Part shown: positions 1-64,000 of the stretch, in pieces
Layout: each line of letters opens with the position of its first letter
How positions within the stretch are numbered: position 1 is the stretch's first letter
Source of the DNA: Raillietiella orientalis
Lineage: Eukaryota
Assembly (NCBI GenBank): GCA_036172245.1
Contig: JAYWIR010000031.1
Span: 2,480,001-2,544,000 of the forward strand
Reading direction: 5' to 3'
DNA length: 64,000 nucleotides
The notes under the pieces: generated by a model
Database searches by the model: none
Seen by the model: the letters and a program-made list of their open reading frames with translations, nothing else
What the model was told of the DNA's origin: nothing
Position numbers and translations under genes: made by a program

Positions 1-1945
1 GAGGCCGCACCGCCAATACAGCCGACCCCCCGCGATCGTCTCGATCTCCTGGACGTGCGCCGCGGAGATCACGTGGATCTCCTGTAGCAAGGCCAGGTTG
101 AACTCACGCAGTGGGTCGGCTGTGTCTCGCCTGTTGCCGTCGTCGCGCAGCCCGTTGACATTCCAACAGGCGGCGCGAATCCGACGGCGACTGGCGAGCC
201 CAGGTGTTATTCCTGGGAAGATGGCGATGCGGCATCCGCCACCTGTTTAGGCGGGACGCTAGGTGGAGGAGGAGGGTCAGGTGCTGAAGGCACCTGGTCC
301 CCCTCCTCCACTGGTAACGGCGCGTCGGCCGGTTCACCCTCAGGTGGGGTCGCGCCTCCCTGTTCGCCCTCATCCATGGGGGCGGCCTGTTCAGGCTCGG
401 CGACTGCTGGGAAGACTTCGCCCCCCAGTTTCCCCTCCTCCATGGGGGTGGCCTGCTCGACGGCTTACGTGCGTTGGAATTCCACCTCCGGGTTTCCCAC
501 GCTGGCGTCGGTTTCCTGCTTCTCCTCCTCGCTCGTGGAGGGGAGGCGCCTCCTCGGCTTTTGGGACTTGCGTCCCGTCTTCCGAGGGGGTGCCTCCGAC
601 GAGGAGGATGCACTTCCGGCCCCCAGGTCGCACTCACCTGCGGGGGCCTTCTTTGCCGGAGCCGGCCTTCGCACGGCCTTGCGTGAGGGGTTTTCACGCT
701 CGGCCAGCGTGACCGCGAGCTCCTCCGCCGCCTTCGCGAAGGCGGCGTCCTCGCCGTCGGCGCGCGTCGCGCGGCTCACCCTCTGTGTAGACAGAGGGTT
801 CGTCGTCGCGAACCTCGGGCGCGGTGGAAACGGCGAGGGGATTCTCGTCGCCCCGGGAGGCAGCCTGAGGAACGCTTACGCGATCCAGTGCTACCGAGCA
901 CTCGCGGAGTTTTTTTGACAGCGGCGCGGCTTTATTCTTTTTGCCGGCTGTGTTCTTTTTCTCCGTTTTCTTCAGTGGTTCTTTCACCACTTGTTTCTCC
1001 TTCCTGGCCTTTACCAGTTCCATCCCTACTCCACTCCCGCGTCTTCCGCAGTCTTATCCTCCGACGCCTGCGTGAGAGGAAGAGGAGATGGCGGCTGGGG
1101 CCAGCTAGTTTCTCGCTTAGGTCTTTCGACCTTGTTCATTTGTTTGGCCTGCTCCTTTTTGGCAGCAGGTGGCACCGGAGTGGGGCATTTAGGGCACGCA
1201 CGACGCACGTGTCCCTTAACCCCGCACAAGTGGCACTCAATGTTCGGGCACCGCTTGCGCAAGTGCCCTACTGCATTGCAGTAGCCACAATAGCGGGGTT
1301 TCCCCACGTACCAGAGGTCGCCGGATTCCGTCGCGACCTTCAGTTTGTGGGGCAACCCAGCACCCTCATTGACAGTGACACGCTGAAGCCTGGCCTTCGA
1401 AATGGCTATGAAAGCCTTCGAAGATGGTGGGCTTTGGCCACAACGCGTGTACCTCGCCGTATTTCATCAACTCGGAATTGACCGCCGAGCGCGTCATCCG
1501 GTCAGACGGACCACTACGGAGCGGTCCATGCTAACCGGTAGGATTTTCCGGCCATCCACATTCAGCGGGGTGTTTATCAGGCGCTGTGCTAAGGCTACGT
1601 CTTTGCAGACGACCTCCACTCGCTGCCCCCCGCTGAGTACGGAGAGGCCGTCAAGATCCTCTTCTCTTACAGGAAAGTCCTGTAGTGCCTTGTTAAAAGC
1701 ACGGGCGATGCGACCATCAAACAGGGGTCCTACTTATAAACCAGAGATGGTTTATATCCTGAGGCCCTGTAAGGCGCTTGCTCCGCCAAGGTTTCCGCGC
1801 TCGGCGCTGCCACCATGGCGCTCCACGTCCTCGGCGTTGCCGGGGATGATTCCGGGGCGGATGCCCCTGATCCAGTAGGCCGTGGGGGGGGACTAGCCTC
1901 CCCCACGCCTACCTCCATCGTGGTGTCCTCTGGCAGCGATGCCAT
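1..1945 (-). mobile_element. Degenerate ORF1 (gag-like) of a Tx1/L1-clade non-LTR retrotransposon, running off the window start
   Basis: ATG at 1945 (MASLPEDTTMEV..TWSAMVAAP). Two CCHC knuckles, CGYCNAVGHLRKRC and CHLCGVKGHVRRAC, in ORF 1026..1355, followed by a Lys/Pro/Glu-rich tail. Frameshifts or stops near 1730 and 1025. Confidence 0.8.
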
Positions 1946-2002
1946 GGGACACCAACGATGTGAAAAAACACACACTTCCCAAGAAGAAACGCTTCCCGGT
2001 AC

Positions 2003-4775
2003 TTGTTGACGGAGCAACGGAAAAACACGTCCTTCCGTAACGAAAGGCCGTATTTGCACGCCCGTCGTATCGCGAGGACCCCTGACATCCGTCGCTTGAC
2101 CGAGTACAAAGCCGGGGCCGAACGTCAAGCCTGGCAATCCGGGCCGCCCAGCGTGCTGGGCGACCTGGACCAGGAATACTCGGACCCGGCATCGATACGT
2201 CGCCTCGTGCGTGGATTTCACTCCTATCTTTACGCCAGGGTACCTGAGGAGTGAGACTTCTCGCGGCGCTTGCTCCCAGATATAGCCACGGCTATAGGGG
2301 AGGAGGAGAAAGAAAGATTCGACGAGCCTCTTACGACCGGTGAAATCATCTCCGCTATTAAAAGGCTCAAGAGGCGTAAGGCGCCAGGGGAGGACGGCCT
2401 GCCGGCGGAGTTCTTTCAGAGCTTCGCGAAAGAGCTGACCCCCCTGGTGCTCCAATTGACACGGCTGATCCGAAACGAAGGCGATGTTCCCGCCTCGTTT
2501 CGGTCAGCCGGGGTGAGGCTCCTTCCTAAGGGAGGAGACCTCAGAAAATTATGCAACTGGCGTCCGATCACGATTGTGAACACGGACGCCAAGCTTCTTG
2601 CTGGACTGTGGGCTGCGCGACTGGGGCAGGTAGCTGACAGCTTCTTCAGCCCAGAACAGACGTACGCTGTTCCCGGACGAAGCATGAAAGCGAACCTATT
2701 CTTCGCCAGCACTTGGTTCCATGTGCAACGCGAGAAAAATTTGGAAAAAGAACGGAATGTCGACAAACCTGATTTGGGGGCGCCAGCGCAGCAAGTAAGG
2801 GACGACCGGGAAGGAAAGGGGGCTCTAGCGATCGCAGTCAATCTGCAAAAGCGTTCGATTGCGTGGACCAGGAACTCCTTCTGGAGCTCCTGGATCGCAT
2901 GGGCTTTCCGGACACCTTAACGGTCTACCTGCGCGCCTGCTGGCGCAATGCGATCATCAACTTGTTTTTCAGAGGACAGCACGTGTTCGGCGTGCCGGTG
3001 AGGCGCGGCATCCGGCAGGGCGACAGCCTGAGTCCCCTGCTCTTTAGCACCTATTTCGAACTGGAGCTGAGAGCATACAGGGTGACATTGGCTGCCCTGC
3101 CAAGCTCGTGTCCAGTTACGCCGGCCGTGTCGGCGTATGATGACGATCTTTTGCTCCTGCTGCCCATGTCCGCCCGGCTTTGGCAGTCGAAGATTTCTTC
3201 GACTTGCCGAGCTGTAGGACAGGACTACGGGTGAGCAGAACGAAGTCGTCGCTGGTTGCGGTTGGTGCAAAGTGGGCAGGACGACCTGATTGGATTCTCC
3301 TGGGGATCCCCACGGAGAGGTACTTGAAGTACCTCGACGTTCCATTGGGGGACTTTTGCCAGTCAGAAGCCTGGTCAGGTCGTCTCCAAAATGTGGAGTC
3401 AGCGATCGGCCCGTTCCTGGAAGGCAAGCTTCACTTGCCGGAACGGGCCGCGGTGTAAAACGCGTTCGCGGCCCCCCTCCTTCGCCCTCTGCTTTTTGTT
3501 TGCCCCGTACCCCGTTAACTGTATAAAACAACAAAGGACCTCCTACGCATCGCCCTGTGGAGCGGCGGGAGGCCTCGTGTGCCTTTGAAGGATTTGTGCG
3601 CTCCACGTCGGGACGGAGGTCTTAGCGTCCTGACGATGGAGCGAATGGAAACACAGCTGCGGTGGCGTACTCTAGCCATCGCAGCGAAAATGTGGAACAA
3701 CCCTTGGTGCGTTCCAGCCCACCCTCTCGCCAGACGTGTGTCGGGGACTGAAGGACTCTCGTCTTTTCTTCTGTGCCCCTGCCGGAAAATAAGAAGATGA
3801 GGACTTCTCCTGGAACGCATGGCCACCCTGGCAAAGTAGAACGGGTGGATGGACTGCAGCCCCGCCAACTTTAGCGCATGGCTGGAGGAAACAGTTGGAA
3901 TGTGGGCAAAGTTGAAACACATCAGTGGAGAATCCTGCAACCGCCTGCGCACCGGCATCCACACCCGCTGCACGCTGCGAAACATGATCGTGTGTCCCGC
4001 CAGAAGCAGTTGGGCGGAGATGACCCCACTGGCCACGGCGCTGCCCTTCCCACGAAGGGCGCTTCAAAACAGCCGGAAGCCGAGATGGCAAGTCTCCTGC
4101 CGGATAGCGGGCAAGGAGAAGGATCTAATTGGGTGGACCATGAGGGAGCTGGCAGACGCCGCAACCACAAGCGTTCACCCGCATGGAATACGGAGATGGA
4201 GCAAGCTGCTTGGCAGCCCGGCGGATGACCTAGAGTGGCCCCCGTTATTTAGAGACGCATCCACCCTCTTCCTCAAGTGGCAGGAAACGGCGCTGTTGTT
4301 GCACTGGGGTCTTTCCTGCAACGCGCGCCGCCACCACTGGACGTTGGGGAACGTGGGACAGAACTGTGCAGTGTGCGGGGAGAAGGAATCCCTCCCCCAT
4401 CTGTTAGTGGACTGCGCTGCCCTCCGGCCCTTGTGGGAACGTTTTGCTACGACCCTCCGGATGCCGGTCGGCAGTCCCCCCAGAGACGTTGTGCGAGACG
4501 CCCTGCCACCAGCCTCAAACCTGGCAGCGCTCTGCTGCCTCCGAGGGATTGTGGCCGCCTGGATCGCAGCCAACAGAGGAAGCAGCGATAGGGACCCCAT
4601 CGTACACGCGGGTCGCTACCTGCGAATCGCGATCGGCTGGTCCCATCTGGGAGCTATGACGAGGGACCTCGAGAGCATCCTGGAAAGGATAGTCTCTTCC
4701 TCTAGCGGGTTGTGATTCCTTCCCGGCCCCCCAAATAGTTTCTTTTTGTTATTTCATTTATTTTTCTTTTTGTTT
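2003..4775 (+). mobile_element. Degenerate ORF2 (RT plus C-terminal Zn finger) and 3' UTR of a Tx1/L1-clade non-LTR retrotransposon; APE domain absent here
   Basis: RT motifs KAPGEDGLPAEFF, LLPKGGDLRKLCNWRPITIVNTDAKLLA, RGIRQGDSLSPLLF, AYDDDL, LCAPRRDGGL; C-terminal CAVCGEKESLPHLLVDC; stop at 4715 followed by a T-rich tract. Several frameshifts. Confidence 0.92.
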
Positions 4776-5600
4776 TAATCCCCCCCTTGCTGCCGAGGAG
4801 AATCAAGGCGGTCTGCGAACCAGCTTCCCGGCAGGTTCCAGGAACTATTGGCCACAGCGGGGCCTAGTACCGCAGATGTACTGTGTTTTTTAATAAACGC
4901 CCCGGCGTAACCGGGTGAAAACTTCCCCGTGTCCAGAGATGACGGCGTGCATTGCAGGGCAGTCCCCAGTGGAACAGCATCAGCGCCGAATCCTGCCATT
5001 TTAGGGGAAGGATCCTGGTTTCAGTTATTACTGGGGGCCAGTTCAGGTCATCAGTCGTGATGCCGAGCAGCTCGCCCCATTTTTTTATTCCTTGCGGAAG
5101 GACGCCATGGGTTGTGGCGTTTGCCAGCTGTCCCATTGTCCAACCGCTCAACAGTTTTTCGCTGCCTGCGATACGGCAAGCGACTTGCCACCTCGGCGTC
5201 GGGCTGCTGACGATTGCCCTACGTAGGAAGGGTAGCACCGTCTCCAGGCAGGTCGTCTCTGCCCAAGTGCTTCTGGCTGGACACTCCGCATTTCGAGTAG
5301 AGTGCAGCGGGCGTATCGGCCGCGTCGCAGGCTAGTCCATGTCACGTGGCTCCTCTTATTCACTACAGCCCACGTGCCAACTGTTTCATCCAGCCATGCG
5401 CTGGACTTGACGGGGCTGCAGATCATCCAAGCATTCTCTTTCGCCAGAGTGCCTACTCGTCCGAGGAGAAGGCCGCATAAGGAATAAATGAATAATAAGG
5501 AAACCTCGGTAGCGGCAAGTTCTTGCTCGCAGCGTTCGGGAACGTCGGGAACCGCGACACGCCCAAACATAAAGCAGTTTATCACCCGGATATGCCTAAG
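4776..5600 (-). mobile_element. Fragment of a diverged Tx1-like ORF2 (C-terminal region)
   Basis: CSPVKSSAWLDETVGTWA and PRWQVACRIAGSEKLLSGWTM..LFHWGLPCNARRHLWT align by eye with ORF 3849..4715 (CSPANFSAWLEETVGMWA; PRWQVSCRIAGKEKDLIGWTM; LLHWGLSCNARRHHWT). Confidence 0.85.
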
Positions 5601-5729
5601 CATTCATGTGTATCAAATAAAAGTCCATTCTACTTTCTTGTGGTCAACCCAAGTGCTCACCACTCCACAACAGCAAGCTAGCTACCGGTGCAAAAACCGG
5701 GGAGGTCTATTTAACGCGCAGGGGTAGGA

Positions 5730-6560
5730 ATAAAGGAACAAAAAAACAAACAAAAGGTGGAACGTAGGAAGGGCACAAAGGTATGGGAGTGAGGAGGATC
5801 AGGAAGGGATCAAATTGCGCGTGGATTGGTCCTCTAGATCCTGTTTAGGTTGCTACTGAGCTGAATCCTGTTTGCGCCAAGGTAGGATCACATGGAGATT
5901 TTTCGAACGAAAATTCGCGTCCAGTGGATGGCATCCCTGCCATTCCTGCGTCTTCTGGACGCGTTCCATGCCTCCACGATTCCGCGAATGCAGCACAGCA
6001 CTGCTAAAGATGCGGCCGGGGTCAAGGAGGCACTAGAGGCGCGTGAAACTCTCCCTGGGTGTGCCTCCGCCAATGTTCAAGATCGTAGCAAGACGATCAC
6101 AGAGGGGACGGAGGGCGATTGCAGTCCATAAGAAGGTGGGGAAATGTCTCTTTTTCCCCGCACCGGTCAGAAACGGCATCCACACTTCCACGAGTCCAGT
6201 AAATCAGGCGTGCCTTGCATGGGAGTGCCCAATGCAAGACGAGTAACGCCACTTCCTGCCACCTCATGAGGAGAAAGCCACTGTTCCAACACGCTGGGGG
6301 CCACTTCACCTCCTCGAGAGGTGTTGTGAGTAGCACGGCTCAAAGTAAGAGTCCATTGGGTGGGACAATCGGGGTCGCAGTGTCCGCTAGCTGCCGAGAT
6401 GTCCAGCCTTTAGCGGTCGGGTCCTGCCATCCAGGATACAGAACACTTTCCAAGTTCCCTGCTTGTTGCCGTCCCTACAGTACACCAGGTAGGGCAGCAC
6501 TGGAGCAAGGGGTGTAGTCTGCGTCCACAAGTTTGTCTGGGGATTGCACGATCTCATGCT
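5730..6560 (-). mobile_element. Third diverged 3' fragment of the Tx1-like element
   Basis: RWQEVALLVLHWALPCKAR..CGEKETFPHLLMDC and PAASLAVLCCIRGIVEAW match ORF 3849..4715. T-rich 3' tract on the minus strand at ~5730-5760. Confidence 0.8.
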
Positions 6561-6614
6561 GGCTTGGACGCACCAGTGAATGACCCAGAATGTCTCCGTT
6601 TGGGCTAATCTTGT

Positions 6615-6772
6615 AGGAGGAAGCTGTTTTCTGCAAGCTATCATGGTACTCATTCATGCGTGTAGATGGGAAAGCTTGCCAGCAGTATTCAAAATATTGG
6701 GATATTCAGTGTTTTGAATAGGGATCGATTTCAAATACACGTTCGAAAGGAAAAGGTGTCCCGTACAGATCT
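6615..6772. repeat. ~160 bp segment duplicated in inverted orientation at 13177-13334
   Basis: catgcgtgtagatgggaaagcttgccagcagta..ttcgaaaggaaaaggtgtc is the near-exact reverse complement of 13177-13334. Confidence 0.85.
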
Positions 6773-7639
6773 CTGGTTTTGGATACGGCATTCCTTATTT
6801 TATAGCAGTGTAACCACTTGTGTTCTCCATGGTCGTCACTTACACTGCTCGAATCACTATATCCCTTGAACTTGTTTGCACACTAGCGTTGTAGTCAATA
6901 GGAAAACATTCACCAAAAACTGCTGTGAAGAATTTGGATAACCAGACAGCAGACAACTCGAGTATTTTAGTACGTCATTGAATGGACAATTAGCACTTGC
7001 GATCTTTTGTGTAAACTGAGTAACGAGCTTTATTTTTATCGTGAATTTAGCCCAGCTATACAAAGATTGCCTTCGGGTATTCTGAAATTTGGTGACTTTT
7101 CCTTAGCGCAAAGTGAAGAAACCGAGGATCGTATGATGGATTTTGAGGAGGTTCCCGTTTGCCCTGCGTTCATTTAACAAGTGGCAAGCTGCTAAAATAA
7201 ATATGCTGAAATAAACTTCGACAGCTAAAGTGCAGGCAAAGAATCATAGATATTTGTTTCAGGAACTTGGAAGTATGATAATTCATTGCATAACGAGATA
7301 ATGTTGGTGCGGAAATCAGGCATAATGATAGAGTAAACAGTAAGCAGTGAACAGTAGACACTTTATTCTGTTGAGAGCTTTGAACAAAATAAAATTAAGT
7401 AAACAAATCGTTGAACCCAAGAATTATGTATACAAGTATTTTCATTTTACATAATAATATTAAAATTATGTAAATTTATACTAAAATGTATTTATATTAA
7501 TTAATTAATTTGACAAGGGCGTGGCGTGATCACATTGCCGAAGTGAACGGACGTGGACCCCTGCCCAGCGGGCTAGCTGCTTCAGACAAACAATTTGCTA
7601 ACAGCTGGAATTGGGAATAAGTTTGCTAAATTGTCGACA

Positions 7640-8441
7640 ATTGCGATTCCATGTTTGTCCATGTTTTTAGAGATTACCAATCTGTGGTTTTAGGACCACG
7701 CCAAAATTAGGAAAGGACCTTTGGCCGTCTACCACAATCTGTAGGCGATCTCCTCATCCGATCGCTAGCTCTCGGTAATGGTGCTCAAAGCGTTGAAGGA
7801 AGACCTTGGTATTCGTAAGGCCAGAATGGAAGGTTTCTTTTGTGTGGTTTTCAGTTTGTAATCATCTTTTTTTCCTGTTGCAGAATCCAGGGGCGTTTGG
7901 TGCATCTGGTATCCTGCGGCCAGGATCACGATGACTCCCAAGTGGTCCATCTACTATGGCCGCTTTCCGAATGCATTCAGGACATCCAAGCATTCAAAGA
8001 AAGCACGACACCGCGACCCATGATCATCTCTGTGTGATCAGAGTGTTGTAGCGATGCCTTGGGTACAAAGGGAAGGTGTTGGGCACGCACTTGGAAAGTG
8101 TTCTTGCTTTCCGTGGAGCCCCGTTGCTGCAGAAGCTGTGAAGCATATGGTGTTTTTAGCCCCAGTCCCTGAGAGTCGAGTCCTTAAAGAATGGAAAACG
8201 AGTGAGTTTCTGTTTCAGTAAGTTTCCGGGTCGGAGGGAAGATGGAAAATTCGCTTTCAGCGATGTTCACGTCTGTTGGGTAAACTCATGGATGACGGTC
8301 TCCTCTGAGTTGCCTAGTTTGGTGAAAACGCATCGAGCGACGTCGATTCCCTGGCACGCAAAGGGTTCCAACGTTAAGCAGCACGGAACCAGCTCCCATC
8401 TGACAGACCTCTCTCCACTCTCCCACGTTCCCTTCACCTGA
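7640..8441 (+). pseudogene. Decayed paralog of the CAP N-terminal-domain gene at 15658-16930
   Basis: Exon remnants RIQGRLVHLVSCGQDHDDSQVVHLLWPLSECIQDIQAF and DVHVCWVNSWMTVSSELPSLVKTHRATSIPWHAKG, with the same intron acceptors (tcctgttgcag, tttcag). In-frame TAG codons and indels. Confidence 0.8.
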
Positions 8442-9354
8442 AACGCCTGCCTTGCTTCCACATGCCAATCCAGGCGAACAGGTGGCAACAGGTACGATAC
8501 GACTGCGAGATTGTTTTTTTTTTTCTGCTTCTATCCGAATACATTGAAAGAGTTTCATCGGAGGAAAGGAATATGCAAAAATTAGTTGATTTGTGAACAA
8601 TGTTGGGATAAGATTCGAAGGAGACTGCTGCACCACGGAGTTTACGTGGGTTTGGCAATCCTTATTCGTACGTACAACTTCTGCAGATAGTTTTAAAAGA
8701 CGGAAAAACGAAAAGATTCGAGTCATACACCACTGTCAGAACACGAAAAGGGAGACTTCCACCATGATTTTTTGCCTGGGTGCCATTAAAAAGCAAGCCA
8801 ACTCCAGTCGCCATTTTCGATGGGTCTCGACCGATGAGTTTACATGATGAAGCGGAAGATGGCAGTCGATGCCGAATCTTGAGAGACCTGTGCATTAGGT
8901 CCGTAAGGCTGTAACCAACCTCGTGAAGGTACTCTCGAATTTGTTCGTGCTCTTGATGTATTTACTTCCGTTTCTTAGGTTGACAAGGAAACAATCAGTG
9001 GTAGCGATGATAGTATCCTTAGGCAAGATATGCCCATGTCATTACAAAGAGTAAGGAATGCATCGAGACTTCTGGAAGAGTTCCTGCTGCTGAAATCCGA
9101 TACACATTCTCAAGTCGCTAGGTGCGAGTAATTCCGTTGGATATATTCTATGCTGCTCTAGAGAAAAGCTCATAGGAGGATCCAGAGGGTTCTTACAAAA
9201 GGCAACTTCATTACATCTGTGTTTTGATTGAAGTTCGTAAGATTGTTCGTGAATGCAAAAAAGTACTGGACCACTTAGCTGCCGCAGAAGTTATACATAC
9301 TATCAAGCTTTAGCAACAGAGATTTGTTCTCACGAAAGGTCAGCCCACCTCGAA

Positions 9355-9495
9355 AGGAACATCGCCAGCATCCTCTCCTGGAGCACACGACCATCGTCCC
9401 GAGCGCCACCCTCCTCCCCGAGGACGCTCCCGGATGCAGAATCGTGTCGCCCTTCCTTCCCGCCCGAAATCCAAAGTTGACCATGGCATGCCAAG
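9355..9495. repeat. Dispersed repeat; inverted diverged copy of the 34622-34870 / 35252-35500 unit
   Basis: gccaccctcctccccgaggacgctcccggatgcag..tggcatgccaag matches the reverse complement of ttggcacgccaa..tccgggagcttcctcgggggaagggtggc. Confidence 0.6.
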
Positions 9496-12400
9496 AAAAG
9501 GGGTGTGTGACGTCAGTACCCTAGCTAAGCAAAGTAATTCTTTGGGACAAAGGGAGAACCGAAAATTTATTTCTTGTTTTCAGGGATGAGCATGTCTCAT
9601 GGGTCAGTTCGTAGGGGAGTGTGCTATGCGACTTGCACACATTTGTGCAAACGTATGAATGAACAATTCTGAGCTCGAAGGCTGAGGGCGGCAGCGTTTA
9701 CGAGCTCATCAGGACACCCATACTTGCACCCATCACGACCACTTTCTCCTCTGCCACACTCCCATCAGCTGATACGGCTGCATTGCCGACAGATTGGAAT
9801 GGAAGCAAAGAGTTACGTAAAAGATCGATGTTTTTTGATTTCAGATAAACTCGTTCGGAGAGCGAGCAACCTCCTACGTGATACTGAATCCAATCCAGAA
9901 GTGACTCGGATCCCTGTGAATCTGAGACTCGCGATTCGCCTCGGAAGCCAATCCGAAAGCGATTCTGATTTCTGTGAATCCCAAACACTCACTATCGCAT
10001 CCCGAAGGAATTTCTGAAGGGTTTCGGTATCAACTTGAATAGAAAGTTGGGCAGCTAGGGAAGCAAAGAGTATCCACTAGGAAGTCCAAGCAAAAGTAAG
10101 ATGGATGCAATATTTCCGAATTCGTGTCAAATTGTCTGGTGCAAATGTGTCAGAGATAGTACTTAATGGTTTGTACATGTCTTCAAGATTGGGCCACTTC
10201 TATCCTTGAAATCTGCAGAAACCAGTACTTTTAAGAAAGAGCACAAAGATGCTGAACAAAGCAAGGTCCTAAACAAAAAGGTCAAATCACGGAGAAGCAT
10301 GGCTTGCTTCCCATTTTCAAAGCAGAAGAAAATGATGGAAGATGTGGTCCTGGTCTCATTGCGAAGGAACCAAGGAATGAAACCAGTGGGGTGGGGCAAA
10401 ATGCAAGAAGGAAGCACAAGCAGCATTTCAGAGCGGTTTTATGGAGCATGTTGTGCTCACTGCATGTGTCCTATGACGGCAAAGCAGTGGCGTGTCCAGG
10501 CATGCATGACGTAGGAGCAGGTTGCGCAGTGTCTGGGACGAGGGGAAGGAGGGAATAAAGTTTACGAAAATGCTGTTTTGTCTTTTGCTATCCTGTCACA
10601 AATTTCCCAGCTTGCATGCAGCAACAAGGTTTGCACACCAAACGGAATGGTGCATCCTTGTGCAGATGTTGCACAGTGCCGCCAGTCGAGACATTCCATG
10701 GACTCGGAAGGATCCAAATGTTTTGCGTTCCTGTTGACCCGAGAAAAGACTTTTCCTGTACTCGAGTCCCCGGAGAAAGCGAACGCACTGCAGACGTAAA
10801 GGATTTCCTCGAGAAATGTGTATGGAAATTTTGCTGCCATCTCATCGTTTCTTGTTGTGGGAAAGCCGTTTCTTTCTTTGTCTCAGGATAAACAAAAACG
10901 GAAGAGTATTCAAAAGGAACCCGAAGAGTCGGCAAAAAAGAAGGAGGCAATTTGGTGCCTCCAAATTGCAGGGGTGGTGCACGGATTGCCCCTTGCGATT
11001 CCGCGGAAATGCATCACAATGGCAGAAATGGAATGCTCCATCCTTCCCGTGGAAAGGAATACGCAGGAAAGAGACCCCAGAAAAAAGCTGATCGCACATC
11101 AAGCGTAGAGGATTTTTTCGAGCAAGCTGGGAGCTTACAAGAAATTCAAAAGGAAAACGTCAAACTATCAACTTTGCATCTTACCTGAAGTACTAAGGAA
11201 ACCCAATCAAGAAAAGCATTCATCATGAAACAGAATCCTTGATTCTATTGAAACTCCAATGGATACAGTTCGAAAGCTCGATTACCCAAAAATATGTTTC
11301 CATATACAAACCAGATAGAAGTGTTCCACTGCATCGCTCAGTAAATATTGCAGACTGATAAAATTGCGTGTTGGCATGATTTCAAGGACAGATTTTTCTT
11401 GAAGGAAAGTGCCAGGCAACTAAAGTGCCCAATACAGATGACAAGGCCGAAATAACAGTTGGATGTTGTGGATTGAAGTTAAAAACAAAGGTGGTTATAA
11501 AGTGCGGAACTTTTTTTGCACAAACAGAAACAGAAGCTCACAACCCAACTGCGCAACCAAATTCTTCAAGTGGTAGCAACGAGGTGACTGCATGCAAGCT
11601 AGTGCTCTCATGATAGCAGCACTGGGAGGTCAACGTCAAAGATGAAATGAACCACATGCAGCAAATGGAAAAACGAAACAAGAGAAAGCATCAAACATCT
11701 CTGCAAACGCATGAGTGTGCAATTTGTGAATGTATCCTGCAAAACTACTAGTTCTTGTTGCTTGTTCGTATGAAATTATGAAACCAATAACAAACGGAGA
11801 AACAGAATGCACCTCCTGGAGCAGAAACAACATACTTAACCTAAATGTAGAATTAGCAACAGTCAGAAAGAAACACGTGCAAATTTGGATCCCTTAAAAC
11901 TTCCAAGATTGTCAAGAAGCAGAAAACTGACAAGATGTTTACAGTATGTTAACATCTGTCATGTAAGGATGTGCCTCATGGATGCGGAATGCAACCAGAA
12001 CTCAAAGAAAGATGGGAAATAACAAGCAGAACATTACATCGTTATCGATGCTGCACCTGAACAAGAATCAGGACCGCCTGTATAACCAAGGATTCTCACC
12101 GAAACAAGATGCAATAAGACGAGATTCTTAATGGACTGCAAAGTGATCCTGGAGCCTTGCTGCTGGTAGGAATAGCGGCAAGGTTGGTGAGGAGTGCCCA
12201 CCACATGAAGTGTACGAGAGAAAACACAGGCAGTGGACTGATGCCCGCAGGCTTCAAGCGGCGGTCTCACCCAACAGCATGCAAGACATATCGAGAGCTC
12301 AGTGCTTACTTACATGATCGCTTTTCTTGCTCCTTTCTCGTGATTCGTGGACTTTGTTAGGTCGGAAGCGAGATTGCCTGCCTCTTCGTAAATTTGCTCT

Positions 12401-13176
12401 CGCTGGACGCGCCCATCGGCAAGGGCGTCTTCCCAACGCTTCTCTCGCCTCCTTGCCACGTTCGAATCCGCGCAAAAGCTTCGCGACAATCGCCCGCTGA
12501 TTGGTTGGCGCGGAGCACTTCGAGCAGGGTGGCACATGCCACGCCGCCCCACCCTGCCACCTTTACCCCCCGCAAACGTGCTTTCTCTTCGCCAAGTCGT
12601 CGTGCTCCTCTTATCCCGTCCGTGTGCCAGTTGCCGGGAAGCGCTCCCGCGCGCTCCCCGTGCCATTTGTATCCGCGTCAGGCAGCTTCCAGGCTCGCAC
12701 ATAGATGAAGGCTCTTCACGGGGAGTTCACTCCCATGGAATTGTGGCTCTCACTGATCGCATCTCTGAGCATTTGGCTTTCTTTCTTCTGCTCTTCCATT
12801 CGCTTCAAGTTCACGCGATTTCTAAAGCCCCTAGGAGTTTGAATTCAAAGTTTGAATGCTGATCCTACAATGAAATCAATCCAGTCTAGTATATGCATTA
12901 AATAAGTCTGATCACACTATCTCGATTCCAAAAAAAATTACACATTCCAAGTGTATGAGTAGAATATTGATAGCACCACTTGGCCACTCAAACAAATTGG
13001 AAGTGAGCTGACTGTGTGAATCATTCAATTAGGCATCCACACTTATGCAGCACTTTTAATTCGTGTACTTCCATTTAATCCTTCTCTTGATGTAATTCTA
13101 ACTGATTTTCCAACATGGACAAATAAATGCACACTGATCATGGCAACACTGTAAATAAAGTAAGGGATCTCAACCC

Positions 13177-13334
13177 GAGATCTGGACGAGACACCTTTTC
13201 CTTTCGAATATGTATTTGAAATCGACCCCTATTCAAAACACTGAATATCCCAATGCTTTGGATACTGCTGGCAAGCTTTCCCATCTACACGCATGAATGA
13301 GTACCACGATAGCTTTCAGAAAACAGCTTCCTCC
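13177..13334. repeat. Inverted duplicate of 6615-6772
   Basis: Direct sequence comparison. Confidence 0.85.
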
Positions 13335-15657
13335 TAGATGTTGCAGCAAAATTCTGCACCACGCAAGTCGGTCACAAACGTGCTGTGACAGCAGGAATAC
13401 ATGATCAATATCATCATCCTTTGAGAACGTCCATCATCTATCTGAGCAACCAACATCGCAGTCTGTGTTCCAATAACCGGAAGCAACAAGCAGCAGGGAG
13501 TCATTCCCAACTTCTGCTCAGTGATGACGCCATGAGCCTCTCATACAAGCTGAATCTGTTTCACACTACAACTGTGGCTCCAGCGACATGTCCGTCATCA
13601 TGAAGGCTCACAATGCCACTTTGAACTCTGACTGCTTTCAGAAACGGGTTAATGGAAGATTAGGCCAGGAAAAGGCACCACGTTCTCAGTCTGCGTTTCT
13701 CCCTTTCCCAATTGGTGAATACGAAATGGAATGAAGCTCTCGGTAATAATGGAGAATTCTGTGTTTCTTCCGTGGAAGAGTTGTATATTTTGGAGACCTT
13801 TGCAGGGAGAACAAGAAGGCAGCTGTTCACAAAAAACAAGTCAACGCAGAATCGTGCTAACAGAAACCCACAAAATGTGGAGATGAATACTTAGGCTCTG
13901 GCTTTACAATAGAAATCATTAGCAGTGACGATTCTCACTATTATATACATATACCAGCCTATGCACACATGCACTCCATCCTTTGCACCAGTTCAAGTTG
14001 ACATAAATAGGTGACAGTACTACCCAGTTGGTTGGACCACATTCTCATCAATACGAAGAATCTTGTACTTTCTGCGAAAGAAGCTGGTTGCACTTTGGAT
14101 TGCTTATTTGTTTCCAACTTTTTGTTCCCCGTTCGTTAAGAGGTTCGTATTGGTCCAGGTGGGCAATTCAGGACTGCCAATTTGCCACAATTGCCACCAC
14201 ATCTGTGAAAAAACGCAGAACACGAACCCAAATGAAGACTCATCTCATTCATACAGATCTTCATTACTTTCTTCCTCTTGTGATTCTTTATTATTCGGTC
14301 ACGACTGAGCTCCGAATACGTTCCCCTCGTCAGCCAACCTTACCGCTTGCCGTCCCTCTTTTCCGGACGCGAGTGAACTATTGGTTTCAACAAAGATCCG
14401 CGCAGAATGTTTTTTACAGTTTCCCATCACAACACGAACGCTCACTTGTTCAACTTCCAGCTCTACGGCCTCTGGGAGCGTCTACGCTGGCCAAATTACG
14501 TCTGGCAGATAACCAGAAACCATTTGTCTCTACTGAGAAGGTCAAATGCATATGTACAGATTAGAGACATTCTAAGGAATCAAGATGGACGCTCGCTTCC
14601 AAAGCCGAGTGGAAGTAGCATTCTCATGGACCGGCTACGGAAGGCTTCAGTTTGCTTCCCACAGCAAGGAGAGGCTGTTGGTGGATAGTGGTCGATTGTT
14701 CATGCTTTAAATGCGGCTTCTGTAGGGGAACCAATCTGAAGTACACTACGGAGAGAGCATCGGCCAAGCAAAAGCGCATGGTAATTCAGACACAGTTGTT
14801 CTCGCGGCTCTGCAGGTCTTGCACCAGTGTGGGTAGCGTGCACGAATCCGGGAGCCAGACAAGTTTCGGTTTCCCAGGGGATTTGCATGTCGTCTCGAGT
14901 CGACCGACATCATGACGACTGAAGCGAATTCGGTTAGCAGCTGGATGCTGCGTGCAACAGGGAACAGGAAATTCAGGCAGAAACCACAAGATGAGTCGCA
15001 ATCTCCTCTTTCGAATCATACGAAACGTCTCACTATCAGCGGACATAGTCTTCCCACTGCGGTGCGAAGGGATGTTGTGGCTGTGCCACTAATGCGAACG
15101 AGTTCCCTTTTCGTGAGGAAAAAGTGGAAAACGGAATGTGTGGATGGCATGCCGGTTTGGATTCTCAATATGGACGTGGAACGCGGCACCATCCAATCTG
15201 CTGACGGTTGCTGCCTTAGCCAGGTTTGGGTGGAATCCGCTGTGGCTGAAACTTTATCTTTGGTACTTTGCAGAGAAGTGGTTTCACGAGAGTTGGCTCT
15301 CTCTTGACCGCGCAGGGTGCGTGTTGAAATTGGAAGCGGAAAAGGAGCGTCCCATTCCAATGTGTGTCGATATTCAGTGGGTGCAGTGGAAATCGCAGTT
15401 TCGAAGTCGACTTTGATCTTTTATGGTTGTTTTCTGCTTGTTGTTTTCATTTTACATTTTAGCGCTCACACATTCGTGTTGCCAAAATGTACGAGGGAAC
15501 GGAAGAAAAGGAAAACAACGCTGAAAAGTGGCTGAGCATTCTGCACAACTTGGTTGGTGCCGTCGCATGGTGCCGAACTCTCGGTAATGTGGAATGGGCG
15601 ACTTGGCAGTCGTGGACCATCCAAGAACTGAAAGATCATTCGAAATTCGACACGTAT

Positions 15658-16930
15658 TTATTGTGACTGCTTTGCCTGCATTCGAACGTGCAAGCAAAGC
15701 AGGCCTTCCGGGTCACCGGGGCGTAGGAGAGTGGGAAGAGGTCGGCAAGGGTGGAGGTGGGGTTGTGGTGGGGTGTGCTCCTCAACGCTGGCACCTTTTG
15801 CGTGCCATGGGACCCACGTCGTGTGATGGGTTTTCGCCAAACTGTGCAACTCGGACAATACGGCCATCCATGACTTCACCCAACACACATGATCATCGCT
15901 GAAAGAAACGAGCAAGCACCATCTTTTCCCGATCTTCCCTTCGACCCGGAAACTCACTTTTCCTCCCATTCTTGGAGGACGCGCTTCACGGGGAGTCGGC
16001 ATAAAAACATCATATCTTCAACAGCATCCGCGGGATAGGGGCTCTACGAAAAGGAAAGAAAGTTTGCGGATGCGTGCCCGAACACCTACCATGGTCACCC
16101 AAAGGATGGCTGCCACACTCTGGCTGATCACACACAGGTGAACATGCGTCTCGGTGTCGCGCTGACTTTGCTCGAATGCCTCGATCTGCACGATGCACTC
16201 GGAAAGCGGTTGAAGGAGGTCGAGCACTTTCGAGTCGTCGGGTTCCTGCGAGCAGCATATGAGTTGCATCAAACGCCCCTGGATCCTGCAACAGGAAAGA
16301 AAGATGGTTAGCAACTGGAGAAACCGAGGAGAGGGAACCTTCCATCGTGGCCTTATGAACACCAAGCGCTTACTTGAATGCTTTCAGCACCATGTCCGAG
16401 TGCTTGCGAACCGCTTCCGAGATCTTGGCCGACAGATTGCGGTGGACGGCCAAAGATCCCTTCCCAATTTTGGCGTAATCTTCGAGCCAAGGATTGCTGA
16501 TCTCTGGAAACGGCGGAAAACATGGTATCGACATTCTGGACGATGGAAGGCACACTGTTTCTTCATTGCGAGCTGTTAGCAGCCCGTTTGTGAGTTGATG
16601 AGCCAAGCCGTGTTAGGTCGACAGAAAGCGAGAATGGCTGCTGGAGCTCATCTTCGCTGCACGCGTCGCTCTGCCGATTTCGGCTATTCCAGGCAGCGCG
16701 GACGTGCACATCGGACTTGCGGGCAAGCAGCAAGCCATTGCACGCGGACAGTCGCAATTACCGAAGCCATCCGACTGCTCCACGCCAAGTTCGGCCTCCG
16801 TTGCCGCAGCTTCCAGCGCCGTGGCTACTATCTCCAATCGCGTTATCAAGGATTCCAGTGCCGGGACCACGCACTCGATTTGCCCTTTGGGAAAAACAAG
16901 AAGCGTCTCATTAGCATTTTTCATGCATTC
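15658..16930 (-). CDS. Divergent adenylyl cyclase-associated protein (CAP/Srv2)-like gene, N-terminal coiled-coil and helical domain only (spliced)
   Basis: RLE-type motif LESLITRLEIVATALE near 16850. Exons ~16535-16374, 16285-16090, 16043-15958 and 15898-15658 join in frame through GT-AG introns to give ..VRKHSDMVLKAFKIQGRL..DLLQPLSECIVQIEAF..HLCVISQSVAAILWVTMSPYPADAVEDM..KRVLQEWEE..HVCWVKSWMAVLSELHSLAKTHHTTWVPWHAKG. This parallels CAP ([64 protein letters not shown]). The 5' end is uncertain. Confidence 0.8.
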
Positions 16931-17802
16931 AACCGATCGGACAACGCGACGGCAACACGCGTGCCTCGCAAGCCGTCGGCGCACCGCTCCCGCCACCGCC
17001 ATCACGTCGAAACGCTGCCATGAGAGAAGCACACGAAACGTTCGTGCGAAGGGAAATTATCATTGCTTTTCTTCGCATCCCAAGTGCAATTGCCTTGCTT
17101 CCGGAACGCTCGGCTCGACAAAATGCTCACGCAGCCGCTTGCACTCGGATAAATGGCCACCTTGTTCCGGAAAGAGTTTGAAGAACAAAGCGCGCCTGTG
17201 AAATTCCCGAAGGCAACGCAGCGGCGCTCTTTCCAGACAAGCCTGCACTTTTCCGAAATGCGCACCCCTTCTACCGGCTTCCGGTCAAGAACACGTGCAA
17301 CGGCTCTTCTTCTTTTCCGTCCTTCCTTGTTTCGCGCACAAGCGAACAAAAAGCAAGTTTCTCGACCAAACGCATGCAAACGCGTTGCGAGCTCCACACG
17401 AGCCACGCACACGTACGCGTACGTTCGTGCGCGAACGTGCAGAGCGAGCGACGCGCATCCGCAAACTCCACCCGGGGCACCGAACGGGAGCAGACGCGTG
17501 TGCAGTGGCCGGAATGCAGAACCCGTTCCACCAACCTTCTCGGCAAAAATCTCCGTAGTCGCACGGAACGCTGCGGCTGACCAGCCACCCATCTGGAGAG
17601 GTCTGCTTTCTTCTTCGCAGTTCGAGGCTATGTGTGCCTGCGCACCCATCCACAGCTGCCGAGGGCAGTTCGGCGCCATCGACTCCCCAGACACGGGAAT
17701 GGCGGCAGTCGCTTCCTTCGTTCCGCTTCGGCTCCGTGAGCAGCATCCGCAGGGAATGCTCTTCCTGCTCCCTGGCTACGTCGCCGCCTCCGTCTTTGCC
17801 TC

Positions 17803-18695
17803 TCAGTTTGCTCGAGACTTCGCGTTTCGTAGGTTCGTTCCCTGGCAAGGACGTTGCCAGGGTCGCATCTTCTCCGGTTCTCCTTCCCCTGTGCTTGGAG
17901 AACCGGAGAAGGCACAGGGGAAGGAGAACCGGAAGCAAGCTAGCGTTTTTCCTTTCTTCGCCTTTTCGTTGGTGGTCTTCGTTCGTTCGCCGTTTCCATG
18001 CTCCTGCTTGGAAGCAATCGTTTCGGCCGCCTCCTTGTCGTCACCCGGAACCATTTGCCTTTTGCGACTCGCAGGCACGCGTTCCTTCGTCTCCTGTTGC
18101 TCCTGAACTTCTACCTTCTTCAGCACCAACCGATTCCGTTTGTTGCCGGATTTCTTCTTGCATTCCCGATCTTCCTCCTGTTTCTCTTTCGCTTTCTGTC
18201 TCTCCTCCTCGTTTCTCTTCTTCTTCTGTTCATCTTTCAGTTTCTTGTCTCGCTTCGTGCTTCCTTGCTGGCTTTTTTTCCCCTCTTTCTGCATTCCTTG
18301 CTCTCCTTCTCTTGTGGATTGAGGTTGCCTTTGAAGAACGAGGTTGCTTTCACGAGCTTCTTGCAGCTTTTGTCGGTAGTCGGGGAGCCGTTCGCAACAG
18401 ATACTGTCTCGGCTGGTCCGCTCCCCGCTTCCTCCGCTCCGTTCATCTTGCCCTTGCCTTTCTTCCAAAGCCATCTCTTCGGCTTGGGTTTCGTGCGGGA
18501 AGGCTCACTGCTGCTCTCCGGTGGCCACTCCTCTTCCGTTTGCTTCTGGATTCTCGGAGAAGACACGGTAGCAGAGGATGCCTTCGCGAACAGACTCTCA
18601 GTTTCTGCGGTCCGAAACGAAGCTTTTTGCTTCGGCGATTCGGACTCCTTCTTCCCGAAACGCAAGGACGACGTGCCAACCCAGGCTGAGCACAT
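17803..18695 (-). other. Low-complexity Lys/Glu-rich open frames, possibly 5' exons of the CAP-like locus
   Basis: Overlapping 223 aa and 152 aa K/E-rich ORFs; related sequence on the plus strand at ~10370-10430. Confidence 0.3.
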
Positions 18696-20939
18696 TTCCC
18701 AATTGCGAGGGACTCCACCTGGAAGTCGTGCACAAGCCTCGAATCACTTCCTGCGTCACACGTGCACCACAGGATTGATTTCCCACATTCTCACGGACCT
18801 TGCATTCATCTTACCGGTGCTCAGCTTTGTTTCTGGATCTGTTTTCCTGCTACCTTACAGCCACTGGCTTTTCTAAGTTGGCAGTACGGTAATCCTTCCT
18901 GGATACCTCGGCGGCAGGATAGGCGAGATGTTTTTTTTTCCGGGGTCACGAGCGACAAGACTCGCTTTCCGTTTGGTTTCGGAACCGAATCCGAAGTTCC
19001 GGATTCGCAGGGATGCGAATTACTTCCGGTTGGGATGGATTCGCTATCCGCTACGAACTTCCGAATTCACAAGTAGACGCACAAGTAGATAAGCGCTGGA
19101 TTACGCAGCAGTACGATACTCCGAGTTGCGATCTCTTCCACGAAATGCGCGAGTCGATCCGACAACCGAATTCGCAAGCAGCACACAGCAAATTCTTCCG
19201 TCAGGAAAAATCTCCTTTGCTAAGCAACGGGAATCGTTGTCGAAGTGAGAGGTGGCCGTGCTGACGTCACACAACCGACGCTCGAGCAATGCCTTTGGCG
19301 AGTGCCACTTCATCCTGGTTCGGTGCACGCTCATGCTCAGAAAAGTGCGAAGGAAGGGAAACGGGAGCGTTTCTCGCACGCTCACGCTCCCACTTTGGCT
19401 CGATCTTCGCTGTTCCCCATTCTCGGGAACAATTCGGCTTGTTCGTTGCTTTCCTCTTTTCTCGTTCCGTCTAGCGGCAGTCTTTCGTCGTTTGTACGTT
19501 GTGACCATCCAGGGCGTGCGTGTCCGTTCCCTGAAACATCCGCAGGTACTTCGCACTTGTGCACCGGCCCTTCGCATACATCCCGTACCAGCGTCGGGAT
19601 CAACTTGAAAGGCATCTCATTTTCCATTCTCAGGCGGATGAGCGCACCTGTTCCAATAAACGTTCGATGCTGCACGGTATCTAGGAGTATTGCGAATCCA
19701 CTCGGTGTACGAGCTCATGAAGAGTTTTCCTGAAGCTCTCGGTCATCCCCAGTTGCTGCTTTCGTTGCTGCCGCATGCCCAGCGCGCCACCACGAGAGGC
19801 TTCTTGAGCTCCCCTTCGGGCAGCTCGTGCTCGTCCCTGGCAGCCCACTCTTGATTCCCCTGCCGCCCGACGAACCGGGACACGCGCCGGTACCGTCGCG
19901 AGGCAAGTGGTCGTTTTGGAACTTTGTTGCGTGCACCTTTCCCCATCGTGTCCAGTGGAGGAAGTGCTGCAGGACCAGCACAAGTGGGCTCTCCACGCCC
20001 CTTGCGGCAGCGCTTTCTGCTTTAGTGGACAGTTGCCTACCGACGGGATGTGAGGGCGCCCTGCCGATCGCTCGATCAAGTCGTCCCATGGGCGACTGGA
20101 GTCCGAGCGAGCTGGCAGAAGCTGCCACGCCTGGTCATGTTTCCAAAGCAGTCCTTCGCTGCTGTGAACTCTTTAGTGTGCCACCAGAACAACTTGTGGA
20201 CTCTCGTTCGTGCGTGGACGAGTGTGTGTTCCCGCTCCGATGGCGCGCTTCTGCTGGTGCATTGGAGCTTGCAATTCAGCGCGCTAACATTGTCTGCGGG
20301 CAAGCTGCGTCTTCAAAGTGTGCAAGGTGCGGAAACGATCCTGCATCTTTTGCTCCACTGCGGCGACCTGCAAAGAACGTGGCGCAGGCCGGCTTCCGTA
20401 CTCCTGCTCCAGGGGGACACCGCAAGAATTTGGAAGCGCCGCTTCTTCACGCCTGGCAGCTTTTCGTTAGATGCGCTCATCGTAAGGAGGCGTTGCATTC
20501 CATTCCCGTCCCTCCACCAGCAGGAGTCTCGGGCGGTTCTTCGAGACGCCACTTCTTTCGCTGAATTCCACATGACGAAGGCTGCCAGGCAGCATTAACT
20601 CCCAGAAGAAATGAGCGATCAGCTACATGTTCGTTATCCATCGCCGGATCCGCTTGGAGGGAACGGACGAACGCGGAAATCCCTGTCATCATCTCGTTCT
20701 AAAACTTTTTGTGTATTTGTTACATCAGTATTTATGGACTCTTCCGGATTTTTGGTGCGACTGCACGTTACTTGCAGTCCAGCTATCCAACGTGCTTCAG
20801 TGTCGCCGCCGCTGAACGAAAGGAAGGCGCGGTTATTGCTATTTGAAAACTATACCCAATACCCCGCCAAAGCAGTGACTGACCTCACTGCCGCGGCAAT
20901 TTTTGATTGCCTCGAGAGGTCAAATTAGTGGATTAGTGA

Positions 20940-23720
20940 GTGTGGACTGACGGAGGAGCCGAGGATCATTCCCTACACCTGCAGCAGCAGCGCCGACGGA
21001 TCCACGGTGGAAGCCCTGCCAACCCCCTCAGCGGCAGTGCCAGCCGCGAGGATGCAGGCACCGACAGGAGGAGCAGCGAGGTGGCCGATGTCCCCCATGG
21101 AAATGGAGGTAACGTACGGCAGTGGCGAAGCGGCGGCGATGCCAAGGGTGGCGCCCGCAGAGGCGGCGTTCCGGGCGGGACCCGCGGGCGTCCACGCGGT
21201 GCACGGCGTGCGAGATGCGACTCCATCTTTCTTGGCTGCGGCGGGGCAGCCATTCTCGTACGCGGTGGTGGCGGCGGGCCAGGCCAGTGCCCAGCCAAAT
21301 AGGAAATTCGGAAAGCCTGAAAGCGGGAGCATCACCAGATGTAAGGAGCCGATTGTTCGGATCAGCCCGACATCTAAGCCGATTCTGTTCAAAACCGGAC
21401 TGATCCGGTTTAATAACATCCGGTCCACGTTGGCCTTCTTCAAGGCCAACGTGGACTTTGATCGCCTTCAGGGGATCATAAGTTTCTCTTTGTGATGTGT
21501 GAGATGCGCCCTTCTCGTGGTGCACCTGCTCCTGCCCATGTTACGACAGGAATTCCCATGCACCGTGAAATTATATTCGCATTCCTTCCATCATCATCTG
21601 CAAATTGCACATAACATCAAGACGCATAGCGATGGTTCGAATTGGCATCAGTACGAATTTCACCCATTCCGCATCTGGTCCGTATACCGACCTGCTCACA
21701 AACTAGGGTGCACTCGCAAATTCGCTGAACTCTTGAAGGCACTGAATTTCAAAAGGGAGATGTCTATTTTCCCACGCTCCGTAGTCGAACCGGAAGCACA
21801 AGAAGACTTTTTTGCAACGAAGCGAGCCATGCCCCTTGCCACTTAGGATTCCCTTCAGACTAAATCATTGAGAATTCACCCCAGGCTGACCCCGACTTGA
21901 AACCAATACCCTCTAATCTTACCTATTCCTCACTGTGCGTCGCCTATCTGCACAGCATCCCCATCTGAACGCTCTACCTTTCCACTCCACGGATCTTAAG
22001 TGTGAATTTCGGCCTGCAGCTGATGGATGATCGAACAACGGAAATCAACTTCCTGTGAGTAGAGGAGGTGAGTATGCTGAGGAGCACGCTGGTTGATGAC
22101 GGCTACCAACGATCGGCCTCTTTCAGTTTGCCCTTTGAGAGAGGAAAATCAGATGGGTGATTTTTTTCTTCGAGATTGGAGGTGAAAGTAGGGCTTTGCA
22201 AAGTGAGGAGGATAACGTACGACGATCGGATCTGCTGTGAAGAACAGCATAGCCTCCTTGAGGGATGTGGTGCGAGCATGAACAGTGGACGGCAAGGAAT
22301 GCCAATACGGAAAACTAAAGTCTTGCGTGCAGACGATTGGAGCGGCTTTGTGGATGGAACCAGCAATCTGTTGAGCGTGGACAACTCCCGAACACCTGGA
22401 ATACGCGCATACCTTCCTAGCATCTTCAAACCTGATTCTCCAAGCAGAACGAACCCGGACAGATGATTCGAAAGCGTTTGCTACTTACCAGATCCAGGCA
22501 AATAGTGTTACTTGAGGACGCGCATGTCCAAATGCATAGGGCTGTTGGATGAGGGATACAGGGACTGAGGGTAGAAAAGTTCAGATCGCTATAACAAACA
22601 ACAGAGATTGCTTCCATGCGTACGGAAAGATGAAATTAGAAGACCTTGCAATCCATCTGCGAATCTACGCGCGAACACTCAAAAAAACACAGAAACCTAC
22701 AAGGGACCGAAATGTCTCAAAGAGGAGAGCGCTCTTCCGCTCTGAGGCATTTGGGAACACGAGATGCTGGCAGAAAGAGCCCGTCGTGACTCCTGCAGCT
22801 TCGGGACGAGTCCCAGTCGAACTCTCAAAGGGACAGATTCTTCTCTGGGATACCAACTACAGTGATGCCAAAAGTCTACTGAACGCCATAACCTCATACA
22901 CCAGCGCAAACAGTTGATGGTGCACTGGATGTCATGTATCCAAGGAGGCACTGCCCGTTGTGTTCGTTCAAGACCCCCCCGACCAAACGAAGGGCTGCTC
23001 ACGATTCTTTCATGGAGGCTGCAGACTGTTCCCTGCAGAGTGCTTGTCGTTGCGCTAGAGGTTCAAAGACATGTGGTAGAGGAGCCTTCATTGGAACTGC
23101 TTATCTTTTACAGCAGACATTTCGCTTGCAGAGGATAGAAGTAGTGTACGATCACATAAGCAATAAGTGTGCGTGTGCACACTTTCCGAATGCATGCAGG
23201 AGCGAATTTTTAGTAAAGAGACACGCAAATTTGCTGCTTTTCACTGAAGGAAGAAAGGAGTTACGGACAGTAAGGCATTCTATATGTAAAATGCATGCCT
23301 CATGCAAAAGACGGTGCAGTAATGCAAAGAAGGAGATTCTTTGCTTTCAATCTGCGGTGCAGATATTTGGAACAAAAGTGATGTATGTCATTTTAAGTGT
23401 AATCCCCTCGAACTTGTATTCTAATGGGTCGAGAAGTGACGGGAGAGGTATGAGATTTCCGAAGTGGGATCGGGTAAAGTGAGGACACCAAGGATGCAAT
23501 GCAGCGCAGCAAATTCTGCCGACAGCTGAGTTCTGCAAGCTGGATTGTGTGTTTTTTGTCCTTCGTCATACCTTTTTCTGTTTGCTTTATGTTTTTTTTT
23601 TTTATTTTGGGTGGGGGAGGGTTAAGTTTTGTTTGCTCTACCTCTTTCCTCCTTTCACTATCCTCAGGTTTTCGCATGACTTTTTAACTTTTCCGCATCC
23701 AGTGCCCCCCCCTTCCGTAA
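20940..23720 (+). mobile_element. Heavily degenerate, internally deleted Tx1/L1-like element (ORF1 start, APE and RT traces, T-rich 3' end)
   Basis: ORF 21007..21495 (MEMEV..SYAVVAA..PILFKTG..DRLQGI) resembles the ORF1 start at 1945. APE-like trace at ~22320-22460, RPNEGLL (GGL motif) at ~22990, poly-T tract at ~23590. Confidence 0.6.
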
Positions 23721-24347
23721 GTACATTTGGGTTTCCAGTTATCTCCTAAGATTTGATGCCCTTTTCAAGATCGACTACTCCATACCGTCCGTTGTTTGCG
23801 TATTCTGACCATTGCAGGTGTTTTTTACGTTCGAGCTTTGGATACCCCGATATTGTGCAGCCATTCCGTGGATGGCTGCATTTGTTGCAGCATGCAGTTG
23901 CACATGCATTTACTCGATGTCTGAAGTTCCTGCTTCCAAGACAAAGGTAGGGACTGCTTCCCATCATGACTGGAAGGTCCTGCGAGGTTGCGCGATGCCA
24001 GCAATCTGGGTAGTGGAGTGTCCTTTGATCTTGACAAGCGCCTCACCCGAGGTGTCCCCGAGCAAGTTTCTCTCTTGCTTCGATTTCCACGCACAAAGAG
24101 GTGTTCCCCGACGGTGTTTTGGTGCATCTCAGAGCTGAGGCCGAGACAGTGGATCGTCGTGCTTACGTGAGCTCAGGATCTACAGATCCTCCTGTTCGCT
24201 GCCCGTTATTAGAGTATGTATGTATTTGCCACGACTGCGGCAGATGCACATAATCGCGTACGTAACATCAAGGTACATCCTAACCGTATACACGGCTTAC
24301 ATATCTCTACAATATACTTATACTGCACGTGTTGCCACAGGCATGCC

Positions 24348-24390
24348 ACAGACATGACTGTCTAGCCACTCGCTAGACAGTCATGTCTGT
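24348..24390. repeat. Perfect 19-bp inverted repeat with 5-nt loop
   Basis: acagacatgactgtctagc-cactc-gctagacagtcatgtctgt. Confidence 0.95.
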
Positions 24391-24414
24391 TGCGATCCCC
24401 CCCTATCGCTGCCT

Positions 24415-27400
24415 GTGGCCATGTTGAGCCTTCGGTATCAGTGCCCGCAGTGCTGCGCTTCCTTTGCAAGCCCCGCCCTCCGGAAGTCACACCATAAGAG
24501 GAAGCACTTAAACATAAACCATGCCAGGGGCGCTGCAAACGAAGCACACGAAGACTGCGGGCCTTGCCCCGAGCTGCCGGACTCGTGGGACGACGAGGAC
24601 GATTCCCTGGACGCCCCTGCCAGTCTCGCCGAAACGACTCAGCGAGTTGGTAGTTGGTTTAGTGCTCCGCTTCCAGAAGGAGGTATAGTGCTAGCAGAGT
24701 CGCTGCTCGATGAGGAAATAACTGAAGCAATGTACGAATCAAGCTCAAAGGTAATTCTATCCCCGGTAATAGTGAGGCCGAACGATACCATTCCGAATGA
24801 ACCGCTTGTTCGACCACAGTCAAAAGAATTCGTCTCTACATTACCACAAGTGGAAATTGAGAAATTTCTTCTCCCAGCATCAGCTGTTAGCCCCCCTTTG
24901 GACGAGACTGTAGAAGTTCATTCCTCTCGCAACTCTAGCCGCTCAACCCTAACAGTTGCGTCGCCTACGCAAATGGGAATAGAAAGGGAGCTTCGAGAGA
25001 GGTAACAGTGTCATTTGCTGCGATGGATCCCAAGGGAAGTAGGACGTCGGGAATGGATGCACAACCATTGCCGGGTGCTACACCAGCTGCTTTAACTGAA
25101 CAGAACGTCTTAATAGTGTAATTACCGATCGCGAACTGCCTGGCTTGCCCGCTGCCGAGGTGTAGATGGAAGACTTTAACTCAAGAAACAAAAAGTACGC
25201 TTGGATCTCTGCGGCGGCGCCTGAAGTCAGCACATTGGATACCGGTACGTGATTCTTACCTGGTATGTAGTCGGTGCGATACGCGAGTACCGATCCCGGT
25301 TTGGGGACACCGATGCGGACCACGAATAATACGTGCTACTGAATCAGCCCCTCTTCTCCGCCCGGAACAAAGCTGCGACCAGCGCTTCCATAACCGGAAG
25401 GCCCTGGCTAATCATGCTCGTTGGCATGATACCATAAGACGAATGGAAGGAATTATATGCAAGGACAGCAGATAGCCCAACCCACATCCTCGACTTATCA
25501 TCGAATTCCCTCAGTCGCATACTATTGATCGAGCTTCCGTCCCACGCTCACCGTACCGTTCTTCAGAAAGCACCACCCCACTGTTGGCTCCTGACCACAC
25601 CATGGAATGGCAAATAGTACCCTCTCGTCATCGCACTGCTAGCTCTCGAAGTGACTGGCGTTCTAAAAAGACAAATCATAATCGTGGAAACACCCTGCCA
25701 AGAGCGAATTCCTTGCCCTCAGTTCTCGATATGCTGTCTTGAATAATGAGCAAAATGACGAAGTTGGGAACTTACCCAATAATCCTACCGCTACGCAAAT
25801 ATCCACACGTGCGGAGACAACACGTCCAAGAGCTGAAAGAAACATGAGGAGAGCCTCCGCTGAATCACTTAGAGAAGCAACTCGGAAGTTAGAAGAATTG
25901 GAGTTGCGAACACCCTCGGTGGAGCGTTGGGGCCTGGCCATGCGGGAGCTAAATTCAGCGTATGACACTTCACGGAACGCCGTTAACCTACGCCCTTTTC
26001 GTCTCTCCGTGAACAACTCTGAAACCGCAAACATGTCTCCAAGGGGCATACAGAGACTTTACAGTAGGAATCGTCGTCGAGCCGTCCGATTGATCCTCGA
26101 TGGCGCTCCAGTAAGGTGTCAAGCTAGCCTTCAAAAAACAAGAGAATCCTTTACAGAGCTCTTTGCTGCCAAACCAGACTTCCACCCCGTATCCTGGGAC
26201 CCTGTGAGTAGTTCGATGCAAGAACAATTTGATATGTCCCCCTCGTCCCTCGCGAGATCGCTATCTGTTTACGGAAATGCGAAGGCACTGCCCCTGGTGC
26301 GGACGGAATTCCTTACTCCGCGTTTCGACGTCTAGATCCTGAGCGTCGCTTTCTCAAAGCGACATTTAACATCTGTCTAGCCCACCGACGCATCCCCCAT
26401 CACGGAAGGAATCTAGGACGACGCTTATCCCCAAAGCGCAGGCTGAACAACTAGAAGACCTATCGCAGTTCCGCCCTATAGCAATCAGCCGAACAATGGG
26501 CAAAATATTTGCCAAATGCCTTGCCCGTAGACTATGTGATTAAATTTTTCGCAATCGCATACTTGGACTACATCAGAAGCGCTTCCTTCTATATGATGGT
26601 GTATTGAGCATAATCTTATGCTCCGGCACCATATGGATTTCTCTAAGCGCCACCATCAACCACTGTGCGTGGCTTGGCTAGACTTAAAAGATGCGTTTGC
26701 ATCCATATATAACATTCTGAATTGCTGAGTGCACTCCTAGGAGCAGATGCTGGCGATATGGCAGATATTGAGCTCATCTGCCACATGTATTCTGAGAATA
26801 CCACTCGGGTCGTTACATAGAAGCTAACACCACCAATCCCTGTTGCAAGGCGAGTGAAACAAGGTTTTCCACTATCGGGACTACTTTTCAACATCACTCT
26901 GGAGCCTCTTTGTACGTATGTTAAACATCAGGTTCCTGAGCAAACATCTTGGCCTATACTGACGACTCGGTCGTCCTAGCCAAAGATGCTACCCCCCTTG
27001 AAAAAGCACTTGATTGTGCAAGCACAATGGCTCTGCGACTTGGACTATCGATGAATGCCAAATAATGCGCATCGTTCCAGTATGATCCGCACACCCCACG
27101 AACTATACGTACTTATCGATTTCGAGTGGCAGGTGAGCTCATGCCTGCCCTCACGGATGGTGGTACTGACAGCTACTTGGGGAAACCCGTGGGCTTTGAT
27201 GCGATACACAGCGGTACACTGGACACGGACATTCTCTTCAGTGTCGCTAAAATTCTAGGTGCGCCCTTAGCACCTTGGCAGAAAATCGATGACGTAAAAA
27301 CATTTATTTTTCCATCCTTTGTGCATGCCATGCGCATGGGATCGAAACCCAAAACCTTCTGGAGTGGGCTTGATAACAGCATAAAAAAGGCGTTAAAGGA

Positions 27401-28730
27401 AGAAATCTTCTCCCTCACACAAGCCTCATCTTCAGAGTACCTGTGTGGTACCTTGGCAAGAGGTAGTTTAGGTCTTGTGCTACTGGCGGAGGAAGCCGAT
27501 ATAATAGGCTGCTGACTCCACTTTTAAACTTTTCTTGCTCGGATCAAATAATTCGTAAAATGGCCTGGGTATCCTTAAAAGAAACAGTTCGCAGAAAAGT
27601 GCGACGAGAACCCACTGACACCCATATATCGGGTTACCTTAGTGGAACTACTGATCCTCCATTTGATCAACCGTCTGGAGATCTCGCCGACTACTGGTCA
27701 CGAGCTCGTGAAGCCTCAAAAAGGCTTAAATTGAAGTGGTATACTATGTCTAGCCATATCTCCACTGAGTTAGCTAGCAAGACCATACGGGAAGGCGATC
27801 GAAAAATGGTTGCTCGTTCTATCCGCAGACTGAACCGCCTTATCCTAAGCAATGCTCTTTTGGCTAAAATTGATCAGGGACGCATCATAAATTGCGTTGC
27901 TCTTCATCCAGACTCTATGACTTTTATGGAACGCCCAGATTTGATTCGCTTTCGCGATTGGCACTTTATCCATCGTGCTCGCCTCACTGAACTGTTCCTG
28001 AACGGAAATCCAAAGCGACCTGGCTTTCATGAGGCATGTCGTCATTGCCCCTATCCCAGAGAAACACTTTATGTGCTGTGCCACTGCATCAAACATTTAG
28101 GGACGAAAATCTTAGCCGGACATAATGCAATTCTGGACATCATAGAGCGATCTGCTCGGCCCGAGTGGAGTCATTTCACTATTGATCGATCGGACCCTGC
28201 CATAAACAGTTCCCTACGCCCGGACATCGTCGCTCTCGCCGGTCAGCGCATGCTCATCACTGATGTCGTCACTCCATTTGAAAATCGGAAGGAGTTTATG
28301 GATATAGCAAGGAACCAGAAGATCGACAAGTATAAAGGTATCTGTGGAGAGTACCAAAATCAGGGTTATCGAGTTAAAGTTGACGCACGCGTTGTCGGAT
28401 CGTCTGGTGGCTGGCATCCGAACAACGGTGCGGTTCTAAGCTGCATCGGTCTGAGTACACACGAAATAAAGGCTATTCGCCCGAGAACTGTGTGCTCGGT
28501 CATCCGTGCAGCTAGAAACATATACTTTGACCACATAAACACCAGACCATCGTCTGATCGTATCAACCATCTGGCTGCAGCTCCGCACGTATCTTGGTGC
28601 AGTGACGCTTTGAAGGACCTTATTCAGTTGTGAAAAAACTCGTTAAGGATCAACGCAATGCTCTGATCCCCAGTGTACTTTCCATCCCAGGGTATATTCA
28701 TATCACATAACATTCAATCGTGGCATCACT
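24415..28730 (+). mobile_element. Near full-length degenerate NeSL/Utopia/R5-type non-LTR retrotransposon (C2H2 fingers, RT, CCHC, restriction-like endonuclease)
   Basis: YQCPQCCASFASPALRKSHHKRKH and CDQRFHNRKALANHARWH (~25375). RT motifs IQRLYSRNRRRAVR, APGADGI, FRPIAISRTMGK, WLDLKDAF, VKQGFPLSGLLFN, AYTDD, YLGKP, LAPWQKID. Then FIHRARL, CRHC..ETLYVLCHC..HN, LRPDIV..ITDV..PFE, KIDKY, VVGSSGGW. Multiple stops and frameshifts. Confidence 0.92.
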
Positions 28731-28732
28731 AA

Positions 28733-29030
28733 AGTTAATCCCGCCGTTTACTGGCGCTTGGCTGAATCTCTTCACTTTGACATTCGCGTCAACACCGGCA
28801 ACAGCCATCGCGATTCTTTGTTTTAATTCGACAGTCGGATTCCTCTTGTCCGTGCCAGTTCTGAGTCGATCGCTGCATGCCGGCCGAAATGCTCCGGGGC
28901 CAGAGCGGCCGGCCGCGAGCCCAGAAGAAAACGGCGACTGCCGACCGGGGCAGAATGCATGCGGGTCGGAATCCCACGCAAGGCCGGGATGGGAGACGGG
29001 AATCGCTGCGAGGGACGGCGCGCGACCCGC
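28733..29030 (-). rRNA. 28S rRNA gene fragment (pseudogene): GC-rich expansion segment and conserved core just 5' of the R2 site
   Basis: The minus strand reads gaactggcacggacaagaggaatccgactgtcgaattaaaacaaagaatcgcg..ggtgttgacgcg[~24-nt deletion]aatgtcaaagtgaagagattc..gtaaacggcgggattaact, the conserved 28S core. The boundary near 29030 is approximate. Confidence 0.9.
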
Positions 29031-29879
29031 ACTCCTTTCGTTCATTTCCTTCAACAAGCAACGCTTCGGGAGATACCGTCATTGACAGGACCATGGAGCA
29101 CTGCTGTATGATCACAGTCTGCGCAAATAAAGAGCAGGAATATCGCCCCCTCCAAATCCACATTTGCTGTATAGTGATATATATATGCATGTTTCGCACT
29201 GCAGTGTTTTTGATTCCTTTAAAGATAACTTCAGGGTTCGATCGGGGCTCGTTTTGAATTTCACTCACGCTTTCAATTGCCTTTGCCCTAGGAACGCGAC
29301 CGTTGACCTTATTTGGGGCAGCTACGGCCACTTTCGCGTGGAACGCTGCTTCCTGCTCCTGAAGGCGCGTTTACGTGCCTAACCATATGTATGATGCTTT
29401 GGCTGGCTCACCTCTATCGCAGCTCTGGGCTGTCTCACTCTGGGAGTGTGTCTCATGAAGTCCTCTGCATTGACAGGCACTGTCCATTCTTCACTACATG
29501 GAAGTGTGGAGGATGTAAAGTTCACCGAGATCCAGTAACACAAACAGCAGAAAAACTGCCCTGATTTACACTTTCGTAGTTTCCACCTAGTTAGTCTCAA
29601 GATGAAAATTACGCTTTCCAGTAATGGGGTTTAGGGCCCTCGTAGGGGGTCAGCCTTTGGTGCAACGACCGAGCATCACTCTGGAGGACTCAGTCGTGAT
29701 CATAATCTCGAAATCAAGGTCTAGGGACCACAAGATACAGAAGAATGCTTCAGAATGAGAAATCTAGAATGTGTTGGTTTTGTAAAGCCCGTACAACAAA
29801 TCACGGCAAGGTTTATGCTTAGTGCCCGACATTAAGGGTGGGAATCCTGGACTATCAATTAAATTGTACACACAAAATA

Positions 29880-30711
29880 TTAAATCCCGTACACAACTCG
29901 TGAATCCATTTCTTCATTCTTATGTCCCCTATAATTTGTGTGAGTTGAGCCCACTGTTCGGATGTCGGTGAAATGATGAAGGGTACAGTGAATTACGTTT
30001 ACTGAGCCATACATTCGGGGTGTCGATGTAGCACCAGTCAGATGCAGCATCTCGTGCTGAATACGTAGTTCACATACACACATGCAGTTCTGTTTTCAAA
30101 TTGATAACACACAGGTGATCTGTTTTGCTGCCAAGTAAGCTGCTTCCAGATTTGGGCAGAATCACCATTTTTAATATTCGCGAAATCTTCCTCTTCTCTC
30201 TGGATGTGTCATAAGTATTATAATTATACTCTCCAGCTATTTGAAAATTCAACACATCCGTCTTATTTTGACGAGAAAAAGTTTCCGTAAGAAGTTCGAA
30301 AGTTATGCTCACACCATACAACTTTACATACTCAAACATACTCGATATTCTAGTCAGATCTAATAATCCAAGCAACGCACTCACCATGCAGTTACGAAAA
30401 TCGGTATGGTACACAAAGCAACCAACATAATAACCTTCACTGCGAACAAGCCTCAGCTCTTGACTAACAGTATCAGCACCCTCCGTAGAATCAAAGTAGC
30501 TAAACCTAATACGCGCTCCAGAACACAACATCTTCCCAATCCAAGAGGAAGCACGTCCAAAATTACGACGATAATCAGCACACCTTCTCCTGTAATTACG
30601 TTTACGATAATTACCACGAAAATGCAATACACAACGTCTGTGTACGTAAATAAACATTCCTTGAGATAAGCACGACAACGTGTACGTGTACGTGAGAACA
30701 GGCATCCTCAC
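29880..30711 (-). pseudogene. cap: Endogenous CRESS DNA virus capsid gene (degenerate)
   Basis: Arg-rich N-terminus RGNYRKRNYRRR..YRRNFGR and SSMFEYVKLYGVSITF, resembling the circo-like F(D/E)Y-x-(K/R)I..V.V.F motif. Divergent from rep; probable frameshift near 30080. Confidence 0.7.
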
Positions 30712-30895
30712 ACCGCAACCTCTTGTATCCTGAAGGATTCCAATAAAAAGACAACAGAGATAATAAGAACCCCCTGACCCTCACATCCCAGGAATCGGAC
30801 ACCGACTACGCAACCACCACTTGGAAAGTGCAGAGGGCAACTCTGACCTCTGCACTTTCAAAACCATAGAAAACCGTAACACACACAGCTACAAC

Positions 30896-31770
30896 ATGCC
30901 ATACAGAAAGTGCACGCAGTGGCGCTTCACTTCAAACAACCGGGCAACCGCAGAAGAAGCAAGTACACAGGGAAGGTTACTTCAAAAAGAAAAAAAACAC
31001 GCAATCATCGGTGAAGAAGGAAGCTCAACAGTAACCACGCATCTCCAGGGATCCTTCTAAACAGCAATACCTGCACGATACCTCAACTAAAACGAATGCA
31101 AGGTTTCTCAAGAGCTCCCGTCGAAAGCGCTGAAGTAAATCCTCAACACAAGAAGACCAACAACCACGCGAAAGAAGCAGACCGACAAACGACAAACCTC
31201 CTACTATACGAGAACAAGTACATCGATTACAAACACAGATGAACACAATTCATTCCAGATCATCGCATACATAAAAGAAGGAAAACACAGAAAAACAGTT
31301 TTCACAGAACTGTTTTTCATACGAAAAACGGAAAGCCTTCAACATCGACAGCATAAGACTCGGGAAATCCTACTCTACAAACCATCCAGTGATCCTCGAA
31401 AGATCACAACTATGGCTAAGAACCCTACCAAACTCACACAAAAAGAACCTAACGACCGAGATGTACATTCGTACACCGACTACCAAGGTAACTCGTGAAA
31501 AACCAGAATAGCTAAACGTATCTATATCAAATACCACGCACCAATCGTACAAGAGCGCGACGCCCACATGCGGAAGGGAGAGGAAATCATCATGCTGCAC
31601 CTCACATGACCACATCAACTACGGAATTATAGAAAGCCGAAAAAACGGAATATCGCGCTCCACTTAACATCGAGGTCACGTTAAATTATACGATCCACCT
31701 CGCGTCATCATCTTCTCCAGCATGGACACCGACTACGAGAAAATGTCAAGCGACCGCTGCATCATCCCTT
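30896..31770 (+). pseudogene. rep: Endogenous CRESS DNA virus Rep (HUH endonuclease plus SF3 helicase), nanovirus/alphasatellite-like, degenerate
   Basis: Motif I WRFTSNN (cf. WCFTLNN), AIIGEE, motif II THLQG (31040), PNDRDVH..DYQGNS*KT (Walker A, 31487-31504), EEIIMLHL (Walker B), INYGIIESRKNG, PPRVIIFS (motif C), KMSSDR (arginine finger). Confidence 0.88.
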
Positions 31771-32516
31771 ATTGCACTGAAGATCTATTGGAACCAATGT
31801 CAACTAAGAATGGTATTTCTCATGCCACTGCTCTAAGCATTTACTCGTTGAATGAAAACCATGGTGCTGAATTATTGCCTACCTTGACCATGGAAATCTC
31901 CAAGAAAGTTTCCATTCAATCTTTCTAAACAAGATTCCAGTGAGAATTCTCCACGCTCCTGAAGCAATCCTCTCTTGCTCTTTGTGAGTTTTTGAAACAG
32001 CACAATTGTTTCTACATGTTCCTGTCATCCACAGCATCCAGTTCATCCTTAGCTTTTGCAACATGGAAAAAAGGACAGATTCCAGTCATGCACGGGGCAC
32101 ATCGGATACACACGCCTGAACTGACAGGAAAGACACATGGATGCTCGAGGAGTCACGAAAAAAAGCAGGTCGTCATCAGATTGTGACCGTAATAAGTAAG
32201 TTTCCCAACACGAAAACATTACTCCTGCAAAACCATGCAGTCAGCAATTGTGGAGACTTTCGGACGAGGAGATTGTGACCATCAAGCATACTGACGTTTC
32301 AAGTCCCAGCGACACGTTGTTTTCTAAAGTTCTGTCACAAGCTGATACTTGAATTCTTGTCAAAAACTTTTCTTTGTATGTTTCCTCATGCATACGTAGC
32401 TTTATCTGTTTAAAAAATGAAAATGCTACCGACTTGAATTGTATATCACTCTTCAATAAAAAAAACTTTGTACACCAAGACTGTTGTAAAGAATTCATTC
32501 ATGTTTCCGCATTTAG

Positions 32517-34012
32517 TAAACACAGCTTTCATTGATCAACACTGGAGTTCTACACAACTGAGACAGATCCATCAGCAAATCCTGATTAAAATAAGATAAA
32601 GACTATTTATTTTTCGTTTCCTGACCTTGACATTGGGGTTCACCATCTCCTCGAATTCTTTTGGATTCAGTTTAGGTACAGAATTCCTGAGTTTGAGAAG
32701 CAATCTCCCAACTTTATTATCTGGCGTAGCATTTCCTGAGACAACTTGTTCCATACAATTGAGCACTATGTATAGAAGAATTTCCAAGGATCCTGTGACA
32801 CGTGCCAACCTGGGTCAACTCTGGCTGGCATTTAGTTGTCCTCCCAGAGGAGCATTTGGTTTTCTGTGCTGCTTGAACTGTGAAAAGAGTAGACAGAGAC
32901 AAATCAACGTTTTTGAGCACAGAGTTCAACGCAATTCATTACAATTCATTACTCTTTCCCTTTATTAGAACTCCTTGGTTTCGAAAAACAGAAAACGAAA
33001 ACTATCAATACGTAAACAAGAGTAATGAATATTCAATGATGAATACAATAATCGTTTCACGGATAGAAAATTAAAGTGAAAACTGCAGTGACTAATCTTT
33101 CTGAATGTGCTATGAGACCTGACCCACTGAAAGAATTTCAAAATATATTGCTTGAAAACACGAAATTATGTCAAGAGTATAAAAAAAATTGATAAACTAT
33201 ATTTGACTTTTAAATAGCATTTATTTTTTTACTATTTCTTTGCTATAATTTTCATCTTCATTTTGCATTATCTCTGCAGCTCAATACCAAGAAGATAAAA
33301 AATAACGATATATTGAGCAGAAAAAAATAATACATTCTGAATAGAGATACACAGCAACACCTACAGTTTCAGCCAAATTCAAAGGAAATTTCAAATAAAA
33401 TACCATGAAACTGTGTAACAGTTTCACATCTTCAGTTTAATAACCGTGAGTTCCGAGTTTACACTTCATTACTAAATGAGTCTCCATTAATTATCATTTT
33501 TGAACATCAAGTTAAAATGTAGGAAAAAGCTTCCTACTAACTCCAAAGCTTCCCCAAAGCTCATATTCAAACAGCAATAGGCGTAAACATATGCCTTGTG
33601 TACAATTGGGTGCACCCATTGGAACACTAATGAAAATGAGATACAGCTGATTAAGATTCTCAACATTTCAAATCACCTTACCCAACATATGCCTTTATGC
33701 CCATTCGCATATTCTTCAAAAAGGTGCCCACAGTTCAATAGATAGACTCATTGCAATCTCTTGAAAAGTAATCAGCATCGAATGTTCACTCACATAAGCA
33801 CTTGTGCCATGCCAACCAACGATTCCTTCTGATGGGTTGACTTTATGATACAGATCAAACATTTCTTTTGCAAAGTCAATTCCCATTACAACCTCAGCAT
33901 CATCTCTGTTCACACTTCTTCTATGAATCAATTTGGTACCTCTTCTTCTGCTTCATTGTGAGGAACACAGAAAGAATCAGTAACTTGGACCAATCCACTG
34001 CCCACAGTTCCT
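32517..34012 (-). pseudogene. eIF3f: Intron-containing pseudogene of eIF3 subunit F (MPN domain)
   Basis: LGTV..VQVTDSFCVPHNEAEEE|VVMGIDFAKEMFDLYHKVNPSEGIVGW, MGIKAYVG|VPMGAP, VVSGNATPDNKVGRLL..VPKLNPKEFEEMVN|DLLM..INE. Frameshift and TGA at ~33735-33775; 5' end missing. Confidence 0.85.
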
Positions 34013-34621
34013 AGGAAGGAAATTTTGAACAAAACAAAGTCCCGCAGCAAAATGGAGTACACTACAGATGATTATGATTCCTTCGAAATACTCCCACTTC
34101 CCACAATAGCAGATATTTTCTTGTTTTCTATCACAAAATCATATTCACAGGAGAACCAAAGGAGAACAAATGCACACCCACCATGGGCATATCACCGAAA
34201 CCCGCAAAAGATTCAGGGGGTCAAAACGAAAAACAAAATAAATCACCCTGCGCGCTGTGCTTAGACACACACACAAAAGAACATCGAAAACGCAATCAAC
34301 CAGGACAAACCCAGGTAAAACCCGAGAACAAAGGCACACAGCAGACACCACTGCAGAACAAACAAACCACCAGTCAAAACAAAACGTCCAATGCAAAGGA
34401 GAAGAAAGCAAAGCAGCAAAGCATTGAAAAGCATCAAAAAAGGAAGGCAGGCACCCACAACGATCGCCACCCCTTGGCACAGAAGGTGGTCTCCAAGATT
34501 GACGGCCTCCGGCGAGCGGACTGCCCGTCGACCTTGTCAGCCCACGGACGACGCGAGGAATCGTCGGTGCACCTCGACCAGCGGGACCTACGGCCCGTCG
34601 CACTGCAACGATTTCAATGTC

Positions 34622-35500
34622 ACGCATCCAGAAACAGTGGATCCAATGCTGGGTAGTCGAGTGGACTGACGTGAGAAAACAGTCCACTTGGCACGCCAAG
34701 TGCAACTCGGTAGGTGGGAAAGGGGAGAAATGAGCGTCACGGTCCAACGTCCGGGAGCTTCCTCGGGGGGAAGGGTGGCTCCCAGGGCGATCGTCGTGCC
34801 CAGAAGAAGAGGCTCGTCGCGACGTTGCAATCAAAGTTGGTTGGCCAACTGAAGCGATTCTTCAAGGGAAACGTGTGACAACACAAAGCGAGGCATCGCA
34901 CGCGCAAAGACCGTAGGCCAGGGCGGCCCACGGGCGACGGGCGGAATCGTCGGGGCAACTCGGCCGACCGCAACTACATCCACACATCCAGAACGCTTCC
35001 ACTACCACGCTTCAGAGAACGAACAGTGGGGTGAGAGAGAAGGGAAGTGCGTCCCTCCAAGGAGGGGAAGTTTCCTCGCTGCGGAGCTCCAGAAGCAGGA
35101 AGGAAAAGCTCGCTTTAGAGCAACAGGCCCGCTCGGCGGTAGAGCGCGCTGAGCTCAACCGGACGCAGGAAAAGGGTTGCCGGGGGATGCAGCGCCTCAA
35201 CCGCGAAGGGGAGAGTCACTTTGGCAGTGGCACGTGCCGAAGGATCGAGCAGCGCATCCAGAAACTGTGAATTTCATTGCTGGGTAGTCGAACGTACTGA
35301 CGTCAGTAACCAGATCACTTGGCACGCCAAATGCAACTCGGGAGCGGGGAAAAGGTAGAAGAGCGCCTCACGGTCCTGCGTCCGGGAGCTCTCTCGGGGG
35401 GAAAGGTGGCTCGCGGGGCGAGCGTCGTGCGTGCGAGATCTTCGTCGCGATGTTCCTACAAGATTTAGTTGGCCAACTGAAGCGACTCTTCAAGAGAAAC
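34622..35500 (+). repeat. Diverged direct duplication, ~250 bp units at 34622-34870 and 35252-35500
   Basis: Shared cgcatccagaaac..tgctgggtagtcga..cacttggcacgccaa.tgcaactcgg..cgtccgggagct..gttggccaactgaagcga.tcttcaag. Confidence 0.85.
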
Positions 35501-37599
35501 TTTAAGATCCAGGAACCCAATAGAAGGCAATGCGAAGATCGTCCCTAGTGGACGGGGAGGATTGATGGTTGTGGGGTGCCAAGAAGGGGAACGGATAGCT
35601 CGCAAAGAAGGGTTTGGCCCATTTTCCTTCCTCAGATTCCAGGACTCTGCTCTGAACTTTGAAGCAGGAGTATTTTTGCATGGTACTCTCAGAGCAAGCG
35701 TCTCTTGTAAAACGATTTGAACAAAAGTAATGCTTCTTCTTCGAAGGAATTGAGACTCTACGGTGATTCGTGTCACTTTCAGGAATTCAGGAAGTTCCAC
35801 AAAGAGGTTGAGAGATGACAAACGAAAATTTTTTTCCATGCATTACCGTGTTTCCATTTTGAGAAACCCTTCCAGGGATTGGGAAAGTAGTGCGAGTCCG
35901 CTTTTCGTTGGACCAATACATGTCGGCATCACTGATGGAGCCTTTTTTGAGGAAAATGGTGACTCGGGGATTTTTCTCTAGCGTTTCATACTTTTTTTAA
36001 GAAAAAAAAAAAAAAAAATCATAATTTATTGATTTCGACTTATGCTATAACTAGTTATAACTTGCAACCTGCTTAATCTGAATGTCAGCAACTGCCAGCT
36101 GACTAAGAATTGTGCCTCTCATAAACTCAGAAATGAAACACTCTGCAAATTCTTGACAAACGAGGTCTGGTGTGGCAGGTACTTGTTTCGAAAACCATTT
36201 CTTCTAACACAACGGGGACTTTCCCAACACCTACATTGAAATCTTTCAGAGATTCTACATAGTGTAGCTGAGGTTTTAAGTCCCTGATTTTGGTATTTCT
36301 CATTTGGATACAGCATCTTTCGATTCTTGTACTCCACAGCAGTTTTCGTGGGAAGGCCATGATAAGAAAACGCATACTCTTGCTGCCATCCGGAGCGGAC
36401 TTCGAAGGAGAAGGAATAAATGAAAGGAGGAGTTTCAAATGAAGTGGTATTCATGGTGAAAGTTTGCGAATGCTCCAAGAGGAAAGTCCAGACTTGCAAC
36501 AGCTTCAGAGACAGCTAAGAATTTGATACTTACATAGCTTCGTGTACTCTACGGTCAGAAGGGTAGTGGTACCAGAGCGAGGCTTGATCCTTGCTTCGGT
36601 CCGGGCAGACCTCTTCCTTCACCGCAAACTTGGGTTACTCGGAAACCGAAATTGTACACTGAAAGAGTGCTTCCGTGCAGAATCTTGCAGTTAGGCAAAA
36701 TGACGGACGATGTAGTGTGGACCTTCCTTTCTTTCGGAATGCCAAACTTCCTCGATATTCTTTTGTCTCGTTTTGCAGTAGCAAGTGTCCTGCAGAAACA
36801 AAATGAACACTTCATCTAAAGTGGTCGATTTACATCCTTCTTCTGCTTGCACTCTCCTCTGTCCCCAAGCAATGCCATTTTCTTCGCTCCCTATTCTTTC
36901 GTTCGAAAGCTTGGAACGATCAGATGTTCCGTCTCTCATTCCTGGCCTTAAAAATGTGGCTGCCAGGGAAAGCGACTTGCCACTCTTTCGACTGATCATT
37001 AACACTTCATTGCAGGAGAGTGAATTACGGATAAGATTCGCAATCCACCCCTCTTCGCAGCTATTTCACTTAACAGTTACCTTGCTGCGGTACCTCCGAT
37101 TATGATGGTACCTTGCATCACTTCGTGAAAGACTCAGGTGAATGATGTGCACAATCTCCCCTGAAAGTTCGAGACTTAGCATCTTGTAACAGCATTAAAC
37201 CTCAATATTTCTTCAGAAACCTCAAAAGATAGGCGCATCTTGAGAATCCAATTCGACACTTCCCTGGAGTTTGGCATTCGTTTATAACATCCGCATTTTC
37301 CATACCCTGTCAAGTTTATCGTCATCGCTCACCTTCTCGACACGATCTTCTTCCTAGTAACATTAGCCATTATAGATTCTCAGTGGTGCCCTTGTTTCTC
37401 CTTATGAAGACGAGTCCAGTCATTTCTCCATTCAGGTTGGATGCTTACGTGTTCAGCAAACGTCATCCATGTTGAGGTGTGGCTGCCCCACCTTTCCTCA
37501 TTCCTCTTCCCAATCTGCAGTTCGAGGCAACCGAATTGAATCCTCCGATTGCTACAGAGTTTGTTTTATTTATCAGCGAGTAACCTGTTTTCTCCTTTA

Positions 37600-38150
37600 G
37601 CTGGTTGTCAGGACCGGTCGCCGAAGTCCCAGCTTATCCAGCGCATATCCAGGTGGTCCGCGCAGCGCCTCCGGCAAGCAGGCATTCCAGTTCACTGGGC
37701 GGCAAGCAGGTGGGAATGCGACGATGGGTCGAAACGGAGTAGTCTGAAAGGTCCGCAACTGAGTAGAGAGCCACCATGTCTTTTCCCAATGCAAGGGAAG
37801 GCAAGCAGGAAAAAGGAACAGAAGGTGTGCGAAGCTCAATTCTGCTTGGGCGGGGTCGATGAAGAGGAACGACAACTTCCTCTCCTGCTCCTCGACCTGG
37901 TCACTCCCGTCTGACCTCTCCCGAGGATGCACTGACGAGTCCCTATGAATGCTTCTGAAAACGATCGTACGGATCCCAAATGACACTCCCAGAGATGATT
38001 TCCGGTTCTACTTGGCCCTGCATGCAGCCGAATCATGCCCAAGCAGCATCACTTTGCTGCATCTGCAAGACTGTGGAGTCCTAGAGCCACGCCAGAGGGG
38101 GGGGGGGGGGAAACGACTAGGACGCATCCACTTCACCCTACGTTTTTGAA
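37600..38150 (-). mobile_element. Possible gag zinc-knuckle remnant
   Basis: CRCSKVMLLGHDSAAC resembles CX2CX4HX4C; weak support. Confidence 0.3.
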
Positions 38151-38329
38151 GGAGGGCACCAAGATTGCACTACTTGAATTCTACGTAGCGAGAAGAGAGA
38201 ATTACCAGCATCCCGATAGAAGATGGAGCACAGCTCCCAGCAGAACGTGATCCCCTCCTGCATTCTCTCAAGTTTATTTTTATTCATTTTCTTGTTTTTT
38301 TCCTTTTTTCTTTTTGTTTGAGCCTCCCC

Positions 38330-39930
38330 TCTGCTTCCGAGCTGAAGCTCGAAGGTCAGCGCACCCGCAATCAAGTAGCATCCATGAGAAATGAACGTGG
38401 TTGGACCACCATTCCAACCACACAGATTGCAAGTGTGTATTTTTCTAAAAGCAACAGCCCGACGCACTCGGGTGGAAAACCATTCTCACAGCACTCACCC
38501 TTCTCGCCCAAGAGATATAAAAAAAGGAATCCTCCAGAGAGCCCACGATGAACGCGGGATCTTTGCTTTGCTTTCCGTCTTTTCCTAGCTGTAGGGCTAC
38601 GCCCTCGTATTTTCCTTCTTCGATCTTCTTTGCTGTGCTGAACGTTTTCTTTCCATTTTCGTGGGGGCAAGAGACGTCGAGCGCACGTTTCCAGTTTCCT
38701 TTTCCCATGAACAGATTTGGTTTTGGGGTGAAGATTGTTCTTGGTACTCTCTGGTTTCTTGGCTCAAGACTCCAGTTTGCTCCATCCACTGCAGTCTTCT
38801 GAGGATCCGAGCCACGTCGTGGCCTGCGATGGAGAGAGGAACGAGTCCCTTGCATCTGTTTAGTATGTAGGACAATGTTCCGCAAAGCCGACATATGCGT
38901 TCTTCTGGTTTCCTCTTAACCCGGCGTTGTTTGGTGCTACATTGAGTTTCACTGCGTGAATAAATTTCTAATCCTGGAATCTCATGTGGTATCCATTAGT
39001 GTGGAAAAAGCTTGAAGCGTGATGCATGCCTACGCACTGAACGGCTTTCCTTTGACTAATGTGATTTTGGATCAAAAGATGCAAGACGTGTTCCCTATAC
39101 AGTATACTCACGACGAAGGTAAACCTTCTTCTCGTGCCGCTGGTGAAGATGAGGCTCTCGCCCGTTATACTCACTTCTCCTTCTTTGAAATTCACTGTCC
39201 TTTTCTTCTTCTGGAGGCCTTTCCTCCTTTCGTCCAATGGTTCTTTAGGTTGTTTCCGTATTTTGTTTTATTTCTATATGTAATCGCCGTCAAGAATTAC
39301 CGAGATTTTTATCTTTGGGGGCTTTGGGGATTCTTTTTGAACCACTTGCCTAGAGTGTCATGAGCTAACCTTTTTACTGCATTGTCCGGCAAGGTGAGCA
39401 TCTTGAAGCAGCTGTCCAAGCTAAACATGACCGACCCGTTAGCTACCTTATTCAGTCCTACGCAGCCTTTGCTTTCTTCTCCGTAGAGGTATTCATTGGC
39501 TGCCCAGGATGGGGGATGCAAGACCTTGTCTTGGCGTCATATTTCCATCTATTTAGTGCCACACTTTCTTTCGGAGAGTTTCCAGTCTCTCGTAGAGGGC
39601 TAGGCAAGAGAAGAAATAAGTTGTGATTGCATCCATCTTCTGCCATCCCGATAGTTTACTATCTAAGATGGCACTCGCTTTCTGGCAAATGTCCTCCTTG
39701 GACGGACGCAGGTGAAATACCTCAACATCGATGTGTTTCCCTAGGTAACTGCATGTCTCTGATGGGGCATTACACGAGATTTTCCCTTTTTTCACCTCAA
39801 TGTGGATTTCTGTTGGTCGTTTCGGAACTTTCCCGCTGGCTTTTTTTTCAAGAAAAGGTCTGTCAAACATCCGGTTCAGAATGAAGGAGCTGGGAGGCTG
39901 CAATCTGACAACCGACAGAACATGGTGTCC
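38330..39930 (-). mobile_element. 3' half of a second, divergent NeSL/Utopia-type retrotransposon (degenerate)
   Basis: SYLGKH..ILDSKLSGWQKMDAI, NEYLYGEESKGCVGL, MRFQD*KFIHA, CRLC..LSYILNRC..GHD, DVSCPHEN..GKY..FIVGSL, collinear with the 27126-28633 translations. Confidence 0.85.
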
Positions 39931-40115
39931 TTGTAAGTGCTATTCATTATAATACTTTGAGAAGAAAGCCAAGAAGAAAACACCCAAGAAGCAGCGGTGA
40001 AGAAAGAAGATGAGAGGGAAGAAAACACGTCAGTAGCAATAGTACCCAGGAGCAGTAGGTTGGCGGAGCGGGAGCTCCTCTGCGTGCAAGCGTCTTTTGC
40101 GATGTCAGGGCGAGC

Positions 40116-40410
40116 GTGCCGAATGCGATCGGGAACGGAGCGAACGGAAGGAAGGGGACTCTGTGTGGGTGTTCGGACTCCTTGCTTCCACAGCTAGCAC
40201 CGACAGAACCAAAACACTCCAACCTTAACGTAGACCAAGGATGCCTACTTAATGGTGACGGCAGCTCCTCGTCGAATGCCAAAAATTCCAATCCGTTGTC
40301 AGATCGTTCCACGTGGAAACCATGTTGGCGGTCGTCCTGACTATAACATCGTTCTTGTGATGAAGGAGACCGGAAGTTTATCACCCGGTCACGCCGGGCG
40401 TTTATTAAAT
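40116..40410 (+). mobile_element. Possible BEL/Pao LTR retrotransposon integrase C-terminal remnant
   Basis: LLPQL..PK.SNLNVDQGCLL followed, after a frameshift, by ..HVGGRPD..IVLVMKETGSL; a purine-rich tract follows. Confidence 0.35.
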
Positions 40411-43400
40411 AAACAAGTCGGGAACAAAGTCCGCGAGCAAAAGAAGAAAGAAACTTGGGAAAAGGCCGGGAAAACGGAAATTCCGGAACAGGGGAAGAAC
40501 AGGAGGACAACAACAACAAAAAACAAAATAAAACGGGAACGAAGGGGTACGGATCTTTGGTGAAGCTCCGCAATCACCGGAATATAAACAAAAAGCACCA
40601 AGAAAGTTACGGAGCGTAAGGGAACGGAGGATTGGAAAAAAGTAAACAAAGGGAGAGAGTGGACAAGGATCACCAAATTCGCCTTCCAAACCGTCCATCA
40701 ACCGGCGGTGGATGTCGATGATCTCCACTTTTGCTCCTTCTGTCAGGCGAGGCCACCTGGCAGCCGCCCCAATGTGAGTGGCTGCGCATCTCCGTAGAAC
40801 AGTGCGTGCAGGAGCTCACAACGGGCAAGTCCACAGCTTGGCTCACATTCGTAAGTACACTTGCAGTCTCATTCTGCCCAACGTCAGGATGCCAAAGCTG
40901 GCATCCCGATGTGGAGCCACCAAGCCTTTGAGGTGGATCCTCGACCCCGCAGGTCCCCACCGCAAGTCCACGAACGGGAAGACCGCGTCGCCGAAGGCCA
41001 GTCGTCCATCTTGAGGAAGCCTCAGCTTTCCTTGCTCGCTCGGACGAGCGCGTGGCTAGCGCGCCTGCGTGCTCCGTTGTCCGATCTAGCAGCCACAGCC
41101 TTCTTATACTTCCGAGTTAGTACAGCAAAATGAACAGTTTATGTCCATCACTGATGAATTTCCACGCAGCATATGCAACCAAGTGAGAACTTTCCGGGAA
41201 CTTTCCTTCTTGCTCGAACGCAAACTGCTAAGCAGACAAAAGTTCCAATTTCCGATTGACGGTGGATTCTTGGTCGGTCGGTGGCACCCCAAATGGGATT
41301 CGGAACATTGAAGTGGATTCTGGCGTCAGTTGGAAATTCACGACAACATTGAGCACCGTTTGGAAATTGTTATAGCAAGTTGGAGGGAAAAGGCTTCCTT
41401 CTTCTCAGGCACGTAGTCGTCAGAAAAGAATTTCCAAACGTTCCGAACGTTAGAAGTCTTTCTGGGAGAAAGAGGAATGTCAAGGGAGATTTCATCATAG
41501 GGATTAAGAACGGAAACCTCTCAGGATGGATGGAATAATACACTGGTAGATGAAAAGAACACCTTTCTGAGGCATAAAATTTCGACTTGGGATATGCCCA
41601 AATGCTCGTCGTTCGTAATTCTCTTGACTTTCCTTCCTAATAAGGAAGTGGTCGAATGAGTAACGGCAGAACAGCATGGCCAAGCAAACTCCAGCGTGTG
41701 GAACTTCCGGGTGACAACAACTTTCGGCAAGGACCTTTTCCCTTTTTCATCCTACAGGCCGCCTGCTGCAATCGCAAAGCAACGTGGAATTTCAAACACT
41801 GCCCGAGTGCCTGGAACTTCCCTGACATGCGACTTCTTCTCCAGTATTCCCTTTGAAAAGATGGTTTCTTTTGCAGTGCAATTTTGGCAGCTTTAGTCAT
41901 CGAATCATAATTTGTTCGCAAAGCAAGTCCAGGGCTTGTGTGATTCTTCTAAGTAAGAATATCGGAGAGCAGCTTCTCCTCCTATTCAAACCTTCATCGA
42001 ATTTTAAAATTTGCATTTGTTTGACGCAGGGCAGCAGTATTTCATGATTAATCAATAACTCTGTGTCAGAAAGAAGACAGCGTTCTTTCTATTTTGCTTC
42101 CAAAGCCATGTGTTGGCATGTGGGGCTGGTCTCCTATGTAGATGGAACTTTTCAGCCGTCGATGCAAATGATATGTGCACCCCTCTTCGTTTATTCTCTA
42201 ACAAATTCCCATCGTAGGCAGCAGTATGGAACGAAGTACTTTTTCCAAGTCAATTTCCAAACCAGACATTGGTTGCGATTCTTGCAAGGTCCACCGGAAG
42301 ATGACTGCAAATAGGATATTAGCATTCCGGACCCTGAAGGTCCATCTGCTAGGAAGATTTCGTTTTCAGTTACTAATTTCTCCATCAGGTGAGCCATCAC
42401 CGGGAGAAGGCATTGGATCGAGAAAGGGGAGGTCATGTGGAGATTGGTAATCCGAGCTTTGGTTTGCAACCTCGCAACGTATTTCCCTCGACTGCTGTGT
42501 GTTCTTTGGCTGTCCTTCACAAAAGTCGCCTTTCAACGCGTGTTGAGTTCAGACTTCAAATCTATGCCGTTTTCATGTTTGAATGCGAAAGCATCGATTT
42601 TTCTAATTAAGTCGGAGTCAGATGTGCAGCCTGTTGAAAATATCTTCCCGTTTTCCGGTTCCTTCTCGTATCTTAATGCAACTTGATATCTGTCTTGCCG
42701 AAACTGCCGCTGATTCTTCGCAGGATTTCTTGAAAGTTGTCCGTTCAAATTCATGTTCGCGATGTAGAATCACTACGAATCCTATCTTCATGCTAATCTT
42801 CAAAGAACCCAAGTAACGATTATACAGTAGTGAGTAACATAAGTTTCGTCAACACACTCGTGTGCTAATCCAATAACCAGTCAACATTTTCTTAAAGAAT
42901 CGAACGAATCAATAGCTTTCTTAATTGATGACAAGATTGAAGCATCTCGACATAAGTCATGCTGCTCCTATTTTTGTTTGGATATGTAAGAAACGGAAAG
43001 AATATTTCAATGGATGTGTGTGATGTTTGTATTCTGCCGTGTGTGATTCTGTGTGTGATGTAGGGTTTGGAGCATGGTGGTTACACCAGATAGATTTTAT
43101 TAAATTCTATGTAATATGTATGGAATACGTTTTCAACAATTTATTATGGAACCAATTCAATAATGAATTGTTGAAAACTTCATGAAAACTGAATCATACA
43201 AGAAGATGTGAAATGAAAAAGTTTTAGCTCCATTTCCAAGGATAGCTGCCATGTTGAGTGAGGGCAGTTTTCATCACACTTCCTATAGACACAATGAGGA
43301 AACTGCAGTGCCCTCTGGATATACTTGGGAGTGTCTTTCGGCTAGAACAACTTGCAGCAGACTTCAGAAGTAGGATCTGGGAGAGGCACAAGACAACAAC

Positions 43401-43959
43401 TATCCTTCCAAGCAGATTCCTGCAGCAAAGTGAATCCCTCACTGGGAGCTCAGATAGTAGGGGGGTGAAAACTTACTGATTGGAACCAGAATAAATCACA
43501 GTCCTCTAGGCTTTAAAGAAAGGGGCCGTGATGTATAGCTACAGCTATCCAGCTGGATGTGATGCCATTCTTAAGCAGGTAGCACTGCTTGGAGAAAGGC
43601 TAAGTGGTCACTTTAGACATGCAACACTTCCTAGAGCAATTCCAAGACCACTTGCTCATAAAAAGAATTTCGGAAAAGCAGTTTGAATGCAATTTCGTCC
43701 ACCCTTGAATTGTGTTAAGAGCAAACATAATGGCCACTTTGAATCAAAGCTTTGGATTTGAAGTGTCCAATAGGTTTGTTGAACCAAGAGCAGAAGTTGC
43801 TGAAAGCTAGTTCCTAGAATAGTCAATTTCTTCAATCATGTCCTTAAGTGTTGTCACTCTTAAAGTTGTAACTCTCAATCTCAGCAAACGAGAGTCCATA
43901 TGCAACTTGCAGGATTGCTCCCCTAAGGATGAGTGAAGACCCCACCAAGTGAAGTGGTC

Positions 43960-45870
43960 TTCACTCATCCCCCATGCCATCTGACAATTACGTCGCAATA
44001 ACATTGTTTCCAGCATGGGGAGTAAAACAGACATATGATTTTGTGCAGCAGGTAGTGCTAACATGGCATAAGATACTTCAGCAAATTTAGAAGGGTCCAC
44101 TGCAAGTGCTTCTCCTGGACCACACAGTATTTGAAAAGCAGCTTGTATGCAATGCACTTGTTGGACAAAAGGCAAGGAATTGGTATTAAGCATCACATGC
44201 AATACATTTAACAGATCATTCAAGTATTCTATGTCGATGAGATGAGAAAATCTATGGCAAAGAAAAAAACTATTGTTAGAAATAACAAAATTTGTAAATT
44301 ACTTGGCAAGCCCTTCTAAAGTAGGACCCAACAATCGATTTCCTTGAGGACCTTTAAGCACACGAAAATATATGGTGAAAATTTGGTGAAGTAGCTCTGT
44401 CTGTTGTTTCAAGAAATGCCTGTGATCCTCTTCTGTTTGGGCAACTTGTACTTCTCTTTGAATACATGCATGTTGTTTTTTAAGCTGAAGGAGAAAGCAA
44501 ATACTGAACCCAAGAACGAAATCTGTACTACGAAAAATCACAAACCATAAAATTGTGTCAAAATCAATTGTATCAGAATAACTATAAAAAATCTTCTCAC
44601 TACCTTTTTTTCTTTACAGGAAAGAAATTCTCTCTTGACAAGTGCTTCCTTTTTAGCATTTTGGATCAGAAATTCTGAGAAGTGCAAAGACAATAAAAGG
44701 CTCAAAACCTGGGGACGAACACGCTCCTTTTTGCAGCGAATGTACTGGCAAATTTTACGAACCACCTGTGCAGAGGGCTACAGTTAGATACCAATGTATC
44801 ACAATGCTGCTCTTTCTTACTTGCAGAACTAGATCAGCTTCACAATTCTCTGATAAGAGCTTCTGAAATACACTGCTTACTCGAGTAGAAATCCCTTCCA
44901 CAGAAGAGTTAACAAACACAATAAGACAGGTAGCAATGCTGGGAGCCAGGTTAAAATGAGGATTGGCAAGTAGCAGTTGACCCATACAATCTAATGATAG
45001 CATGCCTAGCTTTTTCAGTGCAGGCATACAGTGTTTGTCATGAAGCAGCCTTGCCCATTTTTCCAATTGCAACAAATATACTTGATACTGGGATAACAAA
45101 GTGTGCTCATAGGCCTGTATCTTCTTCGTTTCCTTCCTTACTATATCATAATGACATAACATCCGCACATTCTGATCTTACATTTTCGTTTTCTGGAATA
45201 TTTTTTTGAAAGCATAATTTGTATCCTGGAATGACATCTTTGAAGACCTCCAGCAAAGATAAAGCAACCAATTTTTTTATGACAAGACCACCTTCCTTGG
45301 AATTTAATTGCTGCACCAAAAAAATCAAATTTTGTATCTAAATAACAAATTTATCCAATCAATCCATGCAACATATTATTACCTTTTCTTCAGGGTTTTG
45401 CAGGAAGCTCAAAGCAGCAGCCCCTATTTTCGTTCGTAAACGTTCCGCTTCCTTTTTCTGCAGAGCATACAATGTCACCAGAGAAACATCTCTTGCCTCC
45501 TCTACACATGATTTCTTTGGAGGACTTTCACAGGCTGATGGGATTATTGGACGTTTGGAAGTTTGATAATCGTACTTACCATCTGCTCATCTAAAGTTAC
45601 GCTTTAGGGTTCCAGCATAAGTTTTGGTTGGGAGCAGTTCCTGTACCTCTACTTCTTCAACATTCTCATCATACCTTTCTAATAAAAATTGGCTTCCTGT
45701 TCTTAATATCTCATTATCTTCCTCTACGTGGCATTGCAATTGTTGAAATTTTTGTTTGGAAAGTCTTACCTGAGAGAAATTTCATGTTGAAGGTTTTCGT
45801 TTTGCATGCTTCCTGGTTTCGCGATGCTTATGGTTCAACTGAACTTTCACGATTACTCATCCTGGATTCA
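43960..45870 (-). pseudogene. NOC3: Intron-containing NOC3 (nucleolar complex protein 3) homolog, apparently disrupted and 3'-truncated
   Basis: KKLVALSLLEVFKDVIPGYK, RKETKKIQAYEHTLLSQY, LLLANPHFN, QTELLHQIFTIYFRVLK..LLGPTLEGLAK|FSHLIDIEYLNDLL..AFQIL.GPGEAL.VDP. Phase mismatch across the 45181-45141 intron, stops in the 5' exon, and similarity lost after ~43990. Confidence 0.8.
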
Positions 45871-46449
45871 CTGTAATTAAGTAATGAGTGAAATAAATGG
45901 CGCGCTACATCTTATGATTAGTATCCAGATGTATTTCAATGCTTAAGAAAATTTCCGCTTTCATATGAAATCTATGCTGTTTTGCATAATTTTTCTTCAA
46001 TACTTTCGATGTCTAAGTTAAAACTATGCACTGCTTCTTAAGTTTATTAACTTTTTGTAGTCTCTTACAAAAACTTTTCACACATCATGCATTTCGAAAT
46101 TCAAATCTCCACTTGGGAAGAGTGATGAGGGAAGTTCTCTTCTTGCTCCTAATTTGGTACTGCTTTTGATTTCTTTTGTCTTTTGTCCCTGAATCTGTCT
46201 ACTGTCTGTTGCCTGGTATCCTACTAGTGGTGTTCCTCTACGTACAAGGCTACATGAAAATTATGATTTAAAATAGAACTCAAATTGTGCTTGTAGTTTC
46301 GTTTTGCAACACGCCAACCAATGGTTTGACTCCATGAAAATGCTTTTTAGAAATTTTCCATTGCAACTGTCTACTAGGAAATAGTTATAGTACAAAATTA
46401 TCTTATATAATTTAAAGATGAGAACAATCTTGGAAATATAAAATTAGAA

Positions 46450-46482
46450 CTTGCCACGAAGGCTGCCTTCGTGGCAAGCTAG
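46450..46482. repeat. Perfect 14-bp palindrome followed by CTAG
   Basis: cttgccacgaaggc-t-gccttcgtggcaag-ctag. Confidence 0.9.
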
Positions 46483-48296
46483 AGTAAAACACAGTTGAAG
46501 TGCAAAAAAATAAATAAATAAAGCTGAAAGTCATTGTAAAAGCAAAAACTTTGTCTTATAAAACCTAAATTTAGTGTGAACTGAATCCCTAGTAGATGAA
46601 GCTATTTCAATAATAAGATATACTATAGACACCTGGTGGCATCCGTAGCCGCTGGCTCCCTGGACGCCAGACGTTACGGATCCATGAACCTGGTGGCGGT
46701 TGGAACCACGGTCTCGACGAGCGATTTACCACCGACACTCAAGATGACCTCTTGATGTTTTATCACGAAGGCATGCTGAGCGACACGAGGACGAGACACT
46801 GGTCAGGGAACGCGCAAGACGAAATGCGCAAGACCGATGGAGCCAGAGAAACACAACTCCACGTGCTCACCTGCCCGACGCTGAGCCGGGGCTGGGCCAA
46901 GCTGAAGGAGGTGACAGGCCTGCAGATGATGGACAAGATGGACATCCTGGAAGAGATGTTTGAAGGGAACAGCAACGTTCCTCCATACAACGCAATGGCC
47001 TGCATCACCATCGCCCTCTTTATCACGAGCATCGTGGTGAGAAGAGCAAATATGAGGACCCGAATGAACAGTATGCCAGCTGTGGAAATCCTGAAAGGTT
47101 TAGTGGAAAGGGAAATTGGGATCAGAAGCTGTTGACTTATTCCCACTTGGACATACTGTTACATCTTGCGAGGGATTCAGGAACGTTGTCTCATGAGTGA
47201 ATACCCACACAAAATGAGAGACTGGATTCCCTAAGACCTATCCCGAAAGTGAAAAACAGTGAAAACAGGTGACACTGACCAACGCATGTATGAATGAAAG
47301 TTGCAAATAAATCAATCCCCCCTGCAAGTCGGACTGGGGAAAAGGAAATCTTCCACCGAATTGATGGCCACTTGTGATTCCAAAGAAGGTGATTCAGTTG
47401 AATGCAACAAAAGTTGCTTATGGCTAAGGAAAACGAAGGGTCCACATTCCGACTTCATCGCAGTTTGTCCCGTGATATTTTACCTCAGTTTTTTCCATGG
47501 GCTAGGATCCCCTAGAAAGCTAGCTTAATCAGTTGAAAAGAAGGAACTCCTGACGATTATTTGAAAGCGCCAGTTTGAGAGGAAAAAAAAAAAGGAAATG
47601 AAAATTCCTCGTGGAACAGGTGCGAACCAGATAGAGCAGGGTAGCAGCAGAAACTCTCTTTGGTTTCTGTGCCAACTAAATGAGAATGGCTCGAAAAGGA
47701 TTTTTGCAACCAACTGGAAATGAATTTTTCACAACATCCATTTTCTGCTAAATGTGCAGACGAAAGAGAAAGAAATTCGATCTCTTTGGATTTAACCCAG
47801 GTTTGTTTGTTTGTTTTTTCTTCTGGCGAAGATGGAACAGAAATGACGACGAATCGGCTGATTCACAAATTATACCTGAAATACGAATTAAATTCTATGA
47901 AAGAACGTCACCGATTCTTTTTCTTTCCCCTTTCTGTTGAAGCCATCGACAAACCTAAAACATTTCCATTGCACATGCCTTTTTTTTTTTTTATTGTTTT
48001 TTCCAAAAATATGGAGATGGGGATACATTCTTGAGGATGTGCGTTTCCAGTTTTCTAAGATCACATGTGTGAGGAGGTCAGGCACCAACGCACAGAAGTG
48101 TTCTGGTTCTTTCGAATCGAAAGAGCTCCCGTGGATGGAACGAGGGAACGGTCCATCCTGACGCGAATCATATGAAAGCAATGCTGCGAGGGGAATGTTT
48201 ACGAAACAGACAAGTCAGAAAATCAGGAAACAGGAATCTTTTGCACAAGGCGGAAACACTAGGTTCGGTTCTTGGAAGAGGCAGCGAGTGCTCGAA

Positions 48297-51200
48297 TCAT
48301 TTCACGTTGTTTTCAAGTCTCATGGTTTGCGGCCATGTGTACATCAAATCGGATCCATGGGCTTTGCGAAATGCGGGAAAGGAGGCATGAGGGCTTGTTT
48401 CAACCAAAATGGTACGGTTCTTGTTGCCGATTTTGCAGCGAAGGCGAGTGCCGATCGCTACAGGCAGCTGCTGCTTGTTGTAACTGTGTACAAAAGTTTA
48501 CCGCTGCCACCAACTCGAAAACAGTAAACCTACTTACGTGTAATATTGTGAGCACATGATCCCAATCAGTTCGCCAACACGATCTGTAAGCAAAGGTGTG
48601 TGCAAAGACATAACCAAGTCACCAGTGTTTTGCTCCATATGGATGATGACCAACTGATCCTGACCTGGACTGGCACTTATCCCTGTTACCTGTTAAAATG
48701 ATCAGAGAATCAAGCGATCTTCTTTCTTTCTCTTTCAACCTTGCTGAAGGAAATTCCTGGTTTGAGAGAATGGAACTTTCTCGAGTCCAGTTTATAAAGA
48801 AAACAATCTGTGATCAGAATGGCTCTTTCTGCACATCTGTTGTAATGATTGAATTTTCGTATAAGACCAGAGAATAGGATGCTGTGAAAATGTTCTGCCT
48901 TCTTCAGTTCATTGACGGAGGACAAGAAAGATGCGTACTCTGCATTCTCTTTAGGAAGTGCTAAATAATTGCCATGCCAATCTGATCCGTATCCCCAACA
49001 TAACCTGCGACCCTTGAGGGCATCGGCAGCAAAAACCTGTCGAAGAACATTCAAGATTAGAGATCCAGAGGGGGTTGACATTGCCTTCAAGCGCATTTCG
49101 GAGAGTTTGTCTTTGGGAAATTTGTTCAGAATCATATAAGCCCACCATCTTCGGTAAGCAGACTTCAAAAGACGAACCGTTGGAATAAGGAAAGCTGGTG
49201 GCAATGGCCATTTCAAAGATTTGCCGTAGTCAGGCATTTGGTGCACACCTCTGAAACAACATCGACCGTCTCGTGTTATCATTTCGACGAAAGCTTACCG
49301 GAACTTTCTGATCAGCTCTTCTATGTAGGACCGTAGTTTGTATTTTTTGTAATATGCTTCTATAGTTAAAGAGGCCAAGATCTTGCGATAACGAACTCTG
49401 CATAGCGTTCCTCTCCACATCTTCTGGAGCAAGGTCACGACGAAAGGTATCCTGTCCGAGCGCTCCTAGCACCCAAAAATAAGATCTTCATTTCCAAAAC
49501 ACATTCCGGTGCCTCACTTGCTCTAAGGCAAACACAGTCCGTGGAGAGCGGAAAAATATCTTCGTTCTTCCGTACTCTGTATCTTTCTCCATATTGCGCT
49601 CCTTAAGTATGGTTTGAACTCCGTACTTTTGCTCACCGTGGAAGACAGGCCAGGTTCTCTTAGAGAGCATCTTGTACCTGCAAACAGCAGTGCATCATTA
49701 GTTAAACGCAAGAGTTGTCAAGTACAATTAAGAATGAATGTTGCAGGAAATGAACCATCGTGGGAGATGATCTGCGAGAGCATCGTAAGCATTCTTAGGT
49801 ATTGAGGTGAGTAGGGCAAAAAGCTGCAAAAGTGGAAAGAGTTTCAAGATTCGACTGCCGGATGTGATGCAGAAAGAAAGCAGTCCCTCTTATTCAAGAG
49901 GGTCCCAGCTGAATGAGAGACAGCATTCCCAAATGCATCGCAGACGATCATGAAACGGGATCACCTCATACAAGTTGTAAGTAGACAAGCTCTCTGATTA
50001 ATTAGATATGAGCTAAGAAAGAAGCATGTAGCAGAATTCGAATGGAAATTGGCACCGTGATGAAATATCCCCACATCACAAAAGATATCGGTACAAAACT
50101 GAGTGATTTTTTAATGAGGAATACCCTGCTGAGTTTAGCAGCCATGGTTGAGAAAAACTTCAAAGGATGCATTAGAAAAGAAGAAGAATGAAAGAAGCCC
50201 ATGCAGGTTTGGTCCGCCTCTCGAGATACCGACCCGTGACATCGGGAAAAGGAAGCAGGAAAGCATATGGTGTAGTGTGACTTGAGAATATGCTGATTAC
50301 CTTTGCAAAAATCTCTCGTAACTCTGGCGGTAGGCAAAGCCTGCTCTTCGTACTCTCACATTCTCCAGTAATCCTAAATAATTCACCTGATGTATAACAC
50401 GCTCCTTGTTGAACAGCGAAGGCGATTTGTATTCATTCGGTTTTATGCAACGGATATAAAAGGGCTGCTTGGAAGCCAGGTTTCTGACCAAAGACATCAT
50501 TGAATTTTTGAAAAGAGTACCGGCTGTAAGCGGCCTCTTTGTGGTCTACAATCTGACTTCATAGCAATTTGTCCTATGATGCTTTACCTCAGTTTTTTCC
50601 ATGGCCCCTTCTGGCCACATAACACGAAGTTCTCCATTCTCAGAGTTGTACAAAAGTCTTTTAAAATCCTGGAACAGCATATCCTTGTTTTTGTCTAAGA
50701 ATCCTGTTATGTTGTATATGACGTCCCCAGCATAATGCCTGCAGAACATCTCTGAATAAGGATATTAATATGGACAAAACAGACTCTCACTTGATGCGGA
50801 ACTCAACTGAGTGCTTAACTTCTTTATCTGTGGGATTTGTCCTTCGACTGCTATAATGTTTGTGGGAACTTAACTTCTGGTCGAAAGATTCCAAAAGCAT
50901 CTGCATCCGTGAGAACACAGAATAGACTGTTGACCACTGACAACAAATGACAGGGTGGTTACCGTGTCCGTGACTTTGCCCACATTCAAGCACGCCTCGT
51001 CCATGATGGCCAGCATTCCTTTATGAGGCTGTTCCACAAGATCACAGATGATTTGGTTATTAAAATACTCGATCGGGGTCCAAGCTATTCCTTCCTTCTT
51101 GTACTCTTCTTGCTCTTGTTTCAAAACGAGTTCTAGGTGGAAGATAAAATTTCAGATGCATACTTTTCTTTCTTTTCTTCCTTCACAATAGTAAGGAACT

Positions 51201-54200
51201 ACCACAAATTGGAAAAAAAAAAAAAAAGCAAAATAAATTCCGAAACATTTTGAATCCAATCAGAGGTTAATCAATGCCATTTTCTCATGTGAAAGTATAA
51301 AATGGTTACAATGTATCAGTGTATAAAATGTTTGCAGTTTTTCTCAAAGTTCTCATTGATGGAGATTTCAGGCCATCCGTAATCGCATTCTCATTCTGCT
51401 GTGTACATACATATCTGACAAATAAGTGTAAACAAAATAGTGTGAACGTGAGAATTCCGATTGCCCTGTGTATGTGTTCACTGTTCGGACATTGAAATGT
51501 GCAGCCAGGACTGACTTTTAATGTTTTCAATAAAATTGCGCACCTTTTATTCTACTTGTTATCCTCATCATCGATGAAGATAGTAAATCTCTGTTGTTGA
51601 GTTTTCGCAGTGAAAAATGGATCTTCATTATTCCAGGCTGTTTCTCATTCCGGACTTTCATCAAACTGGGCAAGGACATAGGAAATAAATAGTCCATTTC
51701 TTATTCAATCATACCCAAAAGGATGATGGGAATTCCTTTGAGTTCTTTACTCTTTCGTTAGATTTCCTTCCAGCTTCTTCTCCTTTTCTTTTCTCGAGCT
51801 TTCTTCGATTTTCTAGAGTTGGCTACTCAAGAGCCGATCGCCTAAGGGTTCGCGAAGCTCCCTCAACAGTTCCATGTCATGCGGGGGGTGCGTGTTGATG
51901 ATGAACAAATTACTTAATTTTCTGTTGTGTCCGATTAAAAAATGATGAATTGCGAGCACAATTCGTATTTTCTCAAAGGCAAAGTGCAATTCCAAATTTC
52001 TTAAGTTAGGTTATCTTAGTTCTCTCCGTATCCGCCGTGGTACAGATCATAGGAGGCATCTGTGCTTACAAGAATCGAATCAGATGCTGTGAGAGATTCG
52101 CAAGGCATCACAGGGTAACATTCAAATGGAAATTGGAAGCCATGTTTTCAAAGAAACATACGTAAAAATTTCTGTTTGTAAACTCACCTAAAAAGATTGA
52201 ACTTGGAAAATACAATCGATCGTGGCTCCGCATCGCAGAGTGAGGACGAATTGCATTTTCCACTATTATGACACTCTTCTATAGAAATGATGGGTGTGCG
52301 ATATCAGTGCAGCACCGTTAGTACAGATCATATTCGTTCACTAGAAGGGTTCGTTGGAAATTGGAGTTAGGCAAAATTTACGAAGTACGTTTCCGCTGGA
52401 AGAGATTAAAAAGGGTTGGAGATAGGTGTTCGCTGCACGCAACTCTCGGATGGGCACACTCGTTCTGCTGATCTTCCTCAACATGGCACGACAACTTGAA
52501 GAGATGCAAGAACGCTTACGTGTTTTGTGGATATATGCCTCACGAAAGCCTTACCGGGGTCTACTTGATCGTATGTACGGCCACTGGACTTCCCAGCTTG
52601 GAATGAAACTCGTCAAGAAAGAGCTTGAGCTTCTTATGAATTAAGTGAAGATTCAGACCAAAGATCAATCGTCGAATTTGGATGACCCACAAAACGGTGC
52701 TCCGAAAATTTTGGTGAACGGAACGCACATGGAACACATTTCGAGATTCGAAACGACAGGATGATAAATATCGGAAATATTCCAAGGAAAATCACAAGGA
52801 AAATACAAGACTCAACCATTCCATCTTTAAAACACATCCCATTGAAATAGTAATACAAAGCAGAATTCAAAATTTCTTAGTCGATCCTTGGAAAAAATAC
52901 CGATCTTTACATAGGATCCTTGATGAGGATGTATCACGAAACACGCTTTTGTTTTCTTGTAGACACAAGCAGGATCTTTTCTTTCTTTTTTTCTTTTTTT
53001 CGATTTTCTAGAGTACCAATCAAAGTAATTTAAGAGCACTTTGATGAGCACAGAGATGACCGTAAACTCAGAGAGCAAGCAATTTCAGCATATAAAATAT
53101 GAATCGCTTATTTTGCCCCCAAACAAAAACAAAGTCAGCTCAGTAAAAAGGGAAAAAAAAGAAAAAAAAAGGTATCTTTTGATTCGTACGTTTCACCGAA
53201 AATGAAAATTTTTGGTGAAATACAAAGGCTAACTTGTGATCAGCAGCAAGCGATGCATAGCAAAAAAAAAAATGGCTTACCGATGAAAAGTTGCTGCAGT
53301 TTTTCATTGCAGTAATTTATGCAAAACTGCTCAAAACTATTATGCTCGAAGATCTCAAACCCGTAGATGTCCAGGACTCCAATGATAGTGTCTCCATGAG
53401 AATCACGATCGGAAGCATGAATGACATCGTTTATTTGAGAGACGATGTGAGTGAATAAACGATCGTAAATGGCCTGCAATAAAGGACTGAATGAAATGTG
53501 TACAGAACACTGGAAAGGTGATTTTCCATCGAAACAAGCGTTTAGAAAGTTGGACACGCTGGAAAGAAAGAACCGGCGGCTTCCGTCTGTACGACGTATG
53601 AAATCACGACGTACCATGGACAGGAACCCGAGGTTCATTTGGAAACGATTTAGCTCTAAATTATTTTCGAATCGAATCTTTGGAGAATGTGAATGAAGAC
53701 GCCATACGCGTCGAACTTCCGAAAACGGAAGGCGCCTTTTTCAAAAAGTCAAACCCGGCATTACAGATGCCCAGCGGAGAGCCGACAGAGTCCACTCAGC
53801 AGAAATGGACCTTTTAGATTCCTCGAAAAGTTAACATTCCCATAGCCTCAGAAACATCCAAGTCGCGATCCCGGCCCACGGGCATGGGAAGAGTTACCTT
53901 TGCAAATGCATCTTTGGCATAGTACGCCTCATTTAAAGTGTGCTCTTTCTCGACAATGTCTCCTCTTGCAGCAATAACTCTGGAGCACAAGGCCGTCGCA
54001 AGAGCATCCTCGCACACATCCAGGAGCAGGGACACCCAATGCAGTTCCTGCTCATTCTTTACGAGCGTTTTGTCATTTTCCGAAGCAAACTCTATGTTCC
54101 CCTGAAAAGAAAGCAAAACACTTGGCGGAACCAGTCAGCTGAAAGCACTTTTGGAAAAGGAATGCGGACGTGGATGCTCCACAGAGGAGGACTGGAAATC

Positions 54201-55849
54201 CCAGGAAGATGGAGGAAAACTCCAGAAAGATCGAAAGTGAAGTCTGGCGTCCCTCTCGCATTTCTTTCGTTCCGTAGGATAGCGAACGTATTTCTCGTGA
54301 ACGTAAAGGCCCATTAGGCAGTAACTCGAATTCGAGATCAAACAGGTCATTCCAACCTGTTTTTCTTTTTTTTTCTTCTTCTTCTTCTTATTATTATTCA
54401 GGCAAAAAATTCATGATTTGGTTCACCACAGGAGTCTTTTGCAAATACTAGCGATTGAAAATTAATCAATAAATTACTAATAGCGATTAGTCTTTCAGGC
54501 ACGCGAATCGTTTCTCTGGATGACCATCCGGAAGCACAGGGAGCACAATGAAATTTTTAAGTGCGGCCTGGAAAAATGAAATTTCGAGGTTGCTGTTTCA
54601 TGAGATTCGTAGAAGATGAGAATCCGATCGGTATGAAGAATGCGATCGTTCTGAAGAGCTCCAACACGAAGCAGAGAAGTCTTCGGGCAGATGCATATCA
54701 CGGATCTAACAGCGATCTAACAGAGCAGCGATTTTCATGAAAATCAACTCCTCCAACAGCGACTTCCACAAAAGTTCCAAAGACAGATAGGTGACGGCTA
54801 CATAAGAGACCAATTAGTAGTGATGCCTCAAGATCGATACTTCGTGTAAAGGTCATCATGGGAGGAAAAAAATTTCTTTTTCCTTCACTCTAGATGTGCC
54901 GATTTACAGAACAATTTGGGATCAGAGGAATGCTCTTTCACTGATTTTCCACTGTTTTCACTTCATACTACGTTCATTCTCGGAACACTATGGTCGGCAA
55001 TACATGGCCTTGAATTTCAAGAAAGTGTGACCACAACCAACAGCTTTGGAGGCCCCATGAACACACGCACAAATCAAATAGTAACAAGAACTTGGCGGGA
55101 AGTGAAATTCTAGAGCAGAGAATACCTGGTTCTAACCGAGGCGCCAGGAATTCGTTAACGGTAACCCCCCCCCCCCCAACAAAAAAAAAGGGGGGGGGAT
55201 TTTCTGAACAGAAAGCAAGGAATTCGTTAACGGTAAAACCAAAAAAAAAGGGGAGGTGGAATTTTCTGAACAGAAAGCAGGAAAACGAGAGAAATTCTCC
55301 AAATTCCTCAAATACTCATCCTTTTGACAAAACGAGGAACAACACAAAAGGCAAATGCAACACGGCGACACGGAGTTGAGAAACAAAAAGAGTATTCAAA
55401 AATGCGATCAAAGCTCAATGGGATGAAGCTGCGCAGCATCGCACGAAATCCACACCGCCCAGGGATTTCCGATCCGTTGCAACAAGTAGAGGGATTCTGC
55501 AGAGGTTTCCAAGAAACCTGAGACTCGTGACCGCGGAAACGAGGCAAGGTGCCCCGTTCTGAGGACTGCGATCGCTTCGATGGAAACGAACAAACATCTC
55601 CAGATCGACAAGTTGCATGGCTCTCGTAACACGTGAAACGACCGAAGAGAGCTGATTCATCTCTACATGAAATTTCGAAAAGGAAGCAGACTGAGAACTC
55701 CAGGCAAACAAACGTGGCTTGATAAATGCAAAATCCATAGAAAAAAAAAGAGAGAGAGAGAGAGAGAAAACGAAAGAAAAAAAAAGTCCTAGGCTATTTC
55801 TGCGGAATGACGCTGGACAAAGTAGCAACGAAATACACACACACGGGAA

Positions 55850-55884
<35 letters not shown>

Positions 55885-58800
55885 TTCATATTGAGAAAGT
55901 AAATATTTTGAATAATTTGGAAATTATGGTCTGCGGAATGGCACCAACTCACGTTAAAAACGCGCCATTGATTGAGATTGCCCATCGTCCGCAACAGCGG
56001 CGGATGAGCGAGAAGCACCCATCGCCAGAGGCTGTACAACGCAGGGATGTTCAGGGGTCGGAGGGGTGCTGGATGCTGAGGCACAGGGTAACCCGAAAGA
56101 AGGAAGCAAACGGAGTGCATACGACCGACCCGCGAAGTCAGCGACAGCACGAGGCACGTCGAAGGACAGCGAAATTAAGGTTGCGAAATGAGGACAATAC
56201 GAACCGAACACAGCAGAGAAATAAGGACAATAAGGTTGGAAGGAAAGGATGCCTGGAAACCGACAGCACGGATACTACGTCAATCCAGTTGATTTCACCA
56301 GTGATAAATGCTATCGATACAGTAATAGGAATAATATTAAAAAAAAAAAAAAGAAAAAAAGACAGTAGTGCCAAGCGCTACAAGAGTTGAAACAGCAGAT
56401 GTTTAAGGAACACTTGAAAATTACTGATTCGGGCTGCTTCTGCACGCTGTCTCACACATCCTAATAAGGCAACGATTCCGTGTAATTTTCGACATACATA
56501 TGTTGCATGGATTGTACATACGCGTACTGGAAACAGACTGAAATGACGGCTCACGAAACAGCGTGAAGACTCGATGATAACGAACAGATGCTAATGAAAA
56601 ACTGGCAAATTGTGGTCATAATTTTTACATCATTCGGAAATGTTGCCTCTTGATGTAAGGTACACAGTATACAGTTTGATTGTGACGCATAATTCCGTGA
56701 AGCACATTGAATCTCAAGAAGAATATTTTACTGACTGAAACAGACGGAAATCTGTCAATTCATTTTAATTTATTCGACTGGATTCATTCTATGCTGTGTA
56801 ATTTTAAAGAAATTTGGTTAGCTAAAACTAAGTAAATAAACGAAAAGCACTCTGTAGCACGGTGTTCCACAGTTCAATGGATAAGGGAATGGAAAGGAAA
56901 TACACCCAAATAAGTGAGGAAAACGAAGTCGGACATGTTAGACAGAATGACGTGCCTAATATGCATGTACGCAAATTATCCATTAAAATACTCAAAGGAC
57001 TATATGAACTTTACCTTCCTTCATGTAAAATGTTCATGACCTCGACTTACGATAGATTACGATGTATTCATCAACAGATCTTTATACTGCGTAAGACGCC
57101 ATTTGAAAACAACCGACTTCAATGAAAAGTACGAGCCTATACATGGCATACAATATTTCACACAGTACACGCTTTCACGGGTTTCGGTCACAGAAACCCG
57201 AGGATGGGGGCCAAAAGTCGAAAGAGGTGAACGCCACAACTCTGTTCTCGAATTGAAAACCACTCACGAGATGCAGGATGGCAGCAACTATGCGCCAGAT
57301 GGTGTCTGACAAGCAGGAAGAGAAATTGAGAACCCGGAAGGCACTCTGGACGGCTTTGTAGTTTGCACGGTCAGTCGATATGTCCGCAGGCAGACAGCTC
57401 CCCTTGCCCATGTAGGCAAATTTTGCGGGATCGTTCTTGAGGAATAGGCTCTCCAACTCCTTTTGGCTGGCACCGAACAGCATCTGCATAATCATACGAT
57501 CGATTGCAAAGGAAAATTCCGTTTTCTACCTGATAGAAAGAATGAAAATTCCTTTCACCTTGCTGCTGGGTTACCACCCTGGATTTCTCTAACAGATAAT
57601 TATTGATGTGACCGCCAACGGGGTCTCCTTTGAAGTCAAAGTTAATGTCCATGTACTTTCCAAATCTGGATGAGTTATCATTTCTGTTAGTTTTCGCATT
57701 GCCAAAGGACTCCAGGATTACGTTCGACTGAAGAAGCACATTTTTCACTCTAAAATGGGGATTGCAATAGATTGAAGCAGAAGTTTCAACAAATCCTTCA
57801 AAGCAGCTGAATAAAGAACTAAGAATGATGTTTGTGATCAAAGAAGAACCGATCAGGAACGAAAGCGATGGGTGCAAAACACAATTTCCAGTCATTCATT
57901 CCGGCCACATCATTAAAAGTAATTAATGCATATGGTGCTGGAAGGTTTGAGTTTTCCAACGTGTTTGCGAGGAGATGAAAAGTGAGTGACTTTCCTCCGT
58001 TTTCAAAACAGCGTTGTACACTCTCTGTTCTCTCACCTATGAAATGCATTTGAGACGTTGTGAATACCAGCGGCTTCTTATCTTTAAAATGCACCTTGCG
58101 GAAAAATGTCTGGGAACGTAAACATCCGAAACGCCTGGATTCGGTCGCATTTCTGGAACTTGCAGGGATTTTGAAAAATGCGGGTGAAGTTCATGGCCTT
58201 CACTAGGAAGGTGGTTTAAAACCGGCGCTAGAAGGTGGCTTGGAGGAGGTGAAAGTTAGAGAAAGAAATGCTCGACATCTTCAGGGATGGGATGCACTGA
58301 ATAAGATCAAATCAGCAAACTTAGGGAAAAGTCCCGATCTTGTTATGCAGTTATTTAAAAAAAAAAAATTTCATAAGACTGGTACATTCCTTTTGAATCT
58401 TTCGATCCAATTTTTTTATTTAAATTGAACTTCAAAATCCGACCGTTTTTAGGAAGCTACGAAATTATGTATCACTGAATTTAAATTATATTCCATCTGG
58501 CTAAAATCATAGGTTATGGGTAGACCCTATCGCAGAGCCGGAGTCACAAACGCACAGTAAGTGAATCGACCAGTGAATAAACCGACGGTTCAGTGGTTTT
58601 TTAATAAGTTTTATGCAACTCATGCTTAACATCAGTAAAACACACATATTCATTATTTATTGGAAATCCAGTCTTCAATGCGTGATTTCTTTTTTTTTTC
58701 ACATGTATATACATATACCAAAAATCAGCTTCAAGGCCTGCTCAAGAGAGACAGAATTACCCCTTCAAGGGGTGAACATAAATTGGGGTACTCGGAATTT

Positions 58801-61800
58801 TTCGGTGGAAGAAAAAAGAAAAAGGCAAATTAATCGGAATCCCTCCTAACGGTGGAAAACTTTAGTCGTTCCAATTAACGAGGTCACTATGCAAAGAAGG
58901 ATTCAAAAGTTTCGAGTGAACGAAACAAAAACTGAAAGCTCTTGAATAACGGGAAAAACAGCAACACCGATCTTTTAACATTGAAGAAAAAGGGAATGGA
59001 AACAGAAAAAAAAAAAAAACTAGGGAGCACAAGTCAATCGGGAGCATGCACAAAATGCAAATCGGTAAGAGGGCACGACAGGGCAAAGCAAATGATGATA
59101 GAGAAAGCATCCCATGAGAAAACAAATCATGGCAGGCGATCATTTCGGTCTAACTCTGAATTTGTTGATGGAATGTTTCTATCAAATATATAAGGGGATT
59201 GATCAAAATGCCAGAAAAATGCTTCCGGACCTTCTAGCATGGTTTGATAATTTCTCTCTTACCTGTACTGTGAATACGTTGTCGTGGTCGAGACTTTGCA
59301 AGTGTCCCCAATGTACTTATGTACAACTCGAAGGCTAAATTATTCGAAGCTTTCCAAAGACTCCGTCGTCTTTTATTTCAGCACAGAACTTCATGCAGAT
59401 GTTTTTAGATGCCCAAATGAAAAGACCGAAACTGCAATGCTGAATGCCTTGAGGATCGGTTTAGCAAGGAGAGATATGCAAATTAATGAGTAATCCATAC
59501 AGCTCTCTTTCATGATGTTTCTATTCGACAGGGGAAGGCAAAAGTTTCCAACTTGCATTACGATTCAATTTCCCTTAATCACAAAAAGGATCGATACGGT
59601 CATTCAGATACACGCAGACAGAATTATTTAAGTTAAAGGAATGGGCCGTAGGACTTTAGTCAAGTGGAGGGCTTTTCCGAGAAGTGTGCTTTCGTTCCGA
59701 ATGCACGGTTCCAGGATTACATATGGCATACCTCTAAGGCAGAATTATATATTAAAAGGAAACATTAATCATATATACTGTTAGCACTTTGTCGACAGAC
59801 TATGCTCCTCGAAGCACCAAGATTTACCAACTTACGGTAAATTCAAATAAATTCAGTTCAAAAAGTGGTTCCTGGAAAAGTCGTAATTGAAAAAAAATTC
59901 TAAACATTTCTAAAAAAAAAAAAAAAAAAAAAGTCTAAACTCTTCCATAAAGTAAGCAGGTAGAAAGCAAACCAAATTTTCACATGAGACAACATCGCAG
60001 GAAGAAGCAGTTTTCCAGGCCATGAATGGACTGCAATGAAGTTGGATGAATTTCGCTTCACAAGAATTCCCAGATATGAGGAAACAGGGAAGATCTATCT
60101 ATCCATAAACGGAATAAGAAAAGATAGTGTGACAAAGGATATTTGTAGACAGCAAATTCAAATTGCAACTCCAAGTTGATGGTCTACTCTACTTTGTTTT
60201 TCCTCCATCTATCTAGTTCATCTTGCAGAAAAAGCGTGCGTTTGAAGCTATTAGGAAGAAGAAAGCAAAAATTAAAGATAGAGTGAAGCTGATCTTTCAG
60301 TGAAAAGAAAACCGAAACGGTTGATTCAAAGAAACTACTCTGGTAATGGGAATGATTGCATGGACATCGTTTGTATTCATCATTTGTACACATCGTGCTT
60401 GTGAAATGCAGGTTCGCTCATGTCTGGATTCGAATTTTCAACTGAAGAATCTTCAAGGCCGTGGTGTGATGGAACCAAAAACGTGAGACAGAATGCATCA
60501 AGGGATTTGGTTAGCATGGACCGAAATGTATAAAATACGATTAAAGAAGAACCCTGGAAAGTGAAAAGGGAACAGAAAAATACGCAACAGCTGAAGAAGT
60601 GAAACAAGAGCGGAATGAAGTAGCGGAGGATCTCCTGAGAAGAGAAACTTGAAACCTGGGGACCATGGAGACTTTTTTCGCAAGCATTGTATCATTTTAT
60701 GCATCCTCCATCGTTGTATTAATGTGATGCACACCTAAATGATCTGAGAAGAATGAACTATGCACAAACGAACAATCTGGCATTTGACTGCATACATTCT
60801 TAACATACGCAGATGTACATACGTTAAGTACATTGATATGTACATACGTTAATTGAGCAAACTAAGATGAAGCGCGTAATGAAGCAGTAAACATGTCATT
60901 TGTAGATTTATTGAGGCGTTCCATCCATTTCGAGAAAGCCACAGGGGTTGCTTCAAAGAACGTTGAGAGATGAAGACAGACTCCGAAGCAGCTGTGGAAA
61001 TCAATTTGGTGACTCGCCCGATCACAGCTTGAAAGTTCGTGGAAGTCAGCAAATTAAGCGCATCAGAAAAAGCCCTCGTAGAAAACACACAGAAAGAACG
61101 CTTCTTAAGGAGTTCTGGTAAAGGGAGCTCAAGAGCTCTTTCGAGATTACACAGAGAGCAATCAGTTAATGCATGCGCCGAAAATTTTCAAAATCTCAAA
61201 ACAAACTGATCGAAATGACTAATTTGACTTGATGCTCTCGGCAGCAAGTGAAATTACACAAAAGAGGTATCTTTGTGCAGCAATGGCATTTTAAGATAAA
61301 TCTCTTAAGGGATGCAGGGACTACTTGGATTTCCCTTTGTTCATGGGACAAAAGATTGAAGAAATGGGATGACGGTTCAGAGAAAGGAAAGCGAATTACA
61401 AAGCATCCGAATGATGATCAGCACTTCGTTTTTCTAACATGGTTACGAGCAGGAATAATTTTTAGTTTCCAAGGAAACCAAGAGAAACCAAAAGGGGGCG
61501 GGGAAAAAAAAAAAAAAAAAACTCAAACAGAAAGATGCTTGCACAAATGGTGAAAAAAATAAAATAAAATGAGATAAAATTGATGTGGAGTGGGCAGTGA
61601 AACTGACCGTTCGATACCAACCGTTCGATTTCTATTTGCCCTGTAACATTGGTAATCGATGCAATGTACTTCATTATAATTTTTGAGGCTTCTGTTTTCC
61701 CACTGCCACTCTCTCCAGAAATCACAACGCACGTGTCTTGTCGGTAACGTTTCATCAACTTATAAGCAGCATCAGTCAATGCGAAAATGTGGGGAGGATG

Positions 61801-61817
61801 TTCGAACATTTCTCTTC
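48297..61817 (-). CDS. MYO1D: Unconventional class I myosin (Myo1D/G, hum-5-like; motor, IQ, TH1); 5' exons outside the window
   Basis: In-frame exons: 61817-61622 ([14 protein letters not shown]), 57749-57530 ([18 protein letters not shown]), 57483-57268, 54101-53898, 53473-53281 ([15 protein letters not shown]), 51132-50963, 50900-50791, 50738-50588 (HYAG), 50545-50301 ([14 protein letters not shown]), 49677-49518 (GRTKIF), 49465-49299 (IQ), 49250-49085, 49036-48740, 48689-48538, 48483-48297 (stop). Subclass assignment is by recall. Confidence 0.93.
52380..52800 (+). mobile_element. Possible RTE-like RT remnant in a myosin intron
   Basis: [16 protein letters not shown] and [19 protein letters not shown] resemble RT domains 5-7; very degraded. 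Confidence 0.3.
55147..55281 (+). repeat. Two-copy tandem repeat (~65-70 bp) with homopolymer runs
   Basis: aggaattcgttaacggtaa[C/A/G runs]attttctgaacagaaagca occurs twice. Confidence 0.85.
55748..55880 (+). repeat. (GA)n and (AC)n microsatellites
   Basis: agagagag.. at ~55749-55767 and acacac.. at ~55853-55880. Confidence 0.9.
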
Positions 61818-64000
61818 CTTCAGAGGGAGAAGAAAAAAGATGTTCAATAAAAAGCATTTTAGTGATACACGAAATTCCGATTGCAACTTTTTTGACACTC
61901 CAAAACAATATTCAGTCAATAATTTTCAATAGATATGCCGTGGCATCAATGCAAGAAATGGAAATTCGGGGGATCAGTGCGCCTGGGACCTGGGAAACGC
62001 GAAATTTCAGGCGCATCTCTTGTCGGAAAGACAGTCAGGAAATCTTTCGTGAAATGTTGCAAATTCTTCTGCAAAGAAGAATTTGCAACATCTTCCGCAA
62101 GTTGCTTTAAAATTGCTCCTTCGAACGCCATGAGGAGCGTTTTCCTCATAGCTGTTTCCATTAGGGCCTGACATGAACCTTCACGGAAAAGAACTCCGTA
62201 CGTTTCTGACCGACTTTGCTATACCAAATATCAGAATAAAGCTGAAACTTAATGCACGTAATGCACTGCGACAAGAACTGAACACGGTGAATGGATCCGA
62301 GCACATTTCGTTGCAAGCAAAGTAAAGGGGACAAAGGTCGTACAAATGCATTTTACTGGTGTGAAATGGCACAGCAGCAAGAAGACGACGACGAATGCCT
62401 CGACAAATGCCACTCTAAAACGGCACCCCGAGAAACAGTTAGCAGATTCGATTCTCTTTTTTCCAGATTGTCATCTTCCCGAGGTCCAGTGCTTCTTATG
62501 CCGGACCCAAGAGCACGAAAATTTCCAATGAAGCAGCTTTTCCGGAACATACATTTATGGACTGTTTAACATGACTGCATTGACTTGAAAAAATGCCGTA
62601 CTTCACATAGCACATTTCTTGGCATATGAGAGACTCTAGAAATCCACTTGTTCTTGCTGTGAGCCAGATTTTCAATGTATTTCAATGTATCGAGATGAAA
62701 TGCACACATAGAGTGCAGGGACGGCAGGTTCCAGTGGATTGGGTCACCTTCACGAGTCAAAGGAAGAAAGCACTGGCGCGTCGAAAACTTCAGCACAAAA
62801 TGCTGAAGTTTGCGAAAACAATAATTACAATGATTTGCAATAAAACGAATAAATGCAACAGGAATGGTGGCCTTCTTGCTCAAGCTGAAGAAGGAACAAT
62901 GAGCGACAAAGATGACGACGCTAATGACTTGAGTTTCGTAACGTGGAGATTAAGGTCAAGAAACCGCCCTTTCTCCTATTCGACAGGAATCGAGAAAACC
63001 AAAGAAAAATCATAAAAATGAGAAAAGTCCGCGTTCCTAATGAGTGCGTGAAAGAATCTTTTCCATCCAAAAAAATTTTCACAGACTAATAATAACTGTA
63101 TTTTATTTTATTTTTTGAGTGGTCAGAAGGGGGATCTGTAGTATCTCACTCAAGGAGTCCAGTAAGCAGGGGGGGGGGGGGGGGATATTGACCTCGAACG
63201 AAGTCACTATAATCACAAGTAGAAACAAAACTTGGTAGGACAACCAACTTGGTAGGTTCATTCCTCCTGATGACGACGAAACGGAACAGTTCTTAAGAAA
63301 ACAGCTTCCGCAAGTTGTTTGCTTGAGCACACCAGGAAGTGAAACACTGATGTTCTGTGAGAAGACGTGAGGTGTGGGACGTGCTATATCACCTTTGAAG
63401 TTACAAAACACACTCATTAATTTCAATCTATCATAAGAACCAATCCTTTAAGCCGTTCTAATGCTGCGAGTGTGGAGCACGGAGCGTACCGATATTTCCG
63501 TACACAAAGACGCATCAGAGTTTTCGTCACTGAGGCGATCGACAGAACTTGAGAGAGTTGCCTGGTCACCCAAAAATTGAAAATGACTTCAGAATACCGA
63601 CCAAATCACTCTTAGATGTAATGAGCGCATGAAGGCAACCACTGTGTGAACACTGCTGAAACATTCGAAATTCCGACTGCAAACCCAGAAGAGCGTTCTG
63701 CAGAAGTTCTCTTCTGCAGAAGAGGACACGAAGCACGGACCCCATGCTGTCTCAGTGGGAGAAGACCTCGTCCGCTCGACGCAGTACCAAAAAGAACAAA
63801 GTGCCAACAAGCAACAGACTTGACCTCTTCGTCAGTAAAGGATTCGAATTCCGACATGGACATGCGACGGCTCGATTCGTTAGTGGTCAGTGACTCTGCG
63901 TCCGAGCTTTGAAAATCTGCTTCATCGTAGTAACTGAATGTCACATTGAAATCATGTCTACATATCCTGAGAACTACTTGCAGAAGATTGCATGTAGGAA

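Follow-up and report, generated by a model that had tools for sequence, protein, structure and literature searches.

We asked whether a locus in the middle of a 64-kb window (the whole stretch of DNA analysed here, 64,000 nt) holds the remains of a CRESS-DNA virus inserted in a host chromosome, as proposed in a preliminary description, and, if so, from what kind of virus it came. The CRESS-DNA element occupied positions 30070-31811 (~1.74 kb) and consisted, in this order, of a cap-like ORF on the minus strand, a spacer with a hairpin and, on the plus strand, a rep gene that is no longer intact (Table 1). These results support the insertion of an ambisense CRESS-DNA virus at close to unit length, its Rep since decayed, and the element is very probably a real endogenous viral element. 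The proposed ambisense arrangement of cap and rep was borne out, and a spacer was present between them, 190 nt long by our measurement instead of ~185 bp. The 3' end of cap had been placed at 29880, which was incorrect: the last coding position was 30073, and the segment beyond the stop codon showed no codon-phase signal, strand skew or protein match (29880-30069). Animal genomes are already well known to harbour fossils of this virus phylum, and the element is unusual mainly for its near-completeness.

Table 1 Positions of the features of the element in the window
Feature	Position	Strand	Remarks
Segment earlier counted as cap 3' end	29880..30069		Viral 3' intergenic remnant or host flank
Capsid-like ORF	30073..30705	-	211 codons from ATG 30705; stop 30070-30072; stop-to-stop 30070-30780 = 236 codons
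Intergenic region between cap and rep 5' ends	30706..30895		190 nt; plus-strand A+C 0.69
Putative origin hairpin	30824..30859		Perfect 13-bp stem 30824-30836/30847-30859; 10-nt loop
Rep N-terminal HUH endonuclease part (predicted)	30896..31057	+	ATG frame (ATG at 30896); motif I WRFTSNN, motif II THLQG; ends at TAA 31058-31060
Rep stretch expected to hold motif III	31058..31201	+	Three ATG-frame TAA stops, or two frameshifts via frame 0
Rep linker and SF3 helicase start (predicted)	31202..31597	+	ATG frame; Walker-A stretch 31439-31540 with TGA inside (31496-31498)
Rep helicase C-terminal part (predicted)	31599..31811	+	+1 relative to ATG frame; INYGIIE..KNG, VIIFSS, SSDR; TAA 31665-31667

It was targeted searches that confirmed the identity of the putative Rep, whereas Pfam and a search of more than a billion sequences did not. 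A profile built from 24 natural Reps and run against the six-frame translation of the window (128,000 residues) matched the helicase end with 44.5 bits (i-E 3.8e-15, 31602-31811, hmm 278-347) and the region from the nuclease to Walker A with 21.3 bits (i-E 4e-8, 30833-31552, hmm 22-253). The two matches were colinear, and the top score elsewhere in the six-frame window was -4.2 bits. By tblastn, all 120 further Reps taken from an independent profile search matched the element, the best with E 8e-13 (P0060), and the best match off the element had E 0.002. Single alignments reached up to 42% identity over 66 aa in the helicase end (L013, E 7.6e-11) and E 1e-4 in the N-terminal part (L034), and colinear HSPs were also found in the linker and Walker-A region; the Rep of PDB entry 7kii matched the N-terminal part with E 0.032. 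Pfam was searched with 14 stop-to-stop pieces and with read-throughs in which X was placed, and the sole match was Viral_Rep in the N-terminal part (E 0.056, 14.1 bits), below the gathering cutoff of 26, a score that reference relatives of the Rep do pass; RNA_helicase had no match in the rep pieces or read-throughs. Of the profile checks that had been suggested, Viral_Rep was thus below its cutoff and RNA_helicase and Circo_capsid gave no match, and it was the custom Rep profile that matched. No matches were returned by phmmer with the ATG-frame rep read-through against 1.84 billion proteins, nor did a word search of longer proteins with the C-terminal piece of rep return any. The first reference Reps were retrieved from IMG/VR by a pattern made from the element's own motif, so that ~18-20 of the 44-54 C-terminal bits are circular (a rough estimate from BLOSUM62 values); the 21.3-bit upstream match and the N-terminal HSPs are unaffected by this bias.

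Nearly all Rep motifs had been considered readable, and this was so for motifs I and II, the Walker-A stretch and the C-terminal block, in a gene that is nevertheless broken by stops and a frameshift. Motifs I (FTxNN-like) and II (HxQ) aligned with the profile columns of the 24 natural Reps and with L034, L030 and 7kii, the Walker-A stretch aligned to the Rep profile despite its internal stop, and the C-terminal block INYGIIE..KNG.../VIIFSS/SSDR was readable over 31599-31770. Stops in the ATG frame were located at 31058, 31088 and 31136 (all TAA), with more stops at 31496 and 31665; depending on the frame chosen at 31058-31201 there are two to five in-frame stops (the best-supported path has two), together with one frameshift or more, of which one is near 31597-31602. 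The codon-phase signal vanished in 31058-31201. Motif III (YxxK), already regarded as uncertain, could indeed be recognised in no frame, and the frame-0 piece 31015-31242 scored -0.8 bits, with at least 8 of 500 shuffles scoring higher (top 5.2); such an absence is expected of a decayed copy. From the stops, one of them in Walker A, the frameshift and the absence of a recognisable motif III, we infer that the Rep is dead. The element would now be inert as a replicon, its Rep neither nicking the origin nor unwinding DNA. The codon-phase trace also hinted at extra rep frameshifts between ~31256 and 31435.

The helicase signature had been described as nanovirus-like, and the profiles agreed. The Mulpavirales-like profile gave its 44.5 bits on the helicase end, where a circovirus-type profile (35 WWDGY Reps) found nothing; the latter matched only the nuclease part (30896-31345, 12.4 bits, i-E 2.2e-5). 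By its sequence, the helicase is of the nanovirus/Mulpavirales type and not of the circovirus type. The named best matches in the profile search were Nanoviridae master Reps and one Anicreviridae Rep. In the tree, the element Rep sided with Mulpavirales members over circovirus-type Reps, being located inside the Mulpavirales-like set (SH-aLRT 100 versus the WWDGY outgroup) and outside the Nanoviridae clade (clade support 100). It grouped weakly (82) with Reps including those of L022, L034 and L005, from ambisense genomes of 2-2.9 kb, in a tree where the element branch is long (2.63) and the retrieval of the ingroup began from the element's own motif. When a clade of the element with Nanoviridae was enforced, the AU test gave p = 0.34 in a set free of alphasatellite references. 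The Rep phylogeny called for in the preliminary description thus places the element in the Mulpavirales-like set and outside Nanoviridae, and leaves a clade with Nanoviridae unrejected. The contiguity of cap-like ORF, hairpin and rep on one unit rules out Nanoviridae and alphasatellites proper. To speak of an orphan, unclassified lineage was an overstatement, as monopartite 2-3 kb genomes with such a Rep, both unisense and ambisense, are present in IMG/VR. The order Mulpavirales now includes the non-nanovirid families Anicreviridae and Amesuviridae, and the table of one review gives invertebrates and vertebrates for Anicreviridae (PMC11945456).

The nearest relatives were uncultured CRESS-DNA genomes of 2-3 kb in IMG/VR: L022, L034, L005 and L006, and the unisense L001, L013, L015, L027 and L030. 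Their Reps resemble that of the element, with the same nuclease motifs, a helicase end of the form NYG..E..KNG ... S.DR and 37-42% identity over 50-70 aa, and in L005, L006 and L022 cap and rep are, as here, on opposite strands of one small circle. Their caps showed no detectable similarity to that of the element. Most of those examined carry a canonical nonamer (mostly TAGTATTAC) in the hairpin loop, whereas the loop of the element has none, and the best-scoring relatives (L013, L030 and others) are unisense, unlike the ambisense element, whose copy is broken and chromosomal. Among named viruses, the Rep of Uewvirus yahnais (Anicreviridae, P0078) gave three colinear tblastn HSPs, covering nuclease, Walker A and helicase end (E 6e-10, 97 bits in sum); Anicreviridae belong to the same order as Nanoviridae (Mulpavirales) but were not the sister group of the element in the tree. 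The helicase signature is common to the element, the M-Reps of Nanoviridae (FBNYV, SCSV, BBTV and others) and alphasatellite Reps; nanovirid Reps had weaker tblastn E values (1e-6 to 1e-3), and the sequences compared included none that was identified as an alphasatellite. Nanoviridae infect plants and have circles of ~1 kb with a single gene each (L004, L016 and others, 1.0-1.1 kb), while the element has cap and rep in one unit. With Circoviridae (Circovirus/Cyclovirus, CVe) it shares an ambisense layout in which cap and rep point away from a hairpin in the spacer between them, a size of ~1.7-2.1 kb, an arginine-rich Cap start and a nuclease part that the circovirus-type profile recognises; it differs from them in a helicase missed by the circovirus-type profile, in having no Circo_capsid Pfam match and in lacking the canonical nonamer NANTATTAC.

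The cap-like ORF had an arginine-rich N-terminus (residues ~22-51), no internal stop, and a codon phase that was constant from 30705 to ~30100. When 29880-31800 was shuffled 2000 times with dinucleotides preserved, 8 shuffles had an open frame of at least 200 codons. Third codon positions held G or T in 145/211 cases versus 225/422 at positions 1+2 (Fisher p = 2.3e-4). Sequence searches with this ORF retrieved no homologue: Pfam gave no Circo_capsid match at E <= 10, an IMG/VR pattern search gave four pattern matches with none confirmed, a word search gave 128 candidates with none scored, and comparison with the ORFs from an initial 34 loci and later with 728 ORFs of 160 loci (blastp, phmmer, jackhmmer), gave nothing below E 0.09. 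The AlphaFold2 model made without an alignment was unusable (pLDDT 33). In the ESM Atlas, the best clusters (0.93, with 184-190 shared features) were of Cressdnaviricota, and 29-46% of their members carried Circo_capsid, which we take as a lead only towards capsids of this phylum. We call the ORF capsid-like on account of its position, size, arginine-rich start, codon periodicity and this language-model lead. Its frame most likely survives because an A-poor coding strand seldom gives rise to stops and the insertion is of no great age; selection is a less likely cause.

The hairpin in the spacer had a predicted DNA fold of -19.5 kcal/mol (z = -6.28), none of 200 shuffles was equally stable, and perfect stems of at least 13 bp were found at only 6 loci in the 64 kb. 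Its loop reads GCAACTCTGA on the plus strand and TCAGAGTTGC on the minus strand and is without the canonical nonamer; compared by eye with TAGTATTAC, at most 5/9 positions agree, on the minus strand.

The plus strand of the element was 65-70% A+C, a skew that was located mainly at the third codon positions of both genes (in cap, as tested above, and in the N and C parts of rep) and that had sharp edges at ~30300 and ~31750. Its relative L006 showed the same third-position skew and carries the TAGTATTAC nonamer on the cap-sense strand. The third-position location of the skew indicates viral inheritance and not decay in the host; most simply, it would come from a deamination bias on a cap-sense encapsidated strand, the identity of which is deduced. 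Of the five rep stops, four are TAA, the codon to be expected on an A-rich strand. Three other sources of the skew were considered. Post-integration hypermutation (APOBEC/ADAR-like) was rejected in view of the third-position peak of the skew, and regional transcription-coupled asymmetry in view of its abrupt end at both edges; a retro-copy of an edited transcript was dropped, as no poly-T/poly-A tract was seen beside the cap end on reading the sequence.

Both sides of the element were of eukaryotic type. The window contains no N, and the element lies in its middle with >28 kb of eukaryotic sequence on either side, where we found a U4 snRNA, Myosin_head and Myosin_TH1 exons of a class-I myosin with introns, and RT-like ORFs, the retroelement ORFs being located at 1-5.6 kb and 25.7-28.6 kb. 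The CpG o/e was 0.89, and one retroelement ORF gave an arthropod/mollusc lead. On these features the animal genome of the preliminary description is likely but not proven. The viral sequence is contiguous with host-type features on both sides and is disabled by mutation. One DNA run, referred to as run X1, contained 7% of the sampled words, whose presence was noted in no RNA run, and its contigs were aligned at 85% likeness. Eleven short contigs aligned, one at >=99% (29410-29588), three at 90-95% and seven under 90%; contig depth was zero over 29612-29923, 30548-31691 and 32212-32315, and 29933-30073 was covered by one short contig, 89% alike. None of the 11 contigs, in a run with 7% of the sampled words, was shown to bridge virus and host; the proposed germline host link is probable, and these contigs do not confirm it at read level. 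Contigs resembling the cap region had small indels of +1, -1 and +4 at 30271-30282. A search for other copies, also suggested earlier, found none within the 64-kb window by blastn or tblastn, and no convincing terminal redundancy or flanking repeats were seen (best flanking pair 27 nt at 74%). Short run X1 contigs that diverge from the window were found over both flanks and over some stretches of the element, which hints weakly at another copy in the genome.

Our main reading, to which we give a probability of about 0.85, is that a monopartite ambisense CRESS-DNA virus (Cressdnaviricota) was endogenised in a eukaryote, probably an invertebrate animal. The Rep of the source virus would have combined a circovirus/nanovirus-type HUH nuclease with a nanovirus/Mulpavirales-type SF3 helicase. 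Its double-stranded replicative form may have been captured in a germline chromosome after a break in the viral circle where the 3' ends of the two genes face each other, an opening that would give the linear order cap (-), 5' intergenic region with hairpin, rep (+). Circovirus-type EVEs are well documented in animals (PMC6069186, PMC3198968), and publications on animal Rep fossils of both nanovirus-like and circovirus-like type go back to 2011 (PMC3198968). By the counts given in these papers, Liu et al. 2011 had 302 Rep-like versus 3 capsid-like sequences (PMC3198968), and the 93 invertebrate sequences of Dennis et al. 2018 were all rep, with no new cap (PMC6069186). As described there, invertebrate CRESS-like elements resemble ours in having a decayed Rep in host contigs and long branches among unclassified CRESS lineages, and differ in being almost only rep, whereas cap, origin hairpin and rep are kept together here. 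Most CRESS-DNA viruses are known from metagenomes alone, without a host, and a chromosomal fossil is a direct host link, which here would tie a monopartite lineage with a plant-nanovirus-type Rep helicase to a probable invertebrate. The joint copy of cap, hairpin and rep would preserve the gene order and strand bias of an extinct virus and supplies a capsid sequence beyond the reach of similarity searches; the value of the element is incremental.

Two of the alternatives concern the fate of the insertion. Host selection could hold the cap ORF open, as a domesticated CRESS jelly-roll capsid, while rep decays. We consider this unlikely, even though cap has no stops and a constant phase over 211-236 codons against two to five stops and one or more frameshifts in the ~300 codons of rep, open frames of its length are rare in shuffles, and PMC3198968 and PMC6069186 both discuss how genes of ssDNA viruses may be co-opted. 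The A-poor cap-sense strand seldom yields stops, while the rep stops are mostly TAA on an A-rich strand; a rough Poisson probability of no cap breaks, given the rate in rep, is ~0.03 and not decisive. The indels in the cap-like contigs of run X1 imply that that copy is not kept in frame, and on a non-systematic reading of the sequence no canonical polyadenylation signal was seen past the cap stop. If true, a domesticated cap would be a rare instance of an animal co-opting the capsid, not the Rep, of a circular ssDNA virus, and would also tie a nanovirus-related monopartite lineage to an invertebrate host. An equally doubtful proposal is that the element serves as a small-RNA template, i.e., an EVE in a transposon-rich region feeding piRNA-type antiviral immunity. 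Arthropod EVEs act as piRNA sources, and the neighbourhood of the element is rich in retroelement ORFs; this role is compatible with an endogenous viral fossil and not exclusive of it.

The other two alternatives dispute the endogenous virus itself. That the element is not integrated, but is an exogenous virus or a food or parasite contaminant mis-joined during assembly, is highly improbable. CRESS viruses are common contaminants, for which PMC6069186 cautions about short contigs, and no junction-spanning piece occurred among the run X1 contigs; nevertheless, the sole replication gene of a replicating virus would not be interrupted by a stop in Walker A, other stops and a frameshift, the element is central in 64 kb of N-free, eukaryotic sequence, and the divergent contigs over flanks and element parts, weakly hinting at a second copy, also argue against a mis-join. 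Least probable of all is a non-viral origin, as a Rep-bearing plasmid remnant, a Helitron-like element or a CRESS-derived transposon. HUH Reps are also found in plasmids and transposons, and geminivirus-like transposons in fungi are mentioned in PMC3198968, but the lack of convincing terminal inverted repeats, the virus-type layout and the capsid-like ORF with its arginine-rich start beside a hairpin between divergent genes point to an endogenised virus, and every relative by score was either a small circular genome of a virus or a named viral Rep.

The element is a true fossil, close to unit length, left by a monopartite ambisense CRESS-DNA virus whose Rep is of the type found in Mulpavirales, the order that includes Nanoviridae, Anicreviridae and Amesuviridae. 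Its rep gene is real, though hard to see with generic searches: Pfam gave only Viral_Rep at E 0.056 on the first rep piece and no further match in the rep pieces, a PDB search returned a single weak Rep match (7kii, E 0.032), and neither phmmer against 1.84 billion proteins nor a word-index search with rep found any match. Natural Reps were therefore collected for targeted comparison. A degenerate pattern of the window's helicase motif fetched 34 loci from IMG/VR, 28 of them Reps; four of the five representatives tested passed the Pfam Viral_Rep threshold, and two of them also matched RNA_helicase. When the 28 Reps were aligned to the whole window by tblastn, all strong matches fell on the element (best E 7.6e-11, 42% identity over 66 residues, 31599-31796). 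When the 24 Reps of this set that are close to full length were made into a profile and run on the six window frames with stops as X, two colinear matches resulted, one of 44.5 bits (i-E 3.8e-15; 31602-31811, columns 278-347) and one of 21.3 bits (i-E 4e-8; 30833-31552, columns 22-253), the next best score in the window being -4.2 bits. Since these Reps were chosen by the element's own motif, the C-terminal score is partly circular, by an estimated ~18-20 bits; the upstream 21.3-bit match is free of this circularity. All of 120 further Reps, collected from a protein collection with a profile of 12 IMG/VR Reps, had HSPs on the element (best E 8e-13), and the best match elsewhere in the window among these 120 queries was E 0.002.

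Features of the element and of the surrounding host sequence (window positions)
Feature	Position	Strand	Details
rep start ATG	30896	+	
Cap-like ORF	open 30780-30073; ATG 30705, stop 30070-30072	-	211 codons from ATG
Spacer between cap and rep	30706-30895		190 nt
Perfect 13-bp hairpin with 10-nt loop	30824-30859		inside spacer
U4 spliceosomal snRNA gene, complete	20786-20919	+	Rfam RF00015, 59.2 bits, model positions 1-138
Retroelement remnants	25682-28633 (+) and 1-5600		
RT-like ORFs	2255-2920		RVT_1, E 9e-4
Class-I unconventional myosin exons	48710-62000	-	Myosin_head E 2e-21 to 3e-38; Myosin_TH1 E 3.5e-12
Myosin_head pieces	61462-61911, 57371-57895, 53240-53740	-	
Myosin_TH1	48710-49294	-	

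The frame opened by the rep ATG is interrupted by TAA stops at 31058, 31088 and 31136 and by a TGA (31496) that falls within the Walker-A stretch, and ends at 31607; the helicase end runs on in the +1 frame from ~31599, with a TAA at 31665. The codon-phase trace suggests further shifts between ~31256 and 31435. In total, the Rep presents at least one frameshift, and its in-frame stops number two to five according to the path followed. Motif III was not recognizable at 31058-31201, where it is expected: the frame-0 reading of this stretch, plausible by eye, scored -0.8 bits against the profile, with at least 8 of 500 shuffles scoring higher. With a frameshift, stops and no recognizable catalytic motif III, the predicted Rep cannot be functional.

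The ORF at 30705-30073 was read as the capsid gene because it lies on the other side of the hairpin from rep and runs in the opposite direction, and because of its size together with a basic N-terminus (~40% arginine or lysine at residues ~22-51), its three-base periodicity (G+T at 145/211 third positions vs 225/422 at positions 1+2, p = 2.3e-4) and a language-model look-up, in which the 15 best-set hits were Cressdnaviricota clusters and Circo_capsid was present on 29-46% of the members of the top three clusters (score 0.93, 184-190 shared features). No sequence search found relatives of cap, and single-sequence fold prediction gave no usable structure. The codon phase is constant from 30705 to ~30100, and among 2000 composition-preserving shuffles just 8 held an open frame of at least 200 codons; the ORF did not arise by chance but was inherited as a gene and has survived. 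The stretch 29880-30069 beyond the cap stop, taken into the element in the preliminary description, has neither periodicity nor skew.

Folded as DNA, the hairpin in the spacer reaches -19.5 kcal/mol (z = -6.3), a stability matched by 0 of 200 shuffles. The 64 kb contain just six loci with a perfect stem of at least 13 bp and a 4-15-nt loop, and the chance of one falling inside a 190-nt spacer is, by rough arithmetic, ~2 in 100. Compared with the canonical nonamer, the loop matches at 5/9 positions on the minus strand and 2/9 on the plus. An exact 14-nt direct repeat, GGACACCGACTACG, occurs between cap and rep, immediately upstream of the hairpin (30797-30810), and again at the 3' end of rep (31724-31737), with an 86% copy at 31471-31484; it could be due to chance on the skewed strand, iteron-like or a recombination trace.

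Between ~30300 and 31750, A+C makes up 65-70% of the plus strand, a skew that ends sharply on both sides. At third codon positions it reaches 0.73 and 0.61 in the two halves of cap, 0.72 in the N-terminal part of rep and 0.74 in the C-terminal part, vs 0.42-0.61 at the first and second codon positions. Being strongest at third positions, it therefore arose under coding constraint, i.e., in the virus, and the same peak rules out post-integration editing or hypermutation as its source. The relative L006, an uncultured IMG/VR locus, presents the same third-position pattern and carries its nonamer TAGTATTAC on the cap-sense strand. The cap-sense (minus) strand, biased towards T and G, would be the encapsidated one, which the nonamer match of the element's loop weakly backs. 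Four of the five rep stops are TAA, and stops are concentrated in rep and absent from cap because the A-rich strand carries rep, whereas cap is on the A-poor one. That selection has kept cap open, through co-option by the host, seems improbable to us; small insertions and deletions in those short contigs of run X1 (a DNA sequencing run) that are similar to the cap region argue weakly against conservation. A second strongly A-rich, T-poor stretch is found at 34050-34650 (+; AT skew up to 0.66), where a low-complexity open frame of 192 codons (34078-34656, +) encodes many K, Q, N and T residues and has no similarity to the element.

The nanovirus-like character first noted for the helicase held up. 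A circovirus-type profile, made from 35 Reps fetched with the WWDGY-type motif, recognized only the nuclease part of the element's Rep (12.4 bits) and nothing in its helicase end, and the named matches in the broad Rep search were master Reps of Nanoviridae and a single Rep of Anicreviridae, that of Uewvirus yahnais. Nanoviridae or alphasatellites as such are excluded by layout, because their ~1-kb circles carry one gene, whereas the element has cap, hairpin and rep on one unit. A maximum-likelihood tree was built from 64 rows, hand-chosen (9 named Reps, with 34 from the set of 120, 10 from the 28 and, as outgroup, 10 from the 35) and without reference sequences of alphasatellites, geminiviruses or smacoviruses; the element entered it as a read-through, with X at each break and across 31058-31201. 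On a very long branch (2.63), it fell inside the Mulpavirales-like set (SH-aLRT 100 vs the outgroup of circovirus type); it lay outside the nanovirid clade (100) and grouped loosely (82) with Reps from metagenomes, among them those of loci L022, L034 and L005; a clade of the element with Nanoviridae was not rejected by the AU test (p = 0.34).

The preliminary description had proposed an orphan, unclassified lineage, but IMG/VR already holds genomes of 2-3 kb with the same Rep type, and the lineage is uncultured but not unknown. Cap and rep are on opposite strands in L005, L006 and L022, and rep is opposite a second large ORF in L034; L001, L013, L015, L027 and L030 are unisense. The best matches to the element's helicase end were the Reps of these five unisense genomes (~2.0-2.2 kb), whose origin hairpins are near-identical, with a G/C-rich stem, a loop TAGTATTAC or GACTATTAC and a common conserved flank GAGTGTGT.

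The window is eukaryotic DNA with 0 N in 64 kb. Its clearest host gene is the class-I myosin, with exons split by multi-kb introns; the U4 gene sits in an intergenic, repeat-rich portion. Several retroelement-like ORFs were also found. Beside the element, a 388-codon open frame (27467-28633, +) had no Pfam match and resembled protein clusters whose known members come mostly from arthropods or molluscs and in part carry zf-RVT (Atlas score 0.96-0.98, a lead only); by eye it presents a cysteine/histidine motif and an endonuclease-like end, which may be as in R2-type elements. CpG observed/expected is 0.89 across the window, a value ill-suited to a vertebrate. Host features, this CpG value and the retroelement likeness are best read as those of an animal, probably an invertebrate.

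In favor of true integration are the broken replication gene, the central location within 64 kb of eukaryotic sequence free of gaps, and the presence of host features to either side. Elements of this kind are already known, and the present one is a further member, of interest for its completeness, intact capsid frame and host link. Across 35 eukaryotic species, Liu et al. 2011 reported 302 endogenous sequences resembling Rep and 3 resembling capsid, in geminivirus-, nanovirus- and circovirus-like clades mostly outside established families (PMC3198968). In Dennis et al. 2018, the 93 invertebrate sequences are all rep-derived, with no new cap (PMC6069186), and in Rosario et al. 2018 such elements are placed among invertebrate-associated CRESS diversity (PMC6186406). 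Keyword searches found no account of an invertebrate element of nearly unit length that combines cap, hairpin and a nanovirus-type rep; the supplementary tables of these papers may list similar ones.

Run X1 was the only DNA run that matched, with 7% of sampled words in common, and none of its short contigs bridged a junction. Contigs with 84-93% identity lay on the two flanks, on the 3' half of cap and at the rep end; one contig joined 31819 to 31911, skipping 91 nt, and one was identical over 29410-29588. This pattern could correspond to a diverged second copy or to the orthologous locus in a related organism.
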